From: an uncultured Erysipelotrichaceae bacterium
GTDB lineage: Bacteria > Bacillota_I > Bacilli_A > RFN20 > CAG-826
Length of the DNA: 64,000 nt
Reading direction: 5' to 3'
Assembly: GCA_902796125.1 (NCBI GenBank)
Contig: CADBNT010000064.1
Coordinates: 698-64,697, forward strand
Part shown: positions 1-64,000 of the stretch, in pieces
Position numbering within the stretch: the first letter of the stretch is position 1
How the letters are laid out: each line of letters starts with the position of its first letter
Program-made: the position numbers and the translations under genes
Notes under the pieces: model-generated
Database searches by the model: none
The model's input: the letters and a program-made list of their open reading frames with translations, nothing else
Told to the model about the DNA's origin: nothing

Positions 1-1327
1 CAAACATCGTATCGCTTGAAGCTTTACGTTCGTTGAAGGTTTCGTATTGTAAAGTAACGAATGTCTTTCTGTTGGCGTGATGGATTTCGTTCTTCGGTGA
101 GGAACGATATGTCGCTGCGACAATGCCAGAAAGAAGTAACACGAAGTGATATGTAGCGACACGCCAAATAATTTGAGCAGCAGTCGTAACTGGTTGAGAT
201 ACAAAGTAATTAGCAAAAATGATGTTAAAGAAGTATTCGGAAATACCAGCAGTACCTGGAATTGGAATAAGTCCTGCCATCATTTGGTGATAACTTGATA
301 AGAAGACGCCTTTGAAGAAACTAGCGATATCAGGTTGGCCTAAGCTTTGAGCGATTTGATATTGCCCTGCTCCATCAACGATAACGTGTTGAATAACTAA
401 AGAGCCATCTGGGTTGACGCAGTTTCCGTATCCATTAAGAGCAAGGCCAGCAAAGAATGGAATTGAGAAACGAATCATTAAGATAAGAGAGAAACAAAGA
501 ATCATCAAAATGAAAATTGGAATATTTGATAAAAGACGACGAAGTTCAATCTTGAAGTTTTCGACTTGAATACGAAGTGATTCTCTAGTTTCATCTGGTT
601 TTCTTAAGATCCTAATTTTTCCTAAAAAGCCAATAACATAGTGAAGGATAAAGTTATGGAACTTATGAGAATAAGACATTAAGAAAAGTAGAAGAATTAC
701 GGAGATATTAAGTAAAAAGCCCGCGATTGTAAGTGGAATTGGAGAAATTCTAATGACGTTTTCACCGATAGTGATATTGAATGTACCAACACTAGCAATA
801 AGATCGCCATTGAAGATAATACCAACCGCACCAATGATGATTAAACAAATCTGGTAAACGATGAAACTCATGACCATGATCGATGCCGCGCTTGATGGTT
901 CAACACCTTGTTTTTTCATGGTGTAGACTTGCATGATTTGTCCACCTGATGCACCAGGAGTAATACCGCTATAGAAAGCACCGATAATAGATGTAGCGAA
1001 GCCTTGATGGTATTTATATTTACGAGTATAGAGTCTAGAGAATACGAAGATGGTAAAACCATCAATCATATATGAAAGAATAACTAAACCAGCGATGACT
1101 AAAATCCATTTAAAGTCCGCATGACTAAGAGCTTTAATAATTCCATTAAGGTCGTCTTTAAGAGAAAAGAAGAGGGCTAAGCCCGTTAAAACCATGATGA
1201 TAAGAAAATAAGCAAGGAATTTAAGTTTTCCTTTTTTCTTGCTCTTAGTTTCGTCGTTTTGAGGAGCGTTACCAGCTATCTCATCGACGCTTTCTAGTTC
1301 AATAGTTTCGTTATTTTCTTTAGACAT
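1..1327 (-). CDS. Integral membrane protein, flippase-like / lysyl-phosphatidylglycerol-synthase-TM (UPF0104) family; 3' end lies outside the window
   Basis: ATG at 1327..1325 on the minus strand. Hand translation gives MSKENNETIELESVD..., followed by many hydrophobic helices and a GITPGASGGQ motif typical of the LPG_synthase_TM/UPF0104 family. The ORF runs off the window start, so the track omits it. Confidence 0.45.
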   Translation of the reverse strand, partial: MSKENNETIELESVDEIAGNAPQNDETKSKKKGKLKFLAYFLIIMVLTGLALFFSLKDDLNGIIKALSHADFKWILVIAGLVILSYMIDGFTIFVFSRLYTRKYKYHQGFATSIIGAFYSGITPGASGGQIMQVYTMKKQGVEPSSAASIMVMSFIVYQICLIIIGAVGIIFNGDLIASVGTFNITIGENVIRISPIPLTIAGFLLNISVILLLFLMSYSHKFHNFILHYVIGFLGKIRILRKPDETRESLRIQVENFKIELRRLLSNIPIFILMILCFSLILMIRFSIPFFAGLALNGYGNCVNPDGSLVIQHVIVDGAGQYQIAQSLGQPDIASFFKGVFLSSYHQMMAGLIPIPGTAGISEYFFNIIFANYFVSQPVTTAAQIIWRVATYHFVLLLSGIVAATYRSSPKNEIHHANRKTFVTLQYETFNERKASSDTMF

Positions 1328-1390
1328 ATCTTAAAGTTAACAAGTTAATTCTAACATATTAACTACGAAATATATATTCTTATTACACGC

Positions 1391-1430
1391 ATAAAGAAAA
1401 CTAGTGATGAACGTATTGAACACCACTAGT
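1391..1430 (-). terminator. Candidate rho-independent terminator after galK
   Basis: Inverted repeat ACTAGTG (1400-1406) / CACTAGT (1424-1430) with a 17-nt loop. On the minus transcript it is followed by UUUUCUUU. It lies between the galK stop and the next gene start. Confidence 0.4.
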
Positions 1431-1437
1431 GATTTCT

Positions 1438-2577
1438 TTAGTTTATTTTTGAAACGCCATTTACTATTTTTATTTCGAATACATCTGGTTTTAAACCAGT
1501 TAATTCTAAATATCTAGTAGTAACTCTTTTCTTAAATTTCGGGAAATATTCTTTTTCGATTAAAGCAATCGCGCAGCCACCGAATCCAGCGCCTGTCATT
1601 CTCGCACCAATCGCACCAGAATCTTTGCAAGCTTGGAACAATGAATCAAGATGGAAGCCAGTAACTTCATAATCATCTTTTAAAGAAAGATGTGATTCAT
1701 CGAGTATCTTACCTAATTCAAGGATATTTCCTTCATCTAAAGCAAGTAAGAAGCGATTAACTCTATCAACTTCGGTGACGACATGTTTCACTCTTCGATA
1801 CAAGACATCATCATAGAGAATTACTTTCGCATTATTTAATTGATCGACACTTAAATCAACAAGCTTGTCGATTTTATAAACTTTCTTTAATGTCGATAAT
1901 GCTTTCTCACATTCCTCTACTCTTTCGTTATATTTAGATTCCACTAAACTACGCGGTTTATTGGATTTTAAAACAACGAATTCATAGTTACCTAAATTAA
2001 CATCATGATAGGTATAGGTGAACAAATTACAATCAAGAAGCATTCCTGAGTCTTTTTCACCTAAAGCAATGATAGCTTGATCCATGATTCCACTTTTTAA
2101 GTGGAGATAATCATTTTCCACTGCTTTAGCTATCAATGTAATCTCTTTTCGATCTAGATTAAATTTATAAATATCGCTTATTAAAAAGACCGTTAAATCA
2201 AGTAAGGCTGCAGAAGAGGAAAGACCAGATCCAACTGGTATTTCACTTTCATAATAAATGTTTAGTCCAAATGGGAATTTATATCCTTTCTTAGAGAGAA
2301 TATAGAACGCTCCAAGAGGATATTTTTCCCAACGCATTTTTTCGTCAAAATCTAAATTATCTAGACTATGAACTTTTAAATCTTTTCCTTTGGAAAATAA
2401 ATGAAGTTCTTTGTCTTTTCTAGTTGAGACATACGCTGTTATATATTTGTCGATAGCACATGGAAAAACTTTTCCACCGTTATAATCGATATGTTCTCCA
2501 ATAAGATTTATTCTGGCTGGAGCCTTATAGGTATGCTCAATATCACTTTTAAAGATTTCACGAAATAATGTGTTCAT
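1438..2577 (-). CDS. galK: Galactokinase (GHMP kinase)
   Basis: N-terminal PARINLIGEHIDYNGG galactokinase signature and a GHMP ATP-binding motif PVGSGLSSSAA. 379 aa. Confidence 0.9.
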   Translation of the reverse strand: MNTLFREIFKSDIEHTYKAPARINLIGEHIDYNGGKVFPCAIDKYITAYVSTRKDKELHLFSKGKDLKVHSLDNLDFDEKMRWEKYPLGAFYILSKKGYKFPFGLNIYYESEIPVGSGLSSSAALLDLTVFLISDIYKFNLDRKEITLIAKAVENDYLHLKSGIMDQAIIALGEKDSGMLLDCNLFTYTYHDVNLGNYEFVVLKSNKPRSLVESKYNERVEECEKALSTLKKVYKIDKLVDLSVDQLNNAKVILYDDVLYRRVKHVVTEVDRVNRFLLALDEGNILELGKILDESHLSLKDDYEVTGFHLDSLFQACKDSGAIGARMTGAGFGGCAIALIEKEYFPKFKKRVTTRYLELTGLKPDVFEIKIVNGVSKIN

Positions 2578-2579
2578 TA

Positions 2580-4013
2580 TTATCTTCCTTTAACTGCTAG
2601 TTTAACGCATTCATAGCCACCATCATAGTAGCCAGTGGCTTTAAGTCTAGTAATTTCATCTGCCATATGGGCGATGATTTCTCTATCCAAGATAAGTCTA
2701 TCAAGCATTTCATTTGCAGATTTCTTATCTGGACATTCCCAAGTCGCATCACCAAATTCTCTTCCGTGGATTGCGCCATAAACTTCATGACCACCAATAT
2801 GTCTCATGAATAATTTTGGAATTGGATAATAGACGAGTTCACTTGGTTTTGTGACTAATAAGTCACATACAGGCATAAGTAAGTTTGTAGAATAAACTGC
2901 TTCAAAGATGTTTTTGTTATAGATGCAATAGACACCATGAACATCTTCTTTAGCCATCTTGTCTTTAAGTTCTTTGAGTTTTTCATATTCATCAAAGAAG
3001 GTATTACATTCTAGCTTACCGAGTTTAGCAAGCATCTTTTCATAAACATTCTTATGATCACCAAAGTTAATAAATAAAGCGACTTTATTTTCATTAACAT
3101 ATGGAAGAAGATGTTTTACCATCTCTAAGAATTGCTTAAAGCCTGCACCTGCTCCTCCTACAGTAAGAAGGATACGGATAGCTTTGTTGTTGAGTGCTCT
3201 ATCTTTACGAGCTTCATTATCCTTTTCAAGGTTTACAAGAAGTTCATGGTCAACATAGCAGCCAACCATCTTTAAATCTTTTTCATCTAAACCCTTTAAA
3301 GGTTTTTTATCAAAACCATTGAGCATCTTGTAACCAAGATAAGCGAATGGAGTTTGAACGGTATGGATACTTCCTTCCGCAAGATGTAGACCCATTGGCC
3401 AGTTATCTGGAATAGCGTTTACAACGTGAGTAAGTCCAGCATGCACTGCTCCTTGAGCAGGCCAAACGTGAGTGGCGATATATGGAACATCTTTATCTAA
3501 GCATTCAAAGATAGGAACAAGAAGTTCACTGTTTCTTTGATCTTTCGCGTTATAGGAAATCTTTTTAAAACCTTCGGAGTTAAGTGGTTCCCAAACAATC
3601 TTGTTAAAGAGTTTTGATTTTTGGGAAATGCGTGAGGCAAGTGAATATAAATCATTTTGTTCACGAATCACCTTACTTCCAGTTGCATCAAAGCTAGCGA
3701 GGTCTAACCAATATGGCTTATAGCCAAGAGCTCTAGCACAGCTTGCCATAGCGATGGAAATTCGGTAATGACCAAATCCCATACGGATATTGCCAACGAT
3801 GAGTGCTTTTTTATCAAGTGGTTCAACCTTGTCTTTAAATACAAGATTATCTGCACCAATGAAATCTAAAGTCTTAATTGGTTCGAAGCCAAGCTTATAG
3901 TGAGCGTTTGAATCATCACCATATTTCTTGATGAATTTCTTTTTGGATTTATTTGCACCTTTGATAACCTTCTTAAGTTGAGCGTTACCAAAAATAACAG
4001 ATGTTTTATCCAT
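2580..4013 (-). CDS. GT-B glycosyltransferase, GT28 MGDG-synthase / UgtP-like (diacylglycerol hexosyltransferase-like)
   Basis: Motifs align to UgtP/MGDG synthases: IVGNIRMGFGHYRI (like G-x-G-H), LLTVGGAGAGFKQF (like ILMSAGAFG), and LLVTKPSELVYYPIP...GHEVYGA (like LMITKPGG...E). 477 aa. It is co-directional with galK and the GPH transporter and is 2 nt from galK. Confidence 0.5.
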   Translation of the reverse strand: MDKTSVIFGNAQLKKVIKGANKSKKKFIKKYGDDSNAHYKLGFEPIKTLDFIGADNLVFKDKVEPLDKKALIVGNIRMGFGHYRISIAMASCARALGYKPYWLDLASFDATGSKVIREQNDLYSLASRISQKSKLFNKIVWEPLNSEGFKKISYNAKDQRNSELLVPIFECLDKDVPYIATHVWPAQGAVHAGLTHVVNAIPDNWPMGLHLAEGSIHTVQTPFAYLGYKMLNGFDKKPLKGLDEKDLKMVGCYVDHELLVNLEKDNEARKDRALNNKAIRILLTVGGAGAGFKQFLEMVKHLLPYVNENKVALFINFGDHKNVYEKMLAKLGKLECNTFFDEYEKLKELKDKMAKEDVHGVYCIYNKNIFEAVYSTNLLMPVCDLLVTKPSELVYYPIPKLFMRHIGGHEVYGAIHGREFGDATWECPDKKSANEMLDRLILDREIIAHMADEITRLKATGYYDGGYECVKLAVKGR

Positions 4014-4044
4014 AGTTATATATCCTTTCTAATAATCAATGTGA

Positions 4045-5583
4045 TTATTCAGGTTCTTTTTCGTTTTCAATAGCTTTTAAGAATTCTTTGTCTTCTTCTT
4101 TAGCGATTGTCTTCATAATCTTCTTTTCTCTATAGAAGAATAAGATGACAGCGCCTAAGACACAGAATGAAACAGCAACTATAGCAACTAAAAGCATTCC
4201 AGCTTTATTAGGGAAAATTTCATCAAAAGAAGAACTTTCATCCTTTAAAGCGATTGCAAGTGATGTGAATAAAATCATTGCTAAGGATTGACCAAACTTC
4301 ATAGCAAATGTACGAGCAGCGAAGAACATACCTTCTCTATTTTCACCAGTGGTCTTTGCTTCAGCTTCGGCAACGTCAGCAATAATAGATTGAGGAATAA
4401 TTCCAAGAAGTGCCATTGGAAGTGCAGATAATACCATGATTGCAATTCCAAAGACCCAGCTAATAGCATTTGCGCCACCTTCTTGAGGGCAAACACCTGG
4501 AATAGATGAAATAGCAGCAATTGCATAGCAAAGTGCTAATCCAAAGAAACCAGCAATAACGAGTTTCTTTTTACCCCAGTTCTTAACGAACTTAGTAACG
4601 AATGGATAGAAAACGGCAGCCAAAACAGACATGCCACCCATAAAGAGCATTGTCATTCCAGCATCAAATCCCATAGAAATACGTACAAAGTATGGCAAGC
4701 CAGTTTGGAACATTGTTAAGCCAACCCAATACATAATGTCAGAAGCGGAAAATACTCTGAAATCTTTGTTCTTGAATGTTGAAGTTAAAGATTTGAAAAC
4801 ATTTTCGTTTGATGGTTTTGGATCAATAAAATCTGTTTCCTTTAATAAGAATGTTGGAAGAAGCATTGCTACAAGAGCAATAACTGCTAAAAGAATAAAG
4901 CAAACACGGAAAGACCATGCAAATGCTAATGAATCATTTAAGCCAAGATTCTGCAAAATACCTGTAACTAATTTTGGAGAATAAGTTGCAGTCTCTGCAT
5001 CATAACTTACGCCAGCAAGGACGAATGGTAAATATGCAAATAATGTACCAAATAAATATGTGAATGAAATAGAAGTTGAAATGAACATTCTATCTTCTTG
5101 GTTTTGACCAAATTCAGAAATAAGGGCATTGTAAGGGGTGCAATACATTGTCATGAATAAGTAGAATAAAACAATCATGACAGAGACCCAAAGGATGTTA
5201 ACCCAGCCAAATTGAGAACTTTGATCACCAAAGTCAATACAGAAAAGTAAAACGGTTGTTACCGCAAATGGAACAGCAGCAATTTGCATAAATGGAATGC
5301 GGCGTCCTCTTTTGTTTTTACTTCTATCAGATAAAGAAGCGATAAGTGGATCTGTAACAGCATCAAAAATACGGCTAAGAGCTGTTATAAGACCAAGAAC
5401 AGTCATAAATCCACCAATGGCTAATCCTGGAATAATGAACTGCACACCGCTAAATTGGTAGTCTGTTCCGGTTGGCATAAAAAATGTAACCAACCAAGCG
5501 GAAATAATTCCACCGAGAAGAGACCAACCAAATTGGCCTAATGCGAAGATCATCATTTGCTTTTTAGTTAAGCGTTTTTTCAT
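4045..5583 (-). CDS. MFS transporter, GPH (glycoside-pentoside-hexuronide:cation symporter) family
   Basis: 512 aa with about 12 predicted TM helices. The N-terminus MKKRLTKKQMMIFALGQFGWSL... is typical of MelB/GPH permeases. Confidence 0.8.
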   Translation of the reverse strand: MKKRLTKKQMMIFALGQFGWSLLGGIISAWLVTFFMPTGTDYQFSGVQFIIPGLAIGGFMTVLGLITALSRIFDAVTDPLIASLSDRSKNKRGRRIPFMQIAAVPFAVTTVLLFCIDFGDQSSQFGWVNILWVSVMIVLFYLFMTMYCTPYNALISEFGQNQEDRMFISTSISFTYLFGTLFAYLPFVLAGVSYDAETATYSPKLVTGILQNLGLNDSLAFAWSFRVCFILLAVIALVAMLLPTFLLKETDFIDPKPSNENVFKSLTSTFKNKDFRVFSASDIMYWVGLTMFQTGLPYFVRISMGFDAGMTMLFMGGMSVLAAVFYPFVTKFVKNWGKKKLVIAGFFGLALCYAIAAISSIPGVCPQEGGANAISWVFGIAIMVLSALPMALLGIIPQSIIADVAEAEAKTTGENREGMFFAARTFAMKFGQSLAMILFTSLAIALKDESSSFDEIFPNKAGMLLVAIVAVSFCVLGAVILFFYREKKIMKTIAKEEDKEFLKAIENEKEPE

Positions 5584-5607
5584 CTAAATGAAACCTCCTA
5601 ATTTATA

Positions 5608-6210
5608 TTATTTGAGACGATATAATATCGTATCAATTAATACCTCAATTTCTCGACCTTTATCGAGTGATTTATCTTGGGTAATAATATCTTTATCTGC
5701 TAGTTTCTTGCATAAGCCAAGTAAGGCGTGAGTAGTAGCAAAATAAAAGTTATCGATGTTATCCATCTTTTTGATAGTGCCATCTTTAAGTCCAAGATCA
5801 TATGCTTCAAAGAAGATATCTTTAAAGACATCGATACCTTCTTCGTAAGAAGAAATATTCTCTGTTCTATTAGTTAATATAAAAGCATCAAATTCATTGA
5901 TGAACTTATAATATCTTGGATTATCTTTATAAATAGATAAGAAGGATTTATAGAACTTCTCTATCTTTTCATATCCAGTCTTACAATTAGATAGATTGTA
6001 ATATCCGCTTAGCATCTTAGTTTGAAGATATCTAGCAACAGATAAAACAATATTGTACTTAGTATCAAAATGACGATAAATGGTAGCCTCGCCAACACCA
6101 AGATGGGTTGCGATATCCTTTATCGTCACTTCATTAATAGACTTATTTAGAAAAAGCTTTGCAGTTTCTTCTGCCATAACAACTTCTTGAGCGTGTTGGA
6201 ATAAGTTCAT
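5608..6210 (-). CDS. TetR/AcrR-family transcriptional regulator
   Basis: N-terminal HTH TIKDIATHLGVGEATIYRHFDTK. 200 aa. It heads the transporter–GT–galK gene string. Confidence 0.85.
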   Translation of the reverse strand: MNLFQHAQEVVMAEETAKLFLNKSINEVTIKDIATHLGVGEATIYRHFDTKYNIVLSVARYLQTKMLSGYYNLSNCKTGYEKIEKFYKSFLSIYKDNPRYYKFINEFDAFILTNRTENISSYEEGIDVFKDIFFEAYDLGLKDGTIKKMDNIDNFYFATTHALLGLCKKLADKDIITQDKSLDKGREIEVLIDTILYRLK

Positions 6211-6224
6211 AGATGTTCTCCAAT

Positions 6225-6241
6225 TGATAGGTCGACTATCA
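6225..6241. promoter_or_regulatory. Candidate TetR operator palindrome TGATAG-N5-CTATCA
   Basis: 6-bp inverted half-sites located 15-31 nt upstream of the TetR start codon (minus strand), just beyond a GGAGAA RBS. A second TGATAG half-site on the opposite strand lies near 6264-6274. Confidence 0.3.
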
Positions 6242-6335
6242 TTTTGAAATACCGTCTATCACTATTAAAACTTATTTAAAAAATAATGTCAAAAGAAAAT
6301 AAAAGAGTGATGGATGTACACCACTCTATTATTGA

Positions 6336-8006
6336 TTATAATGAAGCAATTAATGCATCAACGAAGTCGGTACCTTCTGTACCATCTTCATGAATGACAA
6401 TTAAGGAGTTAAGTTGACTCCAATATGCGCCTTGATGATTGTTCATAGTCGCATGGAGTAATGTTGCATTCATACGTCCATTGTCTTCGTACTTCATGAA
6501 CATATCTTTTTCATGCATATCATCAAGGGAGCTAACTATCTTACTTCCTACATGTTTTCCAAGTTCAACTGTGTCAAATAAACTTGTATCAATGTTTCCG
6601 ATTTTGATAAAGACTTTACTCTTTAAGTTTTCTAATTCGCCTTTATCCTTTCTTAAGGCTTTAACCATCTTATCTTTAATAATACGAATATATTCGTAGT
6701 TAGTAAGATACTTATTACCTCTCCAATAAAGTTCAACAGCTTTCGTGCTATTGTAAACTTTATCTAAGTAATAGAAATATTGATCATCTTTATTAAGACC
6801 ACCAAAGCCTTCTACAAATGGTGTAAACATCATTCTAAAAGCTTTGTCATTCTCAGTTCCAAGATAGATAAGCATTTCATTTTCAATAGAGCCATAACCA
6901 GAAGATTTGATTGTTGCTTTTTGACTCTTAATCTTTTCAGCAAAATCATATCTAAATTTACTGACATCATCTTGAGCCATGTAGTCTTTACTAAACTCAA
7001 TCATATTTGTCGCACATAAATAAATATATTTATGATTAATGATAACTACACCGCTTTGAGATGCAGCGTTACCAGCAATGCCGTTGTAATTAACGCCATC
7101 TAAATTTGCAGATGAAGAGAAAACACCGTATTCATTTTCATTACCTTCAGAATCGAGATAGTATCTAGCCGTGCCAATTTTTAAGTGGTACATATCGGCA
7201 GCAGACTTGCCATCATATGAAATCCACTTACAAGGGTGATAGTCTAGATAATCTCCAACAGTCTTACCTGCTAAGGCTGGAATATCAACACAGCTTTCGC
7301 TTAAAACTGAGTTGAAGTATGTTGCGGCAGGTATTTCTGTACCATAGTTAGAGTAGCCATCTAATTGAGAGATAACGTTGACTTTAATACCTAGTTTAGC
7401 TGCAAAGGTTAATAGATAAGAAAAACGAACAAATCCATCACGATCAATTGGTTCATCGGGCATCGATTTCATTGTTCCAAAGTATTCGCTACTTCTAACA
7501 ACGTTCACGCCAGCGATAATAGAGAGGCGGAATGAAACAACAGAGATTTCATTTTCAACTTCAGGATGAGCGATTTTATGTTGAATTGCTTGATAAAGCA
7601 AAACACCTAACGCGACGTTTGGATGATTAATATTTGCATCTGATGAATTGTATAAAATATCAGCCTTAACATCTTTGCCATTAATGTTATGGAAAACCTT
7701 TTGATGATGAGAGACAAAGTTGTTTGGTGATTCAACGTGTGAATATTGACTGTAATATGGGAAATCAACTTCTTTATTTAAGAAGTAGTCATATTCTGTT
7801 TCATTCGCGGTAAGTGATCTTAAGAAGTCTTGGATATCACTACTAACAGAAACAGTTTTAAAAACTTGTTTTTGTTCATCATTTTTAATCTCTAAAACTT
7901 CTGGAGAGTCTTTAATGATTTTTAATTCACTCTTGATGTTTGAACAACCGGTTAAACAAAGCATCAAGGTTGAGCATAAAACGACTTGTTTAGTTAACTT
8001 TCTCAT
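6336..8006 (-). CDS. Lipoprotein of unknown function (556 aa)
   Basis: Signal peptide with lipobox LTGC (MRKLTKQVVLCSTLMLCLTGCSN). Its end overlaps the upstream gene by 4 nt (ATGA). I recognise no catalytic motif. Confidence 0.6.
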   Translation of the reverse strand: MRKLTKQVVLCSTLMLCLTGCSNIKSELKIIKDSPEVLEIKNDEQKQVFKTVSVSSDIQDFLRSLTANETEYDYFLNKEVDFPYYSQYSHVESPNNFVSHHQKVFHNINGKDVKADILYNSSDANINHPNVALGVLLYQAIQHKIAHPEVENEISVVSFRLSIIAGVNVVRSSEYFGTMKSMPDEPIDRDGFVRFSYLLTFAAKLGIKVNVISQLDGYSNYGTEIPAATYFNSVLSESCVDIPALAGKTVGDYLDYHPCKWISYDGKSAADMYHLKIGTARYYLDSEGNENEYGVFSSSANLDGVNYNGIAGNAASQSGVVIINHKYIYLCATNMIEFSKDYMAQDDVSKFRYDFAEKIKSQKATIKSSGYGSIENEMLIYLGTENDKAFRMMFTPFVEGFGGLNKDDQYFYYLDKVYNSTKAVELYWRGNKYLTNYEYIRIIKDKMVKALRKDKGELENLKSKVFIKIGNIDTSLFDTVELGKHVGSKIVSSLDDMHEKDMFMKYEDNGRMNATLLHATMNNHQGAYWSQLNSLIVIHEDGTEGTDFVDALIASL

Positions 8007-10408
8007 AATTCACTTGTGTCCTTTAATGTGTATTTACCATTCTCATAGACAAGTGTGCCATCGTAATTGAATGCTGACTTATCAGCTTTACCGGTTATAT
8101 AGATGGTACATTTGTTTGTATTTGAGAATAGGTTTTCTGATCCAACTGTTGTAGCGCTACATCCAGTTGAAGAACCTGAATAAATAATTAATCTAGAGCC
8201 AGTAGTTGTAATATAAACAAAGCCACCACTTAATGCACTATTACTTGTTGAAGTAATGCTGTACATAGTTAATGTAGAAGCTCCAGATTGATAAGCGAAT
8301 CCACCAAAGTTTGTAGCCTCATTACCACTACCCGTTACGTTATTAAGTGTGCAATTCACGGATGCATAGACATAAAGTGCTCCACCATTGGTACTTGCTG
8401 TATTACCACTAAATGTAGCATTCTCAATGTTAGCAATTGCTGAATCTGTAACGTAAACAGCACCACCATTATTAGCGGAGTTAGTTGCAAAAGTATTTGT
8501 GCCTGATGTGCTAACAACTGCACTATTATTCGCATAGATAACGCCACCATATGCAACAGCATCATTGCTGGTGTAAGTATTGTTAGTTAAGGTGCATTCA
8601 CTTCCTTTGGTGATATATAAACAACCACCGTGACCATATTTGCTGCTTGGATTTAAAACAGCATGGTTACTAGTGAATGAAGAACCACTAATACTCATAA
8701 TCACATGTCTTGCATAAGTTTCATCTTCATTATCATTACCAGCACCAACTGCGCCACCTAAAGCACCTGTATTATTTGTAAAACTACAATTAGAAAAAAC
8801 GATGTATCTTGAAGGTGTTGATCCATCAGCAGAACCATAGTAAGCATAGACAGCGCCACCTTTAGAGGTACAAACGTTATTCTCATAGGATGTACTAACG
8901 GAATTTAAAACGCCTTTGCAAGCAATGGCTCCACCATTGCTAACTGTTTCGTTTCCATAGAATCTAGCGTTAACAATATATAAGTTTGCATTTAAAGCAA
9001 TAAATATTGCTCCGCCGCTAGCTTCAGATGAATTGTTAATAAAGGCAATATCATTTGCGTTTTCACCAACAAAGTGGCAATCACAATATTGAGAATCCGC
9101 TAAATAAATGGCACCACCATATTTGTTTGCTAAGTTTTCATCAAATGTTGCAGTAACAATATTTAGTGGTCTAACTGTATAAATGACTCCACCATAGGTG
9201 GCGCTATTATTTCTAAATGTTCCACTTAAGATACTTGTTTCACCAATGGTGTAAATAGCTCCGCCAACAGATGATTTATCAATAGTGTCACAAACACTGT
9301 TATGGTGGAAATAACCACCATCAATTACTAATGTTGCGAAAACGGTAATGATGCAAGATCCACCAACTCTTTCTGGAGTGGAGATATATTCTTCATCGCT
9401 TTCACTTCCATAGTTAAAAACTCTATCGTTATCAGTCTTTCTATTATTTGTAAAAATAACGCCTTCTTTAATGGTGGCATTAGAAAGGGAAGCAAGGAAT
9501 AAAACTGACCCTTTAACTACAACAGTAGGATTAGCTTCATCAGCATAGATTACATCTGCATTACCGTTAAATGTAAGTTCACCACCACTATACGTTTCAA
9601 TGGTTAATGAAGATTGAACGCCATCGATAATTGATTTGTGCCCATTTTCATCAATACCAACAACAAACATATCTCCACCAAAGGTGGTTTTTCTAGAAAT
9701 AGTAATTTCTTGAGAAGTAGTAAATGTCACAGAGTGATTGATATAAATAGTGCTATCAATCTCAATATTATTAGTAATATCAATTACTGGAACAGATGCT
9801 TCAATAGCGTTTCTAAGTTCAGCTTGAGTTGATACGGCAACTTTATCTGAATTTGAAACTCTATAAATAACTTTGTAGTTTTTATCTACTGAACCAGTAA
9901 TACAAAATGGGTGATCTTCTTCATCATAAAAGCCATTAAAGTAGCTTCCAACAGGTAAGGAAGGCAATTCTAAAGAATAATAACCATCCGCGTCGGAATA
10001 ATATTTCTTAATGAGTTCATCTGCTTCGTTATATAAAGAAATAACAAAGCCAGTTAATTTACTTACTGGAGAAGATTCTTCATATCCACAGATAGTGCAT
10101 TCTCTTTGTTTTACTCCAGCTTCTTCATGAGTTGGCTCTATTACGTAATGCCAATCATTAAATGTATGAGCTTCGACTTCAGAAGGTTCACCACAAATTG
10201 TACATTCATGATAATGCCCTTCAGAGTTGGATTTCCAAACATCGGAATATGTATGGGTATGAGTAGGATCACCAGAAGTACTTGACTCTGATGTAGAACC
10301 AGAGGTAGAAGGATCACCAGAAGTACTACTATCTCCAGATGATCCACAACCCGTAAGTAAAAATGAAAAGGCTAATAGCGATAACAAATATTTAATTTGT
10401 TTATTCAT
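8003..10408 (-). CDS. Surface lipoprotein with parallel beta-helix / polymorphic-membrane-protein (Pmp) GGA[IV]-FxxN repeats
   Basis: Lipobox LLTGCGSS followed by a Ser/Thr-rich linker (STSGDPSTSGSTSESSTSGDP). More than 12 repeats of GGAIY/GGAVY/GGVIY interleaved with F(T/S)NN / FxxN. Two ECTICG motifs lie about 37 aa apart near the N-terminus. Confidence 0.7.
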   Translation of the reverse strand: MNKQIKYLLSLLAFSFLLTGCGSSGDSSTSGDPSTSGSTSESSTSGDPTHTHTYSDVWKSNSEGHYHECTICGEPSEVEAHTFNDWHYVIEPTHEEAGVKQRECTICGYEESSPVSKLTGFVISLYNEADELIKKYYSDADGYYSLELPSLPVGSYFNGFYDEEDHPFCITGSVDKNYKVIYRVSNSDKVAVSTQAELRNAIEASVPVIDITNNIEIDSTIYINHSVTFTTSQEITISRKTTFGGDMFVVGIDENGHKSIIDGVQSSLTIETYSGGELTFNGNADVIYADEANPTVVVKGSVLFLASLSNATIKEGVIFTNNRKTDNDRVFNYGSESDEEYISTPERVGGSCIITVFATLVIDGGYFHHNSVCDTIDKSSVGGAIYTIGETSILSGTFRNNSATYGGVIYTVRPLNIVTATFDENLANKYGGAIYLADSQYCDCHFVGENANDIAFINNSSEASGGAIFIALNANLYIVNARFYGNETVSNGGAIACKGVLNSVSTSYENNVCTSKGGAVYAYYGSADGSTPSRYIVFSNCSFTNNTGALGGAVGAGNDNEDETYARHVIMSISGSSFTSNHAVLNPSSKYGHGGCLYITKGSECTLTNNTYTSNDAVAYGGVIYANNSAVVSTSGTNTFATNSANNGGAVYVTDSAIANIENATFSGNTASTNGGALYVYASVNCTLNNVTGSGNEATNFGGFAYQSGASTLTMYSITSTSNSALSGGFVYITTTGSRLIIYSGSSTGCSATTVGSENLFSNTNKCTIYITGKADKSAFNYDGTLVYENGKYTLKDTSEL

Positions 10409-10465
10409 TTAGGTCTCCTCATTTCTCCTATATAGTATGGGTTAAATTATATTTATGCAAATAGT

Positions 10466-11563
10466 TTAGTTTTGTTTATGTTTAACTTTGCTAAACAAAT
10501 ATGAGTAAAGGAATTGTTTCTTACCTGTAAACCAAGGTATAAGACAATCTGCTATAAAGCAAACAGGAATATAAACTAGTAATAAAGCAAGAGCGAAAGC
10601 TGGAACGACAAACGATATTGCAAAGTTCGTATTGAAACCAATTTCAGTAACATAATTTCTAAATAGCCATACAGGCCCAATTGTAGCAACGAAATGCGTT
10701 CCCATAATAAAGACGGAGTTCTTGCCCCAAAGGTTAATAAAATATAAAAAGTTTATCTTGGATAAAAGCATTGAAGCCAAGATAAAGAATACCGATCCAA
10801 ATAAACCAGAAATTAAGAACAAACCATATTTCCCTAAGTTAAATGAATACACGGAAACATATGAATTAAGAAACACGCCAAATAAAATCCATAAACCAGC
10901 AGAGATAATCGCGGTTATGACGTAGTATCTTTTCTTAATTTTGAAACCAGCCTTTAAGAAGTCTCTAATTAAAGAACCAGCAATAAAAAATGGAGCAATG
11001 CAAATCATTCTATTCATTCCAAATGGAATAAAGACTTTATAGTGATAGGTGACAAAGCCAAGAATGATAAACATTACTAACCAGATTATTTTTTCAAATA
11101 CGCCATCACCAATTCTAAACAAGGCATACATCACTAGGTATAGTTCAAATAAGATGAGAAGGAAGTACACTGGCTTGTTGCAATAAATCTCACCATTCCA
11201 TAAAGTGAATGACTCTAATGCGACCTGTGGATCAGAAAAGACGTTTTTATAAAACGTATATCCAACAATAATTGCTAACACAATAAAGAATAGAAGAGGA
11301 ATAAAAACTCTTTTAATTTTGTTTATTAAAAAGGGCAAAAATCGTTTTCCTTTAGTATTAAAGACTAAGCCAGATAAAACAAAAAAGAATGGGACATGGA
11401 ATGAATAAATAGCGTTAAGCACTTCTCTATTAGGACAAACATACCAAAGATGACCAAGTACAACTAAAAAGATGCCAAGACCTTTTGCGAAATCAATCCA
11501 AGCAATATGGTTCGTTCCATCCCCTTTTCTAGAGAAGTAATTCTTAATGAATGTTAATTCCAT
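10466..11563 (-). CDS. Acyltransferase family 3 (membrane O-acyltransferase)
   Basis: 365 aa, about 10 TM helices. The N-terminal segment ...NHIAWIDFAKGLGIFLVVLGH is characteristic of Acyl_transf_3. Confidence 0.8.
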   Translation of the reverse strand: MELTFIKNYFSRKGDGTNHIAWIDFAKGLGIFLVVLGHLWYVCPNREVLNAIYSFHVPFFFVLSGLVFNTKGKRFLPFLINKIKRVFIPLLFFIVLAIIVGYTFYKNVFSDPQVALESFTLWNGEIYCNKPVYFLLILFELYLVMYALFRIGDGVFEKIIWLVMFIILGFVTYHYKVFIPFGMNRMICIAPFFIAGSLIRDFLKAGFKIKKRYYVITAIISAGLWILFGVFLNSYVSVYSFNLGKYGLFLISGLFGSVFFILASMLLSKINFLYFINLWGKNSVFIMGTHFVATIGPVWLFRNYVTEIGFNTNFAISFVVPAFALALLLVYIPVCFIADCLIPWFTGKKQFLYSYLFSKVKHKQN

Positions 11564-11651
11564 AACTAGTGGTCTTCACTATATCATAGAAATAGCATTC
11601 ATGCTACAAAGCAAATATAAAAAGAGGATTGCTGACCAATCCTCGTTTTCT

Positions 11652-12548
11652 TTATCGATATGTATCATCCAGTTGTTTAAGCTCGTTGAATGTATCAATT
11701 TCGATGATGTCATCGAATGAGCATTCTCTTACGCTGACTTTGAAATCCTTTAAACAGTATTCAAGAGGAACTTGATCCCAATATCTTTCTTTACCGCCTG
11801 GAGATTGGAAGACTTTCTTCGCATCGACGAATAACTTCTTGCCATCTTCCTTTGTCCAATAGGAAATGCCAACCATTTGATAGCAATTCTCACCACCAAT
11901 AGACATCTTTTTAACATATCCATCTTCAGTGACAAAGCACCAATCATCTGTTCTTTTAACAGGTATACCTAAATAATTAGAAGAATACTGATATTTTTTA
12001 ATAATCTTCTTGTTATAAACAAGGAGGTCAGCCTCAATAACATAAGCGTTTTGTAATAAATCACCAGCGCAGACAATTGAGGAAAGGTTATTAGCCTCGT
12101 TGTACATTGGGTTTTCAATAAACTTAATATTTGGATACTTATAGAGAAGTTGATCGAATTGTTCACCAAGGTAACCTCTAATAATGTATACCTCTTCAAT
12201 TCCAATTTCTTTTAAAGCATCTAGACTTGAATCGATAATCCTACTCCCTTTAACTCTAACAAGCGGTTTTGGAGTATTCAAAGTTATAGGAACCATTCTT
12301 GAGCCGAAACCAGCGGCAATGATAATGGCTCTTTTAACGCGGTAGTTTTGCATCTCTTCGATACCTTTAGATGTAATCGCATTATTAGAAACAAAGCCAA
12401 GTTCGGATAATTCTTTTAGAACCTTATTAATTGTACCTAGAGATAAACCGGTTTTTTCAGAAATATCTCTTTGAGATAATTTATCATTATTGTCAATAAG
12501 ACATTCAAGGACATCAAACTGTTTTCTTGTTAGCATATTTATTACCAA
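11652..12548 (-). CDS. LicC-like sugar-phosphate/phospho-headgroup nucleotidyltransferase fused to an N-terminal winged-HTH
   Basis: Residues 1-60 form a MarR-like HTH (LSQRDISEKTGLSLGTINKVLKEL). The remainder carries the LicC/NTP_transferase motif RAIIIAAGFGSRMVPITLNTPKPLV. The annotated start overlaps the permease end by 35 nt; the true start may be a downstream Met. Confidence 0.65.
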   Translation of the reverse strand: MVINMLTRKQFDVLECLIDNNDKLSQRDISEKTGLSLGTINKVLKELSELGFVSNNAITSKGIEEMQNYRVKRAIIIAAGFGSRMVPITLNTPKPLVRVKGSRIIDSSLDALKEIGIEEVYIIRGYLGEQFDQLLYKYPNIKFIENPMYNEANNLSSIVCAGDLLQNAYVIEADLLVYNKKIIKKYQYSSNYLGIPVKRTDDWCFVTEDGYVKKMSIGGENCYQMVGISYWTKEDGKKLFVDAKKVFQSPGGKERYWDQVPLEYCLKDFKVSVRECSFDDIIEIDTFNELKQLDDTYR

Positions 12549-14127
12549 TAGTTCTTATTAAGTAAACTATTCCTTTCATTAACATATTAATGACTAAGAT
12601 GAGAAGGGCAACAACCGCTGCACATTCCATCATGTTATAAGTTTCAAATTGGTTAATTAATAATGAGATTGGTTTATTTGATGGAGTAGCGAGGAACGAT
12701 ACTGCCGAAATGGTCATCATTGAGTTCACAAAGAAGTATGAAAACATTTCCACCAAAGTGTATTTACATTGTGGGATTAAAACATTGAAGACTATTCTCG
12801 CTCTTTTAATGCCAAGAATATGACCAACTTCTTCTAAGTTTTCATTAAGCTTTCCAAAGGCGTTATAAATCATCAAATATGGAGAAGCAAAGAAGTGAAC
12901 GGTATTGACCATAATTAAGATAACAATCGTTCCGTAGATAAATGTCTTCTTAAAGATGATGACGTAAGCTAAACCAAGAACAAGTCCAGGAACCGCTAAG
13001 CTAACAATAGCCATGAGGTGAAGGAAGCTAGAGAACTTGGATTTAACTCTCGCTGCAAGATAAGCAGTCGCTGAAGCAATTGTCACACCCACTAACGAGG
13101 TTAAGAAGGCAATTAAAATGGAGTTACCCAGGAACTTCGCACCATTCTTCGAGAATGTATTTTCAAAATGCTTCCATGTGAAATCCATATTTGTTGGGTA
13201 AGTTGTCGCGAAAGCTTGAATAATAAACGAAGAGATAACAAGAAGAACTGCAATTGAGCAAAGGCTAACAATAACGTAACCGATAATGTCATTAACTCTA
13301 CTCTTCATGGTGTTTGTCTTTTGAACATAACCACTGTTGCCTTTGTCTTTGTTAAATAAGTCAAATAAGAAAGCCACTAAAGCAGGAACTAGTAAAACTA
13401 GACCAATAACACTTCCTGTTGAATAGTTAAGTTGTCCAACTGCATCTTCATAAAGCATGACTGGAAGAGTTTTGAATTTACCACCAATAGACAAGGTAAC
13501 CCCGTAGTCAGTTACGATCATCGTAAAGACAGCAAAGATAACGGAAATCATTGGCTTTCTAATATATGGGAAAGTTATAGATGTAAATTGTCTATATTTA
13601 GGAATGCCTAAAACATCTGCAGCTTCATACGGAGTGTGATCTTCATACTTTAAGATATCCGCAATCATAATAAAAGCAATTGGAAAAGAGTATAAAACAG
13701 AACCTGTAACGACGCCCCAGAAACCATAGATTGATTCGGTTAATCCAAATAGTCTAGTGATAATACCATTATTGCCAAAAAGAATGATTAAACCCATACC
13801 ATGAGAGATGGATGGAATGAGCATTGGAAGAGTAATTAAGATTGTGAATAAATACTTAACTTTAATATTGGTCCTTGTGATAGCCCACGCTAAAGCGTAG
13901 CCAAGCACAATAGATATCGCAGTCGCGACAAGTGTGGATGTAAATGAGTTAAGTAGATAAGTATAGAAAAGTTCCGAGCCAAAAACATTTTGGAGTGACT
14001 CCAAATCCATGTAAAAAATCATTCTAATAATAGGCACAACGATAATTGTGAAAAGAATGATACCGATGAGAACTTTGCTTAAGTTTCTCATCTTAAAGAA
14101 TGTTTTTAGTCTTAAAGCAAAACTCAT
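12514..14127 (-). CDS. ABC transporter permease, fused double BPD_transp_1 (Fe3+/thiamine/aminoethylphosphonate-type)
   Basis: 537 aa with about 12 TM helices in two repeated halves. It overlaps the ATPase gene by 4 nt. Confidence 0.75.
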   Translation of the reverse strand: MSFALRLKTFFKMRNLSKVLIGIILFTIIVVPIIRMIFYMDLESLQNVFGSELFYTYLLNSFTSTLVATAISIVLGYALAWAITRTNIKVKYLFTILITLPMLIPSISHGMGLIILFGNNGIITRLFGLTESIYGFWGVVTGSVLYSFPIAFIMIADILKYEDHTPYEAADVLGIPKYRQFTSITFPYIRKPMISVIFAVFTMIVTDYGVTLSIGGKFKTLPVMLYEDAVGQLNYSTGSVIGLVLLVPALVAFLFDLFNKDKGNSGYVQKTNTMKSRVNDIIGYVIVSLCSIAVLLVISSFIIQAFATTYPTNMDFTWKHFENTFSKNGAKFLGNSILIAFLTSLVGVTIASATAYLAARVKSKFSSFLHLMAIVSLAVPGLVLGLAYVIIFKKTFIYGTIVILIMVNTVHFFASPYLMIYNAFGKLNENLEEVGHILGIKRARIVFNVLIPQCKYTLVEMFSYFFVNSMMTISAVSFLATPSNKPISLLINQFETYNMMECAAVVALLILVINMLMKGIVYLIRTIGNKYANKKTV

Positions 14128-14888
14128 TTTTTCTTCGAAACTCCAATATATTTAGAGAGGGAATCAATTTTGATTTTTAAGTTTTCAACAACGAATTTTT
14201 CAACGTATTCGTTTGCAGGATGCTTGATGATGTTTTCTGGAGTATCAAGTTGAACTGCAACGGATGTATCCATAACAAGAATGCGATCAGACATAGCGAA
14301 AGCTTCTTCTTGGTCATGAGTAATGTAAATCATCGTTGTTCCATATTCTTTTTGAATATCCTTTAACTCTTTTCTTAAAGAAAGACGAGTCGCAACGTCT
14401 AGAGCAGACATTGGTTCATCAAAAAGAATAATGTCAGGGTTAAGCGCTAAAGTTCTAGCAATAGCAACTCTTTGTTGTTGACCACCAGATAAGGCACTTG
14501 GCTTTTTGTTAATGTGTTCACTTAAGCCCATCTTTTCAATGAGTTTAGTAGCAACTTCCCTAGCGGTTGCTCTAGTCTCTTTTTTAATCTTTAAGGCATA
14601 CTCGACGTTGCCAAGTACGGTCATATTTTCAAAAAGAGCATAGTTTTGGAAGACAAAGCCCATCTTTCTTGCAGATGGAACAACATTTGTAATGTCCTTA
14701 CCATCTTTAAGAATTTGGCCTGATGTTGGTTTAACTAAACCAATAAGCATTCTTAAAAGAGTTGTCTTGCCACAACCGGACGGTCCAAGAATGGAAAGAA
14801 ACTCTCCTTCATTAACACTAAAAGAGACGTTTTTAACCGCCTCTTTTGTGTCGAATGTTTTTGATAAGTTCTTAATCTCCAACTTCAT
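14124..14888 (-). CDS. ABC transporter ATP-binding protein
   Basis: Walker A GPSGCGKTT, ABC signature LSGGQQQRVAIAR, and Walker B ILFDEP. Confidence 0.9.
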   Translation of the reverse strand: MKLEIKNLSKTFDTKEAVKNVSFSVNEGEFLSILGPSGCGKTTLLRMLIGLVKPTSGQILKDGKDITNVVPSARKMGFVFQNYALFENMTVLGNVEYALKIKKETRATAREVATKLIEKMGLSEHINKKPSALSGGQQQRVAIARTLALNPDIILFDEPMSALDVATRLSLRKELKDIQKEYGTTMIYITHDQEEAFAMSDRILVMDTSVAVQLDTPENIIKHPANEYVEKFVVENLKIKIDSLSKYIGVSKKK

Positions 14889-14894
14889 AATTGA

Positions 14895-15893
14895 TTAGTG
14901 AGTCCATTTAGCAAGCAAAGCTTCTTTGTTTGTTAAATTGTTGCCTTCCATATCAGCATAGTGAATATTTTTTGGGAAGTTTGGAACTTGATAGTCTCTA
15001 TCTTTGAGAACTGGTTCTGGATAATAGAGCTTGTTTGATTCATCTGTATAGAATGAATCTAAGTAATCGAAGACATCTTTGACAGCTGTGTTAGCTTTCT
15101 TACCTTTAACAATGCCATTACCGTAGAGGTTAAATGGTGCGCCTTCTTCAAAGAATAAGACTTCGAGATCGGTGTTGCCATCATTAATCTTGGTAACTGC
15201 TTGTGAGATCATGCCGAATCCAACTGCAACTTCTTTATTAATAAGAGCGTTAACTGGACCGGAACCACTTGATGTGTAAGCAAGAACGTTTGGTGTTAAA
15301 TCATCAAAATAGTCTAATGCAGCATCTTCACCCCAAGCTTTGACTAATGAATATAAGAACATATAGCCAGTACCGGAGGATTTTGGAGAAGCCATAGAAA
15401 CTAAACCATGATAGGCTGGATTAAGTAAATCAGCATATGAAGTTGGTTTTGCTAAGCCTCTTTCTTGTAAAACAGCATTATTAACGATAACGCCACCACC
15501 AGTTCTACAACCAGCTAAGACATAGTCTTTGGTTGTGTCTGGAAGAGTATCCTCTAAGTATCTAGAAAGATCATAGTCGCCTTTGATTGAATCTAAGGCA
15601 CCTGCAGCGATCATCTTTTCCATATAGCCATATTCTTCCATATAGACGATGTCACAGTCAGAGCTTGCGCCTTCTTCAACAATCTTGGCACCGATGTTGC
15701 TTGTAGACATGTATTCGATAACGATTTCATAATCTGGGAATTTTTTGTCTAAGCATTCTTGAAGGTAAGCCATGTTATAGTCTTCAGTTGAAGTATAGAT
15801 GGTAACCTTTTGTTTGCCACCGCTACATGCGACAGCAGCAATTGAAGCGCCTGCAATAAGAAGAGCGCTAATTGTTTTTGTAATTTTGTTCAT
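14895..15893 (-). CDS. ABC transporter substrate-binding lipoprotein
   Basis: Signal peptide with lipobox AAVACSGG. 332 aa, with the two-lobe periplasmic-binding-protein composition typical of the Fe3+/AEP/thiamine cluster. It is the first gene of the SBP–ATPase–permease–LicC string. Confidence 0.7.
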   Translation of the reverse strand: MNKITKTISALLIAGASIAAVACSGGKQKVTIYTSTEDYNMAYLQECLDKKFPDYEIVIEYMSTSNIGAKIVEEGASSDCDIVYMEEYGYMEKMIAAGALDSIKGDYDLSRYLEDTLPDTTKDYVLAGCRTGGGVIVNNAVLQERGLAKPTSYADLLNPAYHGLVSMASPKSSGTGYMFLYSLVKAWGEDAALDYFDDLTPNVLAYTSSGSGPVNALINKEVAVGFGMISQAVTKINDGNTDLEVLFFEEGAPFNLYGNGIVKGKKANTAVKDVFDYLDSFYTDESNKLYYPEPVLKDRDYQVPNFPKNIHYADMEGNNLTNKEALLAKWTH

Positions 15894-16068
15894 TTTTTTC
15901 TCCTATAAATAATGGGGATTTTTGATAAGAGAATTTTACAGTCGAATAATTCTCATGTGTTCAAAAACGGTGATAGTTTAGAACTTTTTGAACATTTCGT
16001 CAATACTTTTGTGAAAAAATATTTAGATTATCTTTGCTTGTTTATTATATATAGAATTAATTAATATG

Positions 16069-16109
16069 AAAAAAGTCTCCTCAATTGTTCATTTTTTACT
16101 AGAGGAGAC
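16069..16109 (-). terminator. Candidate rho-independent terminator downstream of the epimerase gene
   Basis: GTCTCCTC (16075-16082) / GAGGAGAC (16102-16109) form an 8-bp stem. On the minus transcript it is followed by UUUUUU (plus-strand A-run 16069-16074). Confidence 0.5.
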
Positions 16110-16128
16110 AATTTTCTAAACTGATTAT

Positions 16129-17190
16129 TTATTTATGGGATTTGACGTAGAAACTATAATACCACTCCGCAAATTTTCTTAATCCTTCTCTCAAAGATGT
16201 AGAAGGCTTATAACCAAAGTCTTTTTCCAAATCACTTGTATCAGCATATGTAATAGGTACATCGCCTTTTTGCATTGGCACAAGTTTCTTATGTGCCTCA
16301 AAGTCATAGTCCTTTGGAAGCACCCCTGCTCTAACAAGTTCTTCAGAAAGGATTTGAACGAAATCTAATAGATTTTCTGGATGATTATTGCCAATGTTAT
16401 AGACTTTATATGGAGGAATTGGTAAACCATCTTCTCCGTTTTTCTTTTCAGGAGCTTTGTTCATAACGCGAACAATACCTTCCACGATATCGTCTACGTA
16501 AGTAAAGTCTCTCTTACAATTACCGAAGTTAAAGATTTCAATGCTTTCACCTTTAATTAGTTTGTTGGTAAAACCAAAATAGGCCATATCTGGTCTACCC
16601 ATTGGGCCATAAACGGTGAAGAATCTTAATCCGGTGCAAGGAATGTTATAGAGCTTGCTATATGCATGCGCGAGTAGTTCATCAGTCTTCTTAGTCGCTG
16701 CATATAAGCTAACTGGGTTATCAACTTTGTCATTCGTAGAGAACGGAACCTTTGTATTACCGCCATAGACAGACGAGGAAGAAGCATAAACAAGGTGTTC
16801 AACTGGATTATATCTGCAAGCCTCTAAGATGTTATAAAAACCAATGATGTTGGATTGAATATAAACATCTGGGTGATCAATGGAATATCTAACCCCTGCT
16901 TGAGCAGCGAGATTCACCACTACATCGAACTTGTATTCTTTAAATAACTTATCGATAAATGGTTTGTCAGAGATATCACCTTTGATAAATTCAAAGTTCT
17001 TATATCCTTTGAGCATTTCAAGTCTCGCATCTTTAAGCGAAACATCGTAATAGTTATTGACGTTATCAACACCAATAATTCTGTCTTTAGAAGTTTCTAA
17101 AAGGCGCTTGCACAAGAAGCTTCCAATAAAACCAACAGCACCTGTAACTAAAATCGTTTTCATACTATTTAATGTTCTCCCATATATCAT
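16129..17190 (-). CDS. NAD-dependent epimerase, UDP-glucuronate 4-epimerase-like
   Basis: Rossmann motif VTGAVGFIGSFLCKRLL and the segment VDNVNNYYDVSLKDARLEML typical of Cap1J/GlaKP-type UDP-GlcA epimerases. YAATK catalytic motif. Confidence 0.7.
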   Translation of the reverse strand: MIYGRTLNSMKTILVTGAVGFIGSFLCKRLLETSKDRIIGVDNVNNYYDVSLKDARLEMLKGYKNFEFIKGDISDKPFIDKLFKEYKFDVVVNLAAQAGVRYSIDHPDVYIQSNIIGFYNILEACRYNPVEHLVYASSSSVYGGNTKVPFSTNDKVDNPVSLYAATKKTDELLAHAYSKLYNIPCTGLRFFTVYGPMGRPDMAYFGFTNKLIKGESIEIFNFGNCKRDFTYVDDIVEGIVRVMNKAPEKKNGEDGLPIPPYKVYNIGNNHPENLLDFVQILSEELVRAGVLPKDYDFEAHKKLVPMQKGDVPITYADTSDLEKDFGYKPSTSLREGLRKFAEWYYSFYVKSHK

Positions 17191-18295
17191 TTAATGAGTT
17201 TTCAGTTCCTGAACCAAAAACAGTTTCATATTTCTTTTGGAATTCTACCACTACTTCTGGAGTTTTACTCCAATCGTGAGCGGCAACCATCTTAAGCATT
17301 TCCTCTTCATCACCAGAAGATGGAAGTTCTTTACGAATATCAAAATATAGGCCTCTATTTTCTTGATATGCATCATAGTCATAGGTCCAAAGATAGATTG
17401 GCTTATGCATAATGCAATAATCAAAGATTATTCCTGAATAGTCCGAAACAAGTAAGTCTGCAGCAATCATAAGATCTTCAACAACTTCATACTTAGTGAC
17501 ATCGATGAAGAAATCATCATCCTTCTTATCGCTATAAGAGACAATTGGATGTGCTCTATAAAGCAAGACATAGTCTTTGGAAAGATATTTACGCCACTTC
17601 TCAATATCCATGTTGAAAGTTTCTCTTAGAGATTTTTCTTCACGGTATGTAGGCGCATATAAGACGGCTTTCTTGTTTTCAGGAATGCCAAGTTTCTTTC
17701 TAAGTTCTTTACGATACTCTTCTGTGTAATGCACCAGGATATCATCCTTAGGGAAACCAAGGATTTTAATCTTCTCTGGTGGAATTTGGAAAAGCCTTCC
17801 ACAAATCATCTTCTCGTATTCACTTTGAGCAAGACAACAATCATATTTCATCTTGGCTTTAGAAGAGAATTTGTATTTCTTTAGATCTGGACCATCACAT
17901 TTAACAAGAACACCATGGGTGGTAAAGAAATAATAGGTATGTTTTCCCTTAAAATTTAGAGCTCTCTCCACCATGACGTTTGTGACCCAGCATCTCGCTC
18001 TTAAAGCGGTCTTATAATATTTAATCGTATCGATTCTGATTTTGTTTTCAACCTCAGGAAATTTCTTAGGATCAACAAAGCCCCAAACAAGTTTGTAGTC
18101 TTTATATCTTTCATCCTTAAGCATGGCTTCATAGATAACTCTTGGACTATCTGAATAGTGTCTTCCACCATAGCTAACGAAAAGGATTAGCTTGTTATCA
18201 GTTCTTACAAATAACTTTAGAAAGTTAACGAACAAAGAAAGAACGTGATAGTAGATGAAATACAAAAATTTACTTTTCTTAATTAGATTTTTCAT
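17165..18295 (-). CDS. CDP-glycerol glycerophosphotransferase (TagB/TagF family)
   Basis: 376 aa. The N-terminus KFLYFIYYHVLSLF...LILFVSYGGRHYSDSPRVIYEAM is typical of the TagF family. Confidence 0.75.
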   Translation of the reverse strand: MKNLIKKSKFLYFIYYHVLSLFVNFLKLFVRTDNKLILFVSYGGRHYSDSPRVIYEAMLKDERYKDYKLVWGFVDPKKFPEVENKIRIDTIKYYKTALRARCWVTNVMVERALNFKGKHTYYFFTTHGVLVKCDGPDLKKYKFSSKAKMKYDCCLAQSEYEKMICGRLFQIPPEKIKILGFPKDDILVHYTEEYRKELRKKLGIPENKKAVLYAPTYREEKSLRETFNMDIEKWRKYLSKDYVLLYRAHPIVSYSDKKDDDFFIDVTKYEVVEDLMIAADLLVSDYSGIIFDYCIMHKPIYLWTYDYDAYQENRGLYFDIRKELPSSGDEEEMLKMVAAHDWSKTPEVVVEFQKKYETVFGSGTENSLNDIWENIK

Positions 18296-19197
18296 ACTTT
18301 CGCCTTCCTATTCTCTTCTTTTCTTTGTTTGACTCTTTTCGCTCTTTTCATAATTTTGAAACGTTTGAATAAATCAAAGTGGAAGTTATTATAGTCAATG
18401 CATTCAAACTTATCATCACAGGAATATGTGTGAATACGGTCAACGCCAGCTTTGTTATTAACAATAACTTTGCTGTTATCAAATTCTAAAACACATTCTT
18501 CTTTGAATGGTTCCACAGAATTAATTTTGTTAAAGCAAAGGGATTTACCATATAACTCTCTAGAGTTCTGAGTTGGACGATATAATTCTCCATTTCTTTT
18601 AAAGAAATATCCAGCTGGTCTTCCCACATTTTCTTCATAGTTAACTGTCTCAACTAGATTAAGCAAATACTTATCCATATCAAGTTCATAGATTCTTCCT
18701 ACATATGGGGCTTTTTCACTATAGATGAAGACCATAACTTTGTTATCGTGAATAAATACAGTTGGATCTGCGAAGGATTCTGGTTTAAAGGTCGCGACCT
18801 TTTCCCATTTATTTGGGAAATCTTTTGCTTCGTATAAATGGAGTTCTTCATTCTCTCCGCTTTCAGGAAGCATATAGACTTTGCCGTTTCTTTCAAATAC
18901 GCATGGGAAAGACAGGTGATAATTCTCCTTAATGAGTTCTTTAAACTCACCAACACCACCATTTTCATCAATTACAAAGTAACCAATGATTCCACAGTAA
19001 TTTGGTCTATCAAAAGCTTCGCAGAAAAGATAGCTAACGCCTTTGTAGTTATAGACAAGAGGATCTGCAAACCAGTATTTCTTATGATGAGGAATTGCTT
19101 TAAATGATCCTTCGTATGAAAACAAAGAACCATCTTTATATTTCCTAATGGCTATATTCCATTCACCATCATAAAAAAGCTTTCTTATTAAACTCAT
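18292..19197 (-). CDS. Hypothetical protein, possibly a beta-propeller glycosyl-hydrolase/transferase-like fold
   Basis: 301 aa, soluble, with no motif I recognise securely. Co-operonic with 4-nt overlaps on both sides. Confidence 0.45.
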   Translation of the reverse strand: MSLIRKLFYDGEWNIAIRKYKDGSLFSYEGSFKAIPHHKKYWFADPLVYNYKGVSYLFCEAFDRPNYCGIIGYFVIDENGGVGEFKELIKENYHLSFPCVFERNGKVYMLPESGENEELHLYEAKDFPNKWEKVATFKPESFADPTVFIHDNKVMVFIYSEKAPYVGRIYELDMDKYLLNLVETVNYEENVGRPAGYFFKRNGELYRPTQNSRELYGKSLCFNKINSVEPFKEECVLEFDNSKVIVNNKAGVDRIHTYSCDDKFECIDYNNFHFDLFKRFKIMKRAKRVKQRKEENRKAKV

Positions 19198-20348
19198 TTT
19201 CTTTTTCCTTCTTGCCTAACTTTTGCATAGAAATCCTTACGAATATTCATAATACGGTCTTTTTCAAATTCTAAAGCTTTAGCAAAGCTACGTTTTGCAC
19301 ACATGAAAGCATATTCTTTGTCAGTGATTAATTTTTCAATAATATCCGCTAAGCGATTAGCGTCTTTCGCATGCATTAATAAATCATCCGCGATAATTTC
19401 TGCCAAGGCAGTTTCGTAAGTACCAATAACTGGACAGCCTCTACTCATACCTTCTAGCGCTGCTCTTCCTAAAGATTCAACCATTGTTGGCATTGCCAAA
19501 ATATCAATATCATCAATCCAGCCAAAAACTTTATCACGTGGAAGTCTGCCGCAGAATTCAATCTTATCTTCTACTCCACACGCTTTTGCATGAGCAATTC
19601 GCTTATCGTTCATTGTTCCACCACCAAGGAATTTAATCTTCACATCATAACCGCGCTTTTTCAGTATGCCTGACGCAGTGATAAGGGTGTCATGTCCGCG
19701 ATATTCTGCTTGTGTCGCGCCTATAAGCCCGACTGTGCAGGATTTTCCATCGTTCGCTTTAATGCGTGCTAAACGCTTGTCTAAAACTTCCTCAGGCGTC
19801 TTTTCTAAGACCACATCTGCACAACCGATAGATATTGCTTTGCTTGGGTATCTATCTTGGAGTAGTTTTTGAGATACATAAATAATGTAATCAGCTTTTT
19901 TATGATAATGCTTCGTAAGCATGTTGAGTGGTCTGGCCGCTAAACGATACTTAAGTCCACCATGATATTTAAAGGCAGCATAAGCGTCCGAACCGGATTC
20001 CACGACCAAAGTCTTTTTGTATTTGCGAGCATAGTGACACGCGACAATTGCATCTATAATTGCAAGTTTTGCAACAACTATATCAGCTTTCTTTACGTTC
20101 TCTTTGATGACTTTACATTTCTTGAAGAAACTAATGTTCCCGTCATTAAGAATAATGTTGATACCTTTATGTTCCTTGTACTTTTCAAGTTTGGAGATAT
20201 CAGGTTTTTTGTATGAAACATCCCATGACAAAATATCTACAGGACCCATCGCATATTCGTTGCAGTCATATAGTTTGTTGTTAGATGAACCAATAATATA
20301 AAGCTCATCATTATCTACGACAAATGTTTCATCCCTGACAAGTAGCAT
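19194..20348 (-). CDS. Glycosyltransferase family 4 (GT-B)
   Basis: C-terminal E-x7-E-like motif LGRAALEGMSRGCPVIGT. Confidence 0.8.
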   Translation of the reverse strand: MLLVRDETFVVDNDELYIIGSSNNKLYDCNEYAMGPVDILSWDVSYKKPDISKLEKYKEHKGINIILNDGNISFFKKCKVIKENVKKADIVVAKLAIIDAIVACHYARKYKKTLVVESGSDAYAAFKYHGGLKYRLAARPLNMLTKHYHKKADYIIYVSQKLLQDRYPSKAISIGCADVVLEKTPEEVLDKRLARIKANDGKSCTVGLIGATQAEYRGHDTLITASGILKKRGYDVKIKFLGGGTMNDKRIAHAKACGVEDKIEFCGRLPRDKVFGWIDDIDILAMPTMVESLGRAALEGMSRGCPVIGTYETALAEIIADDLLMHAKDANRLADIIEKLITDKEYAFMCAKRSFAKALEFEKDRIMNIRKDFYAKVRQEGKRK

Positions 20349-21636
20349 TTTGATTTTGCACTAAATCTTGTTTAGTGCCTCCTTTTTCACGAAATAATTT
20401 ATTAACAAAAAACACCAATACTGCAAATATTAGTAACGGAATAATATATGCGGAGAATTGGACGGTAAACATATTAATAGCAACATAGAAGCCAAGAGCT
20501 TTAGATGATGCTTTTCCAGTCTTATCAATACGTCTAAAGACAAAGATCATAATTGCTATACCGACAATAAGACCAAAGTATGAGAATGAATCAAATAAGT
20601 CTGAGAAGTAAGTAATGGTTGTAGACCAACCAAGGTTTTCATTAGATGGAGATAGTCCGACAAGTGAACCAGTAATGCTATTGGAGAACGGATATGGCTT
20701 ATCTGGCCAAATAGATCTTGGAAGTATAGCGGTCAAATCCGCAATAATCGCATCAAATCTATTAACCGATATCGCTCTTCCTATACCTTCACAATAGAAC
20801 TGGTACATAAGTGTATAGTGTCTACTTAAATCGATAAGCATATATTCGCCAAGTGAACTTGTATTATTTTTGAATAAAGCTCCATATAAATAGGCGAACC
20901 CAATAACCATGACCGCGCTTATTCCACACAAAGTGAGTAGTTGCTTGCCATTGATTCTCTTAGAAACAAACAAGAGATAAACAAATAAAATGACAAACTG
21001 AGCAACAATGAATCGTTTGCCGTGCATATAAATGAACAAAATAATCAAAATTGTCGCTAAGAATTTTTTAAAGAATAAATGAGAATGTCTATAATCTTTT
21101 GAAAAAATCATTAGGACAGTATAGAAAAGAATCGAGACAGTGATTAAAGGTTCGAAAATTTCATAGCTAGGATTATCGAGTCTGGCCCCATATCCAGCAA
21201 ATAAAATTCCAGGACCATTTTTAATAATAATCAGCACAAATGTAAATACTATAAACAGGAAGCAGAAGTTGCTAACTTGTTTAGAAACATATTTTCCTGA
21301 TTCTGCAATATAGATTTTATATTTCTTTTTCTTAGATAACTTTGGATCGCTTCTTTTTATAAAGAACATAAGCACTGTTGAAATCGCCAAATCAAAGATG
21401 ACATAAATAATGTTCGCTCGTAAATCGCTTATAGCAGCATTCGCCTTGATAAACGAATAATACTCAAATGGATAGACCGTATGAACAAATAAAGGAAGCA
21501 CGAAAAAGATATAGAACAATAAGTAGCCTAAACAGAAGACACTTCTATTGTCTCTAGCGATACTCTTAAAGACTCTTATCAAACAGAAAGAGCACCATAT
21601 GATAGCGATAAATCTAATTAGATAGATTTCCGTCAT
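20329..21636 (-). CDS. Polytopic membrane protein, Wzy-like polysaccharide polymerase candidate
   Basis: 435 aa with about 10-12 TM helices, sited between a GT4 and Wzx. No enzymatic soluble motif. Confidence 0.55.
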   Translation of the reverse strand: MTEIYLIRFIAIIWCSFCLIRVFKSIARDNRSVFCLGYLLFYIFFVLPLFVHTVYPFEYYSFIKANAAISDLRANIIYVIFDLAISTVLMFFIKRSDPKLSKKKKYKIYIAESGKYVSKQVSNFCFLFIVFTFVLIIIKNGPGILFAGYGARLDNPSYEIFEPLITVSILFYTVLMIFSKDYRHSHLFFKKFLATILIILFIYMHGKRFIVAQFVILFVYLLFVSKRINGKQLLTLCGISAVMVIGFAYLYGALFKNNTSSLGEYMLIDLSRHYTLMYQFYCEGIGRAISVNRFDAIIADLTAILPRSIWPDKPYPFSNSITGSLVGLSPSNENLGWSTTITYFSDLFDSFSYFGLIVGIAIMIFVFRRIDKTGKASSKALGFYVAINMFTVQFSAYIIPLLIFAVLVFFVNKLFREKGGTKQDLVQNQNATCQG

Positions 21637-23137
21637 CGACGACTTCCTCCTCTTTTACTTCTTGAATCTCTTCAACATCTTCTTTTTTCTTTCTCGATAG
21701 TTTGGATTTGATGGTTCTAAATAATTCCTTCTTATGAGGTGTAAGTAAAAACACTGCCGTAAAGAAAATGACAACACACATCGCAACCCATAAGAATTGG
21801 AATAAGGAATCCCAATCACTACTATTGAGTTTAAAGATTATAACCGGGAGAGCCATAATGGCTGCTGAGACAAGTTGAATCCAAGTATTTTTAACAACCG
21901 CCCAGATGCTAACTTTACAAATAAAGACACCAAATATAATTTGAAGGACTGGTTGAATAATCTTAAGTAAGCAATAGATAATACAGAATTGTTCAAAGTT
22001 AACATATCCAGCAAAACTGAAGCCAAGTAAAGCACCTATCGCTAATAGATAAATAAAGTCGACTAAAACCAATATAGCTGGTTTACCTTTCGCACGTATG
22101 CCATCGCTATAGAAATTACCAAAAGCAATTGAAAGTGTTCCGGTTAATCCCCAAAGACCGATAAGCATACTGACTTCAAGATAATCTGCACCTAAAAGGA
22201 TGAATGTTACAAAGTCTCTAAAGAGGAACACTCCTATCGCTAAAGGAATAGAGATAAGTGTTGAGTACTTTTGGAAGATTAAGAAAATTCTCTTAAACTC
22301 TTCATCATCGTTTTGATACTTCGCAATTGCAGACTTATACACGTTACCATATAAAGCGTATACGGCTGTTGTTATCTGTAGGATAAGAGTTGTACCGTTT
22401 TTAAATAAGCCTAAGCAATATGAACCATAGAGAGCTGCAAGGAATAATATAACTCCGTTTTTAAGTAGCCATTCAAGAATGGATTCTAAATATGCCCAAG
22501 ATGAGAAAGAGAATATACCCTTAAATACCTTGAAGCTGTAGAAGAATCTTGGGATGTAATCACCAAAGATAAAGCAAAGGATAAAGCTAGCGACTTCACC
22601 CGCAAGTGTACCTATAATAAGTGACCAGCATCCAAAGCCAAGAATAGCAAGTGGAACGGTAGTAGCAAATGGAAGAACCTTACAAATGATTTTGATAATA
22701 CCTAACTTTTTAAAGTTAAGGTTCTTCTGCATAACTGCCATGGAAATAGAAGATACAGATGTTAACGGAATAACTAATGCTGCAACAACAAGAGCGTTCT
22801 CATATCCAGATGCATCAACTAAACCAGCAAATTGATATCTAAAGATAACAATAAGAGCATATAAAACAAGCGATATAGATAAATTAGACCAGAAGCAAAC
22901 ATTAATAGCCTTCTTCTGTTCATCCTCGTTATCGAATTGATGCTGGACAATATAAGCATTAAAACCAGCATCGGTTAAAAGATCTGCTAATGAAGTAATA
23001 GCTGTGATGGAAGCAACAATACCGAAAACTTCAGGAGTTAAAAGCCTTGCTAAAACGATGGTTGTGATTGGCGCAATTAACTTTGCGATAATCTCAGCCG
23101 CTATATTCCATCTTGTCGCGCGTCCAATCTTACTCAT
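21614..23137 (-). CDS. Wzx-type polysaccharide flippase (MOP superfamily)
   Basis: 507 aa, about 12-14 TM helices. The N-terminus ...RWNIAAEIIAKLIAPITTIVLARLLTPEVFG is typical of Polysacc_synt. Confidence 0.8.
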   Translation of the reverse strand: MSKIGRATRWNIAAEIIAKLIAPITTIVLARLLTPEVFGIVASITAITSLADLLTDAGFNAYIVQHQFDNEDEQKKAINVCFWSNLSISLVLYALIVIFRYQFAGLVDASGYENALVVAALVIPLTSVSSISMAVMQKNLNFKKLGIIKIICKVLPFATTVPLAILGFGCWSLIIGTLAGEVASFILCFIFGDYIPRFFYSFKVFKGIFSFSSWAYLESILEWLLKNGVILFLAALYGSYCLGLFKNGTTLILQITTAVYALYGNVYKSAIAKYQNDDEEFKRIFLIFQKYSTLISIPLAIGVFLFRDFVTFILLGADYLEVSMLIGLWGLTGTLSIAFGNFYSDGIRAKGKPAILVLVDFIYLLAIGALLGFSFAGYVNFEQFCIIYCLLKIIQPVLQIIFGVFICKVSIWAVVKNTWIQLVSAAIMALPVIIFKLNSSDWDSLFQFLWVAMCVVIFFTAVFLLTPHKKELFRTIKSKLSRKKKEDVEEIQEVKEEEVVDDGNLSN

Positions 23138-24245
23138 CTAAATGCTTCCCATCATATACTTCGCATAGTAAAGCGACTGTTTTATTAATATCAAACGGAG
23201 TGTCTTTAACTTTGTTAACGTATTCACTTCTATTAACTTTACTCTTAAGAAGTTCATCTATTTTACTCGCCCACTCCATAGGAGATTTATCTAAAGACAT
23301 AAAAGATAATAGGCCAGTTTCATTAACTTCTTCAGGAACTTCTAAAGATGCTAATGAAATTAGTCCACTAACCTGAGCCTCCACTGCTACAATACCAAGT
23401 CCTTCATATTTAGAAGGCATGACATAAATGTCTGAGGCTGAATAATAATCTTCAGTATTAAAAACACTACCGGTAAAGATAACGCTATCTTCTAAACCAT
23501 ATTCTCTAACTTTTTCTTTAATAACGTTTTCTAAATCACCATAGCCAACTAAAACCAGTTTTGAATTGTTATTTAACTTGTAATACTCATTGAAAACATC
23601 TGCCAAGAATAATTGATTCTTTTGATCTGAGAATCTTCCAACATTAAGTAATAACTTAACGTCATCTTTGATCCATAATTCTTTTCTGATTTTGTTTCTG
23701 GCTTCTAAGTCAAAGGCAAATCTATTTACATCAATACCATTATATAAAACGGTGACTTTCTTTTTATTATGGAACACAAATTCTCCAGCAAGTTTCGAAC
23801 AAGCGAGTAAGCAGTTAGAGTTTTTCATAATTAAAGATCTCATATGGCTCTCATACATTCTTCTAAGAAGAGTGTTCTTTCTTCCTTTAGATGTTTCATG
23901 AGAATGAGCGATTCTAATTGGTACTCCACATTTCTTCGCTATCTTTAAGATATAGCCGGAAAAGTAATACATATGAGAATGGATTACATCAAATGGACCA
24001 TACTCTTTGATAATTCTTGTTAGAGATGTCTTATAGTTTTTAAATGTCTTTTCAGTTGAATCAAAATAATGAATTTGACCACCTAAAGATATGGCTTCAT
24101 CATCAAAATAGCCCTTGTCTTTATTTATAAAGGCAAAGTGAAATTCATATTTATCTCTATCAATGTTACGGAAAACATTCATGACAAAGTTTTCAATGCC
24201 ACCTTGGGAGAAATATTCAAAAACATGTAATACTTTAGTTTTCAA
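23130..24245 (-). CDS. Glycosyltransferase family 4
   Basis: EGLGIVAVEAQVSGL motif. 371 aa. Confidence 0.8.
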   Translation of the reverse strand: MKTKVLHVFEYFSQGGIENFVMNVFRNIDRDKYEFHFAFINKDKGYFDDEAISLGGQIHYFDSTEKTFKNYKTSLTRIIKEYGPFDVIHSHMYYFSGYILKIAKKCGVPIRIAHSHETSKGRKNTLLRRMYESHMRSLIMKNSNCLLACSKLAGEFVFHNKKKVTVLYNGIDVNRFAFDLEARNKIRKELWIKDDVKLLLNVGRFSDQKNQLFLADVFNEYYKLNNNSKLVLVGYGDLENVIKEKVREYGLEDSVIFTGSVFNTEDYYSASDIYVMPSKYEGLGIVAVEAQVSGLISLASLEVPEEVNETGLLSFMSLDKSPMEWASKIDELLKSKVNRSEYVNKVKDTPFDINKTVALLCEVYDGKHLDE

Positions 24246-25338
24246 CTTTGTTCTCCTTTACTTTGTTTAACTCAGCGACATATTTATCAATAACGATATT
24301 TCTATCGAATTCTTTCTCGACTTTTCTTCTACCAGCAAGTCCCATCTTGGCTTTCTCTTCATTAGATAAAGCAAGGAACTTTTCAATCTTCTCGATTAAA
24401 TCAGTGGAGTTCTTTTCTTCCACTACAAAACCATTTACCCCATCTTCTACGACTTCTCTACAGCCGCTTCTATTCGTGGTGATGATTGGTCTAGCAGAGG
24501 CACAAGCTTCTAACAGAACATTAGAAAGTCCTTCTGGATAATAAGTAGGATGAATGACACATGAAGAAGCTTGATAGACAGGTTTCATATCTTTGGTTAA
24601 ACCATGATAAATAACAAGCCCTTTTTCTTGGTACTCTTTCAGAGTAGCTTCATAACTATCCTCATATGGACCATAGATGTTAAATTTAACATTATTGTGC
24701 TTTTCAGTAATTGCTTTTGCAGCATCAAGGTATTGATCAATGCCTTTTTCTTTCATAACTCTTGCAACAAAGGCAAAATTAATTTCATCATCGTTTGGAT
24801 ATTTGCTTGGAACATATTGAGTAAGATTCACGCCTGAACCAGGAAGTAAATCAAACGGAGCTTTAGAAACTCTATGTTTCTTGAAGAATTCCATATTCTC
24901 ATTATTCTGGAAGAAAAGTTTTTGAGCTTTCTTGGTCCCTTTCTTATATAAGAACAAGGTGATCTTCTGAAGTAAACCTGGTTTTTCAACAGCTGTGCCT
25001 AACCCAGTTATGTTTTCAACATATGGAACTTTAAGTTTGGACGCGGCCATTCCACCATAGACATTTGGTTTAATGGTATAGGTAAAAACAATATCAGGCT
25101 TAACTGACTTCATTGTCTTTTTGTAGAAAGAAAGAAGTTTCAAATCTTGGAATGGATTCACTCCATGACGAGAGACATTAGTCTCAATAAAGTGACAACC
25201 CATCTCCTTCATCTTCTCAACGAAAACACCATTAGGTAGAGAAATGTATACTTCATTTTCCTCTAACAGTTTTTCTAAAAGTTCTTTTCTGAACTTGTAG
25301 AGTCCAACATCGTAGTTCGCTAAAATAAGGACTTTCAT
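24235..25338 (-). CDS. Glycosyltransferase family 4
   Basis: EGLSNVLLEACASARPIITT motif. 367 aa. Confidence 0.8.
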   Translation of the reverse strand: MKVLILANYDVGLYKFRKELLEKLLEENEVYISLPNGVFVEKMKEMGCHFIETNVSRHGVNPFQDLKLLSFYKKTMKSVKPDIVFTYTIKPNVYGGMAASKLKVPYVENITGLGTAVEKPGLLQKITLFLYKKGTKKAQKLFFQNNENMEFFKKHRVSKAPFDLLPGSGVNLTQYVPSKYPNDDEINFAFVARVMKEKGIDQYLDAAKAITEKHNNVKFNIYGPYEDSYEATLKEYQEKGLVIYHGLTKDMKPVYQASSCVIHPTYYPEGLSNVLLEACASARPIITTNRSGCREVVEDGVNGFVVEEKNSTDLIEKIEKFLALSNEEKAKMGLAGRRKVEKEFDRNIVIDKYVAELNKVKENKVEN

Positions 25339-25925
25339 TATTTCACTAACTTCCTTGCTGGAACTCCAACATAAGTTCCTTCTTCTTTAATGTCATTAAC
25401 AACTGTCGCACCTGCTCCAATAAAAGCTTTATCGCATATGGAAACATTGTTGATAATTGATGCTCCAATGCCAACCCAAGCTTTTTTACCTAAGGTAACT
25501 GTTCCGCCAAGTTTAGCGCCTACGGATACATGCGCATAGTCGCCAATCTTGTTATCGTGTTCCACGATAGCACCTGTATTAATAATGCAGTGTTTTCCAA
25601 TAACGGTTCTTGCATTGATTACAACTTTAGGCATAACTACACTGCCTTCGCCAATAGAAACGCTCTTTGAGACAATAGCACTAGGATGAATAGCTTTTCC
25701 CCAAGAGACATCTAACTTGGAAAGTTTTTCTCTAACATCAGCACTACCAATGCCAATGATGAACTTGCAGTCTTTATATTTTTTATAATCATCGATTTTT
25801 CCAATCGCATCCTTTTGGGATGGATCATCATCCAAAAATCCCACAAAGGTATTGCCCTCTGCTTCAACTATATCCGCGATTACATGCGCGTGGCCACCAG
25901 CGCCTAATATAACAATCTTTTCCAT
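25338..25925 (-). CDS. Hexapeptide-repeat sugar N-acetyltransferase (PglD/NeuD-like)
   Basis: N-terminal Rossmann-like ILGAGGHAHVIADIV and C-terminal left-handed beta-helix hexapeptide repeats. 195 aa. Confidence 0.8.
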   Translation of the reverse strand: MEKIVILGAGGHAHVIADIVEAEGNTFVGFLDDDPSQKDAIGKIDDYKKYKDCKFIIGIGSADVREKLSKLDVSWGKAIHPSAIVSKSVSIGEGSVVMPKVVINARTVIGKHCIINTGAIVEHDNKIGDYAHVSVGAKLGGTVTLGKKAWVGIGASIINNVSICDKAFIGAGATVVNDIKEEGTYVGVPARKLVK

Positions 25926-25926
25926 G

Positions 25927-26598
25927 CTAATTCCCTTTGAATTCTTCCATAGTGGAAGAAGTGTTGCTATTTATGCCCTCTCGTTTTAAAACGACGATGA
26001 TTGTTCCAAAGAATATCTTTAAATCAGTAAAGAAAGAGACGTGTCTTGTATACCAGACATCCATTTCAAATTTCTCTTGCCAGGTCACTCTATTTCTTCC
26101 ATGACTTTGAGCATAGCCAGTAAGTCCTGGTCTAACATCGTGTCTATGTCTTTGTTCTTCGTTATATAAAGGAAGATACTTTACAAGTAATGGTCTAGGA
26201 CCGATGATACTCATTGTTCCAATGAAGATATTAAATAATTCTGGAAGCTCATCAATACTCGTCTTACGAATAAACTTTCCATAACCAGTAAGTCTTTCAG
26301 CATCTGGAAGAAGATTTCCATCTTTGTCTTTTTTGTTAGACATTGATCGAAACTTTATTAGTTTAAAGATCTTTTCATTCTTTCCCGGTCTATCTTGGGT
26401 GAAGAAAGGATTGCCTTTCATAACACACGCACCCGCGATAGAAAAAATAATCAAGAATGGTGAAAGAATAACTATCGCCATAAATGATAAAAGAATATCC
26501 CATAATCTTTTAAAGATCGGACGATATAAAAGGATTGATAGCAGGAAGAAAAGAAAAACGCTTCCTAAAGATATTGCTAATATCCAATACCATTCCAT
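25927..26598 (-). CDS. Undecaprenyl-phosphate sugar-phosphate transferase (PglC/WbaP C-domain-like, small monotopic form)
   Basis: Bacterial sugar-transferase motifs IGPRP and DVRPGLTGYAQ. 223 aa with one N-terminal TM helix. Confidence 0.8.
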   Translation of the reverse strand: MEWYWILAISLGSVFLFFLLSILLYRPIFKRLWDILLSFMAIVILSPFLIIFSIAGACVMKGNPFFTQDRPGKNEKIFKLIKFRSMSNKKDKDGNLLPDAERLTGYGKFIRKTSIDELPELFNIFIGTMSIIGPRPLLVKYLPLYNEEQRHRHDVRPGLTGYAQSHGRNRVTWQEKFEMDVWYTRHVSFFTDLKIFFGTIIVVLKREGINSNTSSTMEEFKGN

Positions 26599-27879
26599 TT
26601 ATTCAAAGCATCTCCTAATAACTTCGATAATCTTATCTTGTTGTTCAGGTGTCATCTTGTTATCAGATGGTAAGCAGCATCCTCTTTCGAAGATATCTGC
26701 TCCAACATCTTCTACTCCACCAGCAATATAGGCATTAGTTCTACATCTAATAGAACCATCTCTTCCAATACACTCATGCATGCGATACATAGGTTGCATG
26801 TGCATAGGTTTCCAAATTGGTCTACCTTCAGCATTGATACTAGCAATAGCTTCTAATATTTCAGTTGGACATGATTTGCCTTTTTCAGGAACGTATACTG
26901 CTTTAGAATCATCTCTAACTTGTTTGCACATTGCATCTTTATCAATGATAAGAGCAGATAACCAATAATTTGGTTTTGTGCCTTCGGTGATAGGATTCAT
27001 CTTAACAGGTAAACCATTAAGTCCTTTTTCATATCTTTCATATACAGCCTTCTTTTGAGCGATATGTTCTTCAAGATGGCTATATTGTCCACGGATAACA
27101 CCTGCAATGACGTTAGACATTCTATAGTTATAGCCAACTTCTTCGTGTTGATACCAAGGGGCATTCTCGCGAGATTGGGTTGACCACTTACGAGCGTGAT
27201 TAGCGTCTTCAATATTATTTGTTAAAAGACATCCACCCGCAGATCCAGTGATAATCTTATTTCCGTTAAATGAAATAGCGGAGTAATCACCAAATGAGCC
27301 GCATTGGTGACCATTGATAGATGCTCCAAGAGCTTCTGCAGCATCTTCGATAAGAAGCGCGCCATGCTTTTCACAAATCTTTTTAATTAAGTCCATTCTT
27401 CCTGGGAAACCATATAGTTCAGCAGAAATAACTAACTTAACATCTGGATATAATTCAAAAGCTTTTTCTAATGCAACTGGATCCATATTCCATGAATCAG
27501 CTTCTGTATCAATAAATACTGGAATACCACCTTCATAGACAACTGGATTAAGTGTCGCATCAAAAGTCATATCTGAGCAGAAAACTCTTTTGCCTTCAAG
27601 CGCACCGTGAGAAATGGCTGGACGGCCATATAAGCGTTCACCTGCAAGTTTAACGCATAAGTGTAACGCGGATGTACAATTGCAAAGGCCCACTGCATGT
27701 TTCATGCCGGATTTCTTAGCAGCAATCTTTTCTACTTCATTTATATTTTCTCCAACTGTTGACATCCAGTTGGTTTCATAAGCTTCTTCAACGAATTTAA
27801 TTTCATCACCATGCATTGTTGGTGATGCTAAATAAACTTTCTTTTCAAATGGTTTAATATCAGGGTTCTTTTTATACAT
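26599..27879 (-). CDS. DegT/DnrJ/EryC1/StrS-family PLP aminotransferase (PglE-like sugar aminotransferase)
   Basis: 426 aa with the family's fold signature. Adjacent to PglD-like and PglC-like genes. Confidence 0.8.
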   Translation of the reverse strand: MYKKNPDIKPFEKKVYLASPTMHGDEIKFVEEAYETNWMSTVGENINEVEKIAAKKSGMKHAVGLCNCTSALHLCVKLAGERLYGRPAISHGALEGKRVFCSDMTFDATLNPVVYEGGIPVFIDTEADSWNMDPVALEKAFELYPDVKLVISAELYGFPGRMDLIKKICEKHGALLIEDAAEALGASINGHQCGSFGDYSAISFNGNKIITGSAGGCLLTNNIEDANHARKWSTQSRENAPWYQHEEVGYNYRMSNVIAGVIRGQYSHLEEHIAQKKAVYERYEKGLNGLPVKMNPITEGTKPNYWLSALIIDKDAMCKQVRDDSKAVYVPEKGKSCPTEILEAIASINAEGRPIWKPMHMQPMYRMHECIGRDGSIRCRTNAYIAGGVEDVGADIFERGCCLPSDNKMTPEQQDKIIEVIRRCFE

Positions 27880-28005
27880 AATTAAGACCTTCTTTTCGAA
27901 TTATTGCACGAGCGAAAACTTTCGCGCATAGCACATAGATTATACGTTACACACGAAAAATATCAAGCGCAGGCACGTCACGTAAAATAAAAAAGCGCCA
28001 TTATT

Positions 28006-28488
28006 TTATCTAAACAGCACTTTGTATTCTGTAACAAGTTCATCCATCTTCATCTTTGCATTAGCAGGTGATGTAGATGGTAAATATATAACTTCAACAT
28101 TAACTTTATCTTTTAGATACCTATCAAATAGGATTCCAGCTTTCTTTCCAGTAATACCTATTCTTTTTATATTTGGATATTTCTTAAGAATAGATGGTAT
28201 ATCACTAGGAATAGCATTTCTAATTGAAGAATCATCACTTCCTGAAATATCACACTCTTCAATCACATCATATAAAGCAATATGGTGTCTTTTTAGAAAT
28301 TCTTTTCTCTCTTCAATTGAAGATGGTGTTTCTTCATTGAATACCTTCGCAAGTACTGGAAAGAACCTATTCTGTTTATGGGAATAGTAAAAGCCATATT
28401 CTCTACTTTTAACACTTGGAAATGATCCAAGAATAAGTGTCTCAGAACTATCGAAAATAAAGATCTCTAATTCGTGAGTTAAATGCAT
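28006..28488 (-). CDS. UDG-superfamily DNA glycosylase, HDG (DNA-deoxyinosine glycosylase)-like
   Basis: LILGSFPSVKS...Y...H..NRFF and LPSTSPANA motifs match the HDG family pattern (ILGSFPS ... PSTSPA). 160 aa. Confidence 0.55.
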   Translation of the reverse strand: MHLTHELEIFIFDSSETLILGSFPSVKSREYGFYYSHKQNRFFPVLAKVFNEETPSSIEERKEFLKRHHIALYDVIEECDISGSDDSSIRNAIPSDIPSILKKYPNIKRIGITGKKAGILFDRYLKDKVNVEVIYLPSTSPANAKMKMDELVTEYKVLFR

Positions 28489-28498
28489 TATTTATATA

Positions 28499-29734
28499 TT
28501 AGTCTCTTCTAAGAAGATCTCTTGTATATACTTTGCTCTTTACATCATCCAAAGATGCATCATATCTATTAGCAATAATGACCTTAGAAATCTTCTTAAA
28601 TTCATCAAAGTTTTTAATCACTTTACAGTTGAAGAATTCTTCATCTTTAAGGGTTGGTTCATAGATGACAATCTTCACACCTTTAGCATGTAATCTTTTC
28701 ATAACACCTTGGATTGATGAGGCTCTGAAGTTATCGGAGCCAGATTTCATGGTAAGACGATAGATACCAACAGTGATGTTATCTTTACCATCATTTTTGT
28801 ATCCAGCAAGACGTAAAACTTCATCACAAATAAATTGTTTTCTAGTTCTATTTGATTCAACAATTGCAGAGATCAAATTTTCAGGTACATCTTCGAAGTT
28901 TGCACGTAGCTCTTTTGTATCTTTTGGAAGACAATATCCACCATAGCCAAATGATGGGTTGTTATAGAAATTTCCGATGCGTGGATCAGCACATACTCCA
29001 TTAATAATATCGAGTGTATCCAAACCTTTGGTTTGGGCAAAAGTATCTAACTCATTAAAATAGGCAACGCGAAGGGCCAAATAAGTGTTCGCAAAAAGCT
29101 TCACTGCTTCAGCTTCTGTACAGCCTAAAATATGAATATCAATATCTTTTTTAATAGCCCCTTCTTTAAGTAAATCCGCGAACTCTTTTGCTTTGGATAA
29201 ATATGGCTCTTTTTTCTCTGGAACACCCACCACTATTCTTGATGGATAGAGGTTATCATAAAGAGCTTTTCCTTCTCTTAAAAATTCAGGTGAGAATAAG
29301 AGCTTTTCGTAGCCATATTTTTCTCTAACATATTTAGTAAAACCAACACCAACAGTGGACTTAACAATAATCCAAGCGTTTGGATTTACCTTTTTCACTT
29401 GTTGAATCACAGATTCAACAGAAGATGTATCAAACTTGTTTGTTACAGAATCATAATTTGTTGGAGTTGCAATAACCACTAATTCTGATTCCTTATAAGC
29501 TTTTTCACCGTCTAGCGTTGCTTCTAAATCAAGTTTTTTATTTGCTAAATAATCTTCAATTTCTTTATCGACAATTGGAGACTTTTTATTATTTATTAAT
29601 TCAACTTTTGCTGCGACTACATCAACAGCATATACTTTATTATTTTGAGCAAGGATAATGGCGTTACTTAATCCAACATATCCTGTTCCCGCTACTGCAA
29701 TTTTCATATTAAAACCTCTAAAAAATAATATCAT
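28499..29734 (-). CDS. ugd: UDP-glucose 6-dehydrogenase (nucleotide-sugar dehydrogenase family)
   Basis: N-terminal [23 protein letters not shown]-binding motif and the catalytic GGYCLPKD segment. 411 aa. Confidence 0.85.
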
Positions 29735-29743
29735 AATAGCATT

Positions 29744-30511
29744 TTATTTGCTATTAAGAGATTGAAGATTAACAATTTCAAATAAGATTTCATTTTCTAA
29801 GCAATGGTTGATAATGGTGTTTTTATCAAAAACGTTCATAGATGAAGGAATATATACTTTTTTAGGCTTTAATGTAAATAAACTAACATAATCACCAAAG
29901 TGTTTACTATCATCATGCCCATAGATTCTATATTCACATTCGAAATCATATTTCTTTTTCTTACGCAAAAGAGAGTTTGTAACAATATGTACTTTGTTTT
30001 TTCTGCTTAACGTCAATAGCAGATTATCTGAAGCAAATTTATGCCTCTCTTTATTTAATAAATCATCGCCAACCAAGTCAAAATATTCATTTATAAATTC
30101 AGAAAAATCATAAGGATCATCTATATATTGAATTGCTCCATAGTGCAATCTATATGGTATATCCAACCATAATTGATGGTTAATAATCCGCATTATTTCC
30201 CTTTCATCATATTCAAGGCAAAAACCACAATTAGAAGTAAATTTATCCCAAAGTGAAAGAGATTGAGAACTGGCGGGTGGAACAGAAGAAAAGCAAGAAA
30301 GATAATAATGACTGCGACAATTATCGATTAGATGATGCACTACTTGATTGGCAATCAAAATGATTTTATTTTTCTTTAGCCTGTTCTTATCAACAAACCA
30401 ATCCAGTTCTCCTTGATCGTCAAAATATTTAAACAAAGTACCATTGATTTGGTTCTTTATAAAATAATCAATGTTATATCTATTTGCTGACCTGTACTTG
30501 AAAACTTTCAT
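29744..30511 (-). CDS. Hypothetical protein, DUF2971-like N-terminus
   Basis: 255 aa, soluble. Begins MKVFKYRS..., reminiscent of the DUF2971 family often seen in defense islands. No catalytic motif. Confidence 0.4.
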   Translation of the reverse strand: MKVFKYRSANRYNIDYFIKNQINGTLFKYFDDQGELDWFVDKNRLKKNKIILIANQVVHHLIDNCRSHYYLSCFSSVPPASSQSLSLWDKFTSNCGFCLEYDEREIMRIINHQLWLDIPYRLHYGAIQYIDDPYDFSEFINEYFDLVGDDLLNKERHKFASDNLLLTLSRKNKVHIVTNSLLRKKKKYDFECEYRIYGHDDSKHFGDYVSLFTLKPKKVYIPSSMNVFDKNTIINHCLENEILFEIVNLQSLNSK

Positions 30512-30616
30512 GGCAAATTATTATAACACCCACCAAGGAGAGTGGTCTTTTCTGAGAAAAGGCATTCGCTTAAGCCAGTATTAGAAAACAATAACAATCA
30601 CTATTTTGATTAGATG

Positions 30617-30656
30617 TCTTTAACGTGCTGTAATAATCCCTATTAATTTTTGTAGC
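30617..30656. repeat. Left copy of an imperfect direct repeat (TTTAACGTRCTGTAATAATCCC...TTTTTAGC) flanking the 3-gene cassette
   Basis: tctttaacgtgctgtaataatccc at 30617-30640 matches tttttaacgtactgtaataatccc at 36477-36500 in 22 of 24 positions. Both are followed by a T-rich ...tttt(g)tagc segment. Confidence 0.6.
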
Positions 30657-31030
30657 ATATTATTCCGACTGTAACAATCCTAATTAGAGGTGTGTTGAGC
30701 CTATATGCTAAATAATATACATGAACATAAGAATAGTTAAGATTAATGTCTTTTTAAGATGAAATCACATTCTAGTTTTCCAATTCTCCCAACGGATGCT
30801 TCATATCTCTTGGACTTAGCGTATAAATAAACGGTATTTTTAAGCGCGGTTCCACAATTGATCCTACTGTCAGGATTTGTAAATATAGTTAAGATAAATT
30901 GCCAAATAATATTTCTTTTCGTTTTGAAACATCTTTTTTTGGATTTCAAATCAAATCTATCACATTCATAAATAATCTTTTATTTGAAATTAATAATCAT
31001 TCGGACACTGTTCCATCTTAATATGAAATT

Positions 31031-34000
31031 TTATTTTTTTATTTTACTCTTGGCTCGAATTGAGTTTTGAGCATTTGCATTTCCGTTTGTAATTAAATGA
31101 ATAAGTTCACCAGAATTCTTTTCAACCCATTCATAATTATCAAGACAAAATCTTCTTCCAATTAAGGCTGCGCTTCTTAAAACAAACTTATCCTTTTCTG
31201 TTTTTAAACATTTCTTCGTTTCATTAACGAACTCAGTCCTATCTGTTGAAAAAGATAAAAGCATTAATTTCTGAGCTAAATGTACATTGTCTTTGTTCAA
31301 AGAAAGTTGGTTGCGAACAGTTTCTATGATTATTGGATTGCGAACAAATCGAGTGCAAATATCGAAAATTGATAGAATCGAAGCATGTATCTCCCACGCT
31401 ATGGATTGTTTCACATATTGATAAGTTACTTTTGTTTGAGGGATTTTAGATAACTGATCATAAACCCGCACAAAAAGAATATCTAGTTTTTTAATTGTAT
31501 CAGCTAGATAAACATTAATAATGGCATAAGGTAACTTAATCAACATTTCTGCAAGCTGGTTCTTCGCATCTTTCCTTAGAACACTAGAAAAATTATTCAT
31601 GATAGAAGAAATTATCAGCGCTTTATTTAACAAGTCATCCAAGCGTAAAAAAGTTGTTCTGCTAATATCGTAATAAAAGTAATCATCTTTGTGACTCAAA
31701 TGAATCTTTCGATTTTTTTCTTCTTCTAATCCTTGCTTTTCCCTTATTTCATTTCTTTTCTTTTTACTTATCTCCAATGCTTTAAATCCTTCATCATTAT
31801 CATCTAATGCTTTGAAAAACGAATCGAAAGAATCGAATTTCATCTCAGGTTCTTTCATTATTCCATCATATAATTCCTTGATAAAAAACTCTGGAATAGT
31901 TCTAATTTCATAATTTGCAGCAATCGAAAATAAAATCTGAAGATTGATTGGTTTATAAATTCCGTTCTCAATTATTTTCTTCAAATATGTTTCATCCTCA
32001 TAATTATTTTTCTTATACATTGCAAATTTTGAGACGTAATGAGCAAAAGTTTTTCTATTGTAGAAAGAAAGTTCGTCTTTTTCGTTTCTTTTAAGAATTT
32101 CAATTTGTATGAGCATTTCAATAAAAGAATCTATGCTTTTGATTGGAGCTCTACCACCATATTCATCGGCCCTTTCTTTTATAGCTTTTATAAACATATT
32201 TTTATCGATCGTGCTCGTTTGCTTTAAATAAGCATCCATAGCAACAAAAGCTATAATATCCTCAGCTATGTTGCAATCGCAATATTGGTAGCCACCTTCT
32301 TTTAAAGCACGATCAAGCATTACTTTAAGTTTTGTTTGAAATAGTGAGTTTGATGGTGATATTTGATAATTTGCTTTTTTTAAATATGATAATGAAACAT
32401 ATATGATATTTGAAGGATCCATCATATTGTCAACATCCAATTCTTTCAACTTATTCTCAATATTTTGTACATAATTATTAAAATCTAAATTATCAACTAA
32501 AGATGGCGTTGTATCTTTAACATATGAATAGACTTTTTCATAAAGTTTTGCCCGTTTATCGTAAAAGAATGGTTCTATTTCAAAAACCTCAAATTCATAT
32601 TCATTATCATCTTCTTCGCTCGATATAAAATCCTTTGATGATAAAGTTGTATAAATAATAGAGCCAAATAATTTTAAAGCATTTCTGAATAAAATGCGTG
32701 ATCCTTTGATTAGGTTATCAATAATCAGGATTCTCTTCTCTTTTGGGACGCAATAAAAAGAGTCGATATCATTCTTTTCGGCATAAAGTTGTTTTAATTG
32801 CCTTGCTATGCTCGATTCTAAATCGGTTCCCAAATCGTCTCCCTTACAAATTAATGGTAAATATCCTTTCTTTCTATATGCCTCAAAAAGATGTTTGACA
32901 AATTGTGATTTCCCAGAACGCACATCTCCTAATATTTTAGTAACACCATCAGTTGCTCTAGCGGATTCGAAACGCTCAAAAGTTGTTATCGATTCTTGGT
33001 TAGAATACTTCTTATGGCTTAGCTTTGGAAAAACAAATAGTTTTTCAATAGGAACAACTAGATTGTTAACGCCATCAAACACTTCCATGTTGCGCAATTC
33101 TTTTATCCTATCGCTTGCAACAATTTGGCCAAATGATGTTGAAAACTTTCTATGTATACTTGCAATGGAAGAAAACTTAAAAATATATTGGTCGATAGAA
33201 AAAGAATAATAATCTGTTTGAATCTTCTCATCATCAAACAAAACAATCGAGAAACCTGACATGTTATTGCAATCTATAGCGGAGGCCGTGAATTCAAGTA
33301 GTTCAGATTCTTCGTTGATGGTTTTTTCAAGCTGTTCCTTATGAACGTGACCAGTAAAAATTGCATCTATTCTGTTTGATAGATTTGTTTTTATGTAATT
33401 AAGACATTCACTTCTTAAATAATTAATAGGCATATGCATAAGAAGAAAAACATAATCGTTATTTTCGCGAGAAATATCCAAAAATTGATTCCTAATATAG
33501 ATTTTTCCTTTATTCAAATCCATACCTTTGTAGTCCTTGTCAAAAAATGACAATAGCGCATTGTTTAAAGAATAAATACGGACTCTTTCCTCACCAACCA
33601 TACAATCGTAACGCTTCAAAATAGGATTTACATTTTCAAAACTAGGGCATATTCTTTTCTCAAAATCGAAATAATGCTTGTTTAGATAAAGATTATTATT
33701 CATTTCCGTTTCATAATTACTTTTGGTAATGGAAGAAATGTAATTAAGATCACGTTTTTCACCATTATTGAAAAGCCTGTCATGATTTCCCGGACACAAA
33801 GATACCTTTACCCTCTTTTCATTAGAAATATTACTAACCAATTCTCTAATATAATTTTCTGCATATACATATTCACTGCTTTTTCCTGTTTTGGATATAT
33901 CACCAGAAAACAAAATTAAAACATCGCGATATTCTGAATACTTGCTGTTCAATATGTTTGAAATGCTTTTAATTTTCTTTTCTTTGCTTTCAACAACGTC

Positions 34001-34042
34001 TTCAATGTGTAAATCGCTAATATGCAACGTTAATAATTTCAT
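31031..34042 (-). CDS. Large multidomain protein: N-terminal calcineurin-like metallophosphoesterase, central P-loop NTPase, C-terminal helical region
   Basis: Metallophosphoesterase motifs LHISDLHIE (like D-x-H), FSGDISKTG (like GD), and CPGNHD (like GNH[DE]). Walker A GDVRSGKSQ and Walker-B-like RILIIDNL. 1003 aa. The ATGA start overlaps the upstream ATPase gene. Confidence 0.65.
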   Translation of the reverse strand: MKLLTLHISDLHIEDVVESKEKKIKSISNILNSKYSEYRDVLILFSGDISKTGKSSEYVYAENYIRELVSNISNEKRVKVSLCPGNHDRLFNNGEKRDLNYISSITKSNYETEMNNNLYLNKHYFDFEKRICPSFENVNPILKRYDCMVGEERVRIYSLNNALLSFFDKDYKGMDLNKGKIYIRNQFLDISRENNDYVFLLMHMPINYLRSECLNYIKTNLSNRIDAIFTGHVHKEQLEKTINEESELLEFTASAIDCNNMSGFSIVLFDDEKIQTDYYSFSIDQYIFKFSSIASIHRKFSTSFGQIVASDRIKELRNMEVFDGVNNLVVPIEKLFVFPKLSHKKYSNQESITTFERFESARATDGVTKILGDVRSGKSQFVKHLFEAYRKKGYLPLICKGDDLGTDLESSIARQLKQLYAEKNDIDSFYCVPKEKRILIIDNLIKGSRILFRNALKLFGSIIYTTLSSKDFISSEEDDNEYEFEVFEIEPFFYDKRAKLYEKVYSYVKDTTPSLVDNLDFNNYVQNIENKLKELDVDNMMDPSNIIYVSLSYLKKANYQISPSNSLFQTKLKVMLDRALKEGGYQYCDCNIAEDIIAFVAMDAYLKQTSTIDKNMFIKAIKERADEYGGRAPIKSIDSFIEMLIQIEILKRNEKDELSFYNRKTFAHYVSKFAMYKKNNYEDETYLKKIIENGIYKPINLQILFSIAANYEIRTIPEFFIKELYDGIMKEPEMKFDSFDSFFKALDDNDEGFKALEISKKKRNEIREKQGLEEEKNRKIHLSHKDDYFYYDISRTTFLRLDDLLNKALIISSIMNNFSSVLRKDAKNQLAEMLIKLPYAIINVYLADTIKKLDILFVRVYDQLSKIPQTKVTYQYVKQSIAWEIHASILSIFDICTRFVRNPIIIETVRNQLSLNKDNVHLAQKLMLLSFSTDRTEFVNETKKCLKTEKDKFVLRSAALIGRRFCLDNYEWVEKNSGELIHLITNGNANAQNSIRAKSKIKK

Positions 34043-35289
34043 ACCGCTATCTCCTTGTTGCCTTTAAAAAAACTATCATTCAAAAAATAATCTATTCCGG
34101 TTTCATTTGAGCCTGTCAAATCGTAACAGTAAACAATGATTTTGATTGTACCATTATTTAATGAAAGTAAATTGCCTATTTCTCTATCATAATTTGCTGC
34201 CGTTATCGTGTGTGCAACCTGAATGTGATAATCATTGCCATTTAATCGATAATTAAAATCAATCTCACCATCAATTTTATTCTTTTTATTCAAAATGATT
34301 TTTCCTCTAGGATTTATTCCTCTAGAAATCAACTCAAGATATACTGCATTTTCTAAACAATTTGATCTGGCTTTATTTTGATTTTCGCATTTTATATAAC
34401 GGATACCGTTATCGCTAAAATAATATTTCTTATTCAATCCAATGTTTTTTAAAGGAGTTTTCTCATTAAAATCATCTACTTCTATGTATGATGTCAAAAA
34501 TGAATTATCAAAGAATTCTAAAACATCTTCAATATCTTTAATCAGTAACATCATATCAAATTTGGTGTTATCCACTCCCTTTGCGAATCTAAAAGCGACT
34601 TGACTTGGGCTAAACGGCGATGCACTAGATGCTAAAAGCGATAGAATCTCATCGATATGGTTTTTAGAAAGATAATTTAATTTTCCTTCTAATCTATCTC
34701 TAATATCTAGTTGATAAATTTCATTGCAAATTTTGCGTAACTCGGAAACGCGCTTTTCTGGCTCCTCATTGATAATAACTGGCAATCCACCATAAAGCAT
34801 GTATTCTTCGAAGGAATAATCACTCTTGTCTTCAACGATTTCTTTATAAGTTAAGGACCTCAAATAAAGCGGATTTGCTAATTCTTTAAAGTTTTCAACG
34901 ATATCCCAAGAAAGAATATCGCTGTTTGAACCAGAAACATAAAGTGTGATATTTTTGTTATCTTTGACAAAATCAGAAAAAAATTTAACATAACCTTTGA
35001 TGAGTTGAGCTTCATCCACAATCAGAACTTTTATATCGTTTTTTACAAGTTTAAAAACCGCTGAAGTTAATTGAGCTAGTGTTTCAATATTCCTATTCTC
35101 ATCGTTTAGTTTTAAAATGCCGATTTCTTGTTCTAAAGCATAATGATTTTCTATTAAATGCTTTTTAAATAGTTCGGTTAAAAGATATGTTTTTCCAGAT
35201 CTTCTAAGACCAGCAACTATATTCACTTTTCCATTGCCGAGAAAAGAAACAAGTTCATTAATTTCGTTTAATCTCTTAAAATCCGCCAT
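34039..35289 (-). CDS. AAA_14 / DUF4143-family ATPase
   Basis: Walker A AGLRRSGKTYLL, Walker B VLIVDEAQ, and a C-terminal DUF4143-like segment KKYYFSDNGIRY. 416 aa. Confidence 0.75.
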   Translation of the reverse strand: MADFKRLNEINELVSFLGNGKVNIVAGLRRSGKTYLLTELFKKHLIENHYALEQEIGILKLNDENRNIETLAQLTSAVFKLVKNDIKVLIVDEAQLIKGYVKFFSDFVKDNKNITLYVSGSNSDILSWDIVENFKELANPLYLRSLTYKEIVEDKSDYSFEEYMLYGGLPVIINEEPEKRVSELRKICNEIYQLDIRDRLEGKLNYLSKNHIDEILSLLASSASPFSPSQVAFRFAKGVDNTKFDMMLLIKDIEDVLEFFDNSFLTSYIEVDDFNEKTPLKNIGLNKKYYFSDNGIRYIKCENQNKARSNCLENAVYLELISRGINPRGKIILNKKNKIDGEIDFNYRLNGNDYHIQVAHTITAANYDREIGNLLSLNNGTIKIIVYCYDLTGSNETGIDYFLNDSFFKGNKEIAV

Positions 35290-36364
35290 AACCTTTTAAT
35301 CCTTTCTCTAATAAATTTTCTAAACCATAATATGCAATGCCAGTTTTATCAATAATTAACTCCATGTGACCCAAAACAGCAACCATTTGAGGAATGTGTG
35401 TTTTTGTTTTTTTAAATCTTTCAACTATTTCATCATTATCCCCGAAATCTATTTTGATGATGCATTTACGATCAAAATATTCAATCAAGAATCCGCGATT
35501 AAATTCCACTCTTGATTTATATTTGCCTTCAACTGTATCTGCATGGTAAGAAATAGCTCTATTCACCATATAGTTTTCCGAAAACATTTTCGCTACCAGG
35601 AAGGCTTCACATTTAAGCTTGTATTTCTTTTCGTGAGGCAAATCGGTTAAATCTATATCGGAAACGAATGTTGGGTAGAAAACAAAACCTGATGATAGTT
35701 CATCCATATCTTTAACATCAACTCTTTTTAAGAGATAAATCATTCCTAATTTATTCATTAGGTTAATAGTGTCGACATAGAACATTAGTCTTCTATCAAT
35801 TGATTTGGTTTGCTCTAAAACATGTCTAAAAGATAAAACTTCACCACTATGATTAACTAGATACTTATAAAGTTCAATGGCGGCATCCTTGGCACCATAA
35901 TTCTCTAAAGGTTTTATGTGATAATCTTCACTCTTTATATCATCACCATAAAGCATTGGTGCTAAAAAGAATCTAATATATCTTCCACGAACCTGCGTAT
36001 CTTTATTTTTTAATTTATAAGAGACTTCAATATCGCTTGTAATAATTCCATCAATATTATTCTTTCCATAGAAAACATTAATTATTGCCTCTGGATAATA
36101 GAAGAAGAATAAATCATGAATAAGCACCACTGCTCTATTGTCTTTACAAAAATCAATGATATCAGCAAGTCTTCCTAAAATATTTCTGTCAGAATATTTC
36201 TCTGGATAAAATTCAAAGAACAAGCAATTATTAATTTTACCTTTAATTGCTTCTTTAACTTCACCAAGTAAATAATTACCTGCTTCGGTTTCCCTGTTGC
36301 AAGTTATGACCTTGGCTTTGCCATTACCGAGATTATCTAAAATATTGAGCGTTAATCTTTTCAT
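35276..36364 (-). CDS. Hypothetical protein, first gene of the repeat-flanked cassette
   Basis: 362 aa, soluble, with no motif I recognise. It overlaps the ATPase gene by 14 nt, so they are translationally coupled. Confidence 0.5.
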   Translation of the reverse strand: MKRLTLNILDNLGNGKAKVITCNRETEAGNYLLGEVKEAIKGKINNCLFFEFYPEKYSDRNILGRLADIIDFCKDNRAVVLIHDLFFFYYPEAIINVFYGKNNIDGIITSDIEVSYKLKNKDTQVRGRYIRFFLAPMLYGDDIKSEDYHIKPLENYGAKDAAIELYKYLVNHSGEVLSFRHVLEQTKSIDRRLMFYVDTINLMNKLGMIYLLKRVDVKDMDELSSGFVFYPTFVSDIDLTDLPHEKKYKLKCEAFLVAKMFSENYMVNRAISYHADTVEGKYKSRVEFNRGFLIEYFDRKCIIKIDFGDNDEIVERFKKTKTHIPQMVAVLGHMELIIDKTGIAYYGLENLLEKGLKGYGGF

Positions 36365-36476
36365 AGTTCTATTATATTATTTTTTTACAAAATTTCAACT
36401 TTTATTATGGTTTGTATTATTTTAGTTAATCTTTTTGCCATAACACTTTTAATATTTTTGCATTTTTGTCACGGTA

Positions 36477-36512
36477 TTTTTAACGTACTGTAATAATCCC
36501 AACTTTTTTAGC
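36477..36512. repeat. Right copy of the direct repeat
   Basis: See the left copy. It sits in the 235-nt intergenic region upstream of the 362-aa gene. Confidence 0.6.
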
Positions 36513-36598
36513 TATTTCAAATAGTTCCGATGGACTCAGTCCAATATCGCAATTATTCTACAAAATTCTGTGTAATACTACTAGGTGATAATAATGTG

Positions 36599-37876
36599 CT
36601 AGCAGCTTTTGAAATCGCGCACCTTAACAACGAATAACGAACTATACAAAGTTGGGCTGCCCGTTTTAAATCCAACAACTTGTACATAATGATTTCCATT
36701 ATATGATGTGTGTTCTTCTCTAATTAATCTAGAAGAAGGACTTATTTCAACATTTGATTCTTCGCAGCCGCCCCTCAATTGGTTTGCAATTCTAGCTTCG
36801 TATCCGGCGTTAGAAATAACAAATTTAAAATCATAGCCTGAATAGAATGAACTTTTATTTATTTCAAATCTTAAATACGTTTCTTTATCTACTGTATCAC
36901 CGCTTTGAACAGTCGTAGAAGTTCCTTTTATGTGACAAGATAATGATAGTAAAGGTGACTGAATTTGATAATTAAGTAGATTTGAGTGTTGTTTGGCATT
37001 TTTTTGATATGCCTCAGCGATTCTTGTTTCTAAATCATTAATTGAAGAATTTGAAATCAAATAATTAATAACAAGATGTTCATCATCGGTTAGTAAAACT
37101 TCATATAAATTTTTTATAAACTCTCGGATTGTAAAGAATTCACTATTACTATGTATGTCCATGATATTGTTTCCATTTGGATTCGCCGGATCATATATTT
37201 TTGTGATACCTATTTCAAAATAATGTTTAGAGAATTCGATTAATTTTTCCACTAATGATGAATTGTCATCCAAGCAAGGTTCCACAACATCAACTGCAAA
37301 AATCTCTAAAAAGAATGATTTAAAAGCAAAGTTATGAGTTTTTCTTAAAATTTTTATTATTCTAACTACATCTTTCATTTTTGAAGACTGTATCTTTTTT
37401 ATTTGTTTTTCTGGATTACTCTTCAATCTCGAATCATCTTTATTGCAATATAAATAAACATCTTTTTCGTCACCACCACTTGAATATTTACCAGGAACAA
37501 CATCAACGGAAATGTCTTCCCAAATTCTGTAGTCTTTACCATAAACTAGAATCGCACTATTTTTCTTTTGAATTAAATACCCGGCTTTAGTTAACGCAGA
37601 TGCGATACCATTATAAATATCGCGAACTGATAATTGGGTGTCGCTTTCAAAATAAACAAGCAAATCTATATCGCAACTATCTTTATTAGCGGTTCCTTTA
37701 GCTAGAGAACCACCATAGCGATAATTTGGCTTGGCATCAAACCCTTCATTTATTGCCGATTCGATAGGATCACGGATGACGTTTTTAAAATGTTCCCAAA
37801 GGCCATCTTTAATTTGGTGTTTTGATAATAATTCTTTAAATATTGCATCAGTCAGCATATTAAATAGTCTTCGCAA
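36599..37876 (-). CDS. Pol-beta-superfamily nucleotidyltransferase, SMODS / CD-NTase-like
   Basis: GGSLAKGTANKDSCDIDLLVYF contains the GS...DxD nucleotidyltransferase signature. A downstream acidic DISVDVVP and a KSFFLEIF helix are reminiscent of cGAS/DncV-like enzymes. 425 aa. Confidence 0.55.
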   Translation of the reverse strand: MRRLFNMLTDAIFKELLSKHQIKDGLWEHFKNVIRDPIESAINEGFDAKPNYRYGGSLAKGTANKDSCDIDLLVYFESDTQLSVRDIYNGIASALTKAGYLIQKKNSAILVYGKDYRIWEDISVDVVPGKYSSGGDEKDVYLYCNKDDSRLKSNPEKQIKKIQSSKMKDVVRIIKILRKTHNFAFKSFFLEIFAVDVVEPCLDDNSSLVEKLIEFSKHYFEIGITKIYDPANPNGNNIMDIHSNSEFFTIREFIKNLYEVLLTDDEHLVINYLISNSSINDLETRIAEAYQKNAKQHSNLLNYQIQSPLLSLSCHIKGTSTTVQSGDTVDKETYLRFEINKSSFYSGYDFKFVISNAGYEARIANQLRGGCEESNVEISPSSRLIREEHTSYNGNHYVQVVGFKTGSPTLYSSLFVVKVRDFKSC

Positions 37877-38657
37877 TCTTAAACGTTTTCAAATTCAAAG
37901 AGAAAGCATACTCATTGTTTAAATACTCATAAACAATAATTTCTGGATGTCTTTCTTCAATGGCTGTTCCAACAACAAAAGAGACAGGTTGTTTTGCAGA
38001 AATATACATATTTATTCTTTTAATATTTCTTGTTTGTGACCACACTAACACAGATTCTACAAATTGATATACCTTTTGCAAATATTTATTATCAATTTTA
38101 TTATTTGTTAATTCTTCGAATTCGAACGTTTTTAAAGATGCATTATATTTTGAAGGCGAAATCTTATATGTACTTGAAATAACTATATTGATTTCATTTC
38201 CAACTAAAACATCGCCACATTCGATTTCAGCGGGACTATTGCTTGATTTTTTTGAATAAAGAATTGAATAATATGAGTTTTTATTATTGTCATAGCAAAT
38301 TAAATCTAATTTAGTTGTATTACCAATTTCCATTCCATCAAAAACAGCAAACATTGGTGAAACAAATCCGCCATAAGTAAAATCAATGTTTTCTTTAAGA
38401 TTTCTTTTTATTTGAAATAACCTATACTGCATCTTCTTAAAATGTGTTCGATACATTTTATAACTTGTGGGTAAATTCTTGCCTAAAACAATGACTTTTG
38501 AATCTTTAACATTAATACATTTGCTACGGCACGCTTCTTCCAAGTTAAAAGACTTTTTGTTTGAATTAAGATAAACTATGCTTTTGTTTTTCCAAAAAAT
38601 GGCAGTTATACATGCCCAAATCTTTTTAAAAATAAATAATCCCGTTTCTAAAGTCAT
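37860..38657 (-). CDS. Hypothetical protein with an N-terminal hydrophobic helix and a beta-strand-rich C-terminus; candidate effector partner of the NTase
   Basis: 265 aa. The N-terminus GLFIFKKIWACITAIFW is hydrophobic. The C-terminal half alternates hydrophobic and polar residues (IVISSTYKISP, VSFVVGTAIEE, IIVYEYLNNEYAFSLNL). Its 3' end overlaps the NTase start by 17 nt. Confidence 0.45.
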   Translation of the reverse strand: MTLETGLFIFKKIWACITAIFWKNKSIVYLNSNKKSFNLEEACRSKCINVKDSKVIVLGKNLPTSYKMYRTHFKKMQYRLFQIKRNLKENIDFTYGGFVSPMFAVFDGMEIGNTTKLDLICYDNNKNSYYSILYSKKSSNSPAEIECGDVLVGNEINIVISSTYKISPSKYNASLKTFEFEELTNNKIDNKYLQKVYQFVESVLVWSQTRNIKRINMYISAKQPVSFVVGTAIEERHPEIIVYEYLNNEYAFSLNLKTFKIAKTI

Positions 38658-38782
38658 GTAATCTCCGTTTTTTATATTATAAAAGAACTAAAGAAGGCAT
38701 ACCACAAAAACAAACGAAACAATCTACTTTCGCTTCTCTCTTTTTTGATGGATTTATAGACACAAAAGGAACAGGCGCCACT

Positions 38783-38991
38783 ATGGATAGTAAAGACAAT
38801 GTTATCATAGACAAGAAACCTTCATGCGAATATAACATCTGTCTTTATATCTTAGAAGAATTATACGATAAGGGGGGTTATTGATGTCTTTTGAAATGAC
38901 TGAAGCCATAATTCTTCTGAGAAAGAAATACAAAATACCTAAAAATATCTATGGTAAAAAAGACAATAATTCCAGCAAACTAAGAAATTAG
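38783..38991 (+). other. Two tandem, translationally coupled micro-ORFs (33 aa and 35 aa)
   Basis: ORF A is ATG 38783 to TGA 38884 (MDSKDNVIIDKKPSCEYNICLYILEELYDKGGY). ORF B has its ATG at 38884, sharing TGATG with ORF A's stop (MSFEMTEAIILLRKKYKIPKNIYGKKDNNSSKLRN), and is preceded by the strong SD AAGGGGGG. Both fall below the length cut-off of the ORF track. Confidence 0.2.
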
Positions 38992-39084
38992 GAAAAGAAC
39001 TATCAAAAACGAGTCCAGATTATAAATTATGATTCTGTGCTTGTGTTTGTGTATCTACTGACGCAGAAGAGCGATTAGAGTCTT

Positions 39085-39690
39085 TTATCTATAGATTCGA
39101 CGATAATAATGATGTAGCATGTAGAAAACAAACATATGCTCGTCTAAATTCGAAATTGAAAAGTCAATGTTACTGTTATAAGCGTTCAATCCATGGGCAA
39201 GGGTATTACGCGACTTTCTACAAGCCTTATACAACTCTTTAAAAATTGAAAAATCAGTAAAATTATAGATAGTAACAAGTCCACTTAAAACGATACTGTG
39301 TTTCCTGTATTTATTAAATTCTATTTGAGTGGTCCCAATTAGAACATCACATTCATTGACTATTTCAGCCATTTTATCCGCATCAAAAAAATATGGCATT
39401 TTAGTGTCGTCAGGAATCACAAAGGCGCGAATTGTTCTTCCAACCCTATTTCGCCTTGAGTATACAGAAACAATTCCTCGCAAAGTTGCTTCAATAGCTA
39501 CATAAATGTCAAAATAGTATTTAAAAAACAGGGCGTTTTCTTGATCGGTATCTTCGCTATCATGTTTTTCCCACAAATTATCAGTAATAGTTAGTCGGTT
39601 CTTCAAAAGAAGAATTATCTCACTTGGAGAGAAAATCTGTACAACTGCCATCTTATTCAATAAAAGTCCCGACCGTTTCAAACCTATCAA
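39085..39690 (-). CDS. HEPN-motif (R-x4-H) protein, putative RNase/effector
   Basis: CRKSRNTLAHG contains Rx4H in an otherwise helical 201-aa protein. Its start overlaps the DUF262 gene by 38 nt. Confidence 0.4.
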   Translation of the reverse strand: MIGLKRSGLLLNKMAVVQIFSPSEIILLLKNRLTITDNLWEKHDSEDTDQENALFFKYYFDIYVAIEATLRGIVSVYSRRNRVGRTIRAFVIPDDTKMPYFFDADKMAEIVNECDVLIGTTQIEFNKYRKHSIVLSGLVTIYNFTDFSIFKELYKACRKSRNTLAHGLNAYNSNIDFSISNLDEHMFVFYMLHHYYRRIYR

Positions 39691-40798
39691 TGATTGTTTT
39701 TTTATTGGTCGTTGACCAATAAAACGGATTATCTATTTTTTCTGTTTGACACCAAAATTCAATTTTTTTCTTATTAAAATACTCTAAATCAAAATTCCTG
39801 CAACCATTTATCATAAAATATACTATTATTGCTTCTGCAGTAACCTCGTGGAAAGAGTTGTTTAATCCTTTTCTTTCTTCCGATACCCCGAGAAAAATAG
39901 ATGAATCATATTTTCTCAAAAAGTCGAACACATCTTTGATAATTTTGATGTGTTCACAATAATTGATTCTTTGAATATTAGATAAATACATGTACTGTGA
40001 AAGCATTGTTTTTTTAGACCCTGTAATTCTAATATTTGTTTTATCTGCCAACATATCTGTGTTGTGAAGCAATTGTTGTGTGATTTGATAATATGTCAAA
40101 CATCTTAAAATAAATTCCTCGCCCAATCCTCGTTCACTATATTTTCTTTTCGCAAATATACTGCCAAGCTTTTTTTCTGTCAAAAAAACATCCTTTAAGC
40201 ATCTACTTAAATCGCCATTATAGACTGCATTTCTTATTTCTTGATCAGTTAATTTTGCAGAGCCTGTATTTATTCTTTCAAAAATTTCTGTCATATAAAG
40301 TTTTTTTGTTGCTTCGTTATTTTCGACAGAATCAAAAACATTAAACTTTAATGAATAATCATCAAAAATATCTCTGTCTTCTGGCGATAAAGAATTGTAC
40401 GTAAAACCATTCCATTCACTACCCGGCAAATTTATCTTAAAAAGTTTATGAATTGTTCCGTTATCATAATGACCTTTTACAAATTGTTTAATACAAGTAA
40501 ATCTCTGCAAACCGTCAATCAATACAAATCGCTCATTATTGTTTTCTCTATCTCTAAATAAAAATAAATCTGGAACTGGTAAGCCTAAAAGGAGGGATTC
40601 AATAAATTTGCAACATTGTTTATAATCCCAAACAAAATTCCTTTGGAATTCAGGAATTACGATTTTGTTCCTTTCTTCAAGAGACAATAAATCACGAATA
40701 CTTCTTTCAATTTTAAAGGAATTGAATGAATACCTAGAAATCTTAATTTCCTCATCGAAGTTTTCATCAATCATTTCCATATAATTTCTCCTTTTCAA
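39653..40798 (-). CDS. DUF262 (ParB/Srx-like, GmrSD N-terminal domain) protein
   Basis: IPEFQRNFVWDYKQCCKFIESLLLGLPVPDLFLF and LIDGLQRFT correspond to the DUF262 QR/DGQQR motifs. 381 aa. Confidence 0.7.
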   Translation of the reverse strand: MKRRNYMEMIDENFDEEIKISRYSFNSFKIERSIRDLLSLEERNKIVIPEFQRNFVWDYKQCCKFIESLLLGLPVPDLFLFRDRENNNERFVLIDGLQRFTCIKQFVKGHYDNGTIHKLFKINLPGSEWNGFTYNSLSPEDRDIFDDYSLKFNVFDSVENNEATKKLYMTEIFERINTGSAKLTDQEIRNAVYNGDLSRCLKDVFLTEKKLGSIFAKRKYSERGLGEEFILRCLTYYQITQQLLHNTDMLADKTNIRITGSKKTMLSQYMYLSNIQRINYCEHIKIIKDVFDFLRKYDSSIFLGVSEERKGLNNSFHEVTAEAIIVYFMINGCRNFDLEYFNKKKIEFWCQTEKIDNPFYWSTTNKKTIIDRFETVGTFIE

Positions 40799-40900
40799 TG
40801 TACTATTTTGATTTTATCATCGATCAACAAGTTATTCTCTGATTTTTACAAGGATGCCTTTTAAAAGTATGTGAGCAACGAATTATATTTTAAGTTCAAC

Positions 40901-41647
40901 TCACTTCACATTCTTATATTTTTTCTTGCCGTAAAACGCCCATCTAACAACATAGAACCAACTCTTAAACCAATTAATTCCTTGGGTTTTATGGTAGACA
41001 CGATGCATTTTTCCGATGAGCTTAAATTTATTAGATGATTTGCTTCCAGGAAGAATGTTATATGTAGCAAGAACTTTCGGATTTCCTTTAGCAACATATC
41101 CTTTCCTTAATATATTGAGCCAAAATACATAATCTTCTGGTCTATCAATATCTTCAGGAAAGAATACTTCTCCAATAACACTTCTATCATACATAGTGGT
41201 TAAACAAGAAAGAGGATTTCCTTTTAATGCTTTTTTATAATCAACTTCATCAGGCACAAAAAAATCGGTACATGTACGTTTGGCCTTTCTTCTATATCCA
41301 GCAGAAATAAGAGGTCCATGTTCTTTTATAAACTCCAATTGACATTCTAAATAATTAGGATCTAGTTCGTCGTCAGAATCTAAAAAAGTAATGTATCTGC
41401 CACTCGCATGTTTTAAACCTAGGTTTCTTGCAACAGAAGTTCCACTATTTTTATCGGTTCTTAAAATGATAATCCTATTATCTTTTTTTGAAAGCTCTTC
41501 AATTAGTTTAAAAGAACCATCAAACGAATTATCGTCAACAACGATCCATTCCCAATCTGAAAAGGTCTGGGAAAGTACACTCTCGTACGTTTCTTTTATT
41601 GTCTTTTTGCAATTGAATGCAGGTGTAATAATACTAACTAGTGTCAT
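40901..41647 (-). CDS. Glycosyltransferase family 2
   Basis: VSIITPAFNCKKTIKETYESVLSQTFSDWEWIVVDDNSFDGS is a classic GT2 N-terminus with DXD. 248 aa. Confidence 0.8.
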   Translation of the reverse strand: MTLVSIITPAFNCKKTIKETYESVLSQTFSDWEWIVVDDNSFDGSFKLIEELSKKDNRIIILRTDKNSGTSVARNLGLKHASGRYITFLDSDDELDPNYLECQLEFIKEHGPLISAGYRRKAKRTCTDFFVPDEVDYKKALKGNPLSCLTTMYDRSVIGEVFFPEDIDRPEDYVFWLNILRKGYVAKGNPKVLATYNILPGSKSSNKFKLIGKMHRVYHKTQGINWFKSWFYVVRWAFYGKKKYKNVK

Positions 41648-41758
41648 ATGATTCGCTAATTTTTCTTTTAATATAATAATTTATTAACTTTCTAATGTCT
41701 ATTTTATAGACAGCTATTTGCAAAATTATTACTTAAATTATTTAATCTCTTGATAGAT

Positions 41759-41977
41759 TTATATCGCATATGGAAAAGGCACCACTTTTTTTAGAGTTTG
41801 TAGTGCTTTAATTCTTGGTTCATTAGCAGTCAATTTTTTCACAAATTCAAAAGAACCATCAGTAGATTGATCATCCACTATTATCCATTCCCGTTCAGAA
41901 TATGTTTGAAAAACAACGCTTGCAAACGTTTGCTGACTTGATTCCTTTGAGTTAAAAAGGGTGCAATATTGAAACAA
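41759..41977 (-). pseudogene. N-terminal fragment of a GT2 glycosyltransferase paralog (degenerate remnant)
   Basis: TLFNSKESSQQTFASVVFQTYSEREWIIVDDQSTDGSFEFVKKL aligns to residues about 10-55 of the adjacent GT2. The frame terminates after about 72 codons and no further coding signal follows. Confidence 0.55.
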
Positions 41978-42026
41978 TGTTTTGGATTATAAGCCAAAAA
42001 CGAACAAGTAAATATAATTTGTGTTG

Positions 42027-43040
42027 TTATTTTTTAAAAATCTTTCTTCTAAGTGACACCAAGTGTTTTGCAATTTGTTTGAAGAAAAACAATAAAGGAA
42101 TAGAAGAAATGTGTACTCTAGGTATTAAAAAAATGTTAGGAGCAAAAATACTTTTGTATGGATTAAATCCGCCAAAATCAAAGAAAGTTACTCCCATACT
42201 TTTAAATTGTTTAATTGCTTCCCAGCGAATAACGTGGTTCATATTGGTTTTCTTTTGAGATGTAAAAGAAGCGCTTCCAAAAGATAACGCATAATCTCTA
42301 TACACAAAATATATAGCTGTTCCTATCTCTTCGCCTGTAGAGGTGTTAATGGATTTATAACAGACAATATTATCCTGATATTGATTAAAAGATTCGAAAA
42401 GAGACACTACCTTTTCAAGACTGTAAAATGGCTTTAATTTTTGCAGAGCAAAAACTTCAATTAATTCATCATAGTATAATTTAACAAATTCATTGTTTGG
42501 AGCTGCTTTGACAACATCTAAATCATGATGCTTATAATTTCGTATTTTTTTTCTAAGTTGCTTCGGAAGTTTATTAAACAACGTTTCCTCGTCTTCCCTG
42601 AGATCGTAGTTCATATTTTTTATAACTTCATAAGTGATTTTATTATTTTTTAATTCTTCCAAAGAAATGTTTTTGTCGGTAATTTCGAAATACTTGATTT
42701 TATACTCTTTTTTAAGATACTTAAAAAGACCGCGAATTATAATCGAATAATCTTTAATCGGTTTTTCTGAATAAAAACCAATATAAGGTGTGTTCCACCC
42801 TTCAAATGGTGAGCAAAACATTTTTATGCCTAGTTTTTTAGTGATAAAACCATATGTATACACCAATTCACCATTGAAAGAAATCTTAAAAGCTAATGGA
42901 GTTCCAGGAACATTTTTAGTTAGAAAGTTTATCCAAGGTTCTGCAATAAAAATTGTTGGATTTAAAACGTTTTGGGTTAGTTTGTAAAAACAATCAAAAT
43001 TTATTTCTTCTATAGCCATTTCGTAATTATTTTTTTTCAT
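42027..43040 (-). CDS. FemAB-family (Acetyltransf_6/GNAT-fold) aminoacyl-transferase-like protein
   Basis: The C-terminal HVIRWEAIKQFKSMGVTFFDFGGF resembles the FemAB LQWEAI...YDFGG motif. 337 aa. Confidence 0.5.
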   Translation of the reverse strand: MKKNNYEMAIEEINFDCFYKLTQNVLNPTIFIAEPWINFLTKNVPGTPLAFKISFNGELVYTYGFITKKLGIKMFCSPFEGWNTPYIGFYSEKPIKDYSIIIRGLFKYLKKEYKIKYFEITDKNISLEELKNNKITYEVIKNMNYDLREDEETLFNKLPKQLRKKIRNYKHHDLDVVKAAPNNEFVKLYYDELIEVFALQKLKPFYSLEKVVSLFESFNQYQDNIVCYKSINTSTGEEIGTAIYFVYRDYALSFGSASFTSQKKTNMNHVIRWEAIKQFKSMGVTFFDFGGFNPYKSIFAPNIFLIPRVHISSIPLLFFFKQIAKHLVSLRRKIFKK

Positions 43041-43803
43041 CTTTAATTAATTCCTCTATTGATAATGTCTCAATTACATTTTTGTTGTTTACCAAGAAGG
43101 AACACAATTTCATAAATGAATCTTCTCCCCACTCCCAATCGTCAGCAGGATTCTCGACAATCGAATGAAACATAATGATAAGTGTTTTGTTAGTTTCTTT
43201 ATAATCATTAATAAAACGAATTAGATCCGACACTTTGGTGTGCTTTTTCACTACTAATGAGAATAATAAATGTTTATCAATTAAAGCCAACAAATTAGGT
43301 TCATTGAATTTCTTGTAGCAATGATAGAGGTGAAATAGTTTGTAAAAAACATAATTGACTTTGTTCTTAAACGAGTAGCATGACGGATTTCTTCCGCCTC
43401 TAATATATAAAATATCTTTTTCGTTTTTGTTTAAAAATAGTTTTAATTCATCTGAAGAATATTTGGAATTGGGAATTGAAAAACCATACTTCGGTTTTTT
43501 GATTCCCCATGATGATAGTTTCTTAATAGAAGTCAAAAAATCATCGACTTCCATAACATGTTTATCACCATGAGATGAAATATCCATATTATTGTCATGC
43601 ATTTCTAAAAGATGCTCTTTAGAAAGAGACTTTCTATCATTGCCGAAATCATTTGAAATGTACGTGCCATCGATAAAACCAGTCGCAATATGAAATGATG
43701 CATTCAAATTTGCGTTTTTTAGTATTTTATATGCAGCGAAAAACGAATCAATTCTTCCGTCATCAAAAGATAAACATATCTTCATAATAATGCCGCACCT
43801 CAA
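43027..43803 (-). CDS. Polysaccharide deacetylase (CE4/NodB-like)
   Basis: SFDDGR motif near the N-terminus and a downstream His cluster. 258 aa. Confidence 0.65.
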   Translation of the reverse strand: MRCGIIMKICLSFDDGRIDSFFAAYKILKNANLNASFHIATGFIDGTYISNDFGNDRKSLSKEHLLEMHDNNMDISSHGDKHVMEVDDFLTSIKKLSSWGIKKPKYGFSIPNSKYSSDELKLFLNKNEKDILYIRGGRNPSCYSFKNKVNYVFYKLFHLYHCYKKFNEPNLLALIDKHLLFSLVVKKHTKVSDLIRFINDYKETNKTLIIMFHSIVENPADDWEWGEDSFMKLCSFLVNNKNVIETLSIEELIKDEKK

Positions 43804-44861
43804 TTACTTTTTTCTATTATTTCTTTTATTGAACTAAGCCAATTTTTAATATCAAAATCACCAAACGGTTCATTAAGACTATTATTTCTTGTGTTGTGCA
43901 AAGATTCGATTTTATTAACATTGAAATTTGACTCAACTAGGGAAAAACAGTTGTCGTTCAAAAATAGAGAAATGTGTTGTTTAAACAAAGCCGGGTTTAA
44001 AAAGACAGAAAGACCATTCGTAAATGATTCAATAGCAACAAGAGGAAATGCTTCGTGCAAAGATGGAATAATTATTGCATCTAGCACAGAAAGTAATTCG
44101 TGCACATTTTCTTTTTGGCCCACGAAAACGCAATTGCTAGGCGCTACCGCTTTTATGCGTTTTTCATATTTCGAATCAACAAATCCACCAATAAATAAAA
44201 ATGTTATTTGCGGATATTGATTGGCTTTTTTAACTAAAAATAATTGATTTTTTTCTTTAGAAATTCGTCCAACGCAGCCAACAATTAATTGTTCGTTGGA
44301 ATAACCTAAATTTTTTCTCAATTCTTCTCTATTTGTTTTACTAAATAAAAATTTGATAGAATCTATGCCATTGTAAAGTGTCAAATCAGCCCTTCCCATA
44401 AACATAAATTTATTGCATTGCTCTGAAACGGCTATTTTGAAACCTATTTTTTTAAATACTTTTCTACCAATATTGTGTATTACTTTTTTAAAAATATTTG
44501 CTGTATGGGCATTGTGACCGTGTATCAACACTTTGCACTTTGCTTTTTTTAATTCATTAAGAAGAGGCCAATTGCAATAAGAAGATAAATTCACATAAAG
44601 AATATCGTCGCGGTCCAAATTATTAATTATTTTTTTTAAAGATTCTTTGTATTTAAATATTTGTTTTTTTGGTTGAATTGTTCTAATTTCAACCCCTTTT
44701 TTTAGATATTCTTCTTGGAAGGCTATTCTCTCATAGCAGGTTACAATGGTAATTGATCTTCTTTTTTCAGCAGATAAATCATTAATGAGATAATTCATCA
44801 TCAGCTCAATTCCACCTCTAACGCTATCAATACCAAAAATATAGATTCTATTCATTTTCAA
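43800..44861 (-). CDS. Glycosyltransferase family 4
   Basis: GT-B C-terminal domain with the EAFPLVAIESFTNG motif. 353 aa. Confidence 0.7.
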   Translation of the reverse strand: MKMNRIYIFGIDSVRGGIELMMNYLINDLSAEKRRSITIVTCYERIAFQEEYLKKGVEIRTIQPKKQIFKYKESLKKIINNLDRDDILYVNLSSYCNWPLLNELKKAKCKVLIHGHNAHTANIFKKVIHNIGRKVFKKIGFKIAVSEQCNKFMFMGRADLTLYNGIDSIKFLFSKTNREELRKNLGYSNEQLIVGCVGRISKEKNQLFLVKKANQYPQITFLFIGGFVDSKYEKRIKAVAPSNCVFVGQKENVHELLSVLDAIIIPSLHEAFPLVAIESFTNGLSVFLNPALFKQHISLFLNDNCFSLVESNFNVNKIESLHNTRNNSLNEPFGDFDIKNWLSSIKEIIEKSN

Positions 44862-45930
44862 TCACCTCACAGTATTTTGAAATAATTGCTTTTTGATCGA
44901 ATCTATTCGAATTTGCGATTGCGGCTGTTGTTAGGCGTTCGCAGAGTTCATCATCATCAGATAAACGAGCAAGTTGGGACGCAAAACTTTCATAGTCTTG
45001 TCTTTTATATAATAATCCATCAGTTTCATCAGTAATAATATCTTCAACACCAGGCCAATCACTAGACAAGCATGGGATTCCTAAAGAATAACATTCTAAC
45101 AAAGCATTAGACATTCCTTCGAAATCGCTAGTCATCACAAAACAGCGGTAATCAATTATTGTGTTATGGATATTTGGCAATGGGTCTTTAATAATAATAT
45201 TTGAAGGACATTTGGTTTTCGATATAAGGGCTTGGATAGCACCTTTATCTTCTCCTCTTCCGTAGATCTCCAAAAAATATTCAGGATGGGTTTCATGGAA
45301 TAACTCGAATCCTTTAATTAAAATATCTTGCCTCTTTTGATTAATTAAGAGTCTTGATAATGTAAATATCTTTTTCTCGCAAAAATTACCATGTTTGATA
45401 ATTGTTATTGATAAAGGGTTTGGAATAACAACTCCTTTGTTTCTGATTCTTTTGTGAAAGCATTTTTTCTCGTGTTGAGTTTGGAAAATAATACTTTTGA
45501 CGTTTCTACATAATACTTCGGTTATGAAATTCACAAACCTGTTTCTTACTTTAGATTTAGGGTCGCTAATTTCTCGGATGGTAATTCTTTTTGAATATTT
45601 CGGAGCAAAAAAGGAAACCATAGATCCTATCTTAAATGTCATACAAAGAATTGAATCTGGCCTATATTTTTTAGTATTCTCTTTGATCATTTTTTTCCAA
45701 ATTCCAATTGATTTAATTTTTTGTTTCGATGGATTGTTTTTGCCATAAAAAGGAACTACATTCACCTTTTCATTTAAATATTGGAAAGTATTATTGCCTT
45801 GCTCTTTTTGCAACAAGGTTAAAATAACAACATTCCATTGTTTGTCGGCAAAATGGTTAGCAATAAAACAGGTTATTCTTTCCAAGCCACCAGTACCCAA
45901 AGATCCAGTAACAATCATTAAAGTTTTCAT
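44848..45930 (-). CDS. Glycosyltransferase family 4
   Basis: EGMSNALLECYSLGIPCLSSD motif. 360 aa. Confidence 0.8.
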   Translation of the reverse strand: MKTLMIVTGSLGTGGLERITCFIANHFADKQWNVVILTLLQKEQGNNTFQYLNEKVNVVPFYGKNNPSKQKIKSIGIWKKMIKENTKKYRPDSILCMTFKIGSMVSFFAPKYSKRITIREISDPKSKVRNRFVNFITEVLCRNVKSIIFQTQHEKKCFHKRIRNKGVVIPNPLSITIIKHGNFCEKKIFTLSRLLINQKRQDILIKGFELFHETHPEYFLEIYGRGEDKGAIQALISKTKCPSNIIIKDPLPNIHNTIIDYRCFVMTSDFEGMSNALLECYSLGIPCLSSDWPGVEDIITDETDGLLYKRQDYESFASQLARLSDDDELCERLTTAAIANSNRFDQKAIISKYCEVIENE

Positions 45931-47030
45931 TTATTTCTTCCCTTAAATACTTTTATGTATTCCGATGACGCCCTATCAATAGAAACCATTTTTAAGTTTT
46001 CTACATAATTCTCTTCTAAAAGATCATTAATCGTATCTATTCTATTAAGAAATGACACCATACTTGTATACAGGCTATCTTCCAATTTTGAATCATAGGC
46101 AATTAATTGTCCATTTTTACTATTTACCACATCGGGTATTCCACCAACAGAAGTGGCAATAACAAAACTTCTTGAAGCAATGGCTTCGTTAATAACAATC
46201 GGATTTCCTTCATAAGTTGATGGCAAAAGAAGACATTTAGCATTAGTAATAAATGGGGAGACATCTTCAATAAACCCTTTAAACTCAACGCCAGGAATGT
46301 TGTTATCTGACACATATTGCTTGCACCAAGAAAGCAATGGACCTTCCCCTATCATCACCAATGTAGACGAAGGATGAACATCCAATACTTTTTTGAAACA
46401 GGAAAGAATTATTTTGGTATTTTTCAGCTCAATAAATCTTCCAATAAAAATGAAATCTATGTTTCTTTCCCCTAATGATGTTGATACGGAAAAGTGATTT
46501 GTTGGAACACCATTATAGACAACTTCTACATAGGAAGGATCCAAACGATAATAATCACAAATGGATTTCTTGATTGTTTGAGATATAGCAACAGGAAAGA
46601 TATTTTTCCGCTTAAAGAGCATTTTGTAAAGAATATTTTTTGGTGCGCTCTTTTTGCCAACAACAGAGGTGTTGATCAAAGTATGGAACGTATAAAACGT
46701 TTTTATTTTTTTGAATATTCCAGAAAGCCAAATTGTGAGAATAGAATCTAAGTGAGAATGGATAATATCAGGTTTAATAGATTCAATAAGTTTTTTAAGT
46801 TTTTTAGCACATTTTAAATCTATTCCTTTTTTCTTTTCTAAAAAGAACATTTTGATTTTGCTTTGTTCCATTAAAGTTTTGACGATAGGATTGTCTTGTT
46901 TTGTATAAAGAGAAATTATGAATACTTCATCGCCTTCGGTTACAAAAGAATTAGAAAGATCAATCAAAAATCTTTCAGCACCACCTAAAGGATATAAACA
47001 AGGAATCACTTCACATATTCTCATTAGCAA
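45927..47030 (-). CDS. Glycosyltransferase family 4
   Basis: EGNPIVINEAIASRSFVIATSVGGIPD motif. 367 aa. Confidence 0.8.
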   Translation of the reverse strand: MLMRICEVIPCLYPLGGAERFLIDLSNSFVTEGDEVFIISLYTKQDNPIVKTLMEQSKIKMFFLEKKKGIDLKCAKKLKKLIESIKPDIIHSHLDSILTIWLSGIFKKIKTFYTFHTLINTSVVGKKSAPKNILYKMLFKRKNIFPVAISQTIKKSICDYYRLDPSYVEVVYNGVPTNHFSVSTSLGERNIDFIFIGRFIELKNTKIILSCFKKVLDVHPSSTLVMIGEGPLLSWCKQYVSDNNIPGVEFKGFIEDVSPFITNAKCLLLPSTYEGNPIVINEAIASRSFVIATSVGGIPDVVNSKNGQLIAYDSKLEDSLYTSMVSFLNRIDTINDLLEENYVENLKMVSIDRASSEYIKVFKGRNK

Positions 47031-48298
47031 ACCACCTCATAAAAAATATCCTTAGGTTTATTAACAATCTTTTTTGCTTTGTTGAATGCAGAGAAAACAA
47101 AATCATTTTCTCCAGATAAGACAATAATCAAAGGAATAAGAATTGATTCGATTTTCGAATTAAAAATTACTAAGAAAAATTGTATCAAAAATAGATAACT
47201 GCCAAACAATACAATGAAAGCCTTCGTCTTTTTTGAAGAGCTCTTCAATTGAATGAATGGGAATAAAATTAGTATTTCTTCAGCTATCAAAGCAAAGATT
47301 CCATAATCAGCACCGATTTCAGCAATATTATTATGAGCCATAATTTTGTAGTTACTAACCACACTGTTATATCCATTTCCAAATAATGGTGATTCAGCAA
47401 AAAGTCTAAATCCATACATCGCAGCGCTAAATCTTCCGATTGTTGAGGAATCAATTCTATAATCGCCAGCCCCGAAAAGAGATGAAATAATTGATAAAAT
47501 TCTATTTTTTATTGGGCTTAAAGCAGAGACTGAGGATAATAATACAAAAATAACAATAGCAATGATACTAAAGCCCACAATAATAAGTGGTTTAACTTTC
47601 TTCTTAGAAATGGCAATTAAAAAACAAATTACAATTACAAAAAGAAGCAAAATGTTAGAAATTGAACCAGTCAAAATTAAATAATATGAACTTAAAACAG
47701 AGATTACCGCCACAATGGTTATAAGCGTTTTTCTTTTGAAAGCATATATGTAGTAGCAATTAATTAAAAAAGCGAACATTATATGTCTAGCAACATCGTT
47801 TTGATTTCCAAAGTACGCTCCAATACGATTGGATAAATTTGGGCGTACAATCGCCATAAATTCAATGGCTGTAAAGAATAACAAAAATAGCCAGGAAGCA
47901 ACAAGAAAACCCATTAGATATATTTTAATATATCGTTTATTAGCAGAGAACCAAACATATGAAAATATTGATAACAAACCCATCAAAATAGGAGTTCTTG
48001 GAAAGTCATTAAACCCATTAACAAGAAAGCTTGTAAGCATGCAAAGCAAAATAAGCGAAGCACAAATTGCAAAAATGCCAATTTGAGGTACTATTTTGTT
48101 AAGAATCATATAAACTAATGAGCTGCCAATAAAAACGGCAACCAAGATAATATTGATGTAGTTAAATGGAGAAATGGCATCAAGTGTTAGTGAAATAAAG
48201 CACACCATCACAAAAGAGATGAAATTAATAATGGCAAGCAGATGACTAGAAAAAGACACCGAAAAATACTTTTTCAGTAAATGGTTAATTTTTTTCAT
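47024..48298 (-). CDS. O-antigen ligase / Wzy-like polytopic membrane protein
   Basis: 424 aa with about 11 TM helices and one larger loop, placed between the GT4s and Wzx. Confidence 0.55.
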   Translation of the reverse strand: MKKINHLLKKYFSVSFSSHLLAIINFISFVMVCFISLTLDAISPFNYINIILVAVFIGSSLVYMILNKIVPQIGIFAICASLILLCMLTSFLVNGFNDFPRTPILMGLLSIFSYVWFSANKRYIKIYLMGFLVASWLFLLFFTAIEFMAIVRPNLSNRIGAYFGNQNDVARHIMFAFLINCYYIYAFKRKTLITIVAVISVLSSYYLILTGSISNILLLFVIVICFLIAISKKKVKPLIIVGFSIIAIVIFVLLSSVSALSPIKNRILSIISSLFGAGDYRIDSSTIGRFSAAMYGFRLFAESPLFGNGYNSVVSNYKIMAHNNIAEIGADYGIFALIAEEILILFPFIQLKSSSKKTKAFIVLFGSYLFLIQFFLVIFNSKIESILIPLIIVLSGENDFVFSAFNKAKKIVNKPKDIFYEVVC

Positions 48299-49590
48299 TC
48301 AACAACATCTCCTTTTTTCTTGATAAACAAAACTGTAAAAACGATGAGAACCATCACCAAATAAACGGTGGTAGCAATCATGACTAATGGATTGAAAAAT
48401 GCATAAATGTTTTTAGTGTGCCATATGGATCTTACAACGAAAGAGATGATTAAAAGCATAATAGGTGTGGTTGTTAACGGAATGAATGACGACACCTCAG
48501 TCAAATTCCGTTTACTAAAGTAAGCGTAAACTGCAAAAATTAAATAATCGATAGAACAAAAAACAATACCAAGAATGGCTAATCCATAGTTTTCTTTAGC
48601 ATTAAAAAACACATTAGTAATATTATTTGAATTAGGAACTTTTTGTGTGCCGCTTTTAGATGAATAATAGATTGTCGCTTTGACATCGTCAGCTTTAAAA
48701 ACAGTCTTATAATTAGTTGCCATTGTCAATGTTTCATCGAGCATATATCGTTTTGGTTGAAATTCACAAAACACTGTAGTGTGTAATTCCTTATTCAAAT
48801 CAGAAAAATGCCCATAATTAGAGACAAAACAAAAGCCCTTAAAGAAAAGGTCGAGTATTTTACCAGTATTTAAATCATTGTATTTAAATTGTTTTTCAAC
48901 CATATGTCTTTCATTAAAGCCATTAACATGGAAAATGTTAGCAATTTTATATTTAAATGATTTCGTTTCGTTGCCTAACGAAATGCTATTTAAAGAATCG
49001 TTAGTCAAAAAATCATCGTAAGTATATTCTGGATAAAAATTATCAATTATGTAATCAGCATAATAATCAGGAATATATATAAAACCATCGAAATTACTGC
49101 TGTCATAGTAAAGCTCTTCTTGACGGGGTCTATATTTAAAAATATTTATGCAAACGGTTTCTAGTCTTAATAATTCTGCATCATTTGAATAGTTTCGCCC
49201 ACTTACCACACATGTTGAAAAAGGCATTTTTTCGCCATTAAAAAGAGTATCGAAAGAGGCAACATCAGAATTGTCGGAAATTGTCATTAATTTGGTCGAA
49301 GTTCCAGAAAAATTCTCTGAATATGTATCAGAAAAAATAGTTTCTGGAATATTATTTTTCTTTTCGCCAGTAATGTCTATATTGGCATAACAGTATTGTG
49401 CACCATTTTGTTTACATTCATTTGCAAAAAAAGATAATTCGGAGCTTTTTTGAACATAATTTAGATTTGAAAACACAAATCCACATGGAACAAAAACAAT
49501 AATTTCAATTAAAGGAATTAGAAACTTAAAAACCGTTTTTTTATTCATTTTCTCGTTCCATCCTTTCAATGCGTTTTTGTATAGTACCAA
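48295..49590 (-). CDS. Membrane protein of unknown function (N-terminal TM, large extracytoplasmic domain, C-terminal TM bundle)
   Basis: 431 aa. One N-terminal helix, about 300 aa of hydrophilic sequence, then three C-terminal helices. It overlaps both neighbours. Confidence 0.5.
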   Translation of the reverse strand: MVLYKNALKGWNEKMNKKTVFKFLIPLIEIIVFVPCGFVFSNLNYVQKSSELSFFANECKQNGAQYCYANIDITGEKKNNIPETIFSDTYSENFSGTSTKLMTISDNSDVASFDTLFNGEKMPFSTCVVSGRNYSNDAELLRLETVCINIFKYRPRQEELYYDSSNFDGFIYIPDYYADYIIDNFYPEYTYDDFLTNDSLNSISLGNETKSFKYKIANIFHVNGFNERHMVEKQFKYNDLNTGKILDLFFKGFCFVSNYGHFSDLNKELHTTVFCEFQPKRYMLDETLTMATNYKTVFKADDVKATIYYSSKSGTQKVPNSNNITNVFFNAKENYGLAILGIVFCSIDYLIFAVYAYFSKRNLTEVSSFIPLTTTPIMLLIISFVVRSIWHTKNIYAFFNPLVMIATTVYLVMVLIVFTVLFIKKKGDVVE

Positions 49591-51145
49591 AAATTTTCGT
49601 AATTAATTTATCAATAGATAATCTTTCAGAAGCGTTTAAGCCAATAAAGCAAACGAAAAGAACGTATGAAATCGCAACTATTAATGCTTTTAACAAAAAC
49701 ATAATCCAAGAAGAATCTGGGAATAACTTATAAATAACAACACCTATCACTATCGTAAAAATAATCGGGATTATAAACGATAGGTATGCACTTCCAAAAA
49801 ATGAAAATGGATTGATTTTCAAATATTTATAAAAGCATATATCAAACAATATTGTTCTCGTGACAAAACCGATGCAAATTCCCAAAGAAACTCCAACAGC
49901 CCCCCAAACATAAGCAAGACTAATTGAAGATGCGATTCCAACCACAAGAGAAGCTAATGTTGACAAAGCACAAGAACGAATCTTTCCAATTGCTGCCATA
50001 GCATTTTCGGCAGTTTGCAAGGGGTAGAAGAATAAAGCAGGTAAGCATATTGCTAAAATGCAATAATAAGAACGACTATACCCATCTCCAACCCACAAAT
50101 AGATAAACTCTTTTCCACAAACAAACAAACCAACAAGAATCAAGGAAAGGATTAGAACTTGAATTCTGGCAATTTTTATATGGAACTTTTTAAAATCTTC
50201 TAATGAATTTGTATAATTATCGCCATTTGAGAATAGGATTCTAGAAATAGATGGATAAAAAATTGAACCAAATGCTGTTGCGAAAAGAGAAACATAAGAT
50301 TCTATTTGAATGGCAATTGAAAGAATAGCTATCTCTGCAGATCCATGAGCTTGCTGCGAAGTAAAGCCCAAAATAGTTGGTGTGAAAGAAACAAGAACAA
50401 CTCTACCGAAAGAGTTAATTGCTGCCCATAATGAGAAAGATATTACTTCTTTGAAAATCTTTTTGAATTCTTCAGCTTTCAATCTTGTGAAAAAATGACA
50501 TGGCGTTTTAATTTTAACAAACAACAATTTTAGAAAAACGCTTATAATGCCATGCAATGCATAACAGGACGTGAGGAAATATAATCCAAGATTGTTTGCT
50601 AAGACAATAATAGTTGTGATTATAAATATAAGTTTTGAAATAATATCAGCTATTTTTGTTAAGAATATCTTATCGTATGCAACAAGCATCCCATTCACAA
50701 TAGAGAATGGAAAAGTCAAAACGCTATATCCAGCAACAATAAGAAACACTATTTTAAAAGATTGAATTTCCGATTCAGTAAACGAAGTATATATTTTATC
50801 TAAAAATATAAAGGTTATTGAAAAAGCAATTAAAATAATAACTGATAATATCAAAAAACAAACAAACACAACTGAAATAAGTTTGTTAATTTCTTCCTGT
50901 GAAGAGGTAACTCTGTATTTTGAAATAAACTTAGTAACAGCTGTTCCAAGACCCAAATCAACAATAAACATCGTTATCAATGAAGATGCGGCAGTATAAA
51001 GACCATAATTGGATTGCCCAATGCTTTTTATGATGAAAGGAACTAAAAGGAAACCAGAAATAATATTTAAGGCAATTAAAAAATAACTAAGAAAAATTCC
51101 TAGTTTCAATTCTTTGTTGGTTTTTGTACTATCGCTACCTTTCAT
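49541..51145 (-). CDS. Wzx-type polysaccharide flippase (MOP superfamily)
   Basis: 534 aa, about 14 TM helices, with Polysacc_synt-like composition. Confidence 0.75.
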   Translation of the reverse strand: MKGSDSTKTNKELKLGIFLSYFLIALNIISGFLLVPFIIKSIGQSNYGLYTAASSLITMFIVDLGLGTAVTKFISKYRVTSSQEEINKLISVVFVCFLILSVIILIAFSITFIFLDKIYTSFTESEIQSFKIVFLIVAGYSVLTFPFSIVNGMLVAYDKIFLTKIADIISKLIFIITTIIVLANNLGLYFLTSCYALHGIISVFLKLLFVKIKTPCHFFTRLKAEEFKKIFKEVISFSLWAAINSFGRVVLVSFTPTILGFTSQQAHGSAEIAILSIAIQIESYVSLFATAFGSIFYPSISRILFSNGDNYTNSLEDFKKFHIKIARIQVLILSLILVGLFVCGKEFIYLWVGDGYSRSYYCILAICLPALFFYPLQTAENAMAAIGKIRSCALSTLASLVVGIASSISLAYVWGAVGVSLGICIGFVTRTILFDICFYKYLKINPFSFFGSAYLSFIIPIIFTIVIGVVIYKLFPDSSWIMFLLKALIVAISYVLFVCFIGLNASERLSIDKLITKIFGTIQKRIERMERENE

Positions 51146-51153
51146 TATTTATT

Positions 51154-51364
51154 CTACTTCTTAAAATCCGCATACCATTCTGCAAATTGTTTAAGACCTT
51201 CTCTTGAACTTGTTGATGTTTTATATCCGAAGTCTTTTTTCTAGTGTACTTGTATCTGTGTATGTAATTGATACATCGCCTACGGCATAGACTTTATTGC
51301 CTTGGGCTGCAATAATAGAATTGCTTAACACAACGTATCCAGTACCAGTAACATAAATTTTCAT
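51154..51364 (-). pseudogene. Deletion scar: in-frame fusion of a ugd N-terminus (about 28 aa) to a UDP-GlcA-epimerase C-terminus (about 40 aa), then frameshifted
   Basis: The reverse-complement reading MKIYVTGTGYVVLSNSIIAAQGNKVYAV matches the start of the ugd at 28499-29734 ([28 protein letters not shown]). It then continues directly as GDVSITYTDTSTLEK..., matching the end of the epimerase at 16129-17190 ([36 protein letters not shown]). A +1 slip in an A-run breaks the frame, and the tail KKDFGYKTSTSSREGLKQFAEWYADFKK* resumes in another frame. The ATG lies 2 nt after the stop of the sugar-transferase gene. Confidence 0.7.
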
Positions 51365-51365
51365 A

Positions 51366-51974
51366 CTATCTGCCTTTTACTGCTCCAAACATTTTCAAAA
51401 TGGTGTATCCAAAAATGCCAACATCAAAAAGAAAATTCATTCTTTTCGCATATTCAGAATCCCAATAAGCTTTAAACTCTGGGTCATGTTCTCTTTTCAT
51501 TTTGATTTGAGCCCAACCAGAAATTCCTGGTTTTACATCATATGCATTTGGTTTGTATTTTTCTCTGCATTCTCTAAGGAATTCTTCGTTATGAGCGGAT
51601 CCTGGTCTTGGACCTATGAATGCCATTTGGCCAAATAAGATATTGAATAATTGTGGAGATTCGTCAATTGAAGTTTTTCTAAGGAATCTACCAAATTTTG
51701 TATCCATGCCACGTTGAGTTTTCTCATCCATGTCCGATGGAGCAAGATTTGGATTTGCGTCCATCTTCATAGATCTAAACTTCAACATCTTAAAAACTTT
51801 TTTATGCTTTCCATATCTTTCCTGTGCGAAGAATGGATGTCCTTTTGTGACTATTGCATTAACAGGAATGATCCACCACCAGAGCAAAGAAAAACAAACA
51901 ATGATTCCAACGATGGAACCAATGATTCCGATTAACCTTTTAAATGGCAAATAGATTAATTGCTCTTTTCTCAT
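51366..51974 (-). CDS. Undecaprenyl-phosphate sugar-phosphate transferase (PglC-like, monotopic)
   Basis: FIGPRP and DVKPGISGWAQI motifs. 202 aa with one N-terminal TM helix. Confidence 0.8.
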   Translation of the reverse strand: MRKEQLIYLPFKRLIGIIGSIVGIIVCFSLLWWWIIPVNAIVTKGHPFFAQERYGKHKKVFKMLKFRSMKMDANPNLAPSDMDEKTQRGMDTKFGRFLRKTSIDESPQLFNILFGQMAFIGPRPGSAHNEEFLRECREKYKPNAYDVKPGISGWAQIKMKREHDPEFKAYWDSEYAKRMNFLFDVGIFGYTILKMFGAVKGR

Positions 51975-52142
51975 AATATAAGCATAAGATAAATACTAAA
52001 TCATTTTTTGATTTATATATTTATCAGTTTTTATATCTTATCTTATTATTTTTTGTTTAACAAATATTAAATACAAAAAAGTCTCAACTTAATAAGTTAA
52101 GACTTCCATTATTGGTGGTGATAAAACATCTAAGAATAATGC

Positions 52143-53270
52143 TTAATTATCAGAAGGTGATGACTCTTTGAAAATTTTGTTATAAATAAAATTATATGCT
52201 ATAGCATATAGATTTGCCATAAGTATAGAGAATTTTGATGTTAATCGATGTATTGATTCTTTATAAATAACCGCTAAAAGGAAACCGCATATGAACATAA
52301 ATGAGCCACATATCAGCATATAAACAATTGCTAGCTGTTCTCCATAAGTTGATAGACAGTAATTGTAGAAGTTGACTCTAGTTATTGTTCTTAATAAATA
52401 GTTCTCATGAATCACATAGACAAATAGTGAGCAAGTACTCAAATAAGATATAAACTTGTTTTGAAAGTTCATTTTTGCAAATATATTGAATAAGCAGATT
52501 AATGGCAATAAAAGAACTGGACTAAGTAAATTCATAATCCAAACTTGTTCAAGATATGGGTTTCTTCTAGCGAGGTAGAAAAAGAGGAAATAAAGAAGAT
52601 AAGCAAAAATAATACCTCCGATAAAAAGAATTAAGTTTAATTTCTTTTTCTCATAGATATTTGGTGTGTGCCATTTGATGAATGCCACTATCGCTAAAAT
52701 GTAGAAGAAATGTAATAATTCTGAACCTAAAGGCATTAAATAAACTAGTGATAAAAGACCATAAGTTAGAACAGCTAATACGATTAAGAGGAAATGAGCT
52801 TTCTTGGAAAGATGTTTTAGACCTGCCACCACCACTGGAGCAAGCAAATAGAAGACAACATAGCATGGAATAAACCAGTTCATGCGAAACACATCTGGAA
52901 AGATTTGATGAACGATTGTTTCTGGATCAAGCTCTTGACCGCCAATTAAAAAGCCAATCAAGATACCTATCGATATAATCGATGAGTCAATCAAAATATT
53001 GATTGCTTTCTCTCCTCTACTCTTCCTTGAATCAACAAGGAAATAACTAGAGCAGATGACAAAAAGGATATTCCCAATAGTGCCAAAAGGAACGACTCCA
53101 ACTGAAACGATATTTGAGATATTAATTCCAGAAAAATCAACCATCCACCTCAGTGTTTGATTGGCATGGAAAATGCAGATTAATAAAATCGCAATTATTC
53201 GTAATAGATCAATTCCAGAAAACCTAACTTTGCTGTTAGGAGTATTATTTGCAACAACAACTTCTTCCAT
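52143..53270 (-). CDS. Acyltransferase family 3 (membrane O-acyltransferase)
   Basis: 375 aa. FSGIDLLRIIAILLICIFHAN N-terminal signature, about 10 TM helices. Confidence 0.75.
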   Translation of the reverse strand: MEEVVVANNTPNSKVRFSGIDLLRIIAILLICIFHANQTLRWMVDFSGINISNIVSVGVVPFGTIGNILFVICSSYFLVDSRKSRGEKAINILIDSSIISIGILIGFLIGGQELDPETIVHQIFPDVFRMNWFIPCYVVFYLLAPVVVAGLKHLSKKAHFLLIVLAVLTYGLLSLVYLMPLGSELLHFFYILAIVAFIKWHTPNIYEKKKLNLILFIGGIIFAYLLYFLFFYLARRNPYLEQVWIMNLLSPVLLLPLICLFNIFAKMNFQNKFISYLSTCSLFVYVIHENYLLRTITRVNFYNYCLSTYGEQLAIVYMLICGSFMFICGFLLAVIYKESIHRLTSKFSILMANLYAIAYNFIYNKIFKESSPSDN

Positions 53271-53307
53271 TTTAACGACAATGTATTAACAACTTTTTTA
53301 TGGAAAT

Positions 53308-53392
53308 TTATTAAATTTGGTGGAGATAACAGGACTTGAACCTGCACGGGTCGCCCCACTAGATCCTAAGTCTAGCGCGTCTGCCAGTTTCG
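53308..53392 (-). tRNA. tRNA-Leu (anticodon UAG), type II with a long variable arm
   Basis: Reverse complement: GGAGATA-TG-GCGAAACTGGCAGACGC-G-CTAGA-CTTAGGA-TCTAG-TGGGGCGACCCGT-GCAGG-TTCAAGT-CCTGT-TATCTCC-A-CCA. The cloverleaf folds with a 7-bp acceptor stem, a 13-nt variable arm and an encoded CCA. Confidence 0.8.
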
Positions 53393-53442
53393 CCATATCT
53401 CCAGGGGCAAAAATATTTTATAAAAATAATTTATTTTTTCAA

Positions 53443-53805
53443 CTATTTATTGTGACACTTATGAGAGCCATCATGTTCTTCATAGTCACAATCCCCATCA
53501 CATTCTCCACCACAATCGCAGTTTTCATCCCCATGATTATGATGACAATGCCTATATCCAGTTAGACTATATTGCCCGTCTTTATAGTCGATAACAACAT
53601 CATCGAAGTTATCTTTAATATCATCATTGATGTGGACTTTGATACCATCGATAACTTCATAAGGTACTCCAGAAAGAATTGCCATTGATAGTTCACCATC
53701 GTGTGGGCAATGTCCTCTTTTAATAAAAGCAAAAGAAAGAACATCTTTATTTAGCTTTTTAAATAGTAAATTTAAATTCTCTTTTGCGGAGTCACTTATC
53801 TTCAT
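53443..53805 (-). CDS. IscA/HesB-like domain protein with a His/Cys-rich C-terminal metal-binding tail
   Basis: N-terminal fold-like MKISDSAKENL...FIKRGHCPH...VIDGIKVHI. The tail is GYRHCHHNHGDENCDCGGECDGDCDYEEHDGSHKCHNK. 120 aa. Confidence 0.4.
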   Translation of the reverse strand: MKISDSAKENLNLLFKKLNKDVLSFAFIKRGHCPHDGELSMAILSGVPYEVIDGIKVHINDDIKDNFDDVVIDYKDGQYSLTGYRHCHHNHGDENCDCGGECDGDCDYEEHDGSHKCHNK

Positions 53806-53806
53806 A

Positions 53807-55417
53807 TTAATTAATTACTCCACGAGTAACGTCATAGTTAATATCATATTCTTTATCATGAAGAGAATATTTGATATTAATTATCTTATTAGATGTGGAA
53901 TATGATAATACTTTTCCATTTTTAAATATATCTAAAGCTTCATCTAAGATTTCATTCTTAGATTCATCATAAGTCGCGATATCATCGCTAGTCATAAGGA
54001 CAGAACCAAATAAGGCATTTAACTTTGTTAATGCTATTCTTTGTTCTAGAGATAAAGATATATTTTCATCTCTAAGAAGGAATACATCTGGGTCATTATA
54101 GAATAGATGTTCATTAAAGATAGATCTAAAGATAGTGTTTTGTAGAGTTACTTTAGTAGATGGTCTTTCTCTATGAAATAATTGCATCACCCAAGAATCA
54201 TTAAATGAAAGTGATACATCTGGTCCAACTCTAAGATAATCAAAGTTATTAAGTGAAGAGATGATGTTCGCTCCACAACCAAGGACAAGTTTATCTTTAA
54301 GGATTTCTCTAAGGAAAGCATATGCTTCATTTTGAATCATAGCTCTAGATTTACCTTCATAAGTAGGTAGAGCAATCGCATATAAGAAATCTAATTTAAA
54401 GAAATCAAAACCCATATCCATATAATGGGTAATTACTTTTCTTACATAATTCATTGCGTCTTTGTTATAAAAATCTAAAGCATAGAAACCTGACCAGTTT
54501 CCACCCGCGAATACTGGTTTTCCTTTTTTATCTTTTTTAACCCATTCTGGATGTTCTTTTAAAGTCTTTGAATTTCTTTCTGAAGCAAAAGGCGCGAGCC
54601 ATATACCGGCTTTATATCCTTTCTCGTGAATCTTTTTTACAATTGGTTCTAATCCATTTGGGAATTTATTTTTATCTACATCAAGCCAATCCCCTACAAA
54701 TGTTTCAAATCCATCATCAATTTGGAAAACATTAAACCTGGAATCTAAAGCATCTAAATCTCTAAGAATAATTTCTTCATTGATATTTTGATAATAGTTA
54801 TACCAAGATGTATATCCAAATATCTTTTCTTTCTTTGCTAATAATGGGAAGTCTTTATAGAAGGAAGATAATCCTTCTTTAAAAGAAGAGAAGAAATGAT
54901 AATCAAAGATTTTGATTTCTTCATCTTTTTTAAGAGTTATCCCTTCTAACATAGAAGTTAGATAGATCTTATCTTTTTTATTTTTAATAAGTTCGATTAA
55001 TAAATAGGCATTTTTATAGTTAAGGTTATATATGAATGATTCATATTTACCTTTTGAATAAAAAACATCATATCCATGTGATCTATTAATTGAATATTTA
55101 TAAAAGGTAGAATCTCCATATTTATCCATTCCAAATTTCTTAACGATTAAATGAGGAGATTTTTTGATATTACGAAGTCTTTCTTTTAAATGAAATTCTT
55201 TGGTGTCTGTCCAAGATTGATATCCATTTAAAAAATAAACATCTTCTTTATTTAATTTAAAAGGAATCTCTTCTTTAGCGTTTAATAAAGTAATATTAGA
55301 TTTAGCTAAAATAGATACTTCTTTATGAGATCCATTTTCTTTAGAGATAAAAGAAATATCTTCGTTATCTTTGCATGTAACGAACTTCTTTCCTTCTTTT
55401 AAATATTCTAGATACAT
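53807..55417 (-). CDS. Glycoside hydrolase family 36-like alpha-galactosidase
   Basis: QIDDGFE (like DDGW) and FFKLDFLYA (KxD nucleophile region) melibiase-type motifs. 536 aa. Confidence 0.6.
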   Translation of the reverse strand: MYLEYLKEGKKFVTCKDNEDISFISKENGSHKEVSILAKSNITLLNAKEEIPFKLNKEDVYFLNGYQSWTDTKEFHLKERLRNIKKSPHLIVKKFGMDKYGDSTFYKYSINRSHGYDVFYSKGKYESFIYNLNYKNAYLLIELIKNKKDKIYLTSMLEGITLKKDEEIKIFDYHFFSSFKEGLSSFYKDFPLLAKKEKIFGYTSWYNYYQNINEEIILRDLDALDSRFNVFQIDDGFETFVGDWLDVDKNKFPNGLEPIVKKIHEKGYKAGIWLAPFASERNSKTLKEHPEWVKKDKKGKPVFAGGNWSGFYALDFYNKDAMNYVRKVITHYMDMGFDFFKLDFLYAIALPTYEGKSRAMIQNEAYAFLREILKDKLVLGCGANIISSLNNFDYLRVGPDVSLSFNDSWVMQLFHRERPSTKVTLQNTIFRSIFNEHLFYNDPDVFLLRDENISLSLEQRIALTKLNALFGSVLMTSDDIATYDESKNEILDEALDIFKNGKVLSYSTSNKIINIKYSLHDKEYDINYDVTRGVIN

Positions 55418-55555
55418 AACCTTCTCCTATATATCATTTATATATTTACGTACATACGTGCACGTAAAGACATAACTATATAAAGGATAACAAAATACGT
55501 TAAAACTATCTATAAAACAAAAAAGACACTCTTACGAGTATCATCTGAGAGATAA

Positions 55556-55631
55556 TGGTGCCTTCTATCGGACTTGAACCAATGACCTACCGCTTACAAG
55601 GCGGTTGCTCTACCAACTGAGCTAAGAAGGC
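55556..55631 (-). tRNA. tRNA-Thr (anticodon UGU)
   Basis: Reverse complement GCCTTCT-TA-GCTC-AGTTGGTA-GAGC-A-ACCGC-CTTGTAA-GCGGT-AGGTC-ATTGG-TTCAAGT-CCGAT-AGAAGGC-A-CCA gives a perfect cloverleaf. Confidence 0.85.
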
Positions 55632-55640
55632 ATTTCTCTC

Positions 55641-55716
55641 TGGTGGGCGCTACAGGGATCGAACCTGTGACCTCTTCCGTGTGAAGGAAACGCTCTCCCA
55701 ACTGAGCTAAGTGCCC
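55641..55716 (-). tRNA. tRNA-Val (anticodon CAC)
   Basis: Reverse complement GGGCACT-TA-GCTC-AGTTGGGA-GAGC-G-TTTCC-TTCACAC-GGAAG-AGGTC-ACAGG-TTCGATC-CCTGT-AGCGCCC-A-CCA. One A·C mismatch in the acceptor stem. Confidence 0.75.
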
Positions 55717-55774
55717 TTCTAAGAGGAATAGTTTCCCTCTAATAAAACTGCCCGAAGGCAGATTATTAATTAAA

Positions 55775-55851
<77 letters not shown>

Positions 55852-55920
55852 ATATATGCGCTTATAAACGCTTAAATACTATACAATAGTAAAAAATTAT
55901 TTGCAACAAAGAAAAGTAAG

Positions 55921-55952
55921 CAAGAAAAAAGAGTCCCAAGAAGAGACTCTTT
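55921..55952 (-). terminator. Candidate rho-independent terminator after rpsI
   Basis: AAAGAGTC (55928-55935) / GACTCTTT (55945-55952) form an 8-bp stem with a 9-nt loop. On the minus transcript it is followed by UUUCUU. Confidence 0.5.
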
Positions 55953-55967
55953 AGACTTCCAAATAGA

Positions 55968-56363
55968 TTAACGTTTGGAGAATTGTGGAGCACGACGTGC
56001 AGCTTTAAGACCGTATTTTTTACGTTCTTTAGCACGAGCGTCACGAGTGACAAGGCCAGCAACTTTTAATGTCTTTCTATCAACACCGGCTTCAAGTAAA
56101 GCACGGGTTAAACCAAGACGAATTGCACCTGCTTGTCCTGTAAATCCACCGCCCTCGACAAAGGCTTCAACATCGAACTTACCAGCGTTACCGGTAACTT
56201 CAAGTGGTTGAGAGAGGTCCATAACAAGTGTGGCATATGGCATATAGTCACTGACATCGCGTCCGTTGACTGTGATTTTACCTTTACCAGCAGTTACGTA
56301 GACTCTCGCTACTGAGGATTTACGACGACCAGTGCCGTAATATTGAGCATTTTTATTAGCCAT
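55968..56363 (-). CDS. rpsI: 30S ribosomal protein S9
   Basis: [23 protein letters not shown]...[19 protein letters not shown]...RRAPQFSKR. 131 aa. Confidence 0.95.
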
Positions 56364-56375
56364 CTTTATTTCCTC

Positions 56376-56819
56376 CTATTTCTTCCAAGCAAGAACTTCA
56401 GGTTTCTGAGCTTCATGCTTATGATCTGGGCCTTTGTAAACAAAGAGCTTTTTGGCAATTTGGCGACCAAGTGGGCCTTTTGGAATCATGCCCCAAACTG
56501 ATCTTTCAACCATTTCTTCTGGATACTTTTCAAGCATCTCACCCGCTGTACGGGTACGGAGGCCACCATTGTATCCGGAGACGTTGTAATATTTTTTGTT
56601 TTTGAGTTTATTATTACCAGAGAGAGCAACCTTTTCAGCGTTAACGATAATGATGTAATCACCGCAATCGACATGTGGAGTGTAGATTGGTTTGTCTTTA
56701 CCCATTAATTTAACGGCGACGAAGGAAGCAAGACGACCGAGTGGAATGTTTGTTGCATCGATAACATACCATTTGCGGACGATTTCTGCTGGTTTTGCGA
56801 TCGTTGTTTGACGTTGCAT
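56376..56819 (-). CDS. rplM: 50S ribosomal protein L13
   Basis: MQRQTTIAKPAEIVRKWYVIDATN...LGRLAS. 147 aa, 12 nt upstream of rpsI. Confidence 0.95.
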   Translation of the reverse strand: MQRQTTIAKPAEIVRKWYVIDATNIPLGRLASFVAVKLMGKDKPIYTPHVDCGDYIIIVNAEKVALSGNNKLKNKKYYNVSGYNGGLRTRTAGEMLEKYPEEMVERSVWGMIPKGPLGRQIAKKLFVYKGPDHKHEAQKPEVLAWKK

Positions 56820-56984
56820 TTAATTTCCTCCTAATTCAAGCAATAATCTTACCGGGACTATTGTTTTAATTGTGCCGAGTGAGATTATATATTTTATATA
56901 AAAGCAAGTCAAATGGTTTTTGTTATCTATCTTTGAAAATAGATAAACCAAAAATTATATTATTATGATTTAATCATAGATTAA

Positions 56985-57305
56985 CTAATCGTATGCTTTT
57001 AAAGCTTTACATAGTTTCTTATATTCTTGTTTTGCAAGCTTTAAATCGCTCTTAATTCTTTTATAGTCTTCACTTAATTTTATTTGTGCTTTTGCTTCAT
57101 CGCTTCCAAGCATACCGAGATATTCAGATATGATTTTGTCTTGTTCTCTTCGTTTACGATATACATAGGATGATGAACCAACTTTACTAATAAAAATTGT
57201 TCCTCGTGGTAAGGAAGATAAAAGCTGCTTATAACTTTCAATGTTATTAGCTAGTCTTTCTTTTTCTTCTCTTAAAACACTTTCAACAATACTCATACTA
57301 TTCAA
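56985..57305 (-). CDS. Hypothetical small coiled-coil protein
   Basis: 106 aa, charged and helical (KLSEDYKRIKSDLKLAKQEYKKLCKALKAYD). No motif I recognise. Confidence 0.45.
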   Translation of the reverse strand: MNSMSIVESVLREEKERLANNIESYKQLLSSLPRGTIFISKVGSSSYVYRKRREQDKIISEYLGMLGSDEAKAQIKLSEDYKRIKSDLKLAKQEYKKLCKALKAYD

Positions 57306-57437
57306 TTGTACATCAAATTCATTTTTAATCGCAATTTGTTGTATAAAAATTCGCCAACTACTAACTGTTGATTTTATGGATTATTTACCCTATAATTTAA
57401 TTGGGTGAGATGGGGATATGTTAGAAAGGAGGGCACC

Positions 57438-57692
57438 ATGCCCACTATATCTTCATTTTATGGAATCCTTATCATTATGCATTTGCGTGGTAAGGAACAT
57501 GAACCACCTCACATCCACGCTCGTTATAGCGGTGTTGAAGCAACATTCTCTATAGATACTGGAGAAATCTTGCTTGGTATATTTCCTCAATCAGGAGCCA
57601 AACTTGTAAAACAATTCATTTTGCTTCACAAAGAAGAATTATTGGAGATGTGGAATACTCAAATATTTAAAAAACTTCCACCACTAGAATAA
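57438..57692 (+). CDS. DUF4160-family protein
   Basis: MPTISSFYGILIIMHLRGKEHEPPHIHARYSGVEATFSIDTGEIL matches the DUF4160 consensus (MPtIs.FyGi.i.my..dH.PPHfHa.Y.e.ea...i.tgei). The track starts at an upstream Met at 57405. Confidence 0.6.
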   Translation: MPTISSFYGILIIMHLRGKEHEPPHIHARYSGVEATFSIDTGEILLGIFPQSGAKLVKQFILLHKEELLEMWNTQIFKKLPPLE

Positions 57693-57694
57693 CT

Positions 57695-58150
57695 ATGGAA
57701 ATGGCAATCAAATTAGTATTAAAAGAAGGAACAACTTTCGACCTTTATTTTTTAAATGGAAAAGTTAAAAGATATGACATCCTTTGGCTTGCCAACAAGT
57801 TTCCTCAACTTAATGCACTAAAAGATAGAACACTATTTGAACAAGGTAAACTTCCTGGTTGGGGTGGAGTTATTTGGAACGATGAATTAGATATCTCTAG
57901 TGATACTGTTTACGAAGAAGGAATTGATGTAACTAGTGAATATGATGACATTAGCAATGCTGTACTTGGTTATAAAATCAAACTTAAACGACTTGAAAAA
58001 AGACTATCTCAAGAAGAACTTGCAGAGAAAGTTGGCATCGATCAATCAGATCTATCAAAGATAGAAAAAGGCAACGCGAATCCATCGCTCAAGATGATTT
58101 CCCGCATTGCCAAAGGCCTTAATAGTAAGGCTTATATTGATATTAAATAA
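57695..58150 (+). CDS. DUF2442 domain fused to a C-terminal XRE-type HTH
   Basis: N-terminal ...LYFLNGKVKRYDILWL... is DUF2442-like. C-terminal LGYKIKLKRLEKRLSQEELAEKVGIDQSDLSKIEKGNANPSLKMISRIAKGL is a Cro/C1 HTH. It begins 3 nt after the DUF4160 stop. Confidence 0.6.
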   Translation: MEMAIKLVLKEGTTFDLYFLNGKVKRYDILWLANKFPQLNALKDRTLFEQGKLPGWGGVIWNDELDISSDTVYEEGIDVTSEYDDISNAVLGYKIKLKRLEKRLSQEELAEKVGIDQSDLSKIEKGNANPSLKMISRIAKGLNSKAYIDIK

Positions 58151-59200
58151 TTATTTCAATAATAGAATTGAATCTTCATTAAAACTAATCGATTTAATTT
58201 TTGATTCATCTAATTTAGTATCTTTAGTCACTAACCAAAGAACTTTTGGAGTGTCTTCTTTTTGATTTTTAAATCTAAAGCGAACTAGATATTCAAATGG
58301 TTGTTCCACCACTTCAACATCTTTGACTTCACTAGAGAAGTCTCCTCTGGTTAAAGAGAAGTTATGAGCTCTTATTCCAATATAGGATATATCTTTTGAT
58401 ATTTCTTGTTTGGTTTTAAGTTCTAAACCCCATTCAGGAATATAGATGTGATGAGAGTCTTTCACTTCACATCTAACATTATTCTTACAACCGGTTAAGA
58501 TAGCCGCGGATAAGTATTCTGGATTCTTAAATAATTCTTTTGTTGGTTTAGAAACAACAACTGAACCTTTATCTATAATAGATGTCTCATTAGAGAGAAC
58601 ATATGCTTCATCTCTATTATGAGTTACTAAGATGACATCTTTCGCGAACTTAGATAAGAATTCTTTCATATCCATTTCTAGTTTAGTTCTAAGATGTTCA
58701 TCAAGTGCTGAGAAAGGTTCATCTAAAAGGATGATCTCTGGATCAGCAACCATGATTCTTGCTAAAGCAACTCTTTGAGATTGTCCACCACTTATCTCAT
58801 CTATCTTATGTTTCTCAAGTCCTTCGAGTTGGAAAGACTTAATAATTTCATTAACTCTATTAATCTTTTCTTCTTTAGATAATTCTTTACTAGAATGAAG
58901 TCCAGTCATGATGTTTTGATAAACATTCATATTTGGAAATAAGGCATAGTTTTGGAACATATATCCAATATGTCTTTTTTGGGGAGATAGGTTGATCTTA
59001 TTTTCTGAGTCAAATAAGACTCTTCCATTTAGTTCAATATATCCTTCATCTGGTTTAATAATGCCTGCAATACACTTAAGTGTAAGCGACTTGCCTGCTC
59101 CGGATGCGCCTAAAAGGGAACGCACTCCACCTTCATTAGAAAAATTCACATCTAGTTTAAAGGAGCCAAAGTCTTTTTTAATACGTACGATTAAACTCAT
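58151..59200 (-). CDS. modC: Molybdate ABC transporter ATP-binding protein with a C-terminal TOBE domain
   Basis: Walker A GASGAGKSL, signature ISGGQSQRVALAR, Walker B ILLDEP, and an extra roughly 120-aa C-terminal beta domain. 349 aa. Confidence 0.75.
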   Translation of the reverse strand: MSLIVRIKKDFGSFKLDVNFSNEGGVRSLLGASGAGKSLTLKCIAGIIKPDEGYIELNGRVLFDSENKINLSPQKRHIGYMFQNYALFPNMNVYQNIMTGLHSSKELSKEEKINRVNEIIKSFQLEGLEKHKIDEISGGQSQRVALARIMVADPEIILLDEPFSALDEHLRTKLEMDMKEFLSKFAKDVILVTHNRDEAYVLSNETSIIDKGSVVVSKPTKELFKNPEYLSAAILTGCKNNVRCEVKDSHHIYIPEWGLELKTKQEISKDISYIGIRAHNFSLTRGDFSSEVKDVEVVEQPFEYLVRFRFKNQKEDTPKVLWLVTKDTKLDESKIKSISFNEDSILLLK

Positions 59201-59871
59201 AACTTCACTCCTTTCTCTTTACCTTCAAAGATGTTGATGGCGATAAGTACGACTGCAGAAATTGCAATATTGATGCCAACCCAAATTAAAGCGACAGTTT
59301 CATTACCGTTATTCCAAGCATTCGCGACAGTTGTAGAAATAGTCGCGGTTGTGTATGGGGAATAACCAATTAACATGGAAGTCGCTCCATATTCACCTAA
59401 GGCTCTAGCAAATGCTAGAACTGTTCCAGCAATAATTCCGTTCTTACAATTAGGAACTCTTATTCTCCAAAAGACATAATGATTAGATAAACCAAGTGTC
59501 TTTCCAGCATAGGCTAAATTCTCATCAAAAGATTCAAACGCTCCACGGGTAGTGCGGTACATAAGTGGGAATGCTACAAAAGCGGCTGCTAAGACCCCAC
59601 CTTTCCAGTCCATGAAGAATCTAATACCCATTTCAAGAAGAAGCGCTCCAAGAGGATGTTTTGGACCAAATATCAAAATGAGAATATAACCACACACTGT
59701 TGGAGGAAGTACCAAAGGTAGAGTTAATATAACATCACATATTCCCTTTGCTACTTTTGGCAGTTTTCTAACAAAATACGCAAGAAATAAACCCGTAAAG
59801 AAAATGATTATCGTTGCGATTAGCGCAATTCTAAGCGAGTTCCATAAAGGGAATAAGTTAAAATCAGTCAT
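59197..59871 (-). CDS. modB: Molybdate ABC transporter permease
   Basis: 224 aa with 5-6 TM helices and the EAA-like loop AFARALGEYGATSML. Confidence 0.8.
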   Translation of the reverse strand: MTDFNLFPLWNSLRIALIATIIIFFTGLFLAYFVRKLPKVAKGICDVILTLPLVLPPTVCGYILILIFGPKHPLGALLLEMGIRFFMDWKGGVLAAAFVAFPLMYRTTRGAFESFDENLAYAGKTLGLSNHYVFWRIRVPNCKNGIIAGTVLAFARALGEYGATSMLIGYSPYTTATISTTVANAWNNGNETVALIWVGINIAISAVVLIAINIFEGKEKGVKL

Positions 59872-60701
59872 TATTTCTTGTTTAAAGCCTCTACTAATTT
59901 ATCTTTTAAAATGCTAAATGAAGTAATCGCACATGGATTACCATCAGGTACTGCTAAAGCTACTTTATTTTCAAGTAGATCGATTCTAGTTTCGTGATAG
60001 ATAAGATTCTTATCTTCATTATCTAAAGCATTCATTTGCTTTTGACCAGCAGATATAAATAAATCACAATCTCCTACCGCGCCATTTTCAATTTGAGTTT
60101 GAAGAGCACCGGAAGAGCCATAATTCATAGTTAATGTTATATTGCTATGACTTGCTTCATAAGTAGACTTAATAGAATTAAGTGTTTCAGTTAAAGATGC
60201 TGCTGCATATATTTTTAATTCAACATTTCTTTCAACTTGAGCAGTTTCACTTTTAGCTTCACTTACTCTAGAGAAGCCAACACTTTCAAATACACTTAAA
60301 GCTGCTTCACTTTGTAAATATGAAAGAAATGAAACTGAAGCATCATAATTTGAAGATAACTTTGTTACTGCAGCAGGATAGATAACTTGCCCACACATTT
60401 CTTTGGTGGCAGTATCCACGACTTCAAGCTTTGCAGAAAATGCATCAGTTTGATAAATAATACCTGCTGAGACAAGTGATTCTTTGACTTGGGAAGTGAC
60501 TTCTTTAACGTCTTTACCATAGGTAATTAGACCAGCATTTGCTAACTTAGCTTCATCAAGTTCAAAGTACTTGAGAATCTTTTGGGTATATTGCCCAACT
60601 GGAACACCCTCTCCACCCATCGCTAAACAGGTGAATTCTTTTGCACCGCCACAAGAAATAAGTAATGGTAATAATGAAATTAAAGTGACACTTTTTTTCA
60701 T
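59871..60701 (-). CDS. modA: Molybdate-binding lipoprotein ModA, apparently circularly permuted
   Basis: Lipobox LLISCGG. Residues about 25-150 align to the C-terminal lobe of canonical ModA (GEGVPVGQY...AGIIYQTDA...VIYPAAV...GF). Residues about 160-276 align to the canonical N-terminal lobe (KIYAAASLTETL...YGSSGALQTQIENGAVGDCDLFISAG...VALAVP). Confidence 0.7.
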   Translation of the reverse strand: MKKSVTLISLLPLLISCGGAKEFTCLAMGGEGVPVGQYTQKILKYFELDEAKLANAGLITYGKDVKEVTSQVKESLVSAGIIYQTDAFSAKLEVVDTATKEMCGQVIYPAAVTKLSSNYDASVSFLSYLQSEAALSVFESVGFSRVSEAKSETAQVERNVELKIYAAASLTETLNSIKSTYEASHSNITLTMNYGSSGALQTQIENGAVGDCDLFISAGQKQMNALDNEDKNLIYHETRIDLLENKVALAVPDGNPCAITSFSILKDKLVEALNKK

Positions 60702-61643
60702 TTATTTATCCTTTCTTGCGCAGTTTGATACTTCTCCTCTAAGAAGTCCAATCGCATGAGGCATAGCATCCATAAATACATCCATCGACTCCATACATGC
60801 TTTTGGAGAACCTGGAAGATTAATAATTAATGTTTTCTTTCTTATAACAGACACTCCTCTAGAGAGCATCGCATGTTTTGTATATTTCATAGATTCCGCT
60901 CTTATAGCTTCAGCTATTCCAGGAGCGTCTCTATCTTTAACCGCTAAAGTGGCTTCTGGAGTTTGATCTCTCATAGAGAATCCTGTTCCTCCAGTAGTAA
61001 GCACTAAATCAATTTGTCTTTGATCAGCGAGTCTCATTAACTCTTTCTTAAGTAGATTAGGTTCATCAGGAAGAAGAATTTGTTCCACTACTTCATAGCC
61101 TTCGTCTTTTAGACGTTTAGCGATAGTAGGTCCACTTACATCTTCTCTTTCTCCTTTAAAGCCAGCATCGCTTAAAGTGATAACTGCTGCTTGAAATGGG
61201 AAAGGTGATTCTCTTTCAATCTTATTTATTTCCATATCCGGTTTAAGTTCTCCTTCCTTAAGCACACGAGCAAATACTCCTAAGCGAGGCATGATGCATT
61301 CGCCCATCTTGTAAAAGATTGCGCAATGATCATGACAAGATTTACCAATCTGAGTTACTTCAAATAAAACAGAACCAGCTTTTAGCTGTTCCCCTACTTT
61401 GATATTTTTTAAATCAATACCTTCAGTAATTATGTTTTCACCAAACGCTCCAAAGGAGACATTCGCGCCTTTTTTATTAAATTCATCAATATCTTCTTTG
61501 GCTAAAAAGGATACTTGACGATGCCAATTACCGGCATGTGCATCACCAACAATACCGTGATTTACTTTAAAGAAAGCTTTATTAACTGCTTCTTTTTGTT
61601 CGCCTTTTTTAGAAGATGTACAAATTGCAATTATCTTTCCCAT
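60702..61643 (-). CDS. MOSC-domain – MogA/MoaB (molybdopterin adenylyltransferase-like) fusion protein
   Basis: The N-terminal roughly 150 aa are MOSC-like (GDAHAG..WHRQVS...GENI.TEGIDL...C). The C-terminal half is MogA/MoaB (LVLTTGGTGFSMRDQTPEA). The track ORF starts 14 codons earlier and overlaps moaC; the likely start is MGKIIAIC at 61643. Confidence 0.7.
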   Translation of the reverse strand: MGKIIAICTSSKKGEQKEAVNKAFFKVNHGIVGDAHAGNWHRQVSFLAKEDIDEFNKKGANVSFGAFGENIITEGIDLKNIKVGEQLKAGSVLFEVTQIGKSCHDHCAIFYKMGECIMPRLGVFARVLKEGELKPDMEINKIERESPFPFQAAVITLSDAGFKGEREDVSGPTIAKRLKDEGYEVVEQILLPDEPNLLKKELMRLADQRQIDLVLTTGGTGFSMRDQTPEATLAVKDRDAPGIAEAIRAESMKYTKHAMLSRGVSVIRKKTLIINLPGSPKACMESMDVFMDAMPHAIGLLRGEVSNCARKDK

Positions 61644-61644
61644 A

Positions 61645-62112
61645 TTAAAATTTAAAGTCTCCTGATTTTCCGCCATGCTTCTCAACTAGATGGATATCTT
61701 TCATGACCATTCTTTTATCAACAGCTTTGCACATATCGTAGATAGTAAGTAAGGCGACACTTACCGCAGTTAACGCTTCCATCTCTACGCCTGTTTTGCC
61801 ATCACATTTAACATTAGCGATGGCTTTAAAGCCATTATCAAGAACTTCAAATGTTACTTTTGCGTTATTAAGGGCAATGTTATGACACATTGGGATTAAA
61901 TCAGATGTGCGTTTTGCCCCCATAATACCAGCGACTTGCGCGACGCTTAAGACATCACCTTTTTTATGCTTTTTTTCAATGACCATATCAAAGCATTCTT
62001 TAGACATGAAAATACTTCCTTCAGCAATAGCGACTCTAGAAGTTATATCTTTATCTCCAACATCGACCATAAAAGCATTCCCGTTATTATCAATATGAGA
62101 AAACTCTGCCAT
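61645..62112 (-). CDS. moaC: Cyclic pyranopterin monophosphate synthase accessory protein MoaC
   Basis: HIDNNGNAFMVDVGDK...GVEMEALTAVSVALLTIYDMCKAVDK MoaC signature. The likely start is MAEFSHID at 62112, because the longer track ORF overlaps the upstream gene by 77 nt. Confidence 0.85.
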   Translation of the reverse strand: MAEFSHIDNNGNAFMVDVGDKDITSRVAIAEGSIFMSKECFDMVIEKKHKKGDVLSVAQVAGIMGAKRTSDLIPMCHNIALNNAKVTFEVLDNGFKAIANVKCDGKTGVEMEALTAVSVALLTIYDMCKAVDKRMVMKDIHLVEKHGGKSGDFKF

Positions 62113-62113
62113 A

Positions 62114-63142
62114 TTAGTGACCTCCTTTAGCAAATCCACAGTTAGGGAAGGTACAGACTTCACAGTTAAGACAAAGTCCACCATTTCCAAGTGAAGACAT
62201 ATATTCTTTTGTTATTTTGATATCTGCAAGTATTCTAGGAAGAGCGATATCAAAGATAGTTCTTTTCGCATACATCACGCATCCTGGTAAACCAAGCACT
62301 GGTCGGCCATCTTTAGTATAACTAACTAAAAACATTGCTCCAGGAAGAACAGGCGCTCCATAAGTGATGATATCCACTCCAACATTTTTAATAGCTAAAG
62401 GAGTTTTATCATCTGGATCAACACTCATTCCACCTGTGCATAAAACCATATCAACACCTTTAGAAAGCATATTTAATATGGCTTCTGTAATTTTTGTGTG
62501 GTCATCACCTAAGATGACATGTTCTTTAAGTTCACAACCAAAAGCTTTTAATTTAGCTTCAATAACAGGGGTGAAAGCATCTTTAATTCTTCCCGAGAAT
62601 ACTTCGCTTCCCGTTGTAACTAAACCATAGGTTTTCTTTTTTAAAGGTACTACTTTCATAATAGGTTTATTACCTACTAAATCTTTCACCTTTTCCATTT
62701 TCTCTTTTTTGATTACTAAAGGAATGATGCGAGTTGCAGCTAATTTGTCACCTTTTTTAACAATAAAGCCACTTGCTCTAGTAGCAATCATCATCTCTCC
62801 AAACGAATTAACTTTATTCAATAAATCATTATCAACGAGAAATAAGCCATCTATAGCGGCAGTTAATTCTATCTTTCCTTCACTAGGTTCACTAGCAAGC
62901 ATATTATCATTTCCACATAAATCTCTAAGAATAGCTGCCGCGTCATTTTCATGAAGCATAGATTCATCTTTCTCAAAGATATAAATATGTTCTTTACCTA
63001 CACTAAGTAAGACAGGAATATCTTCTTTTTGGATAATATGACCTTTTTTAAAAACTGGTCCTTTAAATTTTCCAGGAATAATTTGGGTTATATCGTGGGC
63101 AAGGACTTGGCCCACAGCATCTTCTACTTTAATAACTTTCAT
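62114..63142 (-). CDS. MoeA-like molybdopterin-binding protein (short form, 342 aa, Cys-rich C-terminus)
   Basis: The MoCF_biosynth motif VLCTGGMSVDPDD resembles GG[VT]S[MV]G in MoeA, with an N-terminal MoeA_N-like region. It ends CLNCEVCTFPNCGFAKGGH. Confidence 0.55.
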   Translation of the reverse strand: MKVIKVEDAVGQVLAHDITQIIPGKFKGPVFKKGHIIQKEDIPVLLSVGKEHIYIFEKDESMLHENDAAAILRDLCGNDNMLASEPSEGKIELTAAIDGLFLVDNDLLNKVNSFGEMMIATRASGFIVKKGDKLAATRIIPLVIKKEKMEKVKDLVGNKPIMKVVPLKKKTYGLVTTGSEVFSGRIKDAFTPVIEAKLKAFGCELKEHVILGDDHTKITEAILNMLSKGVDMVLCTGGMSVDPDDKTPLAIKNVGVDIITYGAPVLPGAMFLVSYTKDGRPVLGLPGCVMYAKRTIFDIALPRILADIKITKEYMSSLGNGGLCLNCEVCTFPNCGFAKGGH

Positions 63143-63180
63143 AACAGGCTTTATTTTAATAAATTAAAAAATCTTGTCAA

Positions 63181-63262
63181 ATTAACGTCTTGGCGAACTT
63201 TGTTCGCTGTGCGCGCACCCGCGCGGCTATTTACCTTGAATAGCGCACCCACGTGCGAAAAT
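63181..63262. promoter_or_regulatory. GC-rich hairpin/palindrome cluster in the leader of the molybdenum operon (candidate structured RNA or operator array)
   Basis: GCGAACtttGTTCGC (63193-63207). Perfect palindromes GTGCGCGCAC (63209-63218) and CCGCGCGG (63219-63226). Bulged hairpin GCGGCTATT-tacctttg-AATAGCGC (about 63223-63247). CGCAC-ccac-GTGCG (63244-63257). Strongly GC-enriched relative to the flanking AT-rich DNA. Confidence 0.35.
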
Positions 63263-63327
63263 ATTTTTAAAAATATATATTTTCCTTAATTTTGTTCTAA
63301 AATAAGGTAAATAAAGAGGTAAAACTT

Positions 63328-63627
63328 ATGGCAAAGAAAGTTGAAAAGAAACCAGCAAAGAAAGCTCCTGCTAAAAAAGCACCGGTTAAGAAAGCCGCTC
63401 CAAAAAGCGATGGTAAATTCTATAGTGTTTCTAAAAACGCTGAATCTGGTAAATGGGAAGTTAAACTCGCCCAAACTAAAGGTGCAGCCGGTAAGGTTAT
63501 TGCAAAATTAAAAACAAAACCAGAAGCTGAAGAATACGTTGCTAAGCTTAGTGCTAATAGCGGACGTAAAGCTGTTATCCATAATTCAAAAGGCGCAGCC
63601 AAAGGCCGTGCCAAATCATTAAAGTAA
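63328..63627 (+). CDS. Small basic protein with an Ala/Lys/Pro-rich histone-like tail and a DUF2188-like core
   Basis: The N-terminus KKPAKKAPAKKAPVKKAAPK is H1/AlgP-like. The core KFYSVSKNAESGKWEVKLAQTKGAAGKV...AEEYVAKL resembles DUF2188. SD GAGGTAAAA lies upstream. Confidence 0.5.
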   Translation: MAKKVEKKPAKKAPAKKAPVKKAAPKSDGKFYSVSKNAESGKWEVKLAQTKGAAGKVIAKLKTKPEAEEYVAKLSANSGRKAVIHNSKGAAKGRAKSLK

Positions 63628-63631
63628 GTTA

Positions 63632-64000
63632 TTAACCTCCAATTTCGCTCATTAAGCGTTTGGAAGACGATTTCTTGTCTTGATTTAAGTGATGCTCTTT
63701 AGGTTTAAGGAGTATCGCTTTTTTTATTTCTTCTTTTAGTTCTTCGCCATGTTTATCTTTTAAATCAATTTCAAGAGAAGAATGTAGACATGGTTTAAGT
63801 TTTCCATCACTCGTAAGTCTTAGTCTTGAACATTTCTCACAGAATGAATGTGATAATGGAGATATAAGTCCAATTGAACCTCTACCGTCTTTAAATTTAT
63901 ATAATGATGAGACTCCATCGTCTTCAACCTTAACTAAATCAGATAACGATTCAATTACCTTGGAGTTGGAGATGAAGCTACTTCTGTCCATCTTCTCTCC
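63632..64000 (-). CDS. moaA: GTP 3',8-cyclase MoaA, C-terminal portion (5' end outside the window)
   Basis: ...CEKCSRLRLTSDGKLKPCLHSS... is the MoaA C-terminal domain. The ORF is open to the window edge. Confidence 0.75.
   Translation of the reverse strand, partial: GEKMDRSSFISNSKVIESLSDLVKVEDDGVSSLYKFKDGRGSIGLISPLSHSFCEKCSRLRLTSDGKLKPCLHSSLEIDLKDKHGEELKEEIKKAILLKPKEHHLNQDKKSSSKRLMSEIGG

Follow-up and report, generated by a model that had tools for sequence, protein, structure and literature searches.

The locus lies within a 64-kb stretch of DNA (hereafter the window) from a rumen Bacilli MAG and comprises three minus-strand genes, designated A, B, and C, together with two copies of an intergenic element, designated E (Table 1). 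The ORF coordinates given in a preliminary description of this DNA were reproduced, as were the overlaps of 14 nt between A and B and 4 nt between B and C, which suggest translational coupling. The region's best promoter candidate, likely the promoter of an A-B-C transcript, ends 7 nt ahead of the A start codon (ATG). Tandem promoter-like boxes upstream of A are kept in relatives, and a terminator-like site was not found between the three genes. A CBASS pair and, further upstream, a DUF262 (GmrSD_N/NsnA-like) gene precede the operon, and a DUF2971 gene assigned to PADLOC PDC-S31 follows it. Homologues of the three genes likewise occur in defense-rich contexts. The earlier view of a tightly coupled operon inside a defense island is thus borne out by the ORF overlaps and by these neighbors. 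The island sits between polysaccharide biosynthesis clusters, with rhamnose and polysaccharide genes being interleaved with the defense genes.

Table 1. Features of the A-B-C locus and its surroundings (nucleotide positions refer to the window; protein domains are given in residues)
Feature	Position	Strand	Remarks
CBASS SAVED effector	37860-38657	minus	upstream neighbor
CBASS cyclase with AGS_C domain	36599-37876	minus	upstream neighbor
Element E, copy 1	36475-36598	minus	core 22-mer 36500-36479; degenerate first sub-repeat ~36543-36520
Sigma-70-like promoter candidate	36371-36398	minus	TTGAAA-16-TATAAT, 11/12
Gene A	35276-36364	minus	ORF of 362 aa
Gene B	34039-35289	minus	ORF of 416 aa
Gene C	31031-34042	minus	ORF of 1003 aa
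C, metallophosphodiesterase domain	residues ~1-300
C, NACHT-like STAND NTPase	residues ~340-520
C, all-helical C-terminal region	residues ~520-1003
DUF4143-type gene remnant, 3' part	30719-30829	minus	frameshifted, LKNTVYLYAKSKRYEASVGRIGKLECDFILK / KDINLNYSYVHVYY; cut off where E begins
Element E, copy 2, long form	30615-30716	minus	first sub-repeat GGATTGTTACAGTCGGAATAAT from 30680; core 22-mer 30640-30619
DUF2971 protein, PADLOC PDC-S31	29744-30511	minus	downstream, follows E copy 2

The combination of genes had been regarded as not assignable to any named system. For the product of gene C, profile searches revealed a collinear match of its residues 7-946 to positions 1-954 of the 994 of the NCBIfam model NF053861 (“DS8_antiphage,” E = 5.6e-74), besides Pfam Metallophos at residues 5-235 (E = 1.3e-16) and PADLOC PDC-S60 (E = 1.5e-13). 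Pfam nSTAND3 matches its relatives weakly, the PADLOC Avs and bNACHT models gave no match to C itself, and a recognizable repeat family was not found in its sensor region. Since the score against NF053861 (249.5 bits) is under the equivalog cutoff of 790, C is best described as a distant homologue within the DS-8 family rather than as an equivalog, and it may function differently from DS-8 itself. The indexed search with C yielded 15 clusters. The metallophosphoesterase motif set and the Walker A and B motifs noted earlier are present and do not vary among 12 relatives, with identities as low as 26% (D10-x-H12, G47-D48, G85-N-H-D88, H203, G231-H-x-H234, Walker A G372...G377-K378, and Walker B D442). 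DS-8 protects against phage as a single gene, and the mutations D52A, N84A, and K375A abolish its defense (PMC13092281); their counterparts in C are D48, N86, and K378, all of them invariant. The fold of C combines a phosphodiesterase domain with a NACHT module, resembles NLRP3, NOD2, and NLRC4 in structure comparison, and has the SMPDL3 and acid sphingomyelinase group as structural neighbors, as found for DS-8. Domains and fold thereby bear out the proposed effector-NTPase-sensor layout of STAND/NLR type with a metallophosphoesterase as effector; in 2022, Kibby et al. had already included calcineurin-like phosphoesterases in their list of N-terminal effectors carried by bacterial NACHT proteins.

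C is not SbcCD (Mre11-Rad50); a match to full-length SbcCD had been named in the preliminary description as a refutation of its view. The weak match to SbcD is limited to the N-terminal 90-105 residues (E = 0.005), and TIGR00619 (SbcD) scores 19.7 bits at a cutoff of 77.65. More generally, we consider it extremely improbable that A-B-C is a set of housekeeping genes for DNA repair or for the metabolism of polysaccharides or nucleotides rather than for defense. Such a role would fit the polysaccharide biosynthesis clusters on both sides of the island and a metallophosphoesterase fold common to Mre11/SbcD and nucleotidases. However, C lacks full-length similarity to SbcCD, the families are rare and patchily distributed, their contexts vary among close relatives with known defense neighbors at nearly every locus, and the closest characterized relative, DS-8, is an experimentally validated anti-phage protein.

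The earlier identification of B as an AAA_14/DUF4143 ATPase holds with regard to the Pfam AAA_14 match (E = 2.2e-18), the match to DUF4143 being weak (18.2 bits, below the cutoff of 28.1, which relatives at ~30% identity pass). Residues 4-401 align to positions 11-399 of the 412 of the PADLOC PDC-S01 model PDLC04787 (E = 6.2e-52). Invariant residues comprise the Walker A motif G27-x-R-R-x-G32-K33 (GLRRSGKT), the Walker B residues D92-E93 (VDEAQ), and the sensor S121-N-S123, as well as E313, D344, Q357, E370, and K383 in the DUF4143 region, where the canonical (D/E)xK lysine is not readily recognizable. Judged by these profiles and motifs, B belongs to the candidate family PDC-S01, with a predicted architecture of AAA_14 ATPase, winged helix, and DUF4143 domain of the PD-(D/E)xK superfamily (for the AAA_14/DUF4143 family see PMC12988326, PMC3424549). 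PDC-S01 itself is among the most abundant defense candidates.

For gene A, searches against Pfam, PADLOC, and NCBIfam gave no match, and its 362-aa product had been described as a protein without recognizable motif. Several lines of comparison now point to a degenerate paralogue of B. A distant member of its family, P0182, passes the DUF4143 threshold of Pfam (E = 3.6e-8), and at the weak end of its matches the A profile retrieves genuine AAA_14/DUF4143 proteins. A profile alignment of A and B (hhalign) brought their N-terminal domains into register (E = 1.7e-4, probability 50%), with the GLRRSGKT of B facing CNRETEAGN in A. Among the STAND/AAA+ ATPases matched by the structural model of A (pLDDT 89) are 2qen and 2fna (~210 residues), and the model shows an alpha/beta domain devoid of the P-loop, a winged helix, and a PD-(D/E)xK-like domain without the conserved acidic residues. 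The loss of catalytic motifs, by which GLRRSGKT is replaced by CNRETEAGN and DEA by HDL, holds in 14 of 14 family members. Because of the profile alignment, with its moderate statistics, the fold, and the transitive Pfam evidence, we interpret A as a catalytically dead paralogue of B, and a rare one, with its family counting 54 representatives among 1.84 billion proteins.

In each of the nine different contexts covered, B is directly preceded by an A-like gene, down to identities of 40% for B and 22% for A, and the two genes usually overlap. A is the fastest-evolving of the three proteins. We propose that both proteins would form a hetero-oligomer, representing a two-subunit variant of PDC-S01, in which B may act as the active subunit for ATP-dependent assembly and nucleic-acid cleavage, and the fast-diverging A as recognition or regulatory subunit.

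The direct repeat reported at both ends of the operon (30617-30640 and 36477-36500, matching at 22 of 24 bases) was reproduced and exceeds chance expectation. Its 22-mer core, TTTAACGTNCTGTAATAATCCC, has exactly two copies in the window, still two if up to three mismatches are allowed (0.02 expected), and two matches were reached in none of 100 shuffles. The homology extends for ~40 nt on one side (local alignment 45; shuffle mean 22.9, maximum 32). The repeat had been taken as a bracket of this particular cassette, a view that did not stand, as it forms the conserved core of an intergenic element that recurs where defense genes of various kinds adjoin one another in rumen Bacilli and Erysipelotrichaceae. 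Element E measures ~66-170 nt and contains two direct sub-repeats 42 nt apart. Within the window, copy 1 begins directly after the stop codon of the CBASS cyclase, and copy 2 is located 108 nt upstream of the DUF2971 gene. Three MAGs and six metagenome contigs carry exact copies adjoining other defense genes; E precedes PDC-M42A, a retron/DRT-type reverse transcriptase, SoFic, AbiLi, the DUF2971 gene, and core genes. All copies share one orientation, inverted copies being absent from those found, and RNAalifold predicted no base pairs.

These observations bear on the question whether the repeats are the ends of a mobile A-B-C cassette, in the form of a target-site duplication or att sites, which we regard as very unlikely. 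Two E copies do flank A-B-C in the window, and A-B-C occurs in four different contexts, each with E upstream of A; in one of them, L024, a remnant of E precedes A and a full E follows C. The element also marks a sharp synteny breakpoint: in L019/L020, copy 1 and the CBASS pair of the window are present, followed by an epimerase fragment instead of A-B-C. On the other hand, E precedes many unrelated genes, and the fetched sequence of L017 and L006 showed neither an exact nor a near-exact E core past the end of C. In the window, C and the downstream E are separated by the DUF4143-type gene remnant (77% identity to an ORF of L013, tblastn E = 6e-15), and the homology to L017 stops 49 nt after C, not at E. 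An imperfect repeat of 22-24 nt within ~100 nt of shared sequence does not represent a target-site duplication, and neither inverted copies of E nor, within the island, a recombinase or transposase were found. Transposon ends were rejected on the same grounds (no inverted partner, no transposase, and a repeat inside 66-170 nt of shared sequence), as was an integron attC site (no imperfect palindrome, no predicted pairing, no recombinase in the island). It is conceivable, albeit unlikely, that E serves as recombination or junction site of an undescribed cassette-exchange platform of rumen Bacilli and Erysipelotrichaceae, integron-like without attC or IntI, which would shuffle defense modules into polysaccharide loci and would recurrently have built A-B and DS-8-like genes into a cooperating three-gene unit.

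By homology, A-B-C is a candidate for two known kinds of anti-phage module combined in one operon. The preliminary description had considered a novel combination outside the named systems and had called for a survey of synteny. The same gene order does recur, with A-B being directly followed by a C-family gene in four of the nine A-B contexts (the window, L017, L006, and L024), while C itself falls into the DS-8 family and B into PDC-S01. The supposed three-gene unit is not obligate: A-B lacks C in the remaining five contexts, and C stands without A-B in another four (L007/L008, L009, L010/L011, and L029-L031), where it adjoins RES, Pycsar, AbiH, SIR2, and Thoeris genes. When the window is compared with L017, protein identity amounts to 40% for A, 76% for B, and 97% for C; on the DNA level, identity jumps where C begins, reaching 95-99%, and is lost 49 nt past the stop codon of C, which points to a recombination breakpoint at the B/C boundary. 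The comparison of L024 with L017 yielded 84% for A, 82% for B, and just 28% for C, and in L024 B and C are 53 nt apart, with C having its own ribosome-binding site. Since both modules occur alone and the breakpoint falls between them, we consider them separable and cautiously favor, as somewhat probable, a reading in which a single promoter upstream of A drives one transcript carrying two genetically separable anti-phage modules, A-B and C.

Alternatively, A-B-C could constitute one three-component system with A-B as an additional sensor, regulator, or second effector for the DS-8-like NLR, loci with lone C or lone A-B then being reduced or alternative forms; we judge this doubtful. The two ORF overlaps and the one strong promoter-like site agree with it, as does the identical gene order at the four loci. 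Near-identical A-B pairs precede C proteins sharing just 28% identity, and A proteins of just 40% identity precede near-identical C proteins. Both families are also rare (54 representatives for A, 15 clusters for C), so that repeated chance adjacency appears unlikely. It is opposed by the activity of DS-8 as a single gene, the occurrence of either module alone in four and five contexts, the breakpoint exactly at the B/C boundary, and the gap and separate ribosome-binding site in L024. Moreover, the four linked loci may descend from one or two ancestral juxtapositions, and these islands are crowded with defense genes in any case. Two fully independent modules would leave the recurrent linkage unexplained. 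As the linkage exceeds chance and also involves the divergent C protein of L024, some functional or regulatory coupling can be argued for and may add to the favored reading of two separable modules.

In this two-module arrangement, the mode of action of C can be sketched by analogy to DS-8 and to bacterial NACHT and Avs proteins. The helical C-terminal region would sense a phage cue, upon which the NACHT NTPase would drive oligomerization. The N-terminal metallophosphodiesterase of the assembled protein would thereby become active and hydrolyze a phosphodiester substrate, for which a nucleotide, a cyclic nucleotide, and a nucleic acid are candidates.

Taken together, these data widen the reach of the DS-8 family to distant Gram-positive rumen bacteria and provide a diverged set of DS-8-like proteins with invariant catalytic residues. 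At least one clade of the candidate family PDC-S01 appears to be paired with a catalytically dead, fast-evolving paralogue, and this pairing offers a handle on infection sensing by PDC-S01 ATPase-nucleases. The association of A-B with two strongly diverged DS-8-like genes, recurrent though not obligate, represents a test case for synergy or coupling of modules. In addition, the junction element and the interleaving of defense and polysaccharide genes point to lineage-specific island building.

In comparison with known systems, E resembles an integron attC site as a conserved non-coding junction between unrelated, co-oriented defense cassettes with a sharp synteny break at one end. It differs in consisting of two direct sub-repeats instead of a palindrome, in having no integrase nearby, and in its position upstream of the next gene rather than at a cassette 3' end with a G/TTRRRY core. 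With bNACHT and Avs/AVAST proteins, C shares the succession of effector, STAND NTPase, and helical sensor; this likeness is architectural and structural only, as C matches none of their PADLOC models. B agrees with PDC-S01 in its full-length profile match, intact Walker motifs, conserved DUF4143 residues, and defense-island location, whereas PDC-S01 is defined as a single gene and the clade of B always carries the putatively dead paralogue upstream. The closest counterpart of C is DS-8 (DefensePredictor system 8; WP_032203427.1) of E. coli, a protein of similar length (1014 aa compared with 1003 aa) with N-terminal metallophosphatase, NACHT-type P-loop NTPase, and long C-terminal region, whose family HMM spans C over the full length, whose essential residues have their equivalents in C, and whose relatives are found as single genes in defense islands. 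C in turn is hosted by a rumen Bacilli MAG and, in contrast to the single gene DS-8, is the third gene of an operon, overlapping B by 4 nt.

ORF calling reproduced exactly the three minus-strand genes A, B, and C as well as the overlaps of 14 nt (A/B) and 4 nt (B/C) given in the preliminary description, which had taken them for a repeat-flanked cassette and a candidate novel defense system. Since the top promoter-like site of the region (11/12) stops 7 nt short of the ATG of A and no terminator-like sites were found between the three genes, they are probably carried on one common transcript, separate from the upstream CBASS pair. The leader of A-B (36365-36475 in the window; also at the related loci L017, L006, L024, L001, L004, and L025) contains two tandem GACAAAAnnTGCAAAA-type boxes about 50 nt apart, each resembling a -35 followed by a -10 element. 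Even at distant A-B loci this arrangement, not the exact sequence, is retained.

Features of the island in minus-strand reading order (positions in the window)
Feature	Position	Strand	Length	Remark
Polysaccharide cluster 1	51974 to 40901
DUF262 gene, then 201-aa ORF	40798-39085			GmrSD_N/NsnA-like
CBASS pair	38657-36599			SAVED effector and cyclase
Element E, copy 1	36475-36598
Gene A	35276-36364	minus	362 aa
Gene B	34039-35289	minus	416 aa
Gene C	31031-34042	minus	1003 aa
DUF4143-type pseudogene remnant	30719-30829			PDC-S01-like
Element E, copy 2	30615-30716
DUF2971 gene				PDC-S31
ugd
UDG-family gene
Polysaccharide cluster 2

The GC content is ~0.30 over 28-55 kb compared with 0.33-0.38 in the flanks. 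Upstream of the CBASS pair, the DUF262 protein (381 aa) matches PADLOC NsnA (E = 2e-42) and PD-T4-2_A (E = 2.6e-32), while the overlapping 201-aa ORF gave no hits; together they could represent either one GmrSD-type gene that has been split or a system of two genes. At ~51157-51345 (minus strand), reading of the sequence revealed a chimeric relic composed of a UDP-glucose dehydrogenase-like N-terminal fragment (MKIYVTGTGYV...NKVYAV) and the last ~40 codons of an NAD-epimerase (tblastn 51157-51280), the intact epimerase being located at 16129-17190. This relic looks like a rearrangement scar at the island edge. Farther away, a 50-nt unit occurs in four diverged copies at 8298-9160 within an 801-aa ORF (8003-10408), which suggests a putative repeat-containing surface protein. 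Where relatives carry a name, they are MAGs of rumen "Bacilli bacterium" and Erysipelotrichaceae. Neither A nor C had relatives among viral contigs, phage records, or plasmid records, save distant partial metallophosphoesterase matches on five plasmids.

In Pfam, C is matched by Metallophos alone (residues 5-235), and a PDB sequence search returned just weak matches to the metallophosphoesterase and P-loop regions. The NCBIfam model NF053861 "DS8_antiphage", through which the comparison with DS-8 was made rather than pairwise with the E. coli sequence, aligned its positions 1-954 of 994 to residues 7-946 of C (E = 5.6e-74; 249.5 bits, under the equivalog cutoff of 790). PADLOC PDC-S60 also matches C (E = 1.5e-13). 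DS-8 consists of one protein combining a metallophosphatase with a NACHT domain; it has been validated in E. coli, and its defense is abolished by D52A, N84A, and K375A (PMC13092281). The equivalent residues D48, N86, and K378 of C are invariant in an alignment of 12 relatives reaching down to 26% identity, as is the remaining metallophosphoesterase motif set. The AlphaFold model (pLDDT 83) displays the final ~480 residues as entirely helical. Calcineurin-like phosphoesterase effectors of bacterial NACHT proteins have been catalogued previously (Kibby et al.). Based on the profile match, the conserved residues, and this earlier-catalogued effector type, C is a distant member of the known and validated DS-8 family. 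An alternative assignment of C to SbcCD was rejected by the NCBIfam profile and PDB sequence searches. A distant match of C, the 980-aa protein P0029 (E = 1e-18 over 36% of the query), has precomputed Pfam annotations for AAA_14, Metallophos_2, ABC_tran, and Metallophos and may be a metallophosphoesterase fused to an AAA_14-like NTPase.

Gene B encodes a protein matching AAA_14 (E = 2.2e-18), with DUF4143 below threshold, and is covered over its full length by PADLOC PDC-S01 (E = 6e-52). PDC-S01, in which an ATPase is joined to a PD-(D/E)xK domain, ranks among the most abundant defense candidates and is experimentally unvalidated (PMC12988326, PMC13356809, PMC3424549). Invariant across the B family are Walker A (GxRRxGK[TS]), Walker B (DExQ), and a TGSNS motif, in addition to E313, D344, Q357, E370, and K383. 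With C matching DS-8 and B matching PDC-S01, the preliminary reading of a defense operon with an NLR-like metallophosphoesterase protein was retained, and its proposal of a new system that could not be assigned was abandoned.

The product of A matched nothing in the profile libraries searched (Pfam, PADLOC, NCBIfam). Its family is rare, comprising 14 clusters in the indexed search and 54 representatives among 1.84 billion proteins in the profile search. Comparing A with B directly by BLASTP yielded no significant match, and PDB sequence searches with either protein found no relatives, their homology being visible solely via profiles, structure, and transitive matches. A distant full-length member of the A family (P0182) clears the Pfam DUF4143 threshold, and the A profile, in its weakest matches, picks up genuine AAA_14/DUF4143 proteins. 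In hhalign, the N-terminal domains of A and B align in register (E = 1.7e-4), placing CNRETEAGN of A opposite the P-loop GLRRSGKT of B and HD opposite the Walker B DE. The ATPase motifs are absent from all A-family members, and the nuclease-like domain of the family is without conserved acidic residues. This combination of transitive Pfam link, profile alignment, and motif loss argues that A is a degenerate paralogue of B, predicted to be catalytically dead.

Comparison of related loci showed an A-like gene immediately upstream of B in 9/9 distinct contexts, a pairing that persists down to 40% identity for B and 22% for A; in L004/L005, B is broken into two ORFs. A-B is directly followed by a C-family gene in the window, L017, L006, and L024, and occurs without C in L001, L002/L003, L004/L005, L025/L026, and L027/L028. 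A-B as a module with variable third genes was also considered; the genes after A-B in the absence of C (403, 262, and 607 aa) have no recognizable domains. C without A-B was found in L007/L008, L009, L010/L011, and L029-L031, with neighbors including RES, Pycsar, AbiH, reverse transcriptase, SIR2, and Thoeris genes. The window and L017 proteins are 40% (A), 76% (B), and 97% (C) identical. In the corresponding DNA, identity is ~55% in A and 60-79% in B, climbs to 87% where B ends and to 95-99% once C begins; homology stops 49 nt past the C stop codon. Since identity steps up at the start of C and ends just past its stop, C is exchanged as its own unit, and the A-B-C cassette is a mosaic. L024 and L017 are 84% (A), 82% (B), and just 28% (C) identical, and the trees of A and B are mutually discordant. 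By synteny and mosaic pattern, the A-B and C modules are thus separable, yet A-B is joined to C-family genes more frequently than expected if two rare families were packed together by chance.

In related genomes (L009, L010/L011, L029-L031, L017, and L007), defense genes (DS-8-like, RES, Pycsar, AbiH, reverse transcriptase, SIR2, Thoeris, KAP NTPase, and Fic) alternate with single genes of rhamnose/polysaccharide operons (rfbA/B/C, ugd). In this lineage, the hotspot for defense genes seems to be the surface-polysaccharide locus.

The direct repeat around the operon is real: 30617-30640 and 36477-36500 match in 22/24 bases, and the core 22-mer has exactly two occurrences in the 64 kb, a count that does not rise when three mismatches are tolerated (0.02 expected by chance). 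It forms the 3' core of a longer intergenic element, E, whose core of ~66 nt, GGGATT[A/G]TTACAGTCGGAATAATTTG, ~8 nt, AAAAATTA-GGGATTATTACAGTACGTTAAAGACA, contains a pair of direct sub-repeats spaced 42 nt apart. In some copies the 5' homology extends ~100 nt further, giving ~66-170 nt overall, and deletion variants are without the first sub-repeat (L015) or part of the second (L006). Exact copies were detected three times on a single contig of a rumen Bacilli MAG and once each in two Erysipelotrichaceae MAGs and six metagenome contigs. Copies of E lie in the window, L012-L016, and L018-L024. Without exception, E is positioned upstream of the following gene and in the same orientation. At A-B-C loci it precedes A in 4/4 cases, and in L024 it also follows C. 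The adjoining genes are diverse and mainly of defense type (PDC-M42A, retron/DRT-like reverse transcriptase, SoFic, AbiLi, ThsB-type TIR protein), so that its former interpretation as a bracket specific to this cassette no longer holds; the repeat is instead an island junction element found across the lineage. The CBASS pair and E copy 1 of the window recur in L019 and L020; past ...GTTAAAGACA these continue with a 5'-truncated epimerase fragment in place of A-B-C, and E is accordingly a sharp synteny breakpoint ending at this sequence. In the window, the 520 nt past C hold the frameshifted remnant of a further DUF4143-type gene, cut off at E copy 2. Its counterpart in L013 is intact and separated from E by 2.4 kb with two further ORFs, which indicates a deletion in the window or an insertion in L013.

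Several readings of E were considered. As a structured RNA, it gave no Rfam match (gathering threshold or E <= 1) and no RNAalifold pairs; as transposon ends, inverted copies were absent. A promoter was rejected on inspection, with 38 to 230 nt to the next start codon and no good internal -35/-10 pair. An att core was unconvincing: at the L019 junction, a hand count gave ~12/21 in-register bases with the intact epimerase gene. No recombinase or transposase was found in the island, the vicinity of E included. The readings that remain for E are a recombination/junction site or a shared protein-binding site. Another intergenic block is also conserved. It separates the 201-aa ORF from the SAVED gene (38726-39002) and is 84% identical to L012 5420-5688 and three pieces of L014, the flanking CBASS genes being unmatched in DNA. 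Its plus strand can be read as a pair of very small ORFs of 33 and 35 aa, which overlap and have no Pfam match. Because their counterpart in L023 is one ORF of 66 aa (2763-2963), the block may be a small frameshifted gene.

What is new at this locus is A as a dead-paralogue partner, the recurrent linkage of A-B with C, and element E. Compared with known systems, we interpret it as a DS-8-family gene combined with a two-subunit PDC-S01 variant. C resembles DS-8 in its retained essential residues and near full-length profile match, whereas its score is below the equivalog cutoff; B differs from PDC-S01 in having A as its partner.

Follow-up and report, generated by a model that had tools for sequence, protein, structure and literature searches.

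A predicted two-gene type I CBASS locus whose short SAVED effector lacks a canonical membrane span

The 64,000-nucleotide stretch of DNA analyzed here (the window), from an uncultured Erysipelotrichaceae bacterium, contains a nucleotidyltransferase gene directly preceded by a gene for a small protein, and the question raised by this locus is whether the two form a CBASS system and, if so, by what means so small a partner could act as the effector. A preliminary description made from the sequence had suggested a two-gene type I CBASS-like unit with an unassignable effector that loosely resembled Cap15. We consider it very probable that the locus is a type I CBASS, a system of known kind in which the effector variant is the new part. 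This protein appears to have lost the membrane-spanning part by which its relatives kill the infected cell, and a killing mechanism is proposed for it below by analogy with them.

Both open reading frames are present on the minus strand as previously given, one extending over 37860..38657 (265 aa, ATG start) and the other over 36599..37876 (425 aa, TTG start). The homologues found for the two proteins reach E values as low as 1e-164 and 1e-262, which excludes chance reading frames. The cyclase homologues are all 400-422 aa long and begin at a Met equivalent to ATG 37858; therefore, this ATG, located 1 nt past the effector stop codon, is the likely cyclase start on the basis of the alignments rather than TTG 37876. 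The 17-nt overlap reported earlier holds if the TTG is used and gives way to a 1-nt spacer with the likely start, the junction reading ...ATT TAA t ATG CTG.... A Shine-Dalgarno-like motif precedes the effector gene, and inspection of the sequence upstream of the cyclase ATG revealed no comparable motif. The features of the locus are compiled in Table 1, and the 419-aa numbering of the cyclase is used throughout.

Table 1. Coordinates of the features of the effector-cyclase locus in the window.
Feature	Position	Strand	Basis and remarks
Upstream region travelling with the pair, presumed promoter region	38658..38978	minus	DNA identity to L024-L026
Repeat element A, decayed small ORF on opposite strand, within or near the upstream region	38790-38985		Repeat comparison with L024
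GGAG Shine-Dalgarno-like motif	38663..38666	minus	Direct sequence reading; 5 nt upstream of effector ATG
Effector/receptor gene, short SAVED protein, 265 aa	37860..38657	minus	ORF, ATG start; stop TAA 37860-37862
Lys/Trp-rich hydrophobic helix, effector residues 5-23	38589..38645	minus	AF2 helix 9-20; proposed interfacial membrane-binding module, no canonical TM span
SAVED (double CARF-like) predicted nucleotide-sensor domain, effector residues 25-265	37863..38585	minus	AF2 secondary structure, fold matches, invariant columns
Conserved effector motif Y29-x-N31-S32-N33-K34-K35	38553-38573	minus	54-member family alignment
Gene junction TAAtATG (effector stop, 1-nt spacer, cyclase start)	37856..37862	minus	Read from sequence; translational coupling
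CD-NTase gene, 419 aa from ATG 37858	36599..37858	minus	Alternative TTG 37876 gives 425 aa (ORF 36599..37876)
Nucleotidyltransferase core and helical lobe, cyclase residues 1-295	36974..37858	minus	Motifs invariant in homologues, aligned with E. coli CdnC
Catalytic G50-S51...D63-x-D65	37664-37714	minus	419-aa numbering
Third Asp, D119 (SVDVVPG)	37490-37510	minus	419-aa numbering
AGS-C (Ig-like beta-sandwich) C-terminal domain, cyclase residues 299-419	36602..36964	minus	Pfam PF18134 and AF2
Downstream repeat element B	36464..36516		Repeat search (family D2), blastn

The downstream gene had been described as encoding a CD-NTase/SMODS-type enzyme, and this assignment was borne out. The protein contains the GS-x-DxD signature GGSLAKGTANKDSCDIDLLVYF as well as a third acidic residue, located in SVDVVP, and G49, G50, S51, D63, D65, and D119 are invariant in 56 homologues. 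The Pol-beta active site is thus complete (G-S motif, D63-I-D65, and D119), and its motifs match those of E. coli CdnC in the alignment. The PADLOC oligonucleotide-cyclase model PDLC00803 matched the protein at 5.8e-47; the Pfam SMODS score was below its cut-off (18.8 versus 26.5 bits), as was that of the NCBIfam CBASS_cyclase_a model (44 bits versus an equivalog cut-off of 200). Foldseek searches with the AF2 model (pLDDT 90) returned CdnC, BfCdnB, CdnD, CdnG, and DncV as the top matches, with BfCdnB (7ljo) having the best target-normalised TM-score (TMt 0.73, rmsd 3.9). Sequence searches of the PDB returned only CdnC and weak OAS2 matches, so that CdnC is closest by sequence, and the fold search does not separate CdnC from CdnB. 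Clade B (CdnB) is a candidate placement with indirect support from the AGS-C fusion, the Cap14-type partner of a sister cyclase, and the TM-score to BfCdnB. By its alignments and predicted structure, the enzyme is a CD-NTase with a cGAS/DncV-like bilobed fold and an intact Pol-beta active site.

The cyclase also possesses a C-terminal AGS-C domain that had been missed earlier. Pfam PF18134 matched this region at 1.7e-14 (54.3 bits versus a cut-off of 26.7), residues 306-413 are all-beta in the AF2 model, and F331, N350, G352, R362, G363, G388, and H390 are invariant in the 56 homologues; a sequence search of the domain against solved structures gave no match. Such fusions have been reported for roughly 40% of the CD-NTases in type I CBASS, and AGS-C is described as near-universal in CD-NTase clade B (Richmond-Buccola et al. 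2023, bioRxiv 10.1101/2023.05.21.541620).

The upstream protein can be assigned to a family, contrary to the preliminary description, as it scored above the cut-offs of both Pfam SAVED PF18145 (1.1e-09, 38.7 versus 26.2 bits) and NCBIfam SAVED NF033611 (50.7 versus 33 bits). It was also matched by the PADLOC CBASS effector models for 2TM (2e-18) and 1TM (7e-12) proteins, and hhalign aligned its family with 2TM-SAVED at 99.6% and 1TM-SAVED at 99.8%. The AF2 model (pLDDT 89, pTM 0.90) has about 24 residues ahead of the SAVED domain, and the C-terminal part, previously called beta-rich, does contain many strands (12) but is mixed alpha/beta with 7 helices. The top Foldseek matches, with E values of about 1e-13, were the 3TM-SAVED structures 9wq3 and 9wq2 and the BtCap14 SAVED domain with 2',3'-cGAMP bound (9om7); the matches also included the SAVED domains of Cap5, Cap4, SAVED-CHAT, and CalpL. 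There were 73 matches in the PDB at E <= 0.001, and the best 50 of these were all SAVED-domain proteins. In the 54-member family alignment, Y29 and K35 are invariant and the remainder of the Y29-K35 motif is nearly so; a second conserved motif of the domain is YGGFVSPMFAVFDG. The SAVED domains of two proteins, P0152 and P0162, are closely related to that of the effector and are fused to an alpha/beta-hydrolase instead. On the basis of these matches and the model, the upstream gene encodes a predicted SAVED-domain cyclic-nucleotide receptor.

The N-terminal hydrophobic segment of the effector is real, but its earlier designation as a TM helix is not supported at the family level because 48 of the 54 members have no TM span. 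At 1.37, the best 19-residue Kyte-Doolittle window of the protein, broken by KK, does not reach the value normally taken to indicate a TM helix; across the family the mean is 1.03, with values of >=1.6 in only 6/54, and the longest uncharged run in the segment averages 9 aa. K12 and W22 are nearly invariant. The helix has moderate amphipathicity (mean muH 0.37, z 1.3) and a mean Wimley-White interfacial dG of -4.6 kcal/mol, representing the best window in 34/54 family proteins, with some buried core segments being near-equal on this scale. In the hhalign alignment it corresponds to the post-TM (juxtamembrane) helix of the 1TM-SAVED relatives. Given the moderate amphipathicity, the low AF2 confidence of the helix (pLDDT 54-73), and the lack of a TM span in most members, we advance membrane action as a proposal; the helix could instead pack against the SAVED domain or drive oligomerization.

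The two genes are consistently found together. The AGS-C cyclase gene is immediately preceded by a SAVED gene in 8/8 independently retrieved contexts, in the relatives at 95% identity, and at most genome loci, and the spacing is -11 to +5 nt where both genes are complete. The flanks differ at every locus and include BREX, type I R-M, Fic, PDDEXK, AbiGi, and TIR genes. No third conserved gene was found in >9 related contexts, and no Cap2/Cap3 (E1/E2/JAB), HORMA/TRIP13, or other ancillary genes adjoin the pair in the window or in those contexts. The retention of this gene order in unrelated surroundings without a third conserved gene indicates an autonomous type I CBASS module. At locus L017, a 44%-identical cyclase is paired with a 346-aa 2TM-SAVED protein in the same position, from which it follows that the short SAVED protein fills the effector slot. 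The two-gene type I CBASS unit suggested earlier thus stands: the nucleotidyltransferase core is not that of a housekeeping enzyme, the partner shows no clear unrelated function, and the tightly coupled pair is co-conserved. Searches of plasmids yielded matches of only <=30% identity across half the protein, and no copy was found among the viral contigs of IMG/VR.

The borders of the unit are also apparent in the DNA. Identity of 94.7% to three related loci (L024-L026) runs exactly from 38978 to 36540, and homology to the nearest relative extends beyond the pair by about 320 bp on the upstream side and about 60 bp on the downstream side. Element A constitutes a 159-nt direct repeat on either side of the pair in L024, and element B recurs at 30604-30649 in the window and at 12597-12723 in L024. 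A promoter scan of the upstream region gave nothing above the shuffled background, and a terminator scan found none.

Two other readings of the neighborhood were rejected. The downstream operon encoding a 362-aa protein, AAA_14, and a metallophosphatase was considered as the source of the true effector, but the neighbors vary and DNA homology ends shortly past the cyclase gene. The effector gene was also considered as an N-terminally truncated 2TM-SAVED pseudogene, with a hydrophobic 53-aa ORF at 38677..38838 as the lost TM part. This reading was discarded because the homologues are about 250-292 aa and have the same start position (sets of 17 and 58 homologues, the exceptions being a few fragments on short contigs), an in-frame TAA sits 8 codons before the effector ATG, and the 53-aa ORF overlaps the decayed opposite-strand repeat element. 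The short effectors themselves, about 250-278 aa in length, form a family that can be aligned with 1TM-SAVED effectors over its full length and is without their TM helix.

In the mechanism that we propose, phage infection would activate the cyclase, as suggested by CdnB-Cap14, and AGS-C may tune the sensing. The activated enzyme would make a cyclic di- or oligonucleotide, 2',3'-cGAMP being a candidate by analogy only, and the SAVED domain would bind this signal and polymerize head to tail. Polymerization would cluster the 18-residue Lys/Trp-rich interfacial helix, the sole non-SAVED element of the effector, and the clustered helices could then perturb the cytoplasmic membrane so that infection is aborted. 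Membrane disruption by SAVED filaments that form upon ligand binding is the known mechanism of the relatives (Tak et al. 2023 preprint; PMC13434031). Taken as a whole, an autonomous two-gene type I CBASS with SAVED-driven clustering of the helix and membrane perturbation is the probable explanation of the locus. The killing step through a membrane helix, considered by itself and by analogy with the relatives, is tentative and has somewhat less than an even chance of being correct. It is rather doubtful, at about one chance in a few, that the effector is a "TM-less Cap14" whose entire output is one 18-residue interfacial helix, or nothing past the SAVED filament.

A type I CBASS could also function without membrane action, with SAVED filaments being the output through sequestration or nucleoid/ribosome occlusion, or recruiting or activating an unlinked host protein, and with the helix acting as an oligomerization or autoinhibition element. 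The effector family is without a real TM helix and its N-terminal helix is only moderately amphipathic, both of which agree with this possibility; SAVED domains are, moreover, generic ligand-dependent oligomerization modules serving many different outputs, and the related domains of P0152 and P0162 carry a hydrolase. We nevertheless regard membrane-independent output as unlikely, considering that the >9 contexts share no third gene, that membrane proteins make up all of the nearest relatives (1TM- and 2TM-SAVED), and that in 34/54 members no segment is more interface-seeking than the helix, which has a conserved Trp-Lys end. An inverse, Panoptes-like logic would have a constitutive signal holding the SAVED effector off, with toxicity arising when phage sponges or nucleases deplete that signal. 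In the inverse-logic system, a TM-SAVED effector is coupled to an mCpol-type synthase, and the cyclase of this locus, being of the Pol-beta CD-NTase type and bearing AGS-C, differs from such a synthase. Constitutive activity in vitro has been reported for CdnB enzymes (Tak et al. 2023 preprint) and a SAVED-effector system of this logic is cited in the review PMC13434031, but the closest characterized system, CdnB-Cap14, is there ligand-activated rather than ligand-repressed, and we judge the inverse arrangement to be very improbable.

Slightly less probable again is a stand-alone SAVED protein serving as a signal-degrading ring nuclease or buffer, which would leave the pair incomplete or give it a regulatory role. 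The fold matches do include a viral ring nuclease consisting of a 235-aa stand-alone SAVED protein (9r8s; E 1.8e-9, TMt 0.69), but the E-values of the Cap14 SAVED domains are lower by four to five orders of magnitude, the sister cyclase has a 2TM-SAVED effector at the same position, and no copy was found among viral contigs; a synthase with a degrader alone would lack any output, and the pair nevertheless travels between defense islands as a self-contained unit. The two remaining explanations are already refuted and retain almost no probability. A Cap15-type effector of unassignable family, comprising a TM helix and a nucleotide-binding beta-barrel, would account for a small protein with an N-terminal hydrophobic segment and many beta-strands; this likeness, raised in the preliminary description, is contradicted by the SAVED alpha/beta fold, by SAVED scores that exceed the cut-offs of Pfam and NCBIfam, and by the lack of any Cap15 structure in the best 50 of the 73 fold matches. 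A housekeeping or resistance nucleotidyltransferase, either a CCA-adding enzyme or an antibiotic NTase whose adjacency is coincidental, is hinted at by weak matches to the archaeal CCA-adding enzyme model TIGR03671 (20 bits versus a cut-off of 281) and to CCA-adding enzyme structures, and by one metagenome source that labels a homologue as a CCA-adding enzyme. The CD-NTase structures, however, come first and fit the cyclase model at an rmsd of 4-6 A as compared with about 18 A for CCA-adding enzymes, the PADLOC cyclase match is strong (5.8e-47), and a SAVED gene always accompanies the cyclase gene.

The probable type I CBASS described here is ordinary as a CBASS discovery since this class of system, the two domain families, and the fusion of a CD-NTase with AGS-C have already been described and PADLOC recognizes both genes. 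The point of interest is the effector, which represents a small but widespread gut-Firmicute family that has kept the SAVED domain and juxtamembrane helix, dropped the TM helix, and remained strictly coupled to an intact cyclase; a limited literature search found no description of stand-alone or TM-less SAVED CBASS effectors. Work from 2026 explains Cap14 killing by filaments of SAVED domains that bring a multi-helix TM module into an array (Tak et al. 2026 and Gao et al. 2026, as summarized in PMC13434031). If the "TM-less Cap14" interpretation is true, ligand-driven SAVED polymerization would be sufficient for cell arrest or killing, the route being unlike the membrane fissure or channel of the Cap14 TM module, and the protein would define a minimal CBASS effector. 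It offers a compact, soluble-looking test case for how little effector a SAVED filament needs, and its 265-aa size may suit biosensor engineering. The locus also adds an AGS-C cyclase from a non-proteobacterial host for learning what AGS-C senses.

Among known systems, the CD-NTase-AGS-C fusions of Richmond-Buccola et al. (2023, bioRxiv 10.1101/2023.05.21.541620) share the NTase core, the Ig-like AGS-C of about 120 aa, and the two-gene operon, whereas the examples tested there are gammaproteobacterial and have other effectors, e.g., Cap15. Cap5 and Cap4 (SAVED with HNH or another endonuclease) share the sensor fold of the effector (Foldseek E 1e-10 to 1e-8), which is without a nuclease domain. 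Cap15 resembles the effector in its small size, its N-terminal hydrophobic segment, and its role in type I CBASS, but its sensor is a minimal beta-barrel rather than a SAVED alpha/beta domain, and the effector here is without a canonical TM helix. CdnB-Cap14 of Bacillus thuringiensis 407 and Clostridium botulinum (Tak et al. 2023 preprint; Tak et al. 2026 and Gao et al. 2026 as summarized in PMC13434031) is also a two-gene, effector-first system in Firmicute-type hosts, with the B. thuringiensis cap14-cdnB order matching that seen here. The resemblance extends to the AGS-C cyclase, to a SAVED receptor with Cap14/3TM-SAVED (2',3'-cGAMP-bound) as the nearest solved folds, and to the sister cyclase at 44% identity with its genuine 2TM-SAVED partner. 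In contrast to Cap14, the effector is 265 aa rather than about 340-375 aa, only its SAVED residues 86-260 align with a Cap14-like profile, and it shares only 16-18% sequence identity with the SAVED domain of Cap14. A Cap14-type C-terminal SAVED domain is present and the N-terminal Saf-2TM module (2-3 TM helices) is entirely absent; thus, we do not file the protein as Cap14. End-to-end homology is instead found with the 1TM-SAVED effectors (PADLOC "Effector 1TM" PDLC00663; P0149, P0151, P0155, P0156, and P0161; 308-324 aa), for which the hhalign alignment (99.8%, E 6e-28) pairs query residues 8-265 with template residues 48-324 and takes in the helix before the first SAVED strand. Those proteins have about 45 more N-terminal residues with a strong TM helix (KD-19 1.9-3.7), and the effector family described here begins past it.

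Both genes of the pair were recovered on the minus strand at exactly the coordinates of the preliminary description, an earlier account drawn from the sequence alone. Homologues of the cyclase were approximately 400–422 aa long and began at a Met equivalent to the ATG at 37858; on this basis, the most likely product is a 419-aa protein whose gene starts 1 nt past the effector stop codon (...ACT ATT TAA t ATG CTG ACT...), and the 17-nt gene overlap described previously is an artefact of choosing the longest ORF. The presence of GGAG 5 nt 5′ of the effector ATG and its absence ahead of the cyclase ATG fit translational coupling of the two genes, whose intergenic spacing ranged from −11 to +5 nt across related loci.

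Residues G49/G50/S51, K54, D63, D65, and D119 (in SVDVVPG) of the cyclase were invariant in 56 homologues, and its catalytic motifs aligned with their E. coli CdnC counterparts. The Pol-beta signature reported earlier is thus real, but an AGS-C domain (Pfam 54.3 bits, gathering score 26.7) had been overlooked. This Ig-like domain is fused in ∼40% of type I CBASS CD-NTases, is nearly universal in clades B and H, and possibly serves in phage sensing (Richmond-Buccola et al. 2023, bioRxiv 10.1101/2023.05.21.541620). The PADLOC oligonucleotide-cyclase model PDLC00803 covered residues 10–256 (5.8e-47), and several further PADLOC cyclase models matched the C-terminal third. The protein did not reach the cut-off of the generic Pfam SMODS model (18.8 of 26.5 bits) or of the NCBIfam CBASS_cyclase equivalogs (44 of 200 bits), and by these scores it appears to be a divergent lineage. 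In a confident AlphaFold2 model (56-sequence alignment; pLDDT 90, pTM 0.88), residues 1 to ∼295 form an NTase core with a helical lobe, and residues 306–413 form an all-beta domain. The best PDB matches of this model in Foldseek were the bacterial CD-NTases CdnC, CdnB, CdnD, CdnG, and DncV, including CdnC 6p8v (7e-12) and Bacteroides fragilis CdnB 7ljo (9e-12, TMt 0.73, rmsd 3.9 Å). CdnC is the nearest solved relative by sequence, and CdnC and CdnB tie in the fold comparison. Because CD-NTases headed the matches and CCA-adding enzymes aligned only at an rmsd of ∼18 Å, the enzyme is not explained as a housekeeping nucleotidyltransferase.

The partner had been called unassignable to a known family and likened to Cap15. 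It scored above the cut-offs for SAVED in both Pfam (38.7 bits, cut-off 26.2) and NCBIfam (50.7 bits, cut-off 33), which overturns the first of these statements, and it matched the PADLOC effector models "2TM" (2e-18), "1TM" (7e-12), and "SAVED_TM" within their SAVED portions only. Its AlphaFold2 model (54 sequences; pLDDT 89, pTM 0.90) showed a short helix at residues 9–20 (pLDDT 54–73) followed by an alpha/beta domain from ∼25 to the C terminus. The top Foldseek matches were 3TM-SAVED with 2′,3′-cGAMP (9wq3 and 9wq2, 2026 structures; E ∼6e-14); the BtCap14 SAVED domain with 2′,3′-cGAMP (9om7) matched at 1.2e-13 (TMt 0.68), and the SAVED domains of Cap5, SAVED-CHAT, Cap4, and CalpL followed the Cap14-type matches. 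The Cap15 comparison was wrong, since the fold matches were SAVED domains and no Cap15 structure was among the top 50 matches listed; the model points to a SAVED sensor nearest to that of Cap14.

Genomic contexts were retrieved via four effector homologues (35–58% identity) and four cyclase homologues (37–48% identity). A SAVED gene lay directly upstream of a gene for a 404–420-aa NTase+AGS-C protein in all eight, and the same order was found in a 95%-identical copy and in most reference-genome loci, confirming the co-conservation of the two genes. The SAVED partners were 251–270 aa long, except for a 221-aa effector in L011 (5243–5908), which lies 92 nt from its cyclase in an otherwise intact module and is probably a decaying copy. 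The flanks varied from one context to the next (polysaccharide genes, BREX, type I R-M, Fic/RNase III, PDDEXK, AbiGi, or TIR/AAA_21), window DNA was homologous to its closest relative only over 38978 to 36540, and no Cap2/Cap3 or HORMA/TRIP13 genes accompanied the pair in the window or the related contexts. With only the pair conserved, it is an autonomous module, and we regard its identity as a type I CBASS as very probable. Named hosts were Clostridia, Bacilli, Erysipelotrichaceae, Coprobacillus, and Acholeplasmataceae MAGs; no close copies were found on annotated plasmids and no copies on IMG/VR viral contigs. The window's own proteins are already deposited in NCBI and ENA on a contig of 68.6 kb, unannotated by name.

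The pair sits in a run of defence-like genes (∼29.7 to 40.8 kb; 29744–40798), which also holds a DUF2971 protein gene. This run is embedded in a polysaccharide/capsule synthesis locus (flanks 25927–29734 and 40901–51145), with Bac_transf, DegT, and UDP-Glc dehydrogenase genes on one flank and GT2, deacetylase, GT1, Wzy, and Wzx-type flippase genes on the other. Homologous pairs likewise border polysaccharide or nucleotide-sugar genes in L001, L005, and L024, which suggests that such loci are a recurrent defence hot spot. Three overlapping genes at 31031–36364 form an apparent operon encoding the 362-aa protein, the AAA_14 ATPase, and the metallophosphatase, a candidate three-gene defence system joining two separately listed PADLOC candidates. 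The DUF262/GmrSD_N gene overlaps a downstream gene for a 201-aa protein with no family match; together they probably constitute a two-gene modification-dependent restriction or Nsn-like system.

Intergenic repeats flank the defence cassettes. In L024–L026, the nearest DNA relatives, a ∼160–190-nt repeat brackets the pair as a direct repeat with 89% identity. On its opposite strand is a small ORF without a Pfam match, 84 or 103 aa long in L024 (core FDKKLPYEYNI..YILEELCDKGVIDVFEM), and two 1-nt indels disrupt the window copy of this ORF; a hydrophobic 53-aa ORF (38677–38838) overlapping the repeat remnant is probably not a gene. A second motif occurs in the window directly 3′ of each of two distinct defence operons on the minus strand, and again in L024. 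There, another copy of the repeat and a gene for a 293-aa protein intervene between the pair and this motif; the absence of both from the window suggests cassette gain or loss via recombination at repeated intergenic elements. The GC content was ∼30% from 28 to 51 kb versus 33–38% elsewhere in the window. About 1 kb beyond the island border at 40798, a 72-aa ORF sits directly 5′ of the intact GT2 gene (40901–41647, minus strand) and is likely a leftover gene fragment from a rearrangement. The minus strand carries every one of the 49 ORFs that reach 180 aa (window 1–64000), and the cumulative GC skew drops monotonically, as would fit an arm of a low-GC, Firmicute-type chromosome on which genes are strongly biased to one strand.

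Coordinates of the pair, repeated elements, and neighboring features (window unless a locus is named)
Feature	Coordinates	Strand	Details
Effector ORF	37860..38657	-	265 aa, ATG start
Cyclase ORF, longest form	36599..37876	-	425 aa, TTG start
Bracketing direct repeat, L024	8899-9057 and 11389-11547		159-nt copies
Bracketing repeat, single window copy	38790-38985		upstream of pair
46-70-nt motif, window	36464-36516 and 30604-30649		core AACGTRCTGTAATAATCCC (+ strand)
46-70-nt motif, L024	12597-12723		recurrence of the motif
362-aa protein	35276-36364	-	no family match; cluster of 27, all hypothetical
AAA_14/DUF4143 ATPase	34039-35289	-	PADLOC PDC-S01, 6e-52
Calcineurin-like metallophosphatase	31031-34042	-	1003 aa; PADLOC PDC-S60, 1.5e-13
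DUF262/GmrSD_N protein	within 39085-40798	-	381 aa; PADLOC NsnA 2e-42, PD-T4-2_A 3e-32
72-aa ORF	41759-41977	-	like family-2 glycosyltransferase N terminus (...EREWIIVDDQSTDGS...)
tRNA cluster	53318-55851	-	Leu-TAG, Thr-TGT, Val-CAC, Ile-GAT

In a search of 1.84 billion proteins, the effector-family profile matched just 116 cluster representatives. The first tier is the short family (∼250–278 aa), taken as the full-length proteins in a set of 27 representatives with E ≤ 1e-30 that also includes several shorter fragments; it is followed by 308–324-aa proteins with one strong TM helix (Kyte-Doolittle 19-residue window 1.9–3.7), Cap14-like proteins of 340–375 aa with at least two TM helices, and a few alpha/beta-hydrolase-SAVED fusions. 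Two matches, P0152 (479 aa) and P0162 (496 aa; profile aligned over positions 4–260), join an N-terminal alpha/beta-hydrolase (GHSLGG lipase/esterase motif) to a SAVED domain close to the short family, the hydrolase being a further output module attached to this sensor. In profile-profile comparisons, the short family aligned end to end with the 1TM group (99.8%, E 6e-28, query 8–265 to template 48–324), its N-terminal helix being the counterpart of the helix after the TM span, and with the Cap14-like group over residues 86–260 only. The short-family N terminus does not read as a canonical TM segment: the best Kyte-Doolittle window averaged 1.03 (≥1.6 in only 6 of 54 members), the longest uncharged run averaged 9 residues, and Lys occurred every 6–7 positions. 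The helix is moderately amphipathic (muH 0.37, z 1.3 versus shuffles), and K12 and W22 are nearly invariant. On the Wimley-White scale it is strongly interface-seeking, with an interfacial mean of −4.6 kcal/mol versus +2.7 for the median window elsewhere, and it ranked first among the windows of 34 of the 54 proteins. Truncation of the effector gene was considered and rejected; homologues share its length and start (bar a few short-contig fragments), and its reading frame is closed by a stop 8 codons before the ATG.

In locus L017 (2957–5224), a cyclase 44% identical to that of the window (PDLC00803 match 2e-51) is preceded by a 346-aa protein with two clear TM helices and matches to the effector models 2TM and SAVED_TM. 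One cyclase lineage swaps a bona fide TM-SAVED protein of Cap14 type for the short SAVED, and we assign the latter as effector because a related cyclase has a 2TM-SAVED in the same position, which is the best evidence. The same finding argues against the short SAVED being a ring nuclease or buffer; despite a fold match to the viral SAVED 9r8s, that role would leave the pair without an output, and we find it scarcely credible. As read from sequence, the comparisons show that the CD-NTase active site is intact, that its partner is a SAVED receptor, that the two genes are translationally coupled and autonomous as a pair, and that the short SAVED fills the effector slot.

In CdnB-Cap14, 2′,3′-cGAMP is reported to be a ligand of SAVED with nanomolar affinity that triggers filament formation and membrane disruption (Tak et al. 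2023 preprint; PMC13434031). By analogy, infection would activate the cyclase, its cyclic nucleotide would drive SAVED polymerisation, and the interfacial N-terminal helices would cluster, with membrane damage and abortive infection as the outcome. The effector is only 16–18% identical to the Cap14 SAVED domain, so the Cap14 ligand is not transferable to it. SAVED filaments could have a non-membrane output or act through an unlinked host partner, which we consider unlikely, and a Panoptes-like inverse logic is highly improbable.

A literature search reaching only part of the key papers found no description of a TM-less derivative of 1TM-SAVED effectors. The window effector lacks the Saf-2TM feature that defines Cap14 and the beta-barrel of Cap15, and it is therefore filed as neither. 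The effector-then-cyclase order is shared with the Bt407 operon (cap14 then cdnB; Tak et al. 2023 preprint; PMC13434031). On the basis of its sequence relationships, the effector is best described as a putative derivative of the 1TM-SAVED effectors that lacks their TM helix.

Follow-up and report, generated by a model that had tools for sequence, protein, structure and literature searches.

Our study describes, within a window of 64 000 nt (the whole stretch of DNA that was analysed), a pair of minus-strand genes that is probably an anti-phage module of the DUF262–HEPN (PD-T4-2) type, transcribed together and coupled in translation. Gene A encodes a DUF262 protein (protein A) and gene B a small protein with HEPN features (protein B). 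The two genes are co-directional and adjacent, DUF1524 is absent and the pair is conserved across genomes, which places it in the class of DUF262(ParB)–HEPN two-gene operons. This architecture is already known, from PD-T4-2 and from Anantharaman et al. (2013), and what is new is the rare and divergent branch to which protein B belongs; the locus adds this effector branch and opens no new category of biology.

The layout of the locus was revised at both starts. The lengths of 381 and 201 aa given in the first-pass annotation stand for the maximal ORFs (39653–40798 and 39085–39690, both on the minus strand), but the proteins are likely to be 375 and 188 aa from their ATG starts. Those lengths and the 38-nt overlap described there were artefacts of ORF calling, in which a frame was opened at the first TTG that followed an upstream stop. 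Read from the sequence, the likely starts and the features around them are as follows.

39653–40780, minus strand: gene A, DUF262 protein, 375 aa from the ATG at 40780 (the maximal ORF from the TTG at 40798 is 381 aa).
40788–40792, minus strand: Shine–Dalgarno sequence AGGAG, 7 nt 5' of the ATG at 40780, by direct reading of the sequence.
39652–39655, minus strand: gene junction TAAg, followed by the ATG at 39651, giving a spacer of 1 nt.
39085–39651, minus strand: gene B, HEPN-type protein and predicted RNase effector, 188 aa, all-helical.

Gene B starts at the ATG at 39651 (TAAgATG), and all of its homologues start at the same methionine. The genes are tightly coupled, without a 38-nt overlap, because this ATG sits 1 base past the TAA of gene A, and the 1-nt spacer suggests translational coupling. 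In homologous loci, A and B overlap by as much as 14 nt or stand as far as 6 nt apart. Scans for promoters and terminators at the pair gave the same result as shuffled sequence, no terminator being found, and an exact-sequence look-up of both proteins in their ATG-start versions returned no match.

Protein A carries both of the DUF262 motifs first noticed in it (IPEFQRNFVW and IDGLQRFT), and it matched Pfam GmrSD_N (PF03235) over residues 34–193 (E=6.5e-27, 95.4 bits against a cut-off of 33.2, profile positions 1–198 of 199). Following the motif definitions of PMC12065111, three motifs were located, with residues that are invariant among 10 DUF262 partners of HEPN genes.

40628–40654, minus strand: DUF262 motif I, PEFQRNFVW (QRxxxW); P43, Q46, R47 and W51 invariant in the 10 partners.
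40502–40516, minus strand: DUF262 motif II, DGLQR (DGxQR), the predicted NTP-binding centre; D89, G90, Q92 and R93 invariant in the 10 partners.
40262–40282, minus strand: DUF262 motif III, FERINTG (FxxxN); F167, R169, N171, T172 and G173 invariant in the 10 partners.

The top PADLOC match of protein A was NsnA, over its full length (2e-42, 144 bits), and PD-T4-2_A was matched at 2.6e-32 (110 bits) over profile positions 33–245 of 363 only, the C-terminal half being better matched by NsnA. Among PHROGs, phrog_2598 was matched at 1.9e-49, and the sole match among PDB sequences was 7p9k, a DUF262 domain-containing protein (E=3e-4). Judged from these alignments, protein A is a predicted ParB/Srx-fold DUF262 NTPase whose C-terminal region aligns with the part of NsnA described in the Menshen paper (PMC12065111) as ParBDB, a DNA-binding domain. 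Neither protein A nor protein B matched DUF1524 in Pfam at E≤1. The label of a 'split GmrSD', under which the pair was first described, is not the most fitting one, as the pair contains no homologue of GmrD/DUF1524 and protein A scores best against NsnA.

The partnership of the two genes was examined across genomes. A DUF262 homologue lies directly upstream of every B-family member for which upstream DNA was available, which amounts to 11 independent loci (L001, L003/4, L005, L007, L008, L009, L011, L012, L013, L015 and L065), and the co-occurrence that the first-pass annotation had asked to see was thus borne out. The census covered 111 DUF262 loci whose downstream ORF could be scored, and a HEPN gene came next in at least 95; the downstream genes included 80 of RiboL-PSP type (a type defined here by jackhmmer from two phage proteins matching PF18735, not by a per-protein Pfam scan), 15 of MAE_28990 type and 1 B-family member. 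On this evidence, this DUF262 clade appears to be partnered predominantly with HEPN.

These data bear on the reading that the locus is a degenerate Menshen system, in which gene A would be an orphan NsnA that has lost NsnB and NsnC and is followed by an unrelated small ORF. NsnA is the best PADLOC match of gene A, but its 144 bits compare with 360 bits for NsnA in a genuine Menshen locus (L018, where NsnB scores 344 bits), and no ABC ATPase follows gene B in the window or in five longer contexts. The A–B pairing is moreover kept in the 11 loci, and 91% of the related DUF262 genes in the census precede a protein with HEPN features, not NsnB, which was downstream in only 2/111. The conservation data effectively refute a Menshen remnant, and we regard it as scarcely credible. 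The absence of both a DNA nuclease domain and an ABC ATPase partner is established.

A second reading is suggested by methyltransferases, and would make the pair the restriction arm of a restriction–modification-like system, with a self-marking methyltransferase encoded elsewhere in the genome and protein A detecting unmethylated DNA. In two loci (L007 and L011) the DUF262 gene directly follows a DNA methyltransferase gene to which it is coupled, a methyltransferase adjoins the pair in Akkermansia phage Chambord and in phage P24B2, and PD-lambda-5 consists of a ParB/HEPN protein and a methyltransferase. However, no methyltransferase adjoins the pair in the window or in L009, L012 or L015, and PD-T4-2 was cloned as a 1.5-kb region of two ORFs, which therefore leaves no space for a methyltransferase gene. 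We consider this reading unlikely for the window; the coupling in L007 and L011 may reflect a self/non-self logic different from the one proposed here.

Protein B belongs to a very rare family, found as 37 clusters among 1.84 billion representatives. Pattern scans for its relatives gave none in IMG/VR and JGI metagenomes and one in GTDB species representatives, the full family alignment being too divergent for the derivation of search patterns, and tblastn against phage genomes gave no match. Pfam, PADLOC, PHROGs and NCBIfam yielded nothing usable for protein B, HEPN models included; the NCBIfam matches that did appear (Sta1, Rex and DpsA, E of about 0.02–0.25) were rejected as noise. Two sequence elements of a HEPN active site are present.

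39193–39210, minus strand: RNTLAH (R148–H153), HEPN catalytic motif of the Rx4H form, placed where predicted helix 3 ends and the loop begins.
39478–39492, minus strand: E54-x3-R58 (AIEATLR), Ex3[KR], the second, acidic HEPN active-site element, in predicted helix 2; E54 is invariant.

The RNTLAH motif had been reported in the first-pass annotation and is indeed present. By itself an Rx4H motif says little, because one is expected by chance in about a third of 188-aa proteins (an estimate from composition). R148 and H153 are nevertheless invariant, together with R19 and E54, in 29/29 aligned family members, which span 18–97% identity, and N149 and A152 are conserved in at least 90% of these sequences; by this pattern of conservation, the motif is evidently not a product of chance.

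The predicted structure of protein B is in keeping with this. Its AF2 model (pLDDT 89.6, pTM 0.88) has helices at residues 9–29 (H1), 35–65 (H2), 134–152 (H3) and 166–187 (H4), with an insert of 68 residues (66–133) between the second and the third. RNTLAH, part of an RNxLAHG motif, lies at the boundary of H3 and the loop, Ex3R lies within H2, and N149 supplies the polar residue that follows the R of Rx4–6H. The HEPN layout, the rule for the position of the motif and the Ex3[KR] element are described in PMC3710099, and the predicted topology fits that description. Using Foldseek, the top matches by TM-score were HEPN proteins (7bxo_F at 0.63, 1wwp_A at 0.57 and 1jog_A at 0.51), with E-values that were not significant; no significant E-value against PDB was obtained with either model, and BFVD gave nothing. 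The family profile matched only SRP54 among PDB sequences (E=8), which was set aside as a chance match.

Profile searches with HEPN, DUF1524 and DUF4145, proposed in the first-pass annotation as a check on protein B, gave a divided answer: there was no direct match to HEPN, none to DUF1524 and a DUF4145 match in 1/29 family members (E=0.14), but sub-threshold HEPN matches were found within the family. The sub-threshold Pfam matches of family members were mostly to HEPN, with MAE_28990 in five, RiboL-PSP in four (best 4e-4), Apea in two and Csx1 in two, and one member matched the HEPN part of the PADLOC CARF_HEPN model (2.6e-4). PADLOC PD-T4-2_B did not match protein B at E≤1, nor did it match any of five other members at E≤0.1. 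We consider this model narrow, because well-supported RiboL-PSP partners themselves match it weakly (4e-4) or not at all.

Comparison of the B family with HEPN partners at other DUF262 loci was more informative. When compared by hhalign, the family aligned with 69 RiboL-PSP-type partners at a probability of 87% (E=3.9e-6) and, collinearly, with MAE_28990-type partners at 59% (E=9e-5), values that rest largely on two short motifs and are suggestive, not decisive. Useful probabilities came solely from comparing alignment with alignment, four phage HEPN partners taken as single sequences giving weak values of 0.3–20%. E54 aligns with an invariant Glu of both types of partner, the B-family HMM matched 15 RiboL-PSP-type partners (7e-6 to 9e-4), and 14 of the 25 sequences ranked highest by the MAE_28990 HMM were real B-family members, with shuffled sequences present in 100-fold excess. 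Taken together, this evidence supports protein B as a very divergent HEPN-type protein, homologous to HEPN proteins encoded beside other DUF262 genes.

The absence of any significant library HEPN model or fold match for protein B itself would suit a reading in which it is non-catalytic, a helical adaptor or DNA-binding subunit, with the DUF262 protein as effector through ParB-like nuclease activity or NTP depletion; ParB-fold domains were termed DNases in Anantharaman et al. (2013). This is very unlikely, given that 29 sequences, with identity as low as 18%, all keep R148 and H153 and conserve N149 and E54 at exactly the positions of HEPN catalysis, and given the homology to HEPN partners at 59–87%. 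For the pair as a DUF262–HEPN module, the domain identities are supported, and the intact catalytic motifs in A and B and the strict conservation of the pairing are established. The initial suggestion of a DUF262 NTPase or sensor whose effector is a HEPN RNase instead of DUF1524 holds up well, as sequence hallmarks, predicted topology, profile comparison and the pairing in 11 loci agree.

The pair lies on the chromosome of an uncultured low-GC Firmicute (Bacilli-like), within a polysaccharide cluster. A GT2 glycosyltransferase gene lies upstream of the pair; downstream, 427 nt of non-coding DNA are followed by a CBASS with a SAVED protein, and beyond the CBASS are three PADLOC candidate systems. 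The pair sits in a defence island. A functional link to the CBASS was considered and rejected, as homologues of the CD-NTase and the SAVED protein are absent beside the pair in other loci. An RNA antitoxin or repeat element of the AbiF/ToxIN kind was likewise rejected, since there was no Rfam match of note by the pair and the only tandem repeat was a trivial two-copy 10-mer.

In the mechanism that we propose, protein A would sense phage DNA, probably modified or otherwise non-self, by analogy with GmrSD, BrxU, SspE and NsnA, and NTP binding or hydrolysis by protein A would be the switch. Protein B would be a HEPN RNase, probably dimeric, with a composite R148/H153 site aided by E54, and protein A would either restrain or activate it. 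After sensing, protein B would cut RNA (tRNA or mRNA), and the cleavage would halt translation and phage replication, possibly at a cost to the cell. What we infer comprises a physical complex of A and B, the trigger, cleavage of RNA by protein B and the identity of that RNA, as well as the defence phenotype itself.

The roles of the two proteins could also be divided as in a toxin–antitoxin system, with protein B a constitutively active HEPN toxin and protein A its neutralizer, as MNT is for HepT; a phage would then destabilize or titrate protein A, with no active sensing of DNA and no NTP-driven activation. HEPN toxins often have protein antitoxins, the closest structural matches of protein B are HepT-type toxins (7bxo_F and 7ae9_A), the two genes meet at a tight stop–start junction and are strictly conserved as partners, and the DARNA preprint lists protein-partner inhibition among several modes of HEPN regulation. 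However, protein A keeps three invariant NTPase motifs and a C-terminal region, which is beyond the needs of a simple antitoxin, and in the literature consulted DUF262 is described as both sensing and switching in GmrSD, BrxU and SspE. The position of gene B downstream of the putative antitoxin gene is compatible with this reading and not diagnostic of it. We hold a toxin–antitoxin pair to be a minority possibility, if the most plausible of the alternatives considered, and prefer the sensor-controlled RNase.

A more specific version of the sensor-controlled RNase is offered tentatively, as an idea that may well prove wrong: that the B family is a functionally distinct HEPN branch in which the insert and R19 make up a surface dedicated to contact with the C-terminal region of protein A, so that recognition of DNA that is modified or foreign in some other way leads through NTP hydrolysis to cleavage of RNA, not of DNA, as in a type IV restriction sensor wired to an RNase. 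In the literature examined, no description was found of how PD-T4-2 works as a DNA-sensing NTPase controlling an RNase. If the proposal is true, proof of this wiring of sensor to RNase would provide the PD-T4-2 class as a whole with its first mechanism, and the B branch might show a trigger or an RNA target unlike those of the E. coli prototype.

For annotation, the 188-aa 'hypothetical protein' can be named a DUF262-associated HEPN-type putative RNase. PADLOC PD-T4-2_B and the Pfam HEPN families miss the B branch, and such systems are under-called in Firmicutes metagenomes. The invariant residues R19, E54, R148 and H153 of protein B and D89, Q92 and R93 of protein A are available for comparative work on mechanism.

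Among known systems, GmrSD, BrxU and SspE share with protein A an N-terminal DUF262 NTPase with the DGxQR motif, whereas the window pair has no DUF1524 His-Me nuclease, fused or adjacent; its predicted effector is an RNase, and the target is therefore probably RNA, not phage DNA. Menshen NsnA (Millman et al. 2022; PMC12065111) apparently shares the sensor architecture of protein A, a ParB–DUF262 domain with a C-terminal region, but in the window neither the NsnB ABC ATPase nor the NsnC inPIN-effector follows gene A. HepT–MNT and other small HEPN toxins (7bxo, 7ae9, 1wwp and 1jog) gave the top TM-scores, which were not significant, and have the Rx4H motif in common with protein B, whose partner is a DUF262 NTPase and not a nucleotidyltransferase.

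The operons of Anantharaman et al. (2013), in which RiboL-PSP and MAE_28990 HEPN genes stand with ParB/DUF262 genes, are of the same gene-neighbourhood class as the window pair. Further examples are 95 of the 111 census loci and the pairs in phage P24B2, Moraxella phage Mcat24, Klebsiella phage ST16-OXA48phi5.4 and Akkermansia phage Chambord, and protein A aligns end to end with the A proteins of other such operons. Their HEPN partners exceed Pfam thresholds, whereas the B family falls below them and is far rarer (1/111 census loci). PD-T4-2 itself is listed as 'DUF262, HEPN' from E. coli ECOR65 (Vassallo et al. 2022); it was validated against T4, and T4 plaquing returns once the native strain loses it. 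Like the window pair, PD-T4-2 is an operon of two genes, the first for a DUF262 protein that lacks DUF1524 (about 365 aa in PD-T4-2) and the second for a small HEPN protein. HHpred on PD-T4-2B gave RiboL-PSP (97.8%) and MAE_28990 (96.9%), which are also the HEPN families closest to the B family. The window pair differs from PD-T4-2 in its chromosomal locus in a low-GC Firmicute host, in the closer match of the C-terminal half of protein A to NsnA and in a protein B that escapes the PD-T4-2_B profile, exceeds it in length (188 aa against 168 profile positions) and carries the 68-residue insert between helices 2 and 3.

The pairing of a DUF262 gene (gene A, 39653..40780, minus strand) with a downstream HEPN-type gene (gene B, 39085..39651), proposed in the first-pass annotation, was confirmed once both gene starts were corrected, and the reading of gene B as the HEPN effector is supported by its HEPN-like motifs and predicted fold, by profile comparison and by conservation of the pair. 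The maximal minus-strand ORFs are 381 aa (39653-40798) and 201 aa (39085-39690), both with a TTG start in the ORF listing, and they contain IPEFQRNFVW, IDGLQRFT and RNTLAH as earlier described. The TTG starts and the 38-nt overlap between the genes did not stand, as two ATG codons fit better. An AGGAG with a 7-nt spacer precedes ATG 40780, giving a protein of 375 aa, and ATG 39651 lies one base past the gene A stop (TAAgATG), giving 188 aa; all gene B homologues start at the corresponding Met. Maximal-ORF calling thus produced the apparent overlap. The resulting 1-nt spacer indicates tight coupling, and the junctions at homologous loci vary between a 14-nt overlap and a 6-nt gap.

Gene A (minus strand) carries a GmrSD_N (DUF262) domain at residues 34-193 (Pfam, 6.5e-27, well over the curated cut-off). 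It matches NsnA over its full length (PADLOC, 2e-42), PD-T4-2_A over its N-terminal part (PADLOC, 2.6e-32) and phrog_2598 (PHROGs, 1.9e-49), and 7p9k, a DUF262 domain-containing protein, is its only sequence relative in the PDB. The motifs QRxxxW, DGxQR and FxxxN, as defined in the Menshen analysis (PMC12065111), are all present and are invariant across ten aligned DUF262 proteins that precede HEPN genes. Calibration of the NsnA model gave 360 bits for the genuine Menshen NsnA of Vibrio phage L9-1, followed by 344 bits for NsnB; gene A, which lacks an ATPase partner, scored 144 bits and was rejected as a Menshen component. It was likewise rejected as a component of GmrSD, as Pfam found no DUF1524 domain in it. 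From these profile matches, the bit-score gap and the missing partner and domain, gene A is therefore placed in the NsnA/PD-T4-2_A clade, the C-terminal region of which was named ParBDB in the Menshen paper (PMC12065111), and it is typical of the DUF262-HEPN class.

The 188-aa gene B protein had no match in Pfam, PADLOC, PHROGs or NCBIfam, and its family is rare. The 5.8-billion word-indexed search returned 4 relatives, a profile search of 1.84 billion representatives gave 37 clusters at 50% identity, and 185,579 species genomes yielded one locus, in a Christensenellaceae MAG; a pattern scan of IMG/VR and JGI metagenomes found none. In an alignment of 29 sequences (18-97% identity to the window protein), R19, E54, R148 and H153 are invariant, and N149 and A152 are conserved at ≥90%, giving the motif R-N-x-[LIVM]-A-H-G. 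AlphaFold2 on this alignment produced five agreeing models of five (pLDDT 89.6, pTM 0.88), with predicted helices H1 (9-29), H2 (35-65), H3 (134-152) and H4 (166-187), and an insert of short helices at residues 66-133. Anantharaman et al. 2013 (PMC3710099) described the HEPN domain as a four-helix up-down bundle in which an insert of variable kind separates helices 2 and 3, the R of the conserved Rx4-6H motif precedes a polar N, D or H, and helix 2 bears a second, acidic residue, often as Ex3[KR]. In the predicted structure RNTLAH (148-153) sits at the H3/loop boundary with N149 after R148, and E54-ATL-R58 lies within H2; as modelled, gene B agrees with every listed point of that description.

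In the profile check proposed for the earlier 201-aa protein, gene B itself gave no Pfam HEPN match; its relatives gave sub-threshold ones. Single Pfam scans of the 29 members (E≤1) returned HEPN families most often: MAE_28990 (5/29, best 0.003), RiboL-PSP (4/29, best 4e-4), and Apea and Csx1 (2/29 each). Swt1 and DUF4145 occurred in 1/29 each. One member also matched the HEPN portion of a CARF_HEPN model in PADLOC (2.6e-4). Using hhalign, the family aligned with 30 MAE_28990-type proteins, gathered from the HEPN partner of the phage P24B2 DUF262 gene, at 59% probability (E=9e-5), and relaxed settings gave a collinear alignment over almost the whole length, in which R19 falls opposite R13, E54 opposite E70 and RNxLAHG opposite RNDLAHG. 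Against 69 RiboL-PSP-type DUF262 partners the probability was 87% (E=3.9e-6, 135 columns), and the gene B HMM found 15 of these 69 (7e-6 to 9e-4). Real gene B members accounted for 14 of the 25 best scores of the MAE_28990 HMM, amid a 100-fold excess of shuffled decoys. Taken together, these results make gene B well supported, though not proven, as a HEPN protein.

Conservation beside DUF262 homologues, the other check proposed, holds wherever upstream DNA exists: every such gene B family member has a gene A homologue upstream (loci L001, L003/L004, L005, L007, L008, L009, L011, L012, L013/L014, L015 and L065). Sequence identity to the window proteins at these loci is 29-61% for A and 28-70% for B, and no third conserved gene was found beside the pair. 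A census of 124 loci encoding gene A relatives (44 from IMG/VR, 80 from metagenomes) classified the next co-directional ORF, which was scorable at 111; the RiboL-PSP-type label denotes a jackhmmer search seeded with two phage proteins passing or approaching PF18735.

Census of ORFs directly after gene A relatives
RiboL-PSP-type HEPN (about 153 aa, R[NH]xIAHG): 80/111
MAE_28990-type HEPN: 15/111
Weak HEPN match: 5/111
Motif only: 1/111
Gene B family of the window (L065): 1/111
NsnB ATPase: 2/111
Other: 7/111

The DUF262-HEPN order also occurs in the annotated phages P2-like P24B2, Moraxella Mcat24, Klebsiella ST16-OXA48phi5.4 and Akkermansia Chambord.

The window has a low-GC stretch (28000-56000, about 30% versus 35% in the flanks) with the pair at one of its edges, and genes of a polysaccharide-biosynthesis cluster surround a defence island at 29.7-40.8 kb. 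The pair, CBASS, a three-gene set and a DUF2971 gene are all on the minus strand.

Features around the DUF262-HEPN pair
28499-29734: UDP-glucose dehydrogenase, polysaccharide cluster
29744-30511 (-): DUF2971 protein, 255 aa, far edge of the island; PADLOC candidate PDC-S31, 1.3e-9
31031-36364 (-): three genes past CBASS, overlapping by 4 nt and 14 nt
within 31031-36364 (-): 362-aa protein, no family match
within 31031-36364 (-): AAA_14 ATPase, 416 aa; PADLOC candidate PDC-S01, 6e-52
within 31031-36364 (-): Metallophos/calcineurin-like phosphoesterase, 1003 aa; PDC-S60, 1.5e-13
36599-38657 (-): CBASS operon, next gene set downstream after the pair
within 36599-38657 (-): CD-NTase, 425 aa, with an AGS_C sensor domain at its C-terminus; PADLOC cyclase, 5.8e-47
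within 36599-38657 (-): SAVED protein, 265 aa; best PADLOC matches transmembrane (1TM/2TM) SAVED effector models
40901-41647: GT2, polysaccharide cluster
47024-48298: Wzy-like, polysaccharide cluster
49541-51145: flippase, polysaccharide cluster
52143-53270: acyltransferase, polysaccharide cluster

The CD-NTase and SAVED genes overlap by 17 nt. The three-gene set looks like an uncharacterised defence candidate, and the DUF2971 gene is possibly another, single-gene one; the 90%-identity cluster of the 362-aa protein has 27 members spread over many metagenome contigs. A 160-aa uracil-DNA glycosylase superfamily protein (28006-28488, minus strand, Pfam UDG 4e-6) is encoded where the GC content falls. 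A 72-aa ORF (41759-41977, minus strand; …QTYSEREWIIVDDQSTDGSFEFVKKL…) resembles the N-terminus of the adjoining GT2 glycosyltransferase and probably represents what is left of a truncated glycosyltransferase gene. Close to the pair there are neither RNA elements nor meaningful repeats. Polysaccharide genes (GT2, Polysacc_synt, Acyl_transf_3) are also the immediate neighbours of a distant pair member (L012, 906-6561), as they are of the pair in the window; such clusters may be a recurrent insertion site, or this may be coincidence. Another distant member (L015) adjoins a gene for a 399-aa NTP_transf_2/Polbeta protein (1871-3070, minus strand), for which tblastn at 1e-3 detected no similarity to the window CD-NTase.

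Our literature search found no described mechanism for a DUF262-HEPN pair. In GmrSD, BrxU and SspE, according to reviews, modified DNA is sensed by a DUF262 domain that also binds NTPs and hydrolyses them, and the resulting conformational change activates the linked nuclease. HEPN nucleases are typically dimers with a composite Rx4H site, and those of defence systems cut tRNA or mRNA (DARNA preprint). For the window pair, the genes, motifs, pairing and homology are observed, and a complex, trigger, target and phenotype are inferred from these named families: phage DNA would be sensed by A, the NTPase cycle of which would release or activate a B dimer, and RNA cleavage by this dimer would lead to translation arrest. 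Two loci show translational coupling of the pair to upstream DNA methyltransferase genes, a hint that a self-marking methylase acts with some members in an R-M-like variant; a C5 methyltransferase gene overlaps the DUF262 gene by 4 nt in L007 (2699-6582), and an N6/N4 methyltransferase gene precedes it by 2 nt in L011 (2317-6555), which also has an IceA-like nuclease. No DNA methyltransferase gene is adjacent to the window pair.

According to reviews, PD-T4-2, Menshen and Dazbog are DUF262 systems without DUF1524 and are largely uncharacterised. PD-T4-2, given as 'DUF262, HEPN' by Vassallo et al. 2022, is a 1.5-kb two-ORF region of E. coli ECOR65 that is protective against T4, and its deletion from the native strain restored T4 plaquing; their HHpred table lists HEPN_RiboL-PSP (97.8%) and HEPN_MAE_28990 (96.9%) for PD-T4-2B. 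Operons that combine HEPN genes of the RiboL-PSP and MAE_28990 families with ParB/DUF262 genes were noted by Anantharaman et al. 2013. Given this precedent, the window pair is a divergent member of the known PD-T4-2-type DUF262-HEPN class, of low to moderate novelty. Its gene B, a rare branch that is hard to detect, escapes the PD-T4-2_B and Pfam HEPN models.
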